Below are positions 1 to 36,896 of a stretch of DNA of 36,896 nt, in pieces. The stretch's first letter is position 1. Each line of letters starts with the position of its first letter. The position numbers and the translations under genes are program-made. The notes beneath the pieces are model-generated. The model made no database searches, was not told the origin of the DNA, and saw nothing but the letters and a program-made list of their open reading frames with translations. The DNA comes from Fibrobacterales bacterium (GTDB lineage: Bacteria > Fibrobacterota > Fibrobacteria > Fibrobacterales > JAOPTW01), in assembly GCA_051532055.1 (NCBI GenBank), contig JAOPTX010000048.1:1-36896 (forward strand), given 5' to 3'.

Positions 1-63
1 ATTCATTTGAAGTGAACAACCTTTTTTGGAACCCCCTCACGCGAAAATGTTAGGAGACATTGT

Positions 64-696
64 ATGGAACTTTCAATCATAAATTGGACTGCACTCATGA
101 TTGCAGTAACACATACTTTTGCAGGACCCGACCACTACCTCCCTTTTGTTCTTATTTCAAAGGCACGTCAATGGACACTTAAGAAAACATTATTCCTCGC
201 CACCCTCTGTGGAATTATCCATGTGATTAGCTCTGTACTTTTGGGATTTGTGGGTATTCAACTCGGCGCCATGGTAGAGACGCTCATTGGCATCGAAAGT
301 GTTCGTGGTGAACTTGCAGCATGGGGGCTTATCTCTTTTGGATTTATCTATGGATCTTGGGGTCTTCGAAAAAGCTGGAAAAGTCGCCACACTCACTCAC
401 ACACAACATCAACAACCATTACCCCATGGGTCCTTTTTATCATTTTCGCATTAGGCCCCTGCGAACCATTGATTCCCATTTTAATGTACCCTGCATTTAG
501 TCATGGCACTCTTCAAGTGATACTCGTTGCTTCTGTATTTGGGTTCTTCACATTAAGTACTATGCTGACTATGGTTTGGCTGATGTACAAAGGAGTACAT
601 TCACTTCGGTTTGGGTTTTTAGAAAAGTATTCCCATGCTATTGCAGGATACACTATCTGTTTAAGTGGCGCTGCAGTTATGGCAATTGGACTGTAA
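64..696 (+). CDS. UreH/NicO-like nickel/cobalt transporter family membrane protein
   Basis: About 6 hydrophobic segments, N-terminal H-x-x-x-GPDH motif (HTFAGPDHYLPF), His-rich loop HTHSHT, GPCEP motif; AGGAG RBS at 52-56. Confidence 0.7.
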   Translation: MELSIINWTALMIAVTHTFAGPDHYLPFVLISKARQWTLKKTLFLATLCGIIHVISSVLLGFVGIQLGAMVETLIGIESVRGELAAWGLISFGFIYGSWGLRKSWKSRHTHSHTTSTTITPWVLFIIFALGPCEPLIPILMYPAFSHGTLQVILVASVFGFFTLSTMLTMVWLMYKGVHSLRFGFLEKYSHAIAGYTICLSGAAVMAIGL

Positions 697-709
697 AAAG
701 TACCGGCAC

Positions 710-733
710 AAAAAAAGCCCCACAAAGTGGGGC
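710..733 (-). terminator. Intrinsic terminator of the porin-like gene, between convergent genes
   Basis: GCCCCAC-aaa-GTGGGGC hairpin (717-733); the A7 run at 710-716 reads as a U-tract on the minus strand. Confidence 0.75.
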
Positions 734-758
734 ACAAAAATCTGCTTTAAATTTATTT

Positions 759-1961
759 CTAAAAGCGTACGCTCGTCTGGATATCAAATGAGAAGAGTTT
801 CTCATCGAAGTCTTGATCAAATGCATACCCAGCAGTGAGCCAAAAATCCATCACATCATTCGGGTAAAGGTATAATGTAGGCTGAATCACATTAGTCATA
901 TCGTCACCATATTTAAAAGAAGTATCATGATACTCATAAAGCAACCCTGCAGATATCTTCGAAGTAATTTCCATAGATGGTTCTGCATAAAGAAACCACT
1001 GAACCGGCATGTCTGTCTGTAGATACGCTGCCTCGGCCTCTTTTGCGAGTGCCGCATAAAAACCACCAGTACTTAAAGTGAAAACCCCAACATTAACTGA
1101 AGGCTCTGCAAGAACAGTAATAGTATTATGCCCTCTATAAGGAGAAACCCCAAGGGCACCACTCACCGAGTATTCTATAGACTCAAAATAACTCGAATAG
1201 ACACCTTCAACTCCGATATTCCAGTTTCTCGATCTACCACCCTCAATCAATACGCTTGTCTCACCAGGTCCCGTTGCTTCTGTAATAACTCTGGTTTCGG
1301 TTCCAGAACCAAAAAGCACCCAATCAATTACAGGAGTTACCGACATTTTGGTACGAGGCTTATTAATCAGAGACACGTCATACTGTGCATTAACGCCAAG
1401 TGAACCTTGTAAAGAGTCGACCATACCCACAAAAAAAGTACCATCTGAAGCTTTAACCCCAACACCACGCAATGTGTGTTCCCTATAGAGCGAAGCAAAG
1501 GCCATATCATTATCATATCGTCTTAAGTTTGTTGTTCCAGCACTGGTAGTATAATCACCCACTAGCACGGTACCACCTTTTGTAAACTCCCAAGAGAGGA
1601 GCACTTGTAAAGGAAGACCATTAACGTCAACCATACGATCTTCAGTATGATCAATTATATAACCCATTGAATCAACAGTGATGCCTCTTTTATTTTGATA
1701 ACCATCACTGACAATAGCATCGTATATGGGTGTAGTACCTTTTTGAAAAAGGTTTCGATAGGTGAGCGCAACAGATACACCATCATTAAGTTTAATATCA
1801 CCAATAAGTGTGATATCATTCAGAGCTGAATAGCTTGCTTTCCACTTTTTATTATAAAAATTAACGCCTGCATCGGTCTCTATTTCGCCGTGAAAACTCA
1901 TATCAACTGCAAAGAGTGAAACAACTGCCGCTGCAACAAACGCAATACTTTTCTTAATCAT
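759..1961 (-). CDS. Outer-membrane beta-barrel / porin-like protein
   Basis: Start revised to ATG 1961 (GAGGA RBS; signal peptide MIKKSIAFVAAAVVSLFA); alternating beta-strand pattern; terminal Phe (QTSVRF). Confidence 0.65.
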   Translation of the reverse strand: MIKKSIAFVAAAVVSLFAVDMSFHGEIETDAGVNFYNKKWKASYSALNDITLIGDIKLNDGVSVALTYRNLFQKGTTPIYDAIVSDGYQNKRGITVDSMGYIIDHTEDRMVDVNGLPLQVLLSWEFTKGGTVLVGDYTTSAGTTNLRRYDNDMAFASLYREHTLRGVGVKASDGTFFVGMVDSLQGSLGVNAQYDVSLINKPRTKMSVTPVIDWVLFGSGTETRVITEATGPGETSVLIEGGRSRNWNIGVEGVYSSYFESIEYSVSGALGVSPYRGHNTITVLAEPSVNVGVFTLSTGGFYAALAKEAEAAYLQTDMPVQWFLYAEPSMEITSKISAGLLYEYHDTSFKYGDDMTNVIQPTLYLYPNDVMDFWLTAGYAFDQDFDEKLFSFDIQTSVRF

Positions 1962-2076
1962 GGAATCCTCAAATAATGATTTTATTTGGTCAAAAGATAC
2001 AAAAAAACCTGTCTTTGACACCGAATCTCATGTTGTGAAGGTTATTATGAGAAGGTCTGGAAGGAGCAAAGACAGG

Positions 2077-2105
2077 ATTTTATCATTAAGAAGATGATGA
2101 ATCAA
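2077..2105 (-). promoter_or_regulatory. Candidate sigma70 promoter for the porin-like gene
   Basis: Minus strand TTGATT-N17-TAAAAT with a TG extended -10. Confidence 0.45.
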
Positions 2106-2493
2106 AAAATAATGTGCGTGAATCCCTTACCTGCAAAACGATTAATAATAATGCATTCAGTAATGACTCAATCTAAATTCCAGTACTCTATAACATTTAG
2201 TTACGCTCCAGAACTAAAGAGCACTTTTGAATACAGTCGGTTTTTTTTAAACAACTACTTACTCTTAACGCAACAAATGTGCCACTATTCAATCCCCCAT
2301 TTTTGCGAAACTTAGGATACAATACCGTTCACATACAATATTTGTAGCACAATTTTGTTATAGCCCATAAAACCAACACATTTTTGTGATTCAAAGTCCC
2401 TCTTTTTTCTCTCAAACAACTCTCTAGAGAGGGACTACTGCCCAAAATGCTCTAAAATACTATCTTATTCATAAAACTATAGTTGAGGCTCCA

Positions 2494-3126
2494 TTGAAAT
2501 CCCTTATCATATCTATTCTGCTCTGCGCTGTTTTTTCAGTTTCAGCAAAAACATCACTTACCGCTCAACAAGCCCTTGATAAATCATCTGCTTTTTTCAA
2601 CACCCTAAACACTTTTTCCCTCTCATTCCAAGTCAAAACACTGTATGACATTACTGAAGAGGAAAAAGAATATACAGGAACTCTTTTGGTAGGCCCAAAA
2701 GATAAATTTGTTCTTGATCATTCTGAACTCAACATGGTCAGTGATGGCGTCACTATATGGGAACACCGTAAAGCCCACAAACAAGTACTTATTCGATCAC
2801 TCATTGATATGGAATCTGGCTTTCACACCTCAGAAATCATTTTTAAATATTTAAAATGTACGCCTCTTACTATTGCCCATAAAAAAGAAGGCGGCACTTC
2901 TTATCTTATTCTTACCCTTGACCCCAGTAAACAAATCACGTATCTCAAAGGCATGAAAGTGTGGCTCGACCCTACTGACTTTTCACCTAAGCGACTCAAA
3001 ACAATGGACGTGAGCGATAATACTTCTTGGTACACTATTAAAAATTTTAAAAGCAATCCATCAGTAATTGAGGGAACCTTTACTTCTACCCCCGCTTCTC
3101 ATCTTGAAATCATAGACATGAGGTAG
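2494..3126 (+). CDS. lolA: Outer-membrane lipoprotein carrier protein, LolA family
   Basis: Signal peptide; LolA-like pattern (F-x-L-x-F-x-V, G-x-L-x-V, MVSDGVTIW, N-x-S-x-Y-x-I-x-N, F-T-S-T-P); TTG start with GAGG RBS. Confidence 0.7.
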   Translation: MKSLIISILLCAVFSVSAKTSLTAQQALDKSSAFFNTLNTFSLSFQVKTLYDITEEEKEYTGTLLVGPKDKFVLDHSELNMVSDGVTIWEHRKAHKQVLIRSLIDMESGFHTSEIIFKYLKCTPLTIAHKKEGGTSYLILTLDPSKQITYLKGMKVWLDPTDFSPKRLKTMDVSDNTSWYTIKNFKSNPSVIEGTFTSTPASHLEIIDMR

Positions 3127-4031
3127 TGGTGCGAGCCCTTTTACTCTCACTCCTCTTCTATTGTACTCCAATCATTGCAGGGTATTCACTGATTTCACAT
3201 CAGGGCGACGCCTCCTTTGATGAATTAAAGCTCCCAGAACATCCACGAGAAGCAGCACTTGCTGGATCGGGATCAGCACTGAGTAATTCAGCGACCGAAG
3301 CCGCTGGCACCCCTCTCTCTCTGAGTCAAGCCTCTCAGTTTTTTCTATCAGCAACCACAACATCTCTTCCCAACCAACTCGGCGTGACCTCCCACCACCT
3401 CACCATAGGTAACTCTTTTAAAAAATTTTCTCTTGCAGTTACGAACAACTATGTTGAATATGAGCCACTCATTCAACGTGATAATGATGGGAGGGCTTTT
3501 GGTGATTACACTGCCAAAATGATGCACCTTTCAACAATACTTGCAAGTGATTCAGGCACCTACGCATGGGCAACAAGAGTACACTATGGTTATAAAACCA
3601 TTCATGACTACTCATCACATGCACTCTTCATAAGCGGATATGGGTCCTATACCTATAACGATCGCACAGCAATACACCTTTCCATTGAAAACCTTGGTGT
3701 CGTATCAAAAATGAATAGAGACCCACTCTATCTACCCCTCACTCTCCAAGTCTCACTAGGCCACACTGTTTGGGACAATCACATCATAACCTGCAGGACA
3801 TTTACCGATTTCAAAAAAATCAATGAAGAACCTTTTTTTGCAGTTTTGGCACAAGAAATTAAGATATATGACCGCTTTTCGATTCGTGGAGGATATAACT
3901 TTCATACAGACCAAAGCTGGTCAGTGGGTGGTGGAATTGAATTATATGGCTACTCGATAGACTACGCATTTCAAAACCATCAATATCTCGATGGTTCACA
4001 CTATGTCAGTGTCGCTTTAGAATTTGAATAA
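3126..4031 (+). CDS. PorV/PorQ-like outer-membrane beta-barrel protein
   Basis: Signal peptide; N-terminal L-x-L-P-x-x-P-R-x-x-A-L-A-G; C-terminal RGGY, IDYAF and G-S-H-x-V-S-V motifs; start overlaps the lolA stop. Confidence 0.65.
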   Translation: MVRALLLSLLFYCTPIIAGYSLISHQGDASFDELKLPEHPREAALAGSGSALSNSATEAAGTPLSLSQASQFFLSATTTSLPNQLGVTSHHLTIGNSFKKFSLAVTNNYVEYEPLIQRDNDGRAFGDYTAKMMHLSTILASDSGTYAWATRVHYGYKTIHDYSSHALFISGYGSYTYNDRTAIHLSIENLGVVSKMNRDPLYLPLTLQVSLGHTVWDNHIITCRTFTDFKKINEEPFFAVLAQEIKIYDRFSIRGGYNFHTDQSWSVGGGIELYGYSIDYAFQNHQYLDGSHYVSVALEFE

Positions 4032-4054
4032 TACCTTTAAAACAAAGCGTACTC

Positions 4055-5422
4055 TTAATTACCCCGTTCTCTATGTTCTTCAAATGCACCATATTCATGA
4101 AGTTTATTTCGTAACGTTCGAATACTAATGTCGAGCATTTCACTCGCTTTAGTCTTATTTCCATTACATTCTTCGAGGGTGTTAAGGATTAGCTGCTGTT
4201 CGGCTTGAGCCACTGTCATTCCTGAAGAAAATTGTTCTCCTACTGAAGCCGATACTTTTTTTCCATCAATATTGAGGTCAAATTTATCATCCGTAACAAT
4301 ACCCGATTTTGTAAATACCATAGCACGTTCCATCGCATTTTCTAATTGACGAATATTACCAGGCCAAGGGTAATTTTTGAGCATAGTAAGAGTGTCACTC
4401 TCTATGCCTTCTACAGTGTAGCCATACTCGGTATTAAACTTTTCAAGGAAATGATGTACCAAAAGTTCAATGTCATCCTTTCGCTCGTGCAGTGACATTA
4501 TATGAACGGGAATCACATTAAGTCTATAAAAAAGATCTTCACGGAAAGTCCCCGCTTTTACCTCTTCTTGCAAATCCCGATTTGTGGTACAGATCACCCG
4601 AACATCTACAGACACTTCTTCATCTGACCCTAATCGAGAGACTTCTCGCTCTTGTAACACTCGCAGTAATTTTGACTGTGCATTCAGAGGCATCTCACCA
4701 ATTTCATCTAAGAGCAGCGTTCCTTTATGACCTTGCTCAAATTTACCTTTACGCGTTTTGAGCGCCCCCGTAAAAGCACCTTTCTCATGGCCAAACAATT
4801 CACTTTCTATAAGGGTGTCAGGAAGAGCTGCACAATTAATTTTTACAAATGGCCCACCTGCACGTGAACTTTTCCCATGAATCAGACGTGCCAACACCTC
4901 TTTTCCAACACCACTCTCACCGGTTACCAATACTGTGGCATTGGAATCAGCAACCTCTTCAACTATCTGAGCAATTGCATTGTATCCTTTGGATGCTCCA
5001 CCGATAAATTCATGACGACCAGCAAGTTGTTTTTTTAATTCTTTATTCTCTGCCTTCAGTGATGCATTTTCTAATGCTCGCGCAACAACCATTTCAAGCA
5101 TATCTGGCGAACAGGGCTTTTCAACAAAATCAACAGCCCCCATACGCATCAATTCAACCGCAGTTTCTATAGTACCATAGGCAGTCATAATAATAAAGGG
5201 AAGACCAGCAAACCGTTCTCGTACTTCTTTATAAAGCTCAAGCCCTGTCATACCAGGCATTTTAAAATCTGAGACGACCAGACCCGCATCAAAGTTCTGA
5301 AGAGCCTCTAATGCATCAGGACCATTTTTTGCGTCCTTACACTCATACCCTGCACGGGTGAGCGTCTCCATAACCATATCTCTCATGAGTTCTTCGTCAT
5401 CAACAACCAATATTTTTGCCAT
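4055..5422 (-). CDS. Sigma54-dependent response regulator (REC-AAA+-Fis HTH), FleR/FlrC-like
   Basis: REC (VVDDE, SDFKMPGMTG), Walker A GESGVGKE, ESELFGHEKGAFTGA, LLLDEIGE, WPGNIRQL, HTH NKTKASEMLDISIRTLRNKL. Confidence 0.92.
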   Translation of the reverse strand: MAKILVVDDEELMRDMVMETLTRAGYECKDAKNGPDALEALQNFDAGLVVSDFKMPGMTGLELYKEVRERFAGLPFIIMTAYGTIETAVELMRMGAVDFVEKPCSPDMLEMVVARALENASLKAENKELKKQLAGRHEFIGGASKGYNAIAQIVEEVADSNATVLVTGESGVGKEVLARLIHGKSSRAGGPFVKINCAALPDTLIESELFGHEKGAFTGALKTRKGKFEQGHKGTLLLDEIGEMPLNAQSKLLRVLQEREVSRLGSDEEVSVDVRVICTTNRDLQEEVKAGTFREDLFYRLNVIPVHIMSLHERKDDIELLVHHFLEKFNTEYGYTVEGIESDTLTMLKNYPWPGNIRQLENAMERAMVFTKSGIVTDDKFDLNIDGKKVSASVGEQFSSGMTVAQAEQQLILNTLEECNGNKTKASEMLDISIRTLRNKLHEYGAFEEHRERGN

Positions 5423-5432
5423 GGTATAATTC

Positions 5433-6662
5433 CTACTTTTTTAACTCAATTAAAAATTCTGTTCCTTTGCCGAATTCACTATCTGCAAAGATAGTCCCTC
5501 CGTGTGCCTCTACAATTTTTTTCACAATAGCGAGACCAAGTCCTGTCCCCTGTTCTTTCGTTGTATAAAAAGGAATAAACACCTCTTTCAATACTTCTAC
5601 TTCCATACCTGCACCATTGTCTCTCAAAAAGACTACTGCTCCTGGGTCTCTCTTTTTAATATAGACCTCAAGTACTCCATCATCTTCAATTGCCTGAATT
5701 GCGTTAAAGAGAAGATTAAGCATCACTTGTTGAAATTTTTCTGGATCAAGCTCAACTTCTACCGGATCCTTGGGGAAGTTTCGTTGTATGACGATATTTT
5801 TACCATCTTTCTCAATCTCTATCTCAGCGTACGCCAATACATCTTCCATCCATTCACAAATATCAAGAGACACTAAATGAAGAGAGCTTTTACGGGTATA
5901 TACCAAAAGGCTTGAGACTATTTTATTCAGACTCGACACCCCAAGAATAATTTTATCAACCAATCGTTTTTTTGCCTCATCTTCAGCAACATCACGAGCA
6001 AGAAGTCCCGCATACCCGCCAATTGCACCCAGAGGGTTCCGGATTTCATGAGCAACGGTTGCCGCAAGTTCTCCCAAAGCGGTCAACGTTTTTGCTTGTT
6101 GTACTTCTTCTTCCATGCGCTTGAGACTACTCAAGTCTGAAAAGGTAACTACTAAGCTAATAAGGTTTTCTCGGCTATCGATTACCGCACTTCCCTTAAA
6201 CGTTGCAGGAAAATTGAGTCCATTAAAGTCCACCGTTTTCTCTTCTTCAGCAACATCATGATTATTTTCATAGGCCCTAATAATTGCCCGTACAATACCG
6301 CTATTCAATGGAAAACTGTCTTTTACATTTCTACCGATAAGATCAGCTGACTTCATTTGTAGCATGTTTTCAGCTGATTTATTAAACACCGTGATATTTA
6401 AATCCGGGTCAACCATCAACACGCCTGGCTTCATAGAGTGCAAAAGCCCATCAAGCTTATCTTGAATCAGAGTATTCTCTTCAATCTTCTCATTAAGGAG
6501 GTTATTCTTTGATTCGAGTTCAGTACTCACCTCTTCAAAGCGACCCACTAAGTTTTGATACGCCCCTTCAAGACGGGTTACCGTTTCATTAAACCAAGTA
6601 AACACTTTTTCAAGTTCAGGATTATTCGAAATTTCGGGAGGGAGATTTAATTGCTCATTCAT
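5433..6662 (-). CDS. Cytoplasmic PAS sensor histidine kinase, FleS/FlrB-like
   Basis: FleS-like N-terminal coiled coil (LEKVFTWFNETVTRLEGAYQNL), PAS, AHEIRNPL H-box, N/G boxes (NLLFNAIQA, DNGAG, GTGLGL); no TM segment. Confidence 0.88.
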   Translation of the reverse strand: MNEQLNLPPEISNNPELEKVFTWFNETVTRLEGAYQNLVGRFEEVSTELESKNNLLNEKIEENTLIQDKLDGLLHSMKPGVLMVDPDLNITVFNKSAENMLQMKSADLIGRNVKDSFPLNSGIVRAIIRAYENNHDVAEEEKTVDFNGLNFPATFKGSAVIDSRENLISLVVTFSDLSSLKRMEEEVQQAKTLTALGELAATVAHEIRNPLGAIGGYAGLLARDVAEDEAKKRLVDKIILGVSSLNKIVSSLLVYTRKSSLHLVSLDICEWMEDVLAYAEIEIEKDGKNIVIQRNFPKDPVEVELDPEKFQQVMLNLLFNAIQAIEDDGVLEVYIKKRDPGAVVFLRDNGAGMEVEVLKEVFIPFYTTKEQGTGLGLAIVKKIVEAHGGTIFADSEFGKGTEFLIELKK

Positions 6663-6693
6663 TGAATACCGTTTAACTCATTTCTCTCATCTA

Positions 6694-7098
6694 TCAACGC
6701 ATCGCACGGTATGCGTTGATAATATCATTGGCACTTTGCGGTTTGTCATTTCCCAAGTGTTGATTAAAAATCGAAACCATTTCCTCATCAAGCTGTTTCA
6801 TTTTCTCAACAACAATTTCGATCTGGCTCAATAACTGTTCAACCGTGGTAAATTCTGGTGTTCCTTTCATTGCATCACGTACTTGCATCCATTCTGAAAT
6901 CAGAGGTGCAGCAGATTGCGAACTCGCCTGTATAGCATCAAGCAGGGTATTTTTTTCCTGCAATTTTAGTGTAAAACCATCAAGATCAGTTCCCACACTC
7001 AATGTCTTGAGAAGAGCACTATTGATAGTACTCACCTGTTTGAATTTTGCAAGTTGTTCTCTAAGCATTGTTTGCAGTGCTGCAGCCTGATCCATCAT
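6694..7098 (-). CDS. Small all-helical protein, possibly a FliT/FlgN-like flagellar chaperone
   Basis: 134 aa helical protein ending in INAY-type motif; tightly packed in the operon. Family assignment is inference. Confidence 0.45.
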   Translation of the reverse strand: MMDQAAALQTMLREQLAKFKQVSTINSALLKTLSVGTDLDGFTLKLQEKNTLLDAIQASSQSAAPLISEWMQVRDAMKGTPEFTTVEQLLSQIEIVVEKMKQLDEEMVSIFNQHLGNDKPQSANDIINAYRAMR

Positions 7099-7103
7099 AC
7101 TTA

Positions 7104-8936
7104 TTATCGCTCCAATGCAAAGTCATACTCTTTGCGCCAAATAGTATCAACTCTTTTCCAACGAGCTTGTTCTGCCCAATAACTTTTTGGGTAGGCGTTA
7201 TAGACCTTCTTGTAAAACTGCACCGCTTCTTCGTACTCAGACTTAGCCCGCTTCACATTACCCAATTGATAAAAACCCCAAGGGGAATTGACGGTATCTG
7301 GATAACTTTCAACAACTTCACCATAGTACTTCTCTGCAAGGTTCCAAATTTGATCTTTATAATAGAGGTCAGCCAACTCATAATATGCCTTACGGCACAT
7401 CTCAGGATTAACCCCATCATTACAATTGCTTAAGATCTGTTTCAAGTGAACTTTTGCTTTTTTATGATTGCCTTCATAGATATAATTTTGGGCAATTGAA
7501 AGGCGGAGAGAATCTTTTTTCGAAGGTGAACTCTGAAGTAGAATAGCTTTTTCTAGTAGTGCCAGTCCTTCGCTATTTTGATTTTCAAGTTGCGCGAGCT
7601 TCCCAGAGAGTTCTATTTTTTCTGCATCAATAGGTCCAAGAACTCCACCTGTTTGAACGTTGTCAAAATGTTTCCGTGCTTTTTTACCGTCTTCCATCTC
7701 GAAATACATTTTTGCAAGTAAAAAATGTGTTGCTGAACGGTATGGCTCTTTACTATCAGATCGAAGTAATAACTGACCGGCATTTTCAGCATTTTCTTGT
7801 AGACCAAGAAGATAATATAAGTTCATAAGGTTGAACTGAGCTGCAACATAGTTAGGGCTTGAATGATACTTCAGACCCACCTGCTTTAACCGTTCAATCG
7901 CTTGATTAAAGTTTTTTTCGACTTTATAATTCTTCCATGCCTGCTGAAGATCGGTCGCACCCTTCATATCTTTATTATGTACTACAAAAAGGCGTCCTTC
8001 TTCCATCTCTTGTATTTGCTGAGGATCGACATTAACAACATCCTCTTCTTTTTCATCTGGATCTGCCACATCATCCACTTTTTTGCCAATCAGCGGCTTG
8101 AGACGGTCAATTCTCTTTTGAGCTTGTTTTTTCCCCGTTTGCTTTTTTGTTAATGGGATATATCGAGTGTAGTGATCTATGGCCTCTTGTGCCTTGCCTT
8201 CCTTTTCTGCCATGCGCCCTAAGTAATAGTGAGCATTAAAACCTTTTTCAGGGAAATCAAATGATCGTTTGAAATTAAATACCGCTTTATCAAAATCTTT
8301 AAGATTGTATCTGTTCTCACCAGCATAGTAATATGCACCAGGATGCCCTGGTTGATTTTTCAAAACCTTTCTCCAGTAGGCTAGAGCTTCTTTATCTTTA
8401 CCCATACGGGTAAGTCGAAGAGCTTTTTTGTAATAATCACTACTATAATTGAATGTGCGACCTGTCGCACCTGTTTGTTGACTCTTTTCCTCTTTCGATT
8501 GCTCATTGTTACGAATCATATCCATTATACGAGCAACGTGCTTCTCAGCCTGTTCCGCTGTGGCCCCTTTTGCATATTGGGCAACGTTTCTCCAGTTGGC
8601 GACACTTTTTTCCAGCGCACCTATTTTCTCATATGATCCGGCAGCACCGAGATAACCAATGACTGAAGTCGGCTCAATCTTTAGAGCATCTTGATAATGT
8701 TTAATTGCAGCATGGTGATCATTTTTTCGTGCACTTATACCAGCAAGTGCAAGATAGGCACCCACATTTCGAGGTTCTTCAAGGAGTCCAGCTCGATACT
8801 CAGCTACTGCTTTGTCCAATTCACCATTTTTTTCATATTGTCGCGCAATTTTAAAACGCATACTCTCCGCATGAGCACCTGACACCATGATCAGTACTAC
8901 CGCGAAAAGACCTAACATCGTAGGTTTAAATATCAT
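7104..8936 (-). CDS. Exported tetratricopeptide-repeat protein
   Basis: Many TPR motifs (AYLALAG, AHYYLG, AYYELA, FYQLG); start revised to ATG 8936 (signal peptide ending AHA, purine-rich RBS). Confidence 0.85.
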   Translation of the reverse strand: MIFKPTMLGLFAVVLIMVSGAHAESMRFKIARQYEKNGELDKAVAEYRAGLLEEPRNVGAYLALAGISARKNDHHAAIKHYQDALKIEPTSVIGYLGAAGSYEKIGALEKSVANWRNVAQYAKGATAEQAEKHVARIMDMIRNNEQSKEEKSQQTGATGRTFNYSSDYYKKALRLTRMGKDKEALAYWRKVLKNQPGHPGAYYYAGENRYNLKDFDKAVFNFKRSFDFPEKGFNAHYYLGRMAEKEGKAQEAIDHYTRYIPLTKKQTGKKQAQKRIDRLKPLIGKKVDDVADPDEKEEDVVNVDPQQIQEMEEGRLFVVHNKDMKGATDLQQAWKNYKVEKNFNQAIERLKQVGLKYHSSPNYVAAQFNLMNLYYLLGLQENAENAGQLLLRSDSKEPYRSATHFLLAKMYFEMEDGKKARKHFDNVQTGGVLGPIDAEKIELSGKLAQLENQNSEGLALLEKAILLQSSPSKKDSLRLSIAQNYIYEGNHKKAKVHLKQILSNCNDGVNPEMCRKAYYELADLYYKDQIWNLAEKYYGEVVESYPDTVNSPWGFYQLGNVKRAKSEYEEAVQFYKKVYNAYPKSYWAEQARWKRVDTIWRKEYDFALER

Positions 8937-9058
8937 ATAACCCTTCACCTTGTGAGGTAACTTTCTCTGTAGGGAAAGATAATATCTTTTAAACTTCAAA
9001 ATGGCTAATTTCTTTAAAAATCAGGGACTTATAAAGATAGTCACATCTGAATCTGAAT

Positions 9059-9090
9059 AAAAAAAAGGCGGTTTCATCTGAAACCACCTT
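9059..9090 (-). terminator. Intrinsic terminator after hemL
   Basis: Minus strand AAGGTGGTTTCA-ga-TGAAACCGCCTT followed by a U-tract. Confidence 0.8.
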
Positions 9091-9112
9091 AAGCATTTAA
9101 AAGAAATAAGCA

Positions 9113-10375
9113 CTACAGGGAAGCTAACACATTTGCAACTTTTTGCACAACTGTGTCCAGGTCCTCAGTAGTATGTGCCGCCGAGACAAATCCAGCTTCA
9201 AACTGTGAGGGAGCCAAATAAACTCCTTCATCAATCATCCCTCTAAAGAATGCTCCATATTTCTCAGTATCACAAGCGGCCGCCTGTGCATAACTCACTA
9301 CAGGTGTATCTGTAAAAAAGAGCGTTGCCATAGAAGCAATAGAATTGATCTGCATATCATACGGAGCAATAACTTTTTTAAGCGCCGTTGTATATGCATC
9401 TGATTTTGCATTGAGATCATCATAGAACCCAGGCTTTCCTAGTTCTTTAAAGGCCGCAAGGCCTGCATGCATAGCAAGAGGATTCCCCGAAAGAGTGCCT
9501 GCTTGGTAAACATCACCCAGTGGGCTAATTCGTTCCATTATCTCTTTTTTACCGCCATAAGCCCCTACAGGAAGCCCACCACCAATAATTTTACCAAAAG
9601 TACTCAAGTCTGGTTCAACTCCAAAGTACCCTTGCGCACCGGTTTCAGTCACACGAAAGCCAGTCATCACTTCATCAAAAATAAGAACCGTACCGCTTTT
9701 TTGACAAAGCTCTTGTAAGCCTAAAATAAAGCTCTTATCTGGAACCACAACACCCATATTGCCCGCAATAGGCTCAAGAATAATTGCCGCAATATCATTC
9801 TCATTTGCTTCAAAGAGCGCTGCAACACTTTCCAAATCATTATAATCTGCAAGAAGTGTATCCTGTGCAGCACCTTTCGTCACTCCTGCTGAGTTTGGTG
9901 TACCATAGGTTAACGCCCCAGAACCAGCTTCAATGAGAAAAAAGTCCGCATGTCCATGATAACACCCACGGAATTTTACAATCTTTTCTCTCCCCGTATA
10001 TCCTCGTGCTAGGCGCACTGCCGACATAGTTGCCTCGGTGCCAGAGTTAACCATACGAATCATTTCGACAGAAGGAAGCAGAGAAACAAGGACTTCAGCA
10101 AATTCAACTTCCGCCTCACAGCATGCTCCAAAACTAACGCCATTTGCTGCTGCTTTTTGCACTGCTTCAACGATAGCGGGGTGTGAGTGCCCTAAAATCA
10201 TTGGCCCCCAGGAACCCACAAAGTCGATATACTCTTTGCCCTCAGTATCATATACTTTGGCGCCAGATGCGCGTTCAATAAACACAGGGTCTCTTCCTAC
10301 GGAAGAAAAGGCGCGAACCGGAGAATTTACACCACCTGGTATACAACTATTAGCACGACTCCACAAATTACTCAT
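9113..10375 (-). CDS. hemL: Glutamate-1-semialdehyde 2,1-aminomutase
   Basis: PGGVNSPVRAF, SGTEATMSA, GCYHGHAD, FDEVMTGFR, GKIIGGG (PLP Lys), YQAGTLSGNP. Confidence 0.97.
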   Translation of the reverse strand: MSNLWSRANSCIPGGVNSPVRAFSSVGRDPVFIERASGAKVYDTEGKEYIDFVGSWGPMILGHSHPAIVEAVQKAAANGVSFGACCEAEVEFAEVLVSLLPSVEMIRMVNSGTEATMSAVRLARGYTGREKIVKFRGCYHGHADFFLIEAGSGALTYGTPNSAGVTKGAAQDTLLADYNDLESVAALFEANENDIAAIILEPIAGNMGVVVPDKSFILGLQELCQKSGTVLIFDEVMTGFRVTETGAQGYFGVEPDLSTFGKIIGGGLPVGAYGGKKEIMERISPLGDVYQAGTLSGNPLAMHAGLAAFKELGKPGFYDDLNAKSDAYTTALKKVIAPYDMQINSIASMATLFFTDTPVVSYAQAAACDTEKYGAFFRGMIDEGVYLAPSQFEAGFVSAAHTTEDLDTVVQKVANVLASL

Positions 10376-11135
10376 AATTTCTTTTTTCCTTTATCAATTG
10401 TATGAGACTCATCTCATTTGGCTCTTCCGCCATAAATATGCGATCAGCATAGTATTCTTTCAACGCTTTAAATACTGACGGACCAAGAGCAAAATGTTTC
10501 CATTTACTCCGAATATCAGGATTTACATCTTTGAGCAGTTCATAGCTATTTCGGACAGCCGAAGAAGAGAAGTAGACAATGCCCCCAATCTCGCTCAGTG
10601 CCGATCCAAAAGGCCCCGACGACTCACAGTATTTCTGCAATATATTCTTTGACTTCTCGGGTAATACACTCGTATACACATAACTATTTGTGATGGGAAT
10701 ATTAAACGCACGTTCAAATTCTACCGGATTCAATTCAGTAATATGAGAACAGAGGTGACATATAGAGTTTCCCGGTTCCAGTATTTTCGTGAGTTCAAGG
10801 CCAAGATGTTCCCTATTATTTCCTTGTGACTCAAAACAAACTTCGAAACCAAATTCTACAAGAGATCGGGACGTTTTAGGCCCTATTGATATCACCTTCT
10901 TATTGAGTGCAAGAATTTCGTTCACGACACTGCGCTTCAAAAAATGAATCGTTTGAGATGAACTGAACATCAAATGGGATGCAGCCTCTATATTCTTAAA
11001 AAAATCATCATCACACTCTACAGGTACGGTCTTTATTGCCGGTAACTCCAGCACCCTAAACCCCGCATTTTCAAATCGTTGCGTTGTTTCAGATGCCCGA
11101 TTTTCAGGACGGGTATTTAATAGTAATGGTTTCAT
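10368..11135 (-). CDS. hemD: Uroporphyrinogen-III synthase
   Basis: N-terminal TRP, LPAI, FSSS, IGPKT, VY, FSSSAVR, ALGP motifs; lies between hemC and hemL. Confidence 0.85.
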   Translation of the reverse strand: MKPLLLNTRPENRASETTQRFENAGFRVLELPAIKTVPVECDDDFFKNIEAASHLMFSSSQTIHFLKRSVVNEILALNKKVISIGPKTSRSLVEFGFEVCFESQGNNREHLGLELTKILEPGNSICHLCSHITELNPVEFERAFNIPITNSYVYTSVLPEKSKNILQKYCESSGPFGSALSEIGGIVYFSSSAVRNSYELLKDVNPDIRSKWKHFALGPSVFKALKEYYADRIFMAEEPNEMSLIQLIKEKRNYE

Positions 11136-11136
11136 A

Positions 11137-12078
11137 CTACTTTAAAAGTGCATGATCATCGAGTTCATTTGGCAATGGCACCCCTCTGAGTGCACACTCT
11201 TCAGTAAACCATGTAACCATTTCGGCAACAATAGCTTCGGAGGTACACTCTTGGTATGACTTCGAAAATCGCACTATTTCTCCATTTTGTTGATTTGCAA
11301 TCATCGCTTCTACTGCGACACTATTCTCGTTGGCCACAGCAAATGCTGCCATTGGAGCCTTACATCCACCACCAATTTCCTCCATAAACCGTCGTTCAAT
11401 TTGCATCGCAATCCGAGACTCTCTATGATCAACTGAGCCGACAATTCGCTTAGTTTCAGCATCATTTGATCGTACTTCTACTCCAAGAACTCCTTGTCCA
11501 ATAGAAGGAATCATTTCATTGACGGCAAACTGTTGTGTAACAACATCAAACCTACCCACACGGTTCAAACCTGCCGCTGCAAGGATAACACCATCGACGT
11601 CGCCACCTAATACCGCATTGACTCTTGTCTCAATATTACCCCGAATTTCAACGTACTCTAAATCAGGTCGCAACTGCTGGAGCATAATTCTACGACGTAC
11701 TGAGCCAGTGCCGATACGCGCTCCTGGTTTAAAATCTGCAAGAGTTTCACCATTAGAGATCAATACATCAAAAGGGTTTTCTCTTTGAGTATATACCGCT
11801 ATCTCCATTCCTTCAGGAAGTTCATGAGGCACATCCTTTAACGAGTGTACTGCACAATCTATTTCACCTGCATCAAGTGCGATCTCAAGCTCTTTAACAA
11901 ATACTCCTTGCGTACCAAAAGCATGCAATGGCTGTGTTCTATCAAGATCGCCCATTGTTTTGATGATTTTGAGCTCGAATGTGTGTTCGGGTTCCCTTTC
12001 ACGCATTAGATTCACTAATTGAGTACATTGAGTCAATGCTAGATCGCTCCCACGAGTCCCTACTCTGATATGTGCCAT
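11137..12078 (-). CDS. hemC: Hydroxymethylbilane synthase (porphobilinogen deaminase)
   Basis: GTRGSDLALTQ, GVFVKELE, AVHSLKDVP, GTGSVRR, IRGNIETR, GGGCKAP cofactor Cys; ATG at 12078. Confidence 0.97.
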   Translation of the reverse strand: MAHIRVGTRGSDLALTQCTQLVNLMREREPEHTFELKIIKTMGDLDRTQPLHAFGTQGVFVKELEIALDAGEIDCAVHSLKDVPHELPEGMEIAVYTQRENPFDVLISNGETLADFKPGARIGTGSVRRRIMLQQLRPDLEYVEIRGNIETRVNAVLGGDVDGVILAAAGLNRVGRFDVVTQQFAVNEMIPSIGQGVLGVEVRSNDAETKRIVGSVDHRESRIAMQIERRFMEEIGGGCKAPMAAFAVANENSVAVEAMIANQQNGEIVRFSKSYQECTSEAIVAEMVTWFTEECALRGVPLPNELDDHALLK

Positions 12079-12349
12079 TATCAATCCCTATTTAAGCGTC
12101 TATAAACAACTTTTTGAATACAACAAATTTTTATTCTTTAAACAATGTATCAATATTCGATATTATTTTCATCCGCTTTTCTTCACATCCTTAGATGCTG
12201 TTTGAACCCTATGCATTTTTTTTCATTCACAAAGTAAAACCGCCCCCTATGATACACCCATAGCGTTCAATAAACAATTAGCAAATAGTGACCTAATTTA
12301 TTATATTGTTTGATCAAATCTCGTGTATCACAGACAAAAGGAACTTACA

Positions 12350-14359
12350 GTGCTCAGGAAACTGCTCTTTTTCGTGCTTATTATTCAACTCATTGCATTT
12401 GCTGATGATTTTACCATAAAATCCTTTAATGCGGTAGACGCAGGTGAACCAGACAAGTTTATCACTGCTCCCTTTTCAAGTGAACTAAAAAAGGTTAAGT
12501 CTGGCAAAATCCAAAAGGGAAAGTTTTATGTCCGTCATAAATTCGAAGACCCTTATGATCCTGACGCCCTCACCTATCAACTTTTTGAAGGGCAACCAAG
12601 TTCATCAATAGGTACACTATCAAAATTCAAAATCCCTAAAGGAATGAATATTAGAACTTTTGTAAAAAAGAAGTTTTACCTGAGTGATTATGCCGAATTT
12701 GATGAAGATATTGAAACAGTTTATTTTGACAAAAAATATGCATATGTCGAAAAAGAGGAACTACTCTACATTAAAAATGGTGGTTCATTTAAATCACTTA
12801 ATTTTTTAGATGAAAAAATATGTTATATCGAAGTAACCTCTGAACCATCTGGTGCAACAGTTTCTGTTGCTGGAAAATCTAAAGGTAAAACACCGGTAAA
12901 ATTTTCAGTTATTTCTACGAAACCAATTCTTGCAACAATAAAGAAAAGAGGCTTTTATACCATGAGCCGCTCTATTAAGCCAAATCCTAATACTCTTACT
13001 CAGGATGGACTTCTTCTTATAAGTAAGAAAGAGATGGAGAGCCCTGTCCCTCCTCACAAAGCGCTCTTTAAAAAGCTCACAAAAACTCCGAACTATGACA
13101 CATTAAAAATACTCGCTCGGAATATTGAGAAAAGCCTGAAGGATCTCCCTGATTTACTCAGAGAGGCTAAAGCAACAATTGAAGCTGATTACCCAGCTAA
13201 CCCTCCCAAAGGATCAAGTGAGAGCAAAAGTAATTTCAACAAGCGAACGAAAGGCTGGAAGAAAAACCTTAAGAATGAGCTCATAGAACAAGATAAGAGG
13301 GCGAAACAATATAAAGCCGAACTTAAGAAGCTCTTTAAGAAAGTAAATAAGGCAAAAGAAGGGTTTAGAACCCTTGAGAAAAGGCGTTTAGCGAAAGAAG
13401 CAAAAGCTGAGAAAAAAAGACTCAAAGCAGAGGCTGCTCAAAAAGAGAAGGAACAATACACACTTCGTTATACCGCAATTGATTCAAAAAACATCACACT
13501 TGGTAAATACCGCAGAGGCACCTACAAGTACACAATTGACATGGACCAATCACCCTTTCAATTCAGCTATTCAGGACGATTTAGAAAAGGCCGTGTGGAC
13601 AAAGACGAACTTCTCGAGAACACAGACGAATTAACTGCGGTACTGAAATATTGGAACATAGAGACAGACGATGGCTATTACAAAGCTCTCCACGGTGTTG
13701 ATCTCTATTTTCAAGGTAAAAAGTTCAAAACAAGCCGCCGATCTAAGGGGAAATTCACCTATAGTGATCCCGACTCAAAATCAAAAAAACTTCAGAAAAA
13801 ATTTGAAGCCAAACATAAGAAACGACTGAAAAATAGAAGCCGCAAGAAAGTCTTCTTAAAAGATGATGTTGAAAAAAGCAGAGAAGCGCTTGAACTTTTT
13901 ACAACAAGTAAAGACCCAAAAGAGGAGTCTTCTATAAAAGAAACAAGTGATGAGCTCATCAAAAAAGACTCTAAAGAACTTGCGAATAAAGAAGAGAAAA
14001 AAGAAGAGTTTAAAGATTCCTTTGAGCAAATGGATGAGCTCTACGAGGATAGTAATGTTCCATTTTATACGGCTATCGCACTTGGAGCGGTCTCTGCAGG
14101 GACAGGTTACCTAGCTTATACCTACTACAAGCAATCAAATGACGCAAAAGCTGGGTATGACACCTTAATGGAAGGCTATACAAAAGATCCTGAAAATGCT
14201 GAGTTTCTTATTGGTGGTGAACTAATTAAGGGTGAAGGCCTTGTTGAGCCCATTAATAATCTCATTAACGAGCACAACGATAAAAATGATAAGTTTAAAT
14301 TATTTGGCATAATCAGTGGCTTATCACTCACAGCCAGCATCGTGCTCTTTACCTTTTAA
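12350..14359 (+). CDS. Exported Lys-rich PEGA-domain protein with coiled coil and hydrophobic C-terminus
   Basis: PEGA motif VTSEPSGATVSVAGKSKGKTP...KRGF; GTG 12350 preceded by AAAGGA and followed by a signal peptide; C-terminal Gly-rich hydrophobic segments. Confidence 0.7.
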   Translation: MLRKLLFFVLIIQLIAFADDFTIKSFNAVDAGEPDKFITAPFSSELKKVKSGKIQKGKFYVRHKFEDPYDPDALTYQLFEGQPSSSIGTLSKFKIPKGMNIRTFVKKKFYLSDYAEFDEDIETVYFDKKYAYVEKEELLYIKNGGSFKSLNFLDEKICYIEVTSEPSGATVSVAGKSKGKTPVKFSVISTKPILATIKKRGFYTMSRSIKPNPNTLTQDGLLLISKKEMESPVPPHKALFKKLTKTPNYDTLKILARNIEKSLKDLPDLLREAKATIEADYPANPPKGSSESKSNFNKRTKGWKKNLKNELIEQDKRAKQYKAELKKLFKKVNKAKEGFRTLEKRRLAKEAKAEKKRLKAEAAQKEKEQYTLRYTAIDSKNITLGKYRRGTYKYTIDMDQSPFQFSYSGRFRKGRVDKDELLENTDELTAVLKYWNIETDDGYYKALHGVDLYFQGKKFKTSRRSKGKFTYSDPDSKSKKLQKKFEAKHKKRLKNRSRKKVFLKDDVEKSREALELFTTSKDPKEESSIKETSDELIKKDSKELANKEEKKEEFKDSFEQMDELYEDSNVPFYTAIALGAVSAGTGYLAYTYYKQSNDAKAGYDTLMEGYTKDPENAEFLIGGELIKGEGLVEPINNLINEHNDKNDKFKLFGIISGLSLTASIVLFTF

Positions 14360-14721
14360 TGACCGGTACTATCCAGCTTGAAAATGTTCGCCTTAACTGC
14401 ATTATAGGCGAACTAGAGCACGAACGTACAACCGAGCAGCTTCTGCTGCTCGACATCACCTATACCTATGACATCCAAGAGACCGTAACTCACGATGACA
14501 TTAACCTCTCTGTTGATTATAGTAAACTTTCTGAATTGCTCATACAATTCATTATTGACTCAAAATTCAAGCTCCTTGAGACCCTCTGCGTTAAGTGTTG
14601 TTCTCTGAGCCTTGAACAATTCCCAAAAATCGAGTCCATTACCCTACGAGCAAAAAAACCAGATGCCCTCCATAATATTGACCTTTGTAGTGCTCTATTT
14701 ACGCTCGTCAAAGCATCATAG
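14359..14721 (+). CDS. folB: Dihydroneopterin aldolase
   Basis: IIGELEHER...Q, D-D-I...VDY, FKLLETL, KPDA motifs; TAATG overlap with the upstream gene. Confidence 0.93.
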   Translation: MTGTIQLENVRLNCIIGELEHERTTEQLLLLDITYTYDIQETVTHDDINLSVDYSKLSELLIQFIIDSKFKLLETLCVKCCSLSLEQFPKIESITLRAKKPDALHNIDLCSALFTLVKAS

Positions 14722-14785
14722 AACCTTCTATTTAGCTCAAAACACCTATCTTTCTTCATTTTTTCAGAAAAATACCAAAAAGAGC

Positions 14786-14812
14786 TTAAGCTTTCTGGTA
14801 TTGAGCCGATAT
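14786..14812 (+). promoter_or_regulatory. Sigma28 (FliA/SigD) promoter of flagellin
   Basis: TTAAGCTT-N11-GCCGATAT versus consensus TAAAGTTT-N11-GCCGATAA, ~130 nt upstream of the flagellin ATG. Confidence 0.8.
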
Positions 14813-14925
14813 ATATAGTGAGGGATTTCTGTCCCGTCAACAGGTGGGGAAGCCTGGGAGACAGAAACTTATGATCGGAGAGCATCTTACACTACCTATA
14901 TCGTAGCGCATATGCTCCCTGGAAA

Positions 14926-14941
14926 AACCAAAGGAGTGGTT
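14926..14941 (+). promoter_or_regulatory. Candidate CsrA-binding hairpin overlapping the flagellin Shine-Dalgarno
   Basis: AACCA-AAGGAG-TGGTT places ANGGA in a hexaloop immediately before the ATG. Confidence 0.55.
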
Positions 14942-15859
14942 ATGCAAGTATCTACAAGCATACCCTACGCAGCCCGTGCTATGTCGGGGTATATCAATTC
15001 GTACAACAAGGAGATTGGAAAGTCCCTTGAACGGCTAGGATCTGGTCTCAGAGTCAATAAGCCGTCTGATGATTCATTTAATTATTTTAAAGCACAAAAA
15101 CTCAACCGCCGGGCAGACAACTCTGCCGCCACATCTAGAGCACTCGAAGACCATGTCAGCCGACTCACCACTGCAAGTGATGCCCTCAGCTCTGCTCGAA
15201 GTATGCTCCTTGACATGGAGGCGCTTGCCCTTGAAGCATCCGAAGAAGATAATGCGTCTATTCGCGCTGACCTCGCACAAGAGTTCGAAGCCAAAAAAGA
15301 CGCCTATACCAGCCTGATCAATAGCACCACCTATGATGGTGGCATTCTCATGTCAGGCACCTATGACACGGATGCAGGCGCCGATGGATTCACCGCCCAA
15401 GTCGACGAAGACGCAAACAACACCTATAACTATGGCGTATTAGATGCCCGGTATGACTCAGCTGATGGCCTGAACATGCAGACCGGCGATGCTGAAGATC
15501 TCGTTACTGGTTGGGAGAATGGCGGTAAAGCAGCCGCACTCACGTTCTATAACGAGTTTAATTCACTTGCTGCTGACGGCGTTACGCCACTTGCCTCAGG
15601 TATTTCTAAAATTGAACGTAATGCCAATCGAATCGAAACACACCTCACCATCATCCAAGGTGCACGGGATAATCTCAGTACTCGCGGCGCAAACTATGAA
15701 GCAGCAGCCTCTGCAATCGTCGGCGTGAACGAGGTTGAAGAAGCAACCAAGTTTTCTGCACTACAAATAAAGCAACAGGCCAGCGCCTCTTTTCTCGCTC
15801 AATTTAATGTCGGCCAATCAAACGTTATAAGTGCATTGATGGCTACACAGAATAGTTAG
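14942..15859 (+). CDS. Flagellin-family protein (divergent, 305 aa)
   Basis: SLERLGSGLRVNKPSDD, T-T-Y-D-G, C-terminal QIKQQASASFLAQFN; start revised to ATG 14942 with AAGGAG RBS. Confidence 0.88.
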   Translation: MQVSTSIPYAARAMSGYINSYNKEIGKSLERLGSGLRVNKPSDDSFNYFKAQKLNRRADNSAATSRALEDHVSRLTTASDALSSARSMLLDMEALALEASEEDNASIRADLAQEFEAKKDAYTSLINSTTYDGGILMSGTYDTDAGADGFTAQVDEDANNTYNYGVLDARYDSADGLNMQTGDAEDLVTGWENGGKAAALTFYNEFNSLAADGVTPLASGISKIERNANRIETHLTIIQGARDNLSTRGANYEAAASAIVGVNEVEEATKFSALQIKQQASASFLAQFNVGQSNVISALMATQNS

Positions 15860-15879
15860 ATTAAAATAGTATTAAGAGA

Positions 15880-15911
15880 AAAAAGCATCACCAAAAGAGG
15901 TGGTGCTTTTT
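15880..15911 (+). terminator. Intrinsic terminator after flagellin
   Basis: AAAAAGCATCACC-aaaaga-GGTGGTGCTTTTT. Confidence 0.85.
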
Positions 15912-15956
15912 ATATTGTTTACATAGCGAAAAAGACTGAAAAAGACGGGAGTCCTA

Positions 15957-17207
15957 GTGGCATACAGTTTACAAACAAGAAAAGTCCTTGCAATGATTAT
16001 GGCAGGCGGGCAAGGCTCACGCCTTCAACCCCTTACCAGTGACCGGGCGAAGCCTGCTGTTCACTTTGCAGGCAAATACCGTATTATTGACTTTGTTTTA
16101 AACAATTTTATTAACTCTGGCATCTATAAAATAAAAGTTCTTACCCAATTCAAATCAGATTCACTCAACAGACATATCACAAGTGGCTGGACACTTAACC
16201 GTTCACTCGGTCAATATGTCGACCTCGTACCAGCTCAAATGAGAACAGGGGGCAATTGGTACCGGGGAACGGCTGATGCAATTTATCAAAATATCAATCT
16301 CATTACCGATGAAAACCCAGACTTTGTAGCAGTATTTGGCGGCGACCACATCTATAAAATGGATGTGAATCAGATGATTGATTATCATCAACAAAAAGCA
16401 GCGCTTGCTACAATCTCTGCAATACCTGTTCCTCGTGAAGAAGCGATGGATTTCGGTGTGATTCAAGTAGATAATGATGGCAGAATGATCGGTTTTGAAG
16501 AAAAACCAGAAGATCCAAAAGAGATTCCTGGCCGCCCCGGGTGGTGCCTTGCCTCCATGGGTAATTACATCTTCAACTCACGTTTTCTCGTACGCGAACT
16601 TATGAACTGCGTTGACCGAGATAATGGCTTCGACTTTGGCAAAGATATCCTTCCTGCCATCTTCAATGACTACCCAGTCTATGTCTATGATTTCAATACC
16701 AACATCGTTCCTGGTGAATCAGCACTGAGCCGTGGATACTGGAAAGACGTCGGTACCATCGAAGCTTTTTACGAGGCAAATCTTAATATTTGTGCAGTGA
16801 CTCCTGAGTTTAATCTATATAACAAGCAATGGCCACTCCGTACCCTTCAAGAAAATGCACCTCCTGCAAAATTTGTTTTTGCCGGCGGAACTGACACTGA
16901 CCCACTCGGGCAAGCACTTGACTCTGTTGTATCTGGCGGATGTATTATCTCGGGAGCAACCGTACGCACCTCGGTATTGAGCCAAAATGTTGTCATAAAT
17001 ACCAATACAACTGTCGAGAATGCAGTCATCTTCCCTGAAGCTACAATTGGTCAAAATTGTAAAATACGGAATGTTATTATTGAGAAGGGCGTCGATATCC
17101 CTGATGATTATGAAATCGGATATGATCTTGAAAAGGACACAGAACGTTTTTGTCATACCAGCGATGGTATTATCGTCGTCCCCAAGAACGCACAGTTCCC
17201 TCTATAA
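15957..17207 (+). CDS. glgC: Glucose-1-phosphate adenylyltransferase
   Basis: AGGQGSRLQPLT-x-x-RAKPAVHF, WYRGTADAIYQN, GDHIYKMD, FEEKP, ASMGNY, DFGKDI, YWKDVGT. Confidence 0.97.
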   Translation: MAYSLQTRKVLAMIMAGGQGSRLQPLTSDRAKPAVHFAGKYRIIDFVLNNFINSGIYKIKVLTQFKSDSLNRHITSGWTLNRSLGQYVDLVPAQMRTGGNWYRGTADAIYQNINLITDENPDFVAVFGGDHIYKMDVNQMIDYHQQKAALATISAIPVPREEAMDFGVIQVDNDGRMIGFEEKPEDPKEIPGRPGWCLASMGNYIFNSRFLVRELMNCVDRDNGFDFGKDILPAIFNDYPVYVYDFNTNIVPGESALSRGYWKDVGTIEAFYEANLNICAVTPEFNLYNKQWPLRTLQENAPPAKFVFAGGTDTDPLGQALDSVVSGGCIISGATVRTSVLSQNVVINTNTTVENAVIFPEATIGQNCKIRNVIIEKGVDIPDDYEIGYDLEKDTERFCHTSDGIIVVPKNAQFPL

Positions 17208-17224
17208 CTACTCATTCACATTTT

Positions 17225-17269
17225 TATACAATAAGAGCGCTCCCCAAAAGGGAGCGCTCTTATTGTATA
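17225..17269. terminator. Perfect 20-bp inverted repeat, probable bidirectional terminator between convergent glgC and the murC-like gene
   Basis: TATACAATAAGAGCGCTCCC-caaaa-GGGAGCGCTCTTATTGTATA. Confidence 0.8.
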
Positions 17270-17303
17270 CTCTCTTCAGAACTTATTAAATCACACTCAA
17301 CAC

Positions 17304-18710
17304 CTATAGCCCTTGATAAACCTCATACGCATATTCAGCGAGTGATGGATCACGAGCCCCCATCAACAACAACACATCACCTTCGGCTATACAGTTACGT
17401 GCAATAGTGACAACTTGAGCTCGGTTTTCAATAAAACGGGCTTTTTTTCCTTTGAGAACAATATCATCAATAAGGTCACCCGCCGAGATATCTTTAACCG
17501 CTGTTCCACCTGCATAATAGATTTCTGACATCCATATTTCGTCACCCCCGCGAAGAGCACTGCTAATCTCTTTTACTAATTCACTGCGAAGAAACCTTGT
17601 AGGCCCATATCCATGGGGCTGAAACCACGCATACACGTTACCACCCAATCCCTGAGCCGACTCTATTGATGCTGCAATTTTAGCCGGGTTATGCGCATAA
17701 TCATCGATAATGGTAATCCCATCTTTAACCCCAATAAGCTGATGCCGCCGATAAATTCCACCATAAGAACTCAAGGCCCACGCAACCTGCTCTAGAGATA
17801 TGCCTAAATATTCTGTAACTGCACAGACCGCAAGAGCATTCTCCATATTATGTCGACCAATCACTGGGATTTTGAAATCAACACCTTTAACCTTAAAGAA
17901 TATCTCGAATCCGTCTTGCTGGAACGTATTTCCATTAACCACACATTTACAAGTATTGCAACTATGACAAAAATCAAAGGTCTCATCTTGTGAAAAACCT
18001 TTTGCCAATGGGTGAGAAAAATTTACGATCAGCCTATCTTTAACGTTGCTCTTAAAGGTTGCAAATATCTCATGCAACTCATCCATCTCTTTATGATCTT
18101 TATCTAAGTTAAGAATGACCCCCACTTCCGGCGTATAATTAACCAGCGTTCCATCTGACTCATCTGCCTCAATAATCAACCATTCTCCACTCCCCGCAAA
18201 GGCATTCCCAATTTTACCCTCTTTTTGAAGTGAGACAAGACCTGCTCCTGAAATAAAGGAAGGGTCCCAGCCAGATTCACGCATAACGTGAAAGAGCATT
18301 CCTGCGGTGGTTGATTTTCCCGAAGTTCCAGAGAGTGCGATAGTTTTTTTACTGTTCGTTATCAGTGTCAACATCTCAGATCGATGGAGAACGGTAATAC
18401 CAAGTGCTTTTGCTTTTACAAGCTCTGTATTATCATTCTCGATTGCCGTAGAAATAACAACAACATCTATATCTGCATCAATACCCGATCCATCTTGAGG
18501 AAAACAAGAAACCCCTTCCTCTTCGAGTTGCTCTTGAACCGTAGTTTTTTGTACTCCGATAAACTGCCTATCAGATCCTGCCACCTTTTTTCCAATACCA
18601 CTTACATACTGAGCGATGGCACTCATGCCAACACCACCTACACCAATAAAAAACAGCGATGTAATGCTCTCTAAATCTCTTTCATTATGTTGATCCACTA
18701 GATTTCCCAA
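17304..18710 (-). CDS. UDP-N-acetylmuramate--L-alanine ligase family protein (MurC/Mpl-like, stand-alone)
   Basis: GVGGVGMSAIA, GSD, GTSGKSTT, EADESDG, DH, HN-x-x-NA, DDYAHNP, FQPH; start codon uncertain. Confidence 0.88.
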   Translation of the reverse strand: MGNLVDQHNERDLESITSLFFIGVGGVGMSAIAQYVSGIGKKVAGSDRQFIGVQKTTVQEQLEEEGVSCFPQDGSGIDADIDVVVISTAIENDNTELVKAKALGITVLHRSEMLTLITNSKKTIALSGTSGKSTTAGMLFHVMRESGWDPSFISGAGLVSLQKEGKIGNAFAGSGEWLIIEADESDGTLVNYTPEVGVILNLDKDHKEMDELHEIFATFKSNVKDRLIVNFSHPLAKGFSQDETFDFCHSCNTCKCVVNGNTFQQDGFEIFFKVKGVDFKIPVIGRHNMENALAVCAVTEYLGISLEQVAWALSSYGGIYRRHQLIGVKDGITIIDDYAHNPAKIAASIESAQGLGGNVYAWFQPHGYGPTRFLRSELVKEISSALRGGDEIWMSEIYYAGGTAVKDISAGDLIDDIVLKGKKARFIENRAQVVTIARNCIAEGDVLLLMGARDPSLAEYAYEVYQGL

Positions 18711-18776
18711 AAAACGGCTGTATTAAAAATATAGATAACCTTTTATGGATAACTGTTTAATTATCAGCACTATACC

Positions 18777-18884
18777 GTAATCCCTAATAGTGTAATCCTA
18801 TTTCTTTTCCCCAATAAACATTCCCTTCAATTATTGCTCATTTAAATCACAATACAAGGATATTTGTAATCATACTGTAATCAT
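18777..18884 (+). repeat. Four GTAATC direct repeats, a candidate operator
   Basis: GTAATC at 18777 and 18792; TGTAATCAT at 18865 and 18876 (11-bp spacing). Confidence 0.6.
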
Positions 18885-18955
18885 TTACGCTATCTCGTTA
18901 CTATTTTATCTATACTATAGCTCACTAACTCACCACAGTTTCGTAGGAACCCCTC

Positions 18956-19789
18956 ATGGACATCTACCACTACGACAATTTTCGAGAATTTCTTTTTGAT
19001 GCTTATGAACAGAAAAAAGAAAAAATATCAGGCTACTCATATAGAAAGTTTGCTCGTGATGCAGGGATTAGCAACCCTGGGTATCTCAATGATGTTATAA
19101 AGGGAACAAGGACACTGAGTGTAAACGCATGTGAAAAAATATCTCATGGATTTAATCTTACACATCAAGAGGCAGAATTCCTTCTACTCCTCACACAATA
19201 TGGCCAAGCAAAAAAGAAGGACCTTAGACAAGAGCTCTACAAAAAAATCATGTATCGAAGAAGCAGAAGCTCATTTGCTCGTATAAAACCCGAACAGAGT
19301 AAATACTATGAAGATTATCGATATGCCCTCATAAGAACAGCTATAGACACCTACAACTTCAAAGGAGATTATTTTGATTTTGCGGAGTTTTTCAAACCAC
19401 CTATCCCCGTGAATGACATCAAGCGATGCGTCCGAGATCTATGTAAGTGGAATATGATTTATCAAGATGCAAAGGGCGCCTACCATACAACCTACACAGT
19501 CATTGAGCCCCCTCCCACACTCAAAGGACTCATCAGAGAGATCAACAAGGAGTGGATCGACCAAGCCAAAGAGGCCATAGACCTTTTCACTCCGGAAGAA
19601 CGACATATATCTACAATACTTCTGAGTGTCAGTAATAAAAACGCAAAAAAGATCCTCACTGAGACCGAAGAGTTTCGCAAAAAAATATTCTCTATTATTC
19701 AAGACGACACAACCCCTGAACAAGTCATGCAACTCAACATTCAGGTATTTCCAAAAACAACTACTCAATCTAAACGAGACAAATCATGA
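18956..19789 (+). CDS. TIGR02147/DUF4423-like protein with N-terminal HTH
   Basis: Y-x-x-F-R-x-F-L-x-D-x-Y, SYRKFARDAGISNPGYLNDVIKGTR, ERHISTI, VMQLNIQVFP; 277 aa. Confidence 0.85.
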   Translation: MDIYHYDNFREFLFDAYEQKKEKISGYSYRKFARDAGISNPGYLNDVIKGTRTLSVNACEKISHGFNLTHQEAEFLLLLTQYGQAKKKDLRQELYKKIMYRRSRSSFARIKPEQSKYYEDYRYALIRTAIDTYNFKGDYFDFAEFFKPPIPVNDIKRCVRDLCKWNMIYQDAKGAYHTTYTVIEPPPTLKGLIREINKEWIDQAKEAIDLFTPEERHISTILLSVSNKNAKKILTETEEFRKKIFSIIQDDTTPEQVMQLNIQVFPKTTTQSKRDKS

Positions 19790-21180
19790 GACACTTCGTT
19801 GTATTTTTTATTGCACTCTGCTTATGGAACTGCAGCACCAAAGAGGTAGCGGGCAACGCTGATGAGTTCCCCAACTATATATCACACCAAGACAGCATCA
19901 CTCTTGCTCAAATAGGAGAACGCCTCCCTGAGAACATTGGCATTACACAAAACTGGAATAGACTCGACTCTTCGACGCCCACATTTACCTTAGAACAAAA
20001 GGCACTCCTCAAACAACAGCCTGAGAACACCTCAAAAACTGATTTTCTTCAGCGTAGCATTCAAATCCCCCCTAACATCGCTCTACTTACGAAAACTACA
20101 GACTCACTGCTGGTAGACATGAGTGATTCAGCCAAAGGCATTGTATATGTATATCATTGGAAAATACGTGACAACTATAATGAATTTGACACCCTCACTC
20201 TTCTACTCGACCACTATACCTTTGATGCTATAAAGGACAATGAAACCATCATCGCATTCCGGTCCAAAAAAGAGCTCCACTCTGGACTCAGCACTGAATA
20301 CATTGAGTACCTCGATGGCGATGGCGACGGCATTATTAGCCCCGATCGTGATACGAGCGCCACTAGTTCGACATTCTTTACTCACCGCACAATCACCCCC
20401 CTCAAAACAACAGAAACGTTTAACCACCTAGGAGCCGGCCCAGACAACGACTTCAATACCGACAATGACAACCCAATCTATGCAGCCTATGAACACGACT
20501 GGAATGCTACCATAGACACTCTTTCATTTACAGCATATTTCGACAAAGACAATGATGGCATTATCCTTAACCCCATACTAGATTCGACAAAAGTGATGAT
20601 TAACACAATCAAAAACAACCTCACGTCTATTGAGCGAGAATCTGCAACAATGGTTATCTTTCCTGACAACCCAAACAACAACTATGCCACACACTTCGTA
20701 GGGCACGCAACCACTCCCACAACCGAGAAAAAAGTAACCACAACCCCACTGAAAATAGATGGTGAATTTTATCCGGGAGATTCAATTATCGTCATAACAA
20801 GCACATTGACTTTTAATGAAATTGATACTTTAATTACTCAAAATGACACCATCTATGCAACGCTATCAACCGCATCTTCATTAAACTCAATCACGCAAGG
20901 ATACCATTTTATCAGTGCAACATACACCCCAAATGCAGTCGGCGACACTGACCGCACCTCTCATTTCACCCTTACTCCCGACACCCCTCTCACCGATAGT
21001 GATGACTTTACTTATGGAGACTTCTCCTGGGATACCCAAAAACCAAGTGGTCAAACTACCTCTACATTCGGAACAATTTCACCCAACGGGACAACGGCAA
21101 TTGTAGTCATTGACGACCGTCACTATACTATTTACTGGAATCCTGGCGGTTCGATACGCACGGTTCAACAAGTACAATAA
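19786..21180 (+). CDS. Lipoprotein with DxDxDG calcium-binding-like motifs
   Basis: Lipobox LWN-C; ATGA overlap with the TIGR02147-like gene; YLDGDGDGII and YFDKDNDGII. Confidence 0.7.
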   Translation: MRHFVVFFIALCLWNCSTKEVAGNADEFPNYISHQDSITLAQIGERLPENIGITQNWNRLDSSTPTFTLEQKALLKQQPENTSKTDFLQRSIQIPPNIALLTKTTDSLLVDMSDSAKGIVYVYHWKIRDNYNEFDTLTLLLDHYTFDAIKDNETIIAFRSKKELHSGLSTEYIEYLDGDGDGIISPDRDTSATSSTFFTHRTITPLKTTETFNHLGAGPDNDFNTDNDNPIYAAYEHDWNATIDTLSFTAYFDKDNDGIILNPILDSTKVMINTIKNNLTSIERESATMVIFPDNPNNNYATHFVGHATTPTTEKKVTTTPLKIDGEFYPGDSIIVITSTLTFNEIDTLITQNDTIYATLSTASSLNSITQGYHFISATYTPNAVGDTDRTSHFTLTPDTPLTDSDDFTYGDFSWDTQKPSGQTTSTFGTISPNGTTAIVVIDDRHYTIYWNPGGSIRTVQQVQ

Positions 21181-21352
21181 TCGTAATCATTATTTATACT
21201 GGACCCATAACATATTGCACATTATAGCCCTTTTAACACATATTAAGCCATATTTTATTCACCACCTGTAATCGCTTTTATATCGTCAATATGCCGCGCA
21301 ATTTAATTATGTAGAATTAGGAGTAGATAAACAACACAACAAAGGCATACTT

Positions 21353-22729
21353 ATGAAAATTCTACTCCCACTATTCACAGCGGTCCCCTTTTTAATTCTC
21401 TTGGGGTGTAACCTTACTCAAACAGAAACTGAACCTGCACCACAATCGGCCAGCACCACTGCCAGCATACAACAACCTGAACTTACTAAGTTGGCAGAAA
21501 ATCTTTTTGATATCCCCGCTGCGATTGGAGGTACATCCTCCAACAAAGTACTTTCTCAAGGAGCCTTAAAAAACAGCAATACATCCCTTGAAAACAAAAC
21601 GTACAAGGCTTATGAAAGCATACCACAATATATCGCACTTACTCAAAAAGGCAAAGAAGTAGTGCAGTCATACATTAAAAAAATAAATAACTATTACATC
21701 CCTGATGCGTTGACATGGGTAGATGGCGCCCTTACCATCACCATTACTCGTCAAGACGAAACCTCCAATGGGAACATTCATTCATTAGTTACTGTAAAGG
21801 CTATCAATGACGGTGAGCTCGTTCTTCATCTCAATTATTGGAAAAATGCCAACAGAGAGTATCAAGGTACCTTTTACTATTACGAACGAGAAAAAGTTAA
21901 TGAACTAGGGAATCATGTCTCTGTTCACTTCAATGGACAAGACAAGGAGAAATTGGGTAGTCGAATGATTATCACATTCTATCAAACACCAGAAAACCTC
22001 GCCCATTCTAAGGACACCAATGGCCCACAAATTGTCCGGGTGAATGCCGTTAAATATGGGGTGCACGTGGTCACCACAGGCGGCTCCTATCACCCAACAT
22101 TCAGAGATGCATTTTGGAACCAAGACACTCTTGGCTGTGATCAAGAAAATACCTGTACTCCCAAGGCATACATGTATGCCTTTCAAGCCGCTGCACACCT
22201 CACCAATGAAGTAGGTGTATTTACCGCGTCATTTGCACCAGCCGACAGCCTTACCCAATTAAATAGTTCTGAATACGCTATCGACCAAGTCACTATCTCC
22301 CTCTTACATCAAGCATTTATTAAGGAACTTACAGCCCCTGAAAATAGTCAAAATAATTTTTTAAACCTCGTACTCTGGAGCATTGAAACGAATCAGTCTG
22401 TAGCCCTTAATAAACTCGATGAAGCATTTGCCTACAAGCCAACAATGAGTGCAACTGAAATGACGAGAAATGAATACCTCTATTTTTTATCACTGAATGA
22501 AGAATGGCTTCGCAGTGAAGGGCATGGTGAGACACTTGACTTTATAAGCGCAACCCAACCGATATTTTTTAATAGAACTCTTGATGTTATTGGTGATGGT
22601 GATGATGAAGCAAATGGCGTTCAATTTGGCATTGAATCGAGTGTACTCTCACATGAGCTGGCTATCCCCTTCAATCCTGAAGACCTCACCTCTTTTGACC
22701 CAACTACAGAGCAAATAATTAACTGGTAG
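21353..22729 (+). CDS. Hypothetical lipoprotein
   Basis: Lipobox LLG-C followed by a Ser/Thr/Pro linker; 458-aa ORF. Confidence 0.7.
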   Translation: MKILLPLFTAVPFLILLGCNLTQTETEPAPQSASTTASIQQPELTKLAENLFDIPAAIGGTSSNKVLSQGALKNSNTSLENKTYKAYESIPQYIALTQKGKEVVQSYIKKINNYYIPDALTWVDGALTITITRQDETSNGNIHSLVTVKAINDGELVLHLNYWKNANREYQGTFYYYEREKVNELGNHVSVHFNGQDKEKLGSRMIITFYQTPENLAHSKDTNGPQIVRVNAVKYGVHVVTTGGSYHPTFRDAFWNQDTLGCDQENTCTPKAYMYAFQAAAHLTNEVGVFTASFAPADSLTQLNSSEYAIDQVTISLLHQAFIKELTAPENSQNNFLNLVLWSIETNQSVALNKLDEAFAYKPTMSATEMTRNEYLYFLSLNEEWLRSEGHGETLDFISATQPIFFNRTLDVIGDGDDEANGVQFGIESSVLSHELAIPFNPEDLTSFDPTTEQIINW

Positions 22730-22748
22730 GAAATTCAGCATTACCCAC

Positions 22749-22785
22749 AAAAAAATCCCAGAGGTAAACCCTCTGGGATTTTTTT
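22749..22785. terminator. Bidirectional intrinsic terminator
   Basis: A7-TCCCAGAGG-taaac-CCTCTGGGA-T7 between convergent genes. Confidence 0.88.
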
Positions 22786-22801
22786 AATTTGAAATCTATC
22801 T

Positions 22802-23527
22802 CTATTTTTTAGCAGTACAATCAAGTTTTAATTGTGCAATGGTCCCTTTACCAAATAACCCATAATAAGCGCTTTTAATCCAGTTGCCACCCTTTTGTTT
22901 GTTCACTGCCATTTGATAAGCCTTCAAGGCTTCTGATGCAGAGGCCTGATCTCCATCAGGCTCACCTTTAAAATAGCCGAGGAATTTGAGTATTTTTTGG
23001 AGATGGAGCATATCAGCTGTAAAATCAACACTCTCTTCTTGAGCAACCCGAGTATCTATTAATCCTCGAGAAATAGTCGCAAGCCGAGACTCAAGCAAAA
23101 AGAGATTATAGCGCCAATCTTCCTGTTGATATTGATACTCTTTCGCCCCTTTAAAAACAGTGTGAAGCTCCATTTGCAAGTTTTCATTCGTTAACGTAAC
23201 ACCAGGAAAGTGCCCACCAAAGATATCATTAATGTCTTTAAGAGTTAGGGCCCTCTTCAATTGATTGGTGAGTACAATATTTTTGCTTTTAAGGGTGTTC
23301 AGTTCCTCTTGGTCAACTTTCGCAACCTCAACTGCATCTCTATTGAGAACCAGCACTACGCTATTTACAACCAATAAAAAAGCAGCTATTCCAATAACGG
23401 CTACAACCGCTACTAATACATTCTGATTTCGCTCTTCATCCTTATACTCCAAATAGATAAGGATAGCCCCAAGGAGCATAAGAATCATTGCGATAACTGT
23501 CAGTCCAATCTCTATAAACGTAACCAT
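22802..23527 (-). CDS. Membrane protein with 2 N-terminal TM helices, a coiled coil and a C-terminal peptidoglycan-binding-like domain
   Basis: LQKILKFLGYFKGEPDG...ALKAYQ...GLFGKGTIAQL resembles PG_binding_1; AGGTG RBS. Confidence 0.6.
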   Translation of the reverse strand: MVTFIEIGLTVIAMILMLLGAILIYLEYKDEERNQNVLVAVVAVIGIAAFLLVVNSVVLVLNRDAVEVAKVDQEELNTLKSKNIVLTNQLKRALTLKDINDIFGGHFPGVTLTNENLQMELHTVFKGAKEYQYQQEDWRYNLFLLESRLATISRGLIDTRVAQEESVDFTADMLHLQKILKFLGYFKGEPDGDQASASEALKAYQMAVNKQKGGNWIKSAYYGLFGKGTIAQLKLDCTAKK

Positions 23528-23632
23528 ATAACACCTATATTAACGCTGTGTTTTCTTTATTATTGTATCACTTTTTGGAATTTGAGGCTAGGGAAAATTA
23601 TGATTTAAGCAGTTTAGGGTATTATAAATCTC

Positions 23633-23662
23633 GATTAACTAAAAACCCATTTTTAGTTAATC
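23633..23662. repeat. 13-bp AT-rich inverted repeat just after the usher stop (terminator or operator)
   Basis: GATTAACTAAAAA-ccca-TTTTTAGTTAATC. Confidence 0.5.
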
Positions 23663-23665
23663 CTA

Positions 23666-26600
23666 CTATTCTTCAACTTTATTCTTTTTCTGTAGTGCAT
23701 CGAAGGCTTTTTCATAATCCTTTTGGTCGGAACCACTTGATTGCACTACCCAAAAGTCACCCGCCTCATATAAATCACTCTCACCTTCTGGTACGGTAAA
23801 TACACCACCGAATATATACCCATCAACACGAATTTCCACTTTATATGAACGCCCCGCAATACAAGTCGCCTGAAAACGTCCTACTTGATTGGTAAATGAT
23901 GTTTGTACTTTTTCTTCTATAATCTCTTTATTTTCATCAAGTTCAAATATTCTAAATACTCGACGTGAAAAAGGTGTTCCAGATTCTTGTTTCAGAGTCC
24001 CGAGTAACACTACACCATTTTGAGAGCCTACAACAAATTCGAAGCCTGTTTTATACCCAGACTCAATGGCAAACTGAGTTTGTATTGGCTCGGACCCAAA
24101 GGGTAAATTTGGTTCAAGGGATAGATTCCTCTGTTGATAATTGCCTATGTTCGTAATCACTGCTGGGAATAATGGATAGGCCACAGCTTCTTCATCTCGC
24201 TCACCCATTGGATTAATACGCGTAGATTTAAAGGTCATATTTTTATTGTTTCGCACTAATGCAAAACTACCGTATACTGGTTTAGTTATAGCAATTGAAG
24301 TACCAGCCCATGCGATACCGGTCGCCACGTCTATTGATGCCTCACGCTGGATTACATTTATATTTTCACCATTTTGATCTACAATTCTGTACCCAAACCG
24401 GAGGTCCCCCCAATTTGACCCTCCAGAACCTTGTACACCCACATCAGTGTAGTCATCAGTCATAGTAGCATCTGCTCCAAGACCATGATATAATCCTCCC
24501 CTGCCCATCTCAGAATAACCCCAAGTGGCCTGTCCTGTATTCTTCCATTCTTTAGTTGGTGCTTCAAATTCATTAATCACGTCCCCTTGGCTATTGTATT
24601 TAGGGGCAAAAGGTTGTTTCCTTTGAGCGAGCTTATTCGAAACTCTAACAGAATGACGCCCCACTTTGAAATTGTATCGAGCATCGACACCCAAAGTTAA
24701 ATCTGAGCCATCCACCATGTCACTTTTATAATTTATATTGAGCCCTGCACTAAAACCATTTCCCCATGACTTACCCAAGGTAGCGGTCAGTATTGTTTCA
24801 TTAAATTCTCTATCTAATCGCCCTGTTGAATCTTCGTTGATATAATATCCTAATTGGAGACCAATAGTAGTAGCCTGAGGAAGTGCCGCATGTACTCCAC
24901 CTGAAAGCTGTAAAAATGTCGGGCCAAACAAGGCCTCTTTAGTGTGACGATCACCAAAATAATGGTCTCTATATTTTGTACGCAATCTCCAGCTAATAGC
25001 GGCATCTTTTTCAGTATCTATTCTATCAAATGTTCCAGAGACACCTGCTTCGGTATACCAACCGAGTATTCCCATATCGCTTTGCTCACCCAATACAACA
25101 TTATATGTAAAACCTCCATGCAGTAAATAAAGGCTGGCACTCAAGTTATGATCACCTTCAAGAGATACGAGACCATTTACATCGCCCTTGAGCCATTTTG
25201 TAAAACCCTGTCGATATTTCCCTTGAAAAATAAGTGAATCAGAATGGGGGCTATGCTCGCTTTCAAGGGTATCTGAATTAATTATCGTACTCTCTGTCCA
25301 TGGAGAAAAATTGTTAGCAAACTTCTTCCAAGATCTCTCTCTGCGAAAGCCTACTGAACCACCCCACAATATTTCACCAGTCGACACCAATTCTGCTTCT
25401 TCTAAAAAGCTAAAGTTTAAAAACTCCTTGGTTCCTGCAAAATCAATTATTTCTAATTGAATTTCATTTTCTTCTGAGATGTTATCAAAATCAGTTATTG
25501 AATGAACGCCTGAAGATAAATTTGTAACAGTCAACAATTTTTTATTCACATACACCCGGATTTCTGAGGCATTTTTTAATTCGAATTCTACATCATTTAA
25601 TTTTTTAGCATTGTTTGTTGACGTAATACGCCTAACTTTTTCGGCACCAAAACCAAACAATGCACCGCCACCGCCGCCGCCACTTGAGCTTAAGTCACCG
25701 AGAGTTAACCGTACTGCCCAATTTCTTAAATCCTTTACTAATCGTACTGTTGTGATCCGAAAAGGATCGGTGTCCCCTTCATAATAGGTCGCATTTACTT
25801 CTGTAACAAAAGAAAACAGATTCACCATTCCATCAAAATTTAAACTCAGTGGATTTTCTATCATAGTACTCTGTAAAATTAATTCATCTCTACAAAGAGC
25901 GCCACAAGGCTTTTTATAGTCATACATTTTAAAACGCTGTCTTCCTCGAGTATTGATGTATCCTGAAAATGCTGAGGCACTATATGCTGTTGCAGACGAA
26001 TGTACTGATCGGCTTTCAAACTCTTCCTTAAACCACTCAAAAGGAAACTGCATATAACACATGCCTCCTTCAAATTGCGCCTGTACAAGAATTTTCTTTC
26101 CTTTTAAATCATCAATGGATATCTTCCCATCTACAATAATATTAGTAAGGTGATCGAGAGAGTCTTTTACAAACTGCTTTTCTAAGATTGGCAAAAGGCC
26201 CTCTGATGATACTTTTTTTTCTTTATGGTAATACCAAATAGTCCCTCGTTTTTTTCCATTAATAATCAATTCACACTGATATTTGTCAGGAATTTCAGGC
26301 CCCTCAATACCAAATGCCAATCGATACATCTCTTCTCTACTCAAGTCGGATGTTTCACTGGTTTCTCCTAGGTTCTCTAAGGGGGATTTACCTACATTAT
26401 TTATAGGGGCTGCTGCAGTATCAAAATTTTGAGAGTCTTTATTTTCAATTCCACCATACTCTTTTAAAGTTGTCACTTTCTGATTCTGATCAATTAAACT
26501 CTCATCACCAATCTGATGATACTGTAGCAACGATTGTGTTTTAATATCTTTCTCAAGTTTATTCATACGATCACTCATACGATTAATTTCTTTAAATAGT

Positions 26601-27184
26601 TTTTTAAGCGTCGCACTATCTACTGCTGTAGTAGCCAGAGAAACTGATGGGTCATAAGGAAGTACTGCATTTTTCTCAATTTTTTTCTTGGGATATGCTC
26701 CATACTCAAATTTTTTAGGATCAAGTTCACCAAACACATTTTCTACATCATCCCACACTTTTGTAAAAGGCAAGCCTTTCAATTCTCGTCGAATCCGAGC
26801 CCCTTCCATTGGGTCTTTATGTTGCACAAAGCAAATCCCTTTTCGCTCCGCAAAATAGACGGTAAAACCAGATTGATACAAATCCCCAATAAAGAGATTC
26901 GTATTAATTCTTGAAGCCGGGAGAAACCGCTTAATTGGCGTTTTGTACATCAAATCTTTAATATGTTTTTCAAATACATAATCTTGTTGAAAGGTATCCC
27001 ACGAAAAATTAAAAAGGCCAAATTGATGCTTTTCAAAGACCAGAACCCAGCGTTTTCCTGTGAAGCTATCATTATACTGTGGAGTTGGAGTAGCGTCTTG
27101 TGAATAACCTCTTAAAAACAGGACTAAAACCATCAATACCATTGATCTCATTAGTCTTATTTTTTTAGGATATTTTAGAAACAT
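23666..27184 (-). CDS. Fimbrial outer-membrane usher-like protein with long N-terminal extension
   Basis: R-L-T-L-G-D; plug-like F-E-L-x-x-x-S-x-I-x-V-Y-V-N; GIAWAG...KPVYGSFALV; YKTG; FTNQVGRF; adjacent chaperone and pilin genes. Confidence 0.8.
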   Translation of the reverse strand: MFLKYPKKIRLMRSMVLMVLVLFLRGYSQDATPTPQYNDSFTGKRWVLVFEKHQFGLFNFSWDTFQQDYVFEKHIKDLMYKTPIKRFLPASRINTNLFIGDLYQSGFTVYFAERKGICFVQHKDPMEGARIRRELKGLPFTKVWDDVENVFGELDPKKFEYGAYPKKKIEKNAVLPYDPSVSLATTAVDSATLKKLFKEINRMSDRMNKLEKDIKTQSLLQYHQIGDESLIDQNQKVTTLKEYGGIENKDSQNFDTAAAPINNVGKSPLENLGETSETSDLSREEMYRLAFGIEGPEIPDKYQCELIINGKKRGTIWYYHKEKKVSSEGLLPILEKQFVKDSLDHLTNIIVDGKISIDDLKGKKILVQAQFEGGMCYMQFPFEWFKEEFESRSVHSSATAYSASAFSGYINTRGRQRFKMYDYKKPCGALCRDELILQSTMIENPLSLNFDGMVNLFSFVTEVNATYYEGDTDPFRITTVRLVKDLRNWAVRLTLGDLSSSGGGGGGALFGFGAEKVRRITSTNNAKKLNDVEFELKNASEIRVYVNKKLLTVTNLSSGVHSITDFDNISEENEIQLEIIDFAGTKEFLNFSFLEEAELVSTGEILWGGSVGFRRERSWKKFANNFSPWTESTIINSDTLESEHSPHSDSLIFQGKYRQGFTKWLKGDVNGLVSLEGDHNLSASLYLLHGGFTYNVVLGEQSDMGILGWYTEAGVSGTFDRIDTEKDAAISWRLRTKYRDHYFGDRHTKEALFGPTFLQLSGGVHAALPQATTIGLQLGYYINEDSTGRLDREFNETILTATLGKSWGNGFSAGLNINYKSDMVDGSDLTLGVDARYNFKVGRHSVRVSNKLAQRKQPFAPKYNSQGDVINEFEAPTKEWKNTGQATWGYSEMGRGGLYHGLGADATMTDDYTDVGVQGSGGSNWGDLRFGYRIVDQNGENINVIQREASIDVATGIAWAGTSIAITKPVYGSFALVRNNKNMTFKSTRINPMGERDEEAVAYPLFPAVITNIGNYQQRNLSLEPNLPFGSEPIQTQFAIESGYKTGFEFVVGSQNGVVLLGTLKQESGTPFSRRVFRIFELDENKEIIEEKVQTSFTNQVGRFQATCIAGRSYKVEIRVDGYIFGGVFTVPEGESDLYEAGDFWVVQSSGSDQKDYEKAFDALQKKNKVEE

Positions 27185-27247
27185 TATTAATTTAAATTTT
27201 TTGTGGTTATTAAGATTATACTATCATTTCACTTTATTTACCATAAC

Positions 27248-27271
27248 AAAAAAGCACGAGATCTCTCGTGC
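27248..27271 (-). terminator. Intrinsic terminator/attenuator between chaperone and usher
   Basis: Minus strand GCACGAG-agat-CTCGTGC followed by U6. Confidence 0.7.
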
Positions 27272-27294
27272 CCTTATATATATACTGTTATTAA

Positions 27295-28086
27295 TTATCG
27301 AATATCAAATACCGCGCTCACAGATTTAATCTTTAATACGTCATAATCCTTAGCGACAGCAAAGCTTACTTTACGTTTACCACCTGCCGTAATTCCATTG
27401 CGTACTCTATCCACATTTATAATATCCGGCTGAATGATCTTAGACCGGTTTAAATGGTCCAATACCTTAAACCTCATTTTCTCAAGTTTTTGGGAGGCTC
27501 TTCCCGTATTTTCCAAAATTACTTCCACCACTTTTTTTCCTTCAACTTTTATCTCTTTAAAGGAAAGAGTATTTATTTCAGGTTTAAAATTTTCATTCGT
27601 TAAAACGAGAATTGCCTCGTAGCGAACTACAGCTGTTATTGACCCTGTAGGTTTGGTTGGATCAGAGTTTTGCTCTAACCCTTTCACTGGAACCTGCTGA
27701 GCTGCAACCACATATTGCTTCTCTATTTCTGGTAAGTTCTTGCCTACCCACTGTATATGTACATTTTTATTTTCACCAGGCATTAAAACTACCTGTGCAG
27801 GATAGGCAACATAATCTTGAGTCGGCTCTTTACTGAGTCGCACCATTCCGTTTTCATCAACAGTTCTTTCATACACTTCAATTTCAATAGGAACAGGGCT
27901 CGTACCATTTTCTTTTGGGTAGCTTAAATTTGTTTTGGCTGTATATTCACCGTTATTTGAATTAAGTACCATAATAGTGGGGTACATCATAAAGCCACCA
28001 ACACCACCACTTCTTGCATGAGCCACTGAGGTGATCAAACCTACCAATCCTACAAGTACCAATTTCAAACCAAACTGTTTTACCAT
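27295..28086 (-). CDS. PapD-like periplasmic pilus chaperone
   Basis: Signal peptide (AHA), YPAQVVLMPGE-x-K-x-V, E-x-x-Y, QVP, LENTG, I-x-A-G-x-x-R; AGGAG RBS. Confidence 0.82.
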   Translation of the reverse strand: MVKQFGLKLVLVGLVGLITSVAHARSGGVGGFMMYPTIMVLNSNNGEYTAKTNLSYPKENGTSPVPIEIEVYERTVDENGMVRLSKEPTQDYVAYPAQVVLMPGENKNVHIQWVGKNLPEIEKQYVVAAQQVPVKGLEQNSDPTKPTGSITAVVRYEAILVLTNENFKPEINTLSFKEIKVEGKKVVEVILENTGRASQKLEKMRFKVLDHLNRSKIIQPDIINVDRVRNGITAGGKRKVSFAVAKDYDVLKIKSVSAVFDIR

Positions 28087-28102
28087 ACTATACTATCTCC
28101 TT

Positions 28103-28585
28103 TTACGGTTGTGCACTTACACTTACACTTACATTATCTTTATAAAAACCCGCCATCAATGAGGCTTCTTTACTCCACGTTGCTACTATTTTCACCAACA
28201 AGCCTGATGTGGTCCCTGAAGTTATTGAACCCGTAGTCTTAAACACGAAATCACTGCCTGACTGTATGCTATCTATACCTATTTCTTCTTCAGCAGAAAT
28301 TGAGAGTCCTGTCGCTAATTCTGATGTTGAAGGTACCTGTACATACATATTAGAATAGGTCTTAATTGTAGCAGCTCCTGCATGTACCATCTCTGCATTA
28401 TCAAAATCAAAAATCAATTCAAATCCATTCGTTGCATCACTATCAACAAAACAATACAGTATATCTCTTTTCGTTACATTGCTTTCAATATCAAGAAAGT
28501 AATTGCCTCGACACGTTACCGTATCAGCTCCAAAAACTGCACCCAATAAAACACAAAAAAAAGTAATTATTACTTTTTTAAACAT
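28103..28585 (-). CDS. Minor pilin-like subunit
   Basis: Signal peptide, Cys pair, C-terminal AGFYKDNVSVSV strand typical of chaperone-usher subunits; start revised to ATG 28585. Confidence 0.65.
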   Translation of the reverse strand: MFKKVIITFFCVLLGAVFGADTVTCRGNYFLDIESNVTKRDILYCFVDSDATNGFELIFDFDNAEMVHAGAATIKTYSNMYVQVPSTSELATGLSISAEEEIGIDSIQSGSDFVFKTTGSITSGTTSGLLVKIVATWSKEASLMAGFYKDNVSVSVSAQP

Positions 28586-28628
28586 ATTTACATGTCGATT
28601 GTGTGTATTGTTAATCATAAATCCAATT

Positions 28629-28653
28629 AAGGGCGTAAGATCCTTACGCCCTT
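28629..28653 (-). terminator. Stem-loop after the major pilin (mRNA stabiliser or partial terminator)
   Basis: AAGGGCGTAAG-atc-CTTACGCCCTT; weak U-tract on the coding strand. Confidence 0.6.
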
Positions 28654-28669
28654 TTATTAATAATTTTTC

Positions 28670-29335
28670 TTAGTAGCTACTTTCAAGTGTAACAGTCATT
28701 GTTGCACTATATGTACCCGCAAGTAGTGCTGCTGTAGTCACATCAGTACCCGCAACCCAACTTCCTTGAAGCTCAATACTCGCATTTGTAGTTGGAGATG
28801 TTTGAGCAGCAAAAGCATTTGCAGCACCTTCGAGAATAATAGGTGAAGTTGCAAGGTCTACATAGTTACCTGCCGCTGCACCTGCTGCTTTTACACAACC
28901 AGTAAGTCCACCATTCACATCTGCTGCTGCCGTGATCACAAGCTCTACTGCTGCGCCACATGCACCACCAGCCGCGATCCCACCTGTAGCAGCATCCATG
29001 ACTCCACCATTTGAGTTAAAGAGACCAGCTCCCCACCCGACAGATCCATCAGTATCAAGTGCTAAATCTGTTAAAATATTTGTACCGCTAAATGCAACTG
29101 CTGCTGCATCAAAAGAAACATTAATTCTAAAACCAGGTGCGTTATTTGTAACAACAACTTCTGCCATTTTCAGAAGAGTCGCATCTGCTGAAAAGTCAAG
29201 AAGACGTTCAGGGTAAATGATTACTGATGAGTTCAACGGAATTTGACCACCCATTGATGCATCTGCTGCGTGAATTGTTCCTACACCTACCATTGCTGTA
29301 AGAGCTGCTGTTTTAATTAGTGTTTTAACGTTCAT
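28670..29335 (-). CDS. Major pilin subunit of a chaperone-usher pilus
   Basis: Signal peptide (IHA), Ala/Gly-rich body, C-terminal LAGTYSATMTVTL; strong AGGAGG RBS; first gene of the operon. Confidence 0.75.
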   Translation of the reverse strand: MNVKTLIKTAALTAMVGVGTIHAADASMGGQIPLNSSVIIYPERLLDFSADATLLKMAEVVVTNNAPGFRINVSFDAAAVAFSGTNILTDLALDTDGSVGWGAGLFNSNGGVMDAATGGIAAGGACGAAVELVITAAADVNGGLTGCVKAAGAAAGNYVDLATSPIILEGAANAFAAQTSPTTNASIELQGSWVAGTDVTTAALLAGTYSATMTVTLESSY

Positions 29336-29358
29336 TGAATCCTCCTAAGGGTTTTGAA

Positions 29359-29721
29359 CTTTGTTTGTGTCAACTTATACATGATACGGTATTGAAAAAA
29401 CGAATGCAATAGTTTTTTTTAGTTTTTAAAAAAAAATTACCTTTAGCTCTTTTTTCACATGGTGGAGGCGTTAGCGAAATTACTTCTTATTTAACAGAAA
29501 GCGCAATTTAACCCCCTTTGACCCTTTGAGGCAATAGGGCAAAAAAAAAGTACTGAACATGCTTATGCGCATACCTTTTTTGATCAACTTACAGTATTAC
29601 TTGAGCTTTTACTTTAGTCTTTGCGTGAGGTATTTGAAAAATAGTATACACTGCGGATTGCAGTGCATAAACAAAAAAGGAAACCCTCAGAGGAGATTGT
29701 TAGCTGTTGACACAAACAAAG
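29359..29721. repeat. Perfect 16-bp inverted repeat pair enclosing 331 bp upstream of the pilin
   Basis: CTTTGTTTGTGTCAAC (29359-29374) and GTTGACACAAACAAAG (29706-29721). Confidence 0.9.
29381..29409 (-). promoter_or_regulatory. Candidate sigma70 promoter of the pilus operon
   Basis: Minus strand TTGCAT-N17-TATCAT with upstream A/T tracts (UP-element-like); predicted +1 near 29374. Confidence 0.6.
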
Positions 29722-29741
29722 CCTCAGGAGAATTTCCTTTT
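29673..29741 (-). ncRNA. Candidate ~70-nt sRNA antisense to the pilin 5'UTR and SD
   Basis: Long imperfect hairpin ending in U6; candidate promoter GTGACA-N16-TATCTT (29772-29745); 29 nt complementary to the pilin leader. Confidence 0.5.
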
Positions 29742-29981
29742 ACTAAGATAGATATTACGGAACAATTGTCACGTAAATTTCCATTTACATTCTCTTATAT
29801 AGTAAAGATATTAAGCGTCATACGATTTGTGGGCTTTTTTTAGTAAGCTCAAAATTATTTACACGATTCAATTTCTTATTCAATTCATGACCTAATTCAA
29901 TTTACTTGATTATTTGCCCAATCTGTCTTACAATCAATAGGAACACACTTAATTTGGCCCTAAAAGGCCATTTATAACTGT

Positions 29982-32717
29982 ATGAAAAACATTACTGAAG
30001 AGATTACGCAGTTTGACATAACACCAGAACTACCCGCATATAGCACATGTCCGGTAAGTGGTCTTACGATAACAGAACTTCCTGAATATAAACAGGTCGC
30101 TATTGGGGAAAACTATTTCTTTAATATTCGTAAAATTGGTGACTCTATTCTCTATATTCAAAATAGAGGTAATCTCGCGGATGTTAATATGGCCCGCTAC
30201 TATGAACTCCTTGAACGGTTTATTAAAGAGACTCAGGTTGTAAAGCCCTATATAGAGATCCGAGATTTCTCTTATCTCAGTGGACGCATTAATAAATATG
30301 AGCTCTCTATCCAAAAGAATTATATCATCGATCACATCGATGACTCTTCTAATCTCATTCTCTGCCGATCCCCTTTCTGGACCAGAGCTATAGCCCAGGC
30401 CACCTTCAAAGCATTTAGCATTCCTTTACATTTTTATGCTGCCCCTACCTATGAAAAGTCTATTTGCTACGCACTTGAACGACTCAAACACACAAAAAGC
30501 AGTGGTTCTTATCGCATCGATTATGCAGATATCTTGTTTAATGAAAATTGGCAGTACACGAATCCCCAAAATACGTTCTCTTATACCAGTGGTATAATAC
30601 CAGGAACTCTTTTTTACTCTAAATTATCAGGTAATGGTACCCTTATAGATACCCAGAACGCTGCACAAACATTAGATACCGTATTCAGTGAAGGGGGGTT
30701 CACAGGAAAACAGTACTATCGTATCGTTGATTATTCTGAAATGGGTTCATCAACGATAGAAGCACGGCAAAAATATGGCAAAACTCTGGAGGCCATGTTT
30801 CTCAAATATAACTGTTCTCCAATGATTACTTATATATGCGGTGCAAACCTTAAGACAAAGATACTCCTCAAAATTTTTGCCACTATTGTGCACCATAACC
30901 TCGAATTCTGTACAACAATCTCCGAAGCCTTTGATCGTATCAACTCATTTAAACCTATAGCAGATGACTATGATACGGTATTCTCAGTCACTCAACGAGA
31001 TATCGATGAAACAAATTTCTTTTTTGGGAAATTGCTCTGGGAGCAAAATGAAAAGGATGGAATTCATCACCTCTCTCCAGATAATCCGCTGCATCAGCTT
31101 GACGAGACCTTCGAACTCGTAAAAAACGATGTGATCGCCCTTAGAGAAGCAGACCAACAACAGTCAGAAAATCTCAATAAAATTTTCGATTCTCTTGCGG
31201 TCGGAATTATGATTATTGATAGACACTCTCATGCTATTATACACGCGAATAACCAAGCGGAAATACTGACCACTGTCCCCAAGGAAGAAATGGAGAGAAT
31301 GCACGCAAATACGTATCTCAGTGATACCCTCATGGGGGTCATCAACGATTTCAGCAACTATCCTCATTCCCAAGTCGAAGGCCGAATCCTCTCCTCTGAT
31401 CAAGTTGAAATACCTGTTCTCTGCAGTATTCAAGAAATAGACTACAATCAGCACCCCAGCTATTTACTTTCATGTATGGACATTAGTGACCGAATTAGAA
31501 GAGAAGAAGAGATACAAAGTGTCAACGACGCATTAGAACAACAGACTGCCTATGCTACTGAGATGGCTGCTGAAGCAGGTGAGGCTAGTGTTGCAAAAAG
31601 TGAATTTCTTGCAAACATGTCTCATGAAATCAGAACTCCAATGAATGGCGTTATAGGTATGACTCACCTTCTTATGGATACTGAATTATCTGATAGCCAA
31701 CGGGAGTATGTCGAGGCACTCCAGTCAAGTGGTACATCACTATTGGCCATTATAAACGACATACTTGACTTCTCCAAAGTAGAAGCAGGCAAAATTGAAT
31801 TAGAACCTATCACTTTCAGTATACGAGCCCTCCTAACAGAACTCCAACGCTTTTTCACCCTCCAATCTACCCGTAAACCCATAGAAATAACGTTCTCCAT
31901 TGCTAATGATGTCCCCAATGAGATCATTGCCGATGAAACCCGGGTACGACAAATAATCAATAACCTTATGGGCAATGCAATTAAATTTACTGAAAATGGG
32001 GAAGTCACTCTTTTGGTTACTCTATCAAATCAACAACTCCTTTTTGCCATTTCTGATACTGGAATCGGTATCCCCAATGACAGAATTGACACACTCTTTG
32101 ATAAGTTTACCCAAGCAGATGGTTCTACTACTCGTAAATTTGGCGGCACTGGACTCGGGCTCACTATATCTAAGCAACTCTCTAATCTTATGGATGGTGA
32201 TATTGTTGTATCAAGCATATTAGGAGAAGGATCAACCTTTACATTTTACCTCCCCCTTACTTTACCCTCTGAAGAGGAACAACGCGGCACACCTTCTACA
32301 GATGAAACTCAAGAGAGTAGCATACAAATAATCCACAAATCACCCCACGAATGTACTATTTTGCTCGCCGAAGATAACGACATCAATGCTATGCTTGCAA
32401 CAGCTCTTATTCAAAAGCTCGGATATACCATTGATGTAGCAGCTGATGGTAAAAAAGCTCTCGATTCTTTGTCCAATAAAAACTATGACCTTATTTTAAT
32501 GGACCTTCAAATGCCTGAAATGGATGGTATCACCGCTACAGTAGCAATCCGTACCAGTAAAGAGTATCGTCAGTTCTCGCATATTCCTATCGTTGCCATG
32601 ACTGCAAATGCAATGGAACACGATAGACTCGCTTGCCATGAAGCTGGGATGGATGATTTTATTTCTAAGCCCCTTAATCCAGACGCACTCAAAGAAATTC
32701 TCCAAAAGTGGCTATAA
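29982..32717 (+). CDS. Cytoplasmic hybrid histidine kinase (duplicated N-terminal domain, PAS, HisKA, HATPase, REC)
   Basis: FLANMSHEIRTPMNG, NLMGNAIKFT, DTGIGI, GGTGLGL, LAEDN, LMDLQMPEMDG, FISKP. Confidence 0.93.
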   Translation: MKNITEEITQFDITPELPAYSTCPVSGLTITELPEYKQVAIGENYFFNIRKIGDSILYIQNRGNLADVNMARYYELLERFIKETQVVKPYIEIRDFSYLSGRINKYELSIQKNYIIDHIDDSSNLILCRSPFWTRAIAQATFKAFSIPLHFYAAPTYEKSICYALERLKHTKSSGSYRIDYADILFNENWQYTNPQNTFSYTSGIIPGTLFYSKLSGNGTLIDTQNAAQTLDTVFSEGGFTGKQYYRIVDYSEMGSSTIEARQKYGKTLEAMFLKYNCSPMITYICGANLKTKILLKIFATIVHHNLEFCTTISEAFDRINSFKPIADDYDTVFSVTQRDIDETNFFFGKLLWEQNEKDGIHHLSPDNPLHQLDETFELVKNDVIALREADQQQSENLNKIFDSLAVGIMIIDRHSHAIIHANNQAEILTTVPKEEMERMHANTYLSDTLMGVINDFSNYPHSQVEGRILSSDQVEIPVLCSIQEIDYNQHPSYLLSCMDISDRIRREEEIQSVNDALEQQTAYATEMAAEAGEASVAKSEFLANMSHEIRTPMNGVIGMTHLLMDTELSDSQREYVEALQSSGTSLLAIINDILDFSKVEAGKIELEPITFSIRALLTELQRFFTLQSTRKPIEITFSIANDVPNEIIADETRVRQIINNLMGNAIKFTENGEVTLLVTLSNQQLLFAISDTGIGIPNDRIDTLFDKFTQADGSTTRKFGGTGLGLTISKQLSNLMDGDIVVSSILGEGSTFTFYLPLTLPSEEEQRGTPSTDETQESSIQIIHKSPHECTILLAEDNDINAMLATALIQKLGYTIDVAADGKKALDSLSNKNYDLILMDLQMPEMDGITATVAIRTSKEYRQFSHIPIVAMTANAMEHDRLACHEAGMDDFISKPLNPDALKEILQKWL

Positions 32718-32748
32718 AAAAGCAGACTACCCTTCTGGACAGTCTGCT
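32716..32748 (-). terminator. Intrinsic terminator after pheT
   Basis: Minus strand AGCAGACTGTCC-agaa-GGGTAGTCTGCT followed by a U-tract. Confidence 0.78.
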
Positions 32749-32782
32749 AGAATAAAATTATTTAAAAAGATGCTCTACATTT

Positions 32783-35218
32783 TTAACGGTATTCTATATC
32801 TGGGTCTTCAGAAAGTTTTTGCGCAATACGTTCTTGTGCTTTATTAACCTCTTTGTCGGTTAAGGTATCATTACTCTGATAGCTAAACTGATACAGTACT
32901 GCTTTTTTGCCTTCTGGGACTCCTTCTCCAGTATAAATGCTTTTCAAGTCCACTGACACAAGGTTCTTCGCTCTAATGCCCGATACTTTATCTAAAATGG
33001 CCTGATGATCAAGTTTAAGATCTACCTGCATAGAAATCTCACGAGTCATCTTACCCCCTTTAAAGAATGGTTTAAAAGTTCTCACTTCTAAGCCTGTATC
33101 TATTATAGGGTCAAAATCAAACTCAAATACAACAGCACTCATTTTAATATCAAATGCTTTCTGAACAGCCGGGTGTAACTCACCGAATGAACCCAAAAGC
33201 CTATCCCCAAGATATACATCAGCTTGCTTATGGGGGTGCAGATACGATTCTCTATCAGAGCGTACGATGGATATATCAATATGGAGTTGCGAAAATAAAT
33301 TTTCAACAATTCCTTTAAGGTCCAAAAATGATGCTTGCGCTGGTTTATCCGGAACTGAAGTATAATCGAAGTCACCCGCAATAACACCAGAGATTATTTC
33401 TTTCTCTGTGGTACCTGGATCTCTATCGCTTCGTGCTTCTGAATTGTCAAAAAACGCTTTGGAAATTTCGAACAATCTCACTGCTTTCTCATGATTCTTT
33501 TCATTCTGTGCAACAGCATTGAGCATCGTTGGAATAAGTGACGTCTGCATCACTCCGAGCTCTTCACTTATAGGGTTTTTGAGGGCGACTACATTAGTGC
33601 GTGGGTCACCTTCTGGAAAAACCTTTTCAATATTTTTAACCGAATCAAACCGAAGAGAGAGTCCTTCACTTAATCCAGAAGCAGAAAGTGCTGCACGACT
33701 TGCACGACTAACACGTTCATTTTTGGGAAGTTCATTGAGTGCCAATTCAAAACTGGGGAAAATTGTTGGTATATCATCAAATCCAACTTTCTGAACGACT
33801 TCTTCAATAAGATCAACTTCTTGTTGAAGATCAGGACGATATCCAGGAATAAGAAAACTCACACTATCATCGGAGTCAGCAATTTTTTGTAGACCAATAC
33901 CTTCCATTAGAGAGATAACACGATCTTTGGGGACTTCAATACCAAGAATTCGTTTTATACGAGACATTCTTATAGATACAGTGTCTTGTCCACTTTTATG
34001 ATCGGGAGCAGTATCAACAATACTTCCTTTAAGAACTTCCCCTCCACACACATCGGCAATCATAGCAGCCGAAAGTTCTGATATCGCTTCTTGCTGAAAC
34101 GGACTAACACCACGTTCAAAACGATGTGATGCATCAGAATGTATCGAAAGTCTGCGTGCTTGTTTTCTTACAACTGAAGGTGTAAAATAAGCCACTTCTA
34201 AAAAGACATCTTTTGTAGTACCTGAAATTTCTGTTGACTCTCCACCCATCACACCACCAAGGCAGATTGGTTCTTCGCCATCACAGATAATCATATCAGT
34301 TTCGATAAGTTCACGTTCAACATGGTCAAGAGTAGTGAGCTTTTCACCTTCATTAGCATTTCGAACGATAATATTTTTTGTTTTTAGTGAATCATAATCA
34401 AAAGCATGAAGCGGTTGACCTGTTTTCATGAGAATAAAGTTAGTCACATCAACAACATTATTGATTGGGGTTATCCCCACTGTCAGTAAAAAGCGTTTGA
34501 GCCATGATGGACTTTCGCCAACGGAGACTCCTTTAATAATTCTACCAGTATACTTGGTACAACCACACTCTTCTTCAACCTCAATAGTAACTTTACCTTC
34601 TATAGACTCCGATGACTCAACCAATTCAAACTCAGGCATAGTAAGTTCTTTACCAAAGTATGCCGCAAGCTCACGAGCAATACCAATGTGACTTAATGCA
34701 TCAGGTCTATTAGGAGTAACGTTTACCTCAAATATGACATCGTAAAAACCGGGTAAACTATTGATTTTTGTTCCCGCTTCAAGGTTTTCATCTAACACCA
34801 TGATACCATCATGACTCTCACCGAGCCCAATTTCATCTTCAGCACAGATCATACCCAGTGATTCAACACCACGAATCTTGGCTTTTTTAATTTTAAAAGG
34901 CTTAGCACCGTCTTCTGTTGGAAGCTTTGACCCTACTGGAGCAAATACGACAGTCTGTCCCGCATCTACATTAGGAGCACCACAAACCACTTGAATTTCG
35001 TTGGTACCATCAAAAAGTTTGGTGACAGAAAGTTTATCTGCATCAGGGTGTTGTGTACGTTCACGTACTTTACCCACAATCAAATCACTATATGCTTCAC
35101 CTGTATTTTCTAATCCTTCAACTTCAAGACCAAGAGAGGTTAATGCAGCTTCAATTTTTTCAGGAGCTATTTCACTAAGGTCTACGTAACGCTGTAACCA
35201 GCTTAAACTTGCTAACAT
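32783..35218 (-). CDS. pheT: Phenylalanyl-tRNA synthetase beta subunit
   Basis: HPDADKL, VCGAPNV, TPNRPDALS, NNVVDVTN, GQPLHAFD, RFERGV, DLIEEV; C-terminal FDX-ACB domain. Confidence 0.98.
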   Translation of the reverse strand: MLASLSWLQRYVDLSEIAPEKIEAALTSLGLEVEGLENTGEAYSDLIVGKVRERTQHPDADKLSVTKLFDGTNEIQVVCGAPNVDAGQTVVFAPVGSKLPTEDGAKPFKIKKAKIRGVESLGMICAEDEIGLGESHDGIMVLDENLEAGTKINSLPGFYDVIFEVNVTPNRPDALSHIGIARELAAYFGKELTMPEFELVESSESIEGKVTIEVEEECGCTKYTGRIIKGVSVGESPSWLKRFLLTVGITPINNVVDVTNFILMKTGQPLHAFDYDSLKTKNIIVRNANEGEKLTTLDHVERELIETDMIICDGEEPICLGGVMGGESTEISGTTKDVFLEVAYFTPSVVRKQARRLSIHSDASHRFERGVSPFQQEAISELSAAMIADVCGGEVLKGSIVDTAPDHKSGQDTVSIRMSRIKRILGIEVPKDRVISLMEGIGLQKIADSDDSVSFLIPGYRPDLQQEVDLIEEVVQKVGFDDIPTIFPSFELALNELPKNERVSRASRAALSASGLSEGLSLRFDSVKNIEKVFPEGDPRTNVVALKNPISEELGVMQTSLIPTMLNAVAQNEKNHEKAVRLFEISKAFFDNSEARSDRDPGTTEKEIISGVIAGDFDYTSVPDKPAQASFLDLKGIVENLFSQLHIDISIVRSDRESYLHPHKQADVYLGDRLLGSFGELHPAVQKAFDIKMSAVVFEFDFDPIIDTGLEVRTFKPFFKGGKMTREISMQVDLKLDHQAILDKVSGIRAKNLVSVDLKSIYTGEGVPEGKKAVLYQFSYQSNDTLTDKEVNKAQERIAQKLSEDPDIEYR

Positions 35219-35227
35219 TTATCTACC

Positions 35228-36244
35228 CTACCACTGCTTTAAGAATCGGTTATCATTTGCGGTTAAAAGCCCAATCTCAGGAATTTGATATTTGAGCATT
35301 GTCATACGCTCAATACCAAATCCAAATGCAAAACCGGTATACTCTTCTGAATCAATATTTACTTTTTCGAGAACTGCAGGATTAACACTACCACATCCAC
35401 CAATCTCTATCCAGCCACACCCTTTACACACACGGCACCCTTTGCCACTACAAAATACACATGAGACATCCATCTCAGCAGAAGGTTCTGTAAACGGGAA
35501 ATAGGAAGGACGGAAACGAATATTTACATCTTTACCAAACATACTTTGTGCCCATAAAAAGAGCGTGCCCTTAAGATGTGCAAAAGAAATATCTTTGTCG
35601 ACGACGAGTCCTTCAACTTGAGAAAACATTGGCGCATGAGATGCATCCATATCTTTTCGATACACGTACCCAGGGGCAATTATTTTTAGAGGAGGTTGTG
35701 ATTCTTCCATTACATGAATCTGAATCCCCGATGTTTGAGTTCTTAATACTACTTCACTATCGATATAAAAAGTATCCTGCATATCACGTGCGGGATGATC
35801 TTCTGGAATGTTAAGCGCTTCAAAATTATAGAAATCAGTCTCAATTTCACGGCCCGCTTGAACGCTGAATCCCATCCCAAAAAAGAAATCAATAATTTGA
35901 TCGCGAACTAGCGTAACAGGGTGAGAACTTCCTGGTTCTATTCCATAGGCTTGTTTAGAGATGTCTTCATATCCTTTGTTCAAACTCTCAGAAAGCTTTC
36001 TCTTCTCTTCTTCTTCTAGAAGTGTTTCTACTTTCACCTCTATCTCTTTTCGGAGTATGTTTACTGCTTGACCAAACACAGGGCGCTCCTCTTGAGAAAG
36101 CCCCCCCATCTGTTTCATTAAACCAGTAACCAGGCCTTTTTTACCTAAGTACTTAACTTTTAATTCCTGAACAGAACCATTTGACTGTTCAATATCAGTA
36201 TTAAACTGATCAAGGATTTCCTGGGTGATTTCTTGTACGCCCAA
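35228..36244 (-). CDS. pheS: Phenylalanyl-tRNA synthetase alpha subunit
   Basis: HPARDMQDTFY, LRTQTS, FRPSYFPFTEPS, GFAFGFGIER; TTG start with GAGGAG RBS; CxxC-x-G-x-G-CxxC insert. Confidence 0.98.
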   Translation of the reverse strand: MGVQEITQEILDQFNTDIEQSNGSVQELKVKYLGKKGLVTGLMKQMGGLSQEERPVFGQAVNILRKEIEVKVETLLEEEEKRKLSESLNKGYEDISKQAYGIEPGSSHPVTLVRDQIIDFFFGMGFSVQAGREIETDFYNFEALNIPEDHPARDMQDTFYIDSEVVLRTQTSGIQIHVMEESQPPLKIIAPGYVYRKDMDASHAPMFSQVEGLVVDKDISFAHLKGTLFLWAQSMFGKDVNIRFRPSYFPFTEPSAEMDVSCVFCSGKGCRVCKGCGWIEIGGCGSVNPAVLEKVNIDSEEYTGFAFGFGIERMTMLKYQIPEIGLLTANDNRFLKQW

Positions 36245-36430
36245 AACCTACTCCTCTGCATTGTTATATAGCCATAATTGGCTAAAACCTTTAAATTTCA
36301 GCGTTAAAGTTAGAAAATTGATTTTAAAATTGGGATAATGATAAGGATTTCTGTCTGTTGCATTAATCCCTCCCAAAGTTACAATTCATCAAAGTATTTT
36401 TAAAACAAACATTTATACTTTAATAAAACC

Positions 36431-36463
36431 AAAAAAACGCAATAGGTAGAACCTATTGCGTTT
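36431..36463 (-). terminator. Intrinsic terminator after rplT
   Basis: Minus strand AAACGCAATAGGT-tct-ACCTATTGCG followed by U7. Confidence 0.88.
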
Positions 36464-36483
36464 CAAAAGTTTTGAGCGATTAC

Positions 36484-36837
36484 TTAAGCAGCAGCTTTAG
36501 CAGTCTTTACAACTTCTGCAAATGCAGCAGCATCGTTCATTGCAAGGTCAGCAAGTACCTTACGATTTAAATCGATATCAGCTTTATTGAGAAGATTGAT
36601 AAGATTAGAGTAGCTAACACCGTTGATACGGGCAGCTGCATTAATACGAGTGATCCATAATGAACGGAAGTCACCTTTCTTATCTTTTCTGTGCTCATAT
36701 GCATATTGACCAGCACGTTGTACTGCTTCAATAGCAAGCTTGAGGTTACTTTTACGACGACCGTAGTATCCTCTTGCAGATTTTAATATTTTCTTTCTTC
36801 TGGCGCGTGACGCGACTCTATTCTTAGCTCTTGGCAT
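36484..36837 (-). CDS. rplT: 50S ribosomal protein L20
   Basis: MPRAK...ARGYYG, FRSLWITRINAA, LNRKVLADLA. Confidence 0.98.
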   Translation of the reverse strand: MPRAKNRVASRARRKKILKSARGYYGRRKSNLKLAIEAVQRAGQYAYEHRKDKKGDFRSLWITRINAAARINGVSYSNLINLLNKADIDLNRKVLADLAMNDAAAFAEVVKTAKAAA

Positions 36838-36849
36838 TTTTTTCTCCGA

Positions 36850-36896
36850 TTAACCCAAGCAAAGCATGCGCTTAACTTTAAGTACGTCACTACCTG
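36850..36896 (-). CDS. rpmI: 50S ribosomal protein L35, C-terminal fragment cut by the window edge
   Basis: Minus strand reads ...GSDVLKVKRMLCLG*, directly upstream of rplT in the conserved gene order. Confidence 0.8.
   Translation of the reverse strand, partial: GSDVLKVKRMLCLG

Follow-up and report, generated by a model that had tools for sequence, protein, structure and literature searches.

A conserved hairpin complementary to the leader of a putative pilin gene in Fibrobacterales, a candidate antisense RNA

The locus and its pilus gene cluster

The stretch of DNA analysed in the current study (hereafter 'the window') is the 36,896-nt contig JAOPTX010000048.1 of assembly GCA_051532055.1, from a Fibrobacterales bacterium (Fibrobacterota; JAOPTW01). 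We compared this genome (G000) with the sole relative that was found (G001), which belongs to the same genus and carries the corresponding locus on a 40-kb contig. All covariation described below is thus drawn from two congeneric genomes, which do not count as independent samples. On the minus strand of the window, a putative major pilin gene opens a cluster that continues with a second subunit-like gene, a periplasmic chaperone gene and an usher-like gene (Table 1). The 646-nt intergenic region that holds the pilin leader also holds a long imperfect hairpin.

Table 1. Positions of the genes, signals and paired blocks in the window
Feature	Position	Strand	Remarks
Usher-like outer-membrane protein, 1172 aa	23666..27184	-	Identity assigned from context alone
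Periplasmic chaperone of the chaperone-usher pathway, 263 aa	27295..28086	-	AlphaFold2 mean pLDDT 88
Second subunit-like gene, 171 aa	28103..28618	-	61% identical to the G001 orthologue; precedes the chaperone in distant relatives
Terminator-like hairpin after the pilin stop	28629..28653	-	11-bp stem with 6 G-C pairs
Putative major pilin gene, 221 aa, at the head of the cluster	28670..29335	-	ORF with N-terminal signal-like segment; homologues lead the same cluster in relatives
Shine-Dalgarno block CCTTAGGAGGATT	29338..29350	-	Ends 2 nt before the ATG (29335-29333); covered by RNA-library contig 28651-29357
Unpaired spacer (mRNA-side bulge), 8 nt	29351..29358	-	From sequence and pair census
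First 16 nt of the predicted pilin mRNA	29359..29374	-	Target of the loop side of the hairpin; first 13 nt identical in three leaders
Pilin promoter TTGCAT-N17-TATCAT	29381..29409	-	+1 at about 29374; 8/12, below the promoter-scan threshold
Second hairpin (10-bp stem, 5-nt loop), then CTATTTTTC	29645..29669	-	Listed as terminator-like
Candidate sRNA, long imperfect hairpin ending in U6 (29678-29673)	29673..29741	-	Predicted transcript about 29739-29673, ~66 nt
16-nt block complementary to the predicted pilin mRNA start	29706..29721	-	Upper stem and apical loop
Anti-Shine-Dalgarno block (5' side of the hairpin stem)	29722..29734	-	Pairs with 29350-29338
Promoter-like site GTGACA-N16-TATCTT	29745..29772	-	9/12 in promoter scan; -10-like box 5 nt before the stem-opening AAGG

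A sequence-only reading of this DNA had taken the first gene to encode a chaperone-usher pilin. Support for this label comes from the predicted fold of the chaperone, whose model has CsuC as its top match in a Foldseek search of the PDB (E 1e-11, probability 1.0), followed by CfaA, FaeE, FimC, Caf1M and PapD. It does not come from family models, given that the chaperone has no Pfam hit and that Pfam, NCBIfam and PDB sequence searches with the pilin, the 171-aa protein, the usher-like 1172-aa protein and a 241-aa protein gave no match. The structural comparison supports a chaperone-usher pilus, putatively of the archaic, Csu-like type. Atlas look-alikes of the pilin include a cluster with SCPU in 15% of its members. 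The order of chaperone gene and then usher-like gene holds for the window and for most of the relatives' 20 loci, L057 having the usher-like gene on the other side. Chaperone homologues are present in 22 of the 201 genomes of this class, and the locus flags a divergent chaperone-usher family that is missed by the current Pfam and NCBIfam models.

The pilins of G000 and G001 are 52-55% identical (52% by BLASTP, 55% by MAFFT). A gene for a hybrid histidine kinase adjoins the site in G000; in G001, a divergent second chaperone-usher cluster lies beside the site, between it and the kinase gene. Hfq was found in neither of the two genomes (91-94% complete), which is compatible with a mechanism that relies on extended base pairing. 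Both genomes encode RNase III.

Complementarity between the pilin leader and the upstream hairpin

A search for inverted repeats revealed that the first 16 nt of the predicted pilin mRNA and a 16-nt block of the hairpin are arms with 100% complementarity, located 331 nt apart. Read on the minus strand, the leader passes from this 16-mer through the 8-nt spacer and a 13-nt block that includes AGGAGG to the ATG, and the reverse complements of the 13-nt block and of the 16-mer stand next to each other upstream. The sequence-only reading had listed these elements along with the hairpin, its U6 and the hexamers GTGACA-N16-TATCTT, and every one of its sequence statements was confirmed on the window. 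The duplex that it drew, with 16 perfect base pairs, an 8-nt bulge and 13 further pairs that include two G-U wobbles, also agrees with our pair census: there are 29 intermolecular pairs, 27 of them Watson-Crick and two G-U, without mismatches within the helices, and the 13-nt block accounts for 11 of the former and both of the latter. Extended complementarity to the translation initiation region of the pilin is therefore present, covering +1 to +16 plus the Shine-Dalgarno block. In co-folding, the heterodimer is favoured relative to the separately folded partners, with differences of -15.8 kcal/mol for G000 and of -13.3 and -12.9 kcal/mol for G001.

An inverted repeat of at least 16 nt appeared in 0 of 300 dinucleotide shuffles of the intergenic region, for which the maximum was 14 nt. 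The genome as a whole contains 18 perfect inverted repeats of at least 16 nt with spacers of 50-1500 nt, and a lone 16-mer repeat is not extraordinary on that scale. The present repeat stands above chance because it is extended by a 13-nt block, coincides with the predicted +1 and Shine-Dalgarno sequence, and is conserved in a second species, and it is on account of this conservation that we take it as real. When the 5' 46 nt of the hairpin were compared with all 8,734 ORF leaders of the genome, with only Watson-Crick pairs counted, the pilin leader was the unique best match (16 contiguous pairs; next best 12). The pilin leader was not singled out by a genome-wide scan of duplex energies, nor by a scan for the longest helix with G-U pairs allowed; the U-rich tail pairs with many A/G-rich leaders, and the Watson-Crick scan alone was discriminating. 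Among 24 leaders at the G001 locus, matches occur only in the two pilin leaders (16 and 13 pairs; next best 8). No repeat family that shares the 16-mer motif was found in the genome. One copy with a single mismatch, on contig C8, is located inside a 156-aa ORF and was set aside as a chance match.

The claim that the hairpin folds better on the minus strand holds, with a minimum free energy of -25.8 kcal/mol (z -3.78; 0 of 200 shuffles as good) compared to -20.0 kcal/mol on the plus strand. Its apical loop, GUCAACA, is unpaired in the folds of both G000 and G001, and its stem closes with GG/CC pairs followed by U6 in G000 and with GGG/CCC pairs followed by U5 in G001. This long bulged hairpin (29741-29673) was not listed by a consensus terminator scan. 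The second hairpin, which was listed, might serve as a reserve terminator, or it may form the second stem within a transcript of ~100 nt. Folded in tandem (131 nt), the two hairpins give a z of -6.0, and at the relative place of the second hairpin G001 carries a 13-bp hairpin of other sequence, with no T-run after it. A permissive Rfam scan of 28500-30500 returned only a sub-threshold Alpha_RBS match inside the kinase gene (17.6 bits, compared to a gathering score of 38). A small ORF (MCQQLT...; 33 aa in the window, 26 aa in G001) whose start lies within the conserved core was judged to be an artefact, as only its first six residues agree between the genomes and it runs past the U-run.

Upstream of the hairpin, MAFFT aligns the TATCTT of G000 with TATTTT in G001 at an equal distance of 5 nt from the stem, and the promoter-scan hit upstream of the G001 hairpin is TACACA-N18-TATATT; promoter-like hexamers occur at chance frequency in the AT-rich window (6 found, 5.1 expected). 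With regard to the pilin itself, the orthologous promoter of G001, TTGAAT-N17-TATAAT, is listed at 10/12 and sets +1 on the first base of the 16-mer, in agreement with the proposal that the 16-nt match starts at the predicted pilin +1. The pilin gene is expressed, as evidenced by an RNA-library (metatranscriptome) contig that spans 28651-29357; this contig stops short of the 16-mer, and contigs cannot show transcript ends. Metatranscriptome contigs from this small run (12 million letters) provide no cover over 29358-30100, which speaks neither for nor against an sRNA or a long leader. Metatranscriptome libraries of this type usually fail to retain small RNAs.

Conservation of the pairing in a second genome

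The G001 locus has one hairpin and two pilin paralogs, and the leaders of both paralogs carry the match (32 and 29 pairs). The second of these targets is 2 kb away, beyond the whole pilin gene and its terminator. When the intergenic DNA of G000 and G001 is compared by blastn, only a 24-nt identical core of the hairpin (29697-29720) and the pilin promoter-leader align. In an alignment of the three pilin promoter-leaders, TTG and TA..AT fall in register, and in all three the complementarity ends at the predicted +1, with the -10 box followed by N6 and then G. The sequence-only reading had proposed to look for conserved complementarity in relatives, and we found the hairpin and the leader match kept in G001, in two paralogs and with compensatory changes. 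A covariance model detected the hairpin once in each of the two genomes, whereas 148 further genomes of the class gave no hit.

An RNAalifold consensus of the two hairpins contains 22 pairs, of which three are changed on both sides, five on one side and 14 on neither, with none broken. CCTTAGGAGGA is invariant in the three pilin leaders, and a 13-nt core is invariant in all five copies from the two species, such that the strongest block exhibits no covariation. The mRNA-side bulge, in contrast, varies in length and in sequence across the three leaders (8 nt in G000, 8 and 10 nt in G001, within a range of 7-10 nt), and the borders of the second block shift. An extra UA in the G001 hairpin pairs both with leader B (UACCUU) and with the hairpin's own 3' arm. 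Judging from these alignments, in which bulge, block borders and UA insertion co-vary, it is the pairing rather than the sequence that is kept.

All ten non-Watson-Crick pairs (six distinct intermolecular and four distinct hairpin pairs) are G-U on the minus strand, and none is A-C. Read on the plus strand, the duplexes are weaker by 9-13 kcal/mol and the hairpins by 3.5-6 kcal/mol. With regard to base composition, we note that G-U pairs would also arise if C drifted to T in a C/T-rich arm, the genome being AT-rich, and the wobble bias could be partly compositional.

Searches for further relatives covered several collections. The 20-nt core gave 0 matches in metagenome contigs, and an alignment of the 171-aa protein yielded 208 pattern stretches there but 0 relatives. 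In genome contigs the same alignment yielded 13 stretches with three confirmed, of which two were on G001's own contig and one was a 14-residue match elsewhere. In the more distant homologous clusters, which were represented by 20 loci of other families, few perfect inverted repeats reach 14 nt or more; three that were checked (in L053 and L058) are inside ORFs, and the others lie in L045 and L057. Duplex energies between leaders and their upstream DNA, calculated for 349 ORFs, were uninformative, with GC-rich loci and loop-rich duplexes dominating the results.

A candidate antisense RNA and the alternatives

We lean, by a modest degree, towards the interpretation that the hairpin is a dedicated, Hfq-independent antisense RNA of ~66 nt that would block translation of the pilin. 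The strand bias, the aligned -10-like box, the U-run and the end of the complementarity at +1 appear to fit a minus-strand RNA better than a DNA repeat. The sequence-only reading had likewise proposed a dedicated, non-overlapping sRNA that blocks the pilin; it is supported in part, by the conserved pairing, the G-U bias, the -10-like box and the U-run, whereas the transcript, its ends, the repression and any involvement of RNase III are predictions.

DNA inversion, which the same reading had named as another explanation, is weakened by the present results. Under this explanation, a recombinase would flip the 331-bp segment and thereby point the pilin promoter away from its gene (OFF) or toward it (ON, the assembled orientation). 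The geometry is exactly that of fimS, with inverted repeats, conserved in the second species, on either side of a ~330-bp segment that contains the promoter (29409-29381) and is positioned immediately upstream of a major fimbrial subunit gene; fimS is described as a 314-bp element with 9-bp inverted repeats at the same position (PMC8777976). Each of the two genomes also has five tyrosine recombinase genes (PF00589; ORFs of similar length in the two species, 371/371, 301/301, 300/311, 405/405 and 458/366 aa) that could act from afar, but they are located on other contigs: no recombinase gene is present on the 36.9-kb window contig or on the 40-kb contig of G001, and serine recombinases (PF00239) were found in 0 of 2 genomes. 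This differs from fimS of E. coli type 1 fimbriae, a switch that is adjoined by the fimB and fimE recombinase genes. FimB and FimE are named as recombinases in PMC11316696. Inversion also leaves unexplained why the repeats extend over the Shine-Dalgarno sequence and end at the predicted +1, why one arm is wrapped in a conserved hairpin with compensatory stem changes, a U-run and an aligned -10 box, why the wobbles are of the RNA type and biased to one strand, and why an indel of 8-10 nt exists within only one arm. Moreover, three arms and two distinct pilin promoters are present in G001, and the genome is without a family of repeats sharing the motif. Both assemblies exhibit the same orientation of the segment between the arms, and a single DNA contig of depth 561 runs across the two arms as in the reference, with no joints listed, but such data carry little weight because contigs drop rare variants. 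We consider inversion unlikely, albeit the main alternative. Should the repeats be inversion sites, they would constitute a fimS-like switch without a recombinase gene on its own contig, and we know of no fimS-like switch described in this lineage.

Other explanations strike us as considerably weaker. It is quite improbable that the 13-16-nt motif at each pilin +1 and its inverse upstream copy are DNA operators for one repressor, perhaps with looping, and that the RNA complementarity is a by-product. Such operators would overlap +1, the classical repressor position, and the invariance of the 13-nt core in five of five copies despite the divergence of the pilins exceeds the need of base pairing; the adjoining histidine kinase gene in G000 is also in keeping with this idea. 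However, the motif is not palindromic, no gene for a DNA-binding regulator is adjacent in both genomes (the second pilus cluster of G001 separates the site from the kinase), and operators provide no account of the Shine-Dalgarno block and its co-variation through the UA insertion, the hairpin with its compensatory changes, the U-run or the strand-specific wobble bias. Very improbable, in our estimation, is a long cis-acting leader, wherein transcription from the upstream promoter reads through the hairpin and the anti-Shine-Dalgarno arm folds onto the Shine-Dalgarno sequence 330 nt downstream to form a conditional lock or attenuator. The two partners do share a strand and follow each other in the required order, and the hairpin with its U-run could attenuate, with the second hairpin following if the first U-run leaks. 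Yet a separate promoter, with its -35 and -10 in register, directly precedes the 16-mer in three leaders, read-through gives no reason for the complementarity to end exactly at the predicted +1, and the second target in G001 is separated from the hairpin by a pilin gene and a terminator. We give the least credence to the notion that the upstream arm is an inert relic, a decaying inverted duplicate of the pilin promoter-leader that has no present function and was possibly derived from a lost divergent pilin gene. Although the plus-strand arm does resemble a pilin leader with a weakened Shine-Dalgarno sequence, and a divergent second chaperone-usher cluster adjoins in G001, the 24-nt core has stayed identical while the surrounding intergenic DNA no longer aligns between the species, and the changes that did occur keep the pairing in both duplex and hairpin. 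A duplication origin is compatible with the antisense RNA interpretation and would likely represent its history.

If the locus does produce an antisense RNA, its gene would share the strand of the major pilin gene and precede it by ~330 nt, and transcription would start ~6-7 nt past TATCTT, near 29739. The RNA would fold as one long imperfect hairpin and stop at U6 to yield ~66 nt, or ~100 nt with read-through to the second hairpin. Its apical loop and upper stem would be complementary to nt 1-16 of the pilin mRNA, and its 5' arm to the Shine-Dalgarno block. Pairing would start where the loop meets the free 5' end of the pilin mRNA, run for 16 bp and skip the 8-nt bulge, after which the lower stem would open to add 13 more pairs over the Shine-Dalgarno sequence, ending 2 nt before the ATG. 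The duplex would exclude the 30S subunit from the pilin mRNA, and its length would make it a plausible substrate for RNase III. In G001, one RNA that matches the leaders of both pilin paralogs would silence both together. An inverted duplication of the pilin leader is the probable origin of the sRNA gene itself.

Pilus expression is a classic model of bacterial on/off decisions, for which the textbook devices of chaperone-usher pili are DNA inversion (fim) and DNA methylation (pap). To our knowledge, the sRNAs known so far at fim or pap genes are global regulators that touch them in passing. A broader proposition, which we rate as slightly less likely than not, is that in this bacterium, which belongs to none of the well-studied groups, an unclassified, archaic-type chaperone-usher pilus is under an RNA switch instead of a DNA switch, at the place where fimS resides in enterobacteria. 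This switch would be an Hfq-independent hairpin RNA, derived from an inverted promoter-leader duplicate, that clamps the mRNA from its first nucleotide to its Shine-Dalgarno sequence and that serves two alternative major pilins at once in G001. If true, chaperone-usher pili would have a third, purely RNA-based local device and an RNA-based route to on/off heterogeneity. The locus would also show the birth of a regulator from its target, in the form of a bacterial regulatory RNA that arose by inverted duplication of the gene region it controls. Inverted duplication of the target is a proposed origin route for some plant microRNAs.

The sequence-only reading knew of nothing similar for chaperone-usher pili. 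This is too broad with respect to RNA regulation in general, given that trans sRNAs on fimA, fimB and papI and an IS-driven antisense RNA on a Bordetella fimbrial gene have been published, but in the literature searched we found no dedicated, adjacent, non-overlapping antisense gene. A near mechanistic parallel is RNA-OUT of IS10, which begins its pairing between its own loop and the 5' end of RNA-IN. RNA-OUT is described as a 69-nt antisense RNA that is complementary, over its first 35 nt, to the region where translation of the transposase mRNA initiates, and whose pairing keeps ribosomes from binding (PMC5006887). The candidate is likewise a predicted stem-loop RNA of ~66 nt with 29 pairs over the mRNA 5' end and Shine-Dalgarno sequence. 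However, its gene would be a separate copy that does not overlap the target and precedes it by 330 nt on one strand; the predicted duplex contains an 8-nt bulge and G-U pairs, and the target is a pilus subunit instead of a transposase.

Type I antitoxin sRNAs offer another comparison. The antitoxin genes of IstR-1/tisB, OhsC/shoB, OrzO/zorO and AgrB/dinQ are reported to reside beside a single target, not opposite it, with short complementarity to the 5' UTR of that target, and the zorO-OrzO duplex is reported to be cut by RNase III (PMC4147584, PMC3919570). The candidate sRNA gene also adjoins a single target without lying opposite it. Unlike these systems, which act on small toxins, the arrangement here is in tandem on the same strand, the Shine-Dalgarno sequence is covered, the target is a structural pilin, and no toxin-like gene is involved.

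Among sRNAs that act on pilus genes, those of E. coli are global, Hfq-dependent, encoded elsewhere and reliant on short seeds, and FasX pairs at the 5' end of a streptococcal pilus mRNA (cpa). RybB on fimA and PapR on papI are described as sRNAs that repress pilus genes post-transcriptionally (PMC11316696, PMC9820224), and Arp as one that sequesters the Shine-Dalgarno sequence and first 17 codons of a type IV pilin (pilA) mRNA (PMC12338739). MicA and RseX on fimB are also trans sRNAs acting on pilus genes. The candidate RNA differs from this group in that it is encoded at the locus, is apparently single-purpose, forms long pairings (29-32 bp) and is found in genomes without detected Hfq. Antisense RNAs that lower the expression of pilin or fimbrial genes have been described for pilA11 of Synechocystis (PilR), for pilE of Neisseria and, driven by IS481, for fim2 of Bordetella (PMC5924778, PMC4402397, PMC11774165). 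In contrast to these overlapping antisense RNAs, the complementarity at the present locus is provided by a separate inverted copy of the leader.

Complementarity between an upstream hairpin and the pilin leader

The sequence-only reading had proposed that the pilin leader pairs with an upstream copy on the same strand through 16 bp, an 8-nt bulge and 13 bp including two G-U wobbles. A pair census bears this out, with 29 intermolecular pairs (27 Watson-Crick and two G-U) and no internal mismatches between hairpin and leader. The 16-nt arms were found in a repeat search of the window to be 100% complementary and 331 nt apart, and 0 of 300 shuffles of the 646-nt intergenic region contained an inverted repeat of 16 nt (shuffle maximum 14). 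Given that 18 perfect inverted repeats of at least 16 nt with 50-1500-nt spacers occur genome-wide, the 16-mer is unremarkable by itself, and it is made remarkable by its conservation in a relative and by RNA-type evidence. Co-folding favoured the predicted heteroduplex over the separate folds by -12.9 to -15.8 kcal/mol. Among 8,734 ORF leaders, that of the pilin was the best target of the hairpin's 5' 46 nt, with 16 contiguous Watson-Crick pairs (runner-up 12).

Features of the pilin locus and of the remaining window
Feature	Position	Strand	Remark
Long imperfect hairpin, then T6	29741-29673	minus	holds upstream copy
Adjoining reverse complements of 13-nt and 16-nt blocks	29734-29706	minus	inside hairpin
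Second tight hairpin, directly after first	29669-29645	minus	positional counterpart in G001 at L020 ~9192-9222
Leader 16-mer	29374-29359	minus	first of three leader parts before ATG
Leader spacer, 8 nt	between 16-mer and 13-nt block	minus	mRNA-side bulge
Leader 13-nt block with AGGAGG	29350-29338	minus	Shine-Dalgarno block
ORF, 221 aa (putative pilin)	28670-29335	minus	ATG at 29335
DUF4423 protein	18956-19789		E 1e-22
Flagellin gene	14912-15859		ordinary context
Sigma-54 activator and its kinase	4055-6662		ordinary context

Conservation in a second genome and strand preference

In the sole other genome of the genus in the collections searched (G001; locus L020), intergenic DNA can be aligned with that of the window in just two places, the pilin promoter-leader and 24 nt that exactly match 29697-29720. 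G001 carries two tandem pilin paralogs, and ahead of each stands a promoter-like -35/-10 pair followed by N6 and the same motif. One inverse copy of the motif is located upstream of the paralogs within a hairpin. This hairpin pairs with both paralog leaders (32 and 29 pairs) and has no other match among the 24 ORF leaders of the locus; complementarity to the pilin leader is kept in this relative. The mRNA-side bulge measures 8, 10 and 8 nt across the three leaders and differs in sequence, the borders of the second pairing block are shifted between the species, and an extra UA of the G001 hairpin pairs with one paralog leader (B) and also with the hairpin's 3' arm. The predicted +1 marks the limit of complementarity in all three leaders. 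Judged from these comparisons, predicted pairing is retained while sequence changes.

The proposed better fold on the minus strand also stood, at -25.8 kcal/mol (z -3.78) versus -20.0 kcal/mol on the plus strand, and the T6 run is present. RNAalifold, applied to the hairpins of two genomes from one genus, gave 22 pairs, with two-sided changes in three, one-sided changes in five, 14 unchanged and none broken. All distinct non-Watson-Crick pairs (six in the duplexes, four in the hairpins) are G-U on the minus strand, with no A-C, and a plus-strand reading weakens duplexes by 9-13 kcal/mol and hairpins by 3.5-6; the G-U bias may be partly compositional. A -10-like hexamer, of a kind common in AT-rich DNA here, is aligned 5 nt before the stem in both genomes (TATCTT in the window, TATTTT in G001). 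The stem closes with GG/CC in the window's genome and GGG/CCC in G001, followed by U6 or U5, and nine conserved nucleotides past the 16-mer are partnerless in the leader yet form the top stem of the hairpin. Two of 150 genomes contain the hairpin, with one match each, making it a single-copy element of this genus only. Collectively, the fold, covariation, wobble, promoter-like and specificity results point to a predicted minus-strand RNA. RNase III is present in both genomes, and Hfq was found in neither.

The second hairpin holds the same position in both genomes with a different sequence; a T5 run comes after it in the window, none in G001. It may form one RNA with the first hairpin, or be a signal of its own at the DNA or RNA level. 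A TTG-started small ORF (29614-29715, minus, 33 aa; L020 9203-9283, minus, 26 aa) begins within the conserved core; in the window copy, GAGG stands 6 nt ahead of it. The two versions share no more than their first six residues (MCQQLT), the frame crosses the U-run, and the ORF is probably an artefact of that core.

Proposed antisense mechanism and its alternatives

On balance, and with caution, we favour a dedicated, Hfq-independent antisense RNA of ~66 nt, placed in tandem with its pilin target and blocking initiation. The dedicated, non-overlapping sRNA of the sequence-only reading gains conserved complementarity, covariation and strand bias; that it is transcribed, where the RNA starts and stops, and that it represses the pilin are inferred. 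Starting at base one of the pilin mRNA, the hairpin loop would capture the message, whereupon the lower stem would open, pairing would spread over the Shine-Dalgarno and translation initiation would be blocked, perhaps with recruitment of RNase III. The element probably originated by inverted duplication.

The serious rival, which we nevertheless consider unlikely, is a fimS-like inverton, taken seriously because the geometry is that of the textbook example. However, no recombinase genes were found on the window contig or the G001 contig, and serine recombinases were found nowhere in the two genomes. An inverton would also leave the hairpin, U-run and wobble bias unexplained, the indel is confined to one arm, and G001 has three arms and two promoters; the single orientation seen in the contigs carries no weight either way. 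Operator sites for a repressor, a quite improbable reading, would account for the invariant 13-mer but for nothing besides. That a read-through leader folds in cis is very improbable, since the proximal promoters are conserved and complementarity stops at +1, both of which conflict with it, and least probable of all is an inert relic of inverted duplication, which sits poorly with conservation within otherwise unalignable DNA.

The antisense reading is nearest in logic to IS10 RNA-OUT/RNA-IN, where 35 nt of a 69-nt RNA cover the translation initiation region of RNA-IN and block the ribosome (PMC5006887); unlike RNA-OUT, which is encoded on the opposite strand, the hairpin's antisense gene is a separate copy. 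In gene arrangement, the non-overlapping type I antitoxins IstR-1, OhsC, OrzO and AgrB come closest, but their transcription is divergent, their pairing stays clear of the initiation site and they keep toxins in check (PMC4147584). Other papers describe sRNAs on pilus genes (RybB-fimA, MicA and RseX-fimB, PapR-papI; PMC11316696, PMC9820224), the Arp-pilA sRNA of type IV pili (PMC12338739) and antisense RNAs that overlap pilin or fimbrial genes (PMC5924778, PMC4402397, PMC11774165). The earlier remark that no such arrangement was known for chaperone-usher pili must therefore be narrowed: among the open-access papers listed, none described an antisense gene that is devoted to a chaperone-usher pilin and lies next to it without overlap. 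Two reviews on how chaperone-usher pili are regulated contain the word 'antisense' 0 times.

The pilus cluster and further observations

The pilus cluster (22802-29335; genes of 221, 171, 263, 1172 and 241 aa) has no Pfam or NCBIfam matches, despite a chaperone that folds like CsuC and FimC, and no PDB sequence matches were obtained for the pilin profile or the 1172-aa protein. Other families of the class have the same four-gene module (pilin-like, 171 aa, 263 aa, 1172 aa), and chaperone homologues occur in 22/201 genomes of the class. Assignment as a chaperone-usher pilus, archaic-like via its chaperone, is supported by the structure that AlphaFold2 predicts for the 263-aa protein (pLDDT 88), because it most closely resembles CsuC, which serves the archaic Csu pilus as chaperone, and then CfaA, FaeE, FimC, Caf1M and PapD. 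The previously proposed chaperone-usher pilin is accordingly upheld as regards the chaperone, and the pilin and usher labels are putative, resting on context. Among the pilin's Atlas look-alikes is a cluster with SCPU in 15% of members. The last gene (241 aa) shows the highest conservation (83% identity to G001); its product has a membrane-like segment at the N terminus and weak hints of peptidoglycan binding.

A single RNA-library contig lies on the window (28651-29357). It stems from the sample that also gave the assembly, and spans the pilin ORF, alone among the genes, and the Shine-Dalgarno block. One end lies 19 nt beyond the pilin stop, where a terminator-like hairpin (28653-28629) begins, and the other within the 8-nt bulge separating both pairing blocks; since contigs cannot show RNA ends, a processed 5' end there would be speculative.

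A candidate UP element or activator site is an A-rich block of ~45 nt upstream of the pilin -35 (29411-29455, minus; L020 ~7340-7385; AAAAAAGAGCTAAAG.TAATTT...AAACTAAAAAAAA), which the window has in common with the promoter of the orthologous G001 pilin and which is absent from the paralog promoter.

The G001 paralogs (L020 6577-7266 and 8022-8702) encode proteins of 229 and 226 aa with 52% and 31% identity to the window pilin (BLASTP). A second, divergently oriented chaperone-usher cluster in G001 (L020 9532-15193; usher-like 1157 aa, 194 aa, chaperone 288 aa, 193 aa) sits between the hairpin and a kinase gene; the window has no such cluster, and no leader of this second cluster matches the hairpin. 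Elsewhere in the window's genome, a small contig (C106) starts with a perfect 114-nt inverted repeat (1-114 and 663-776, spacer 548 nt) that could represent mobile-element ends or an assembly artefact.
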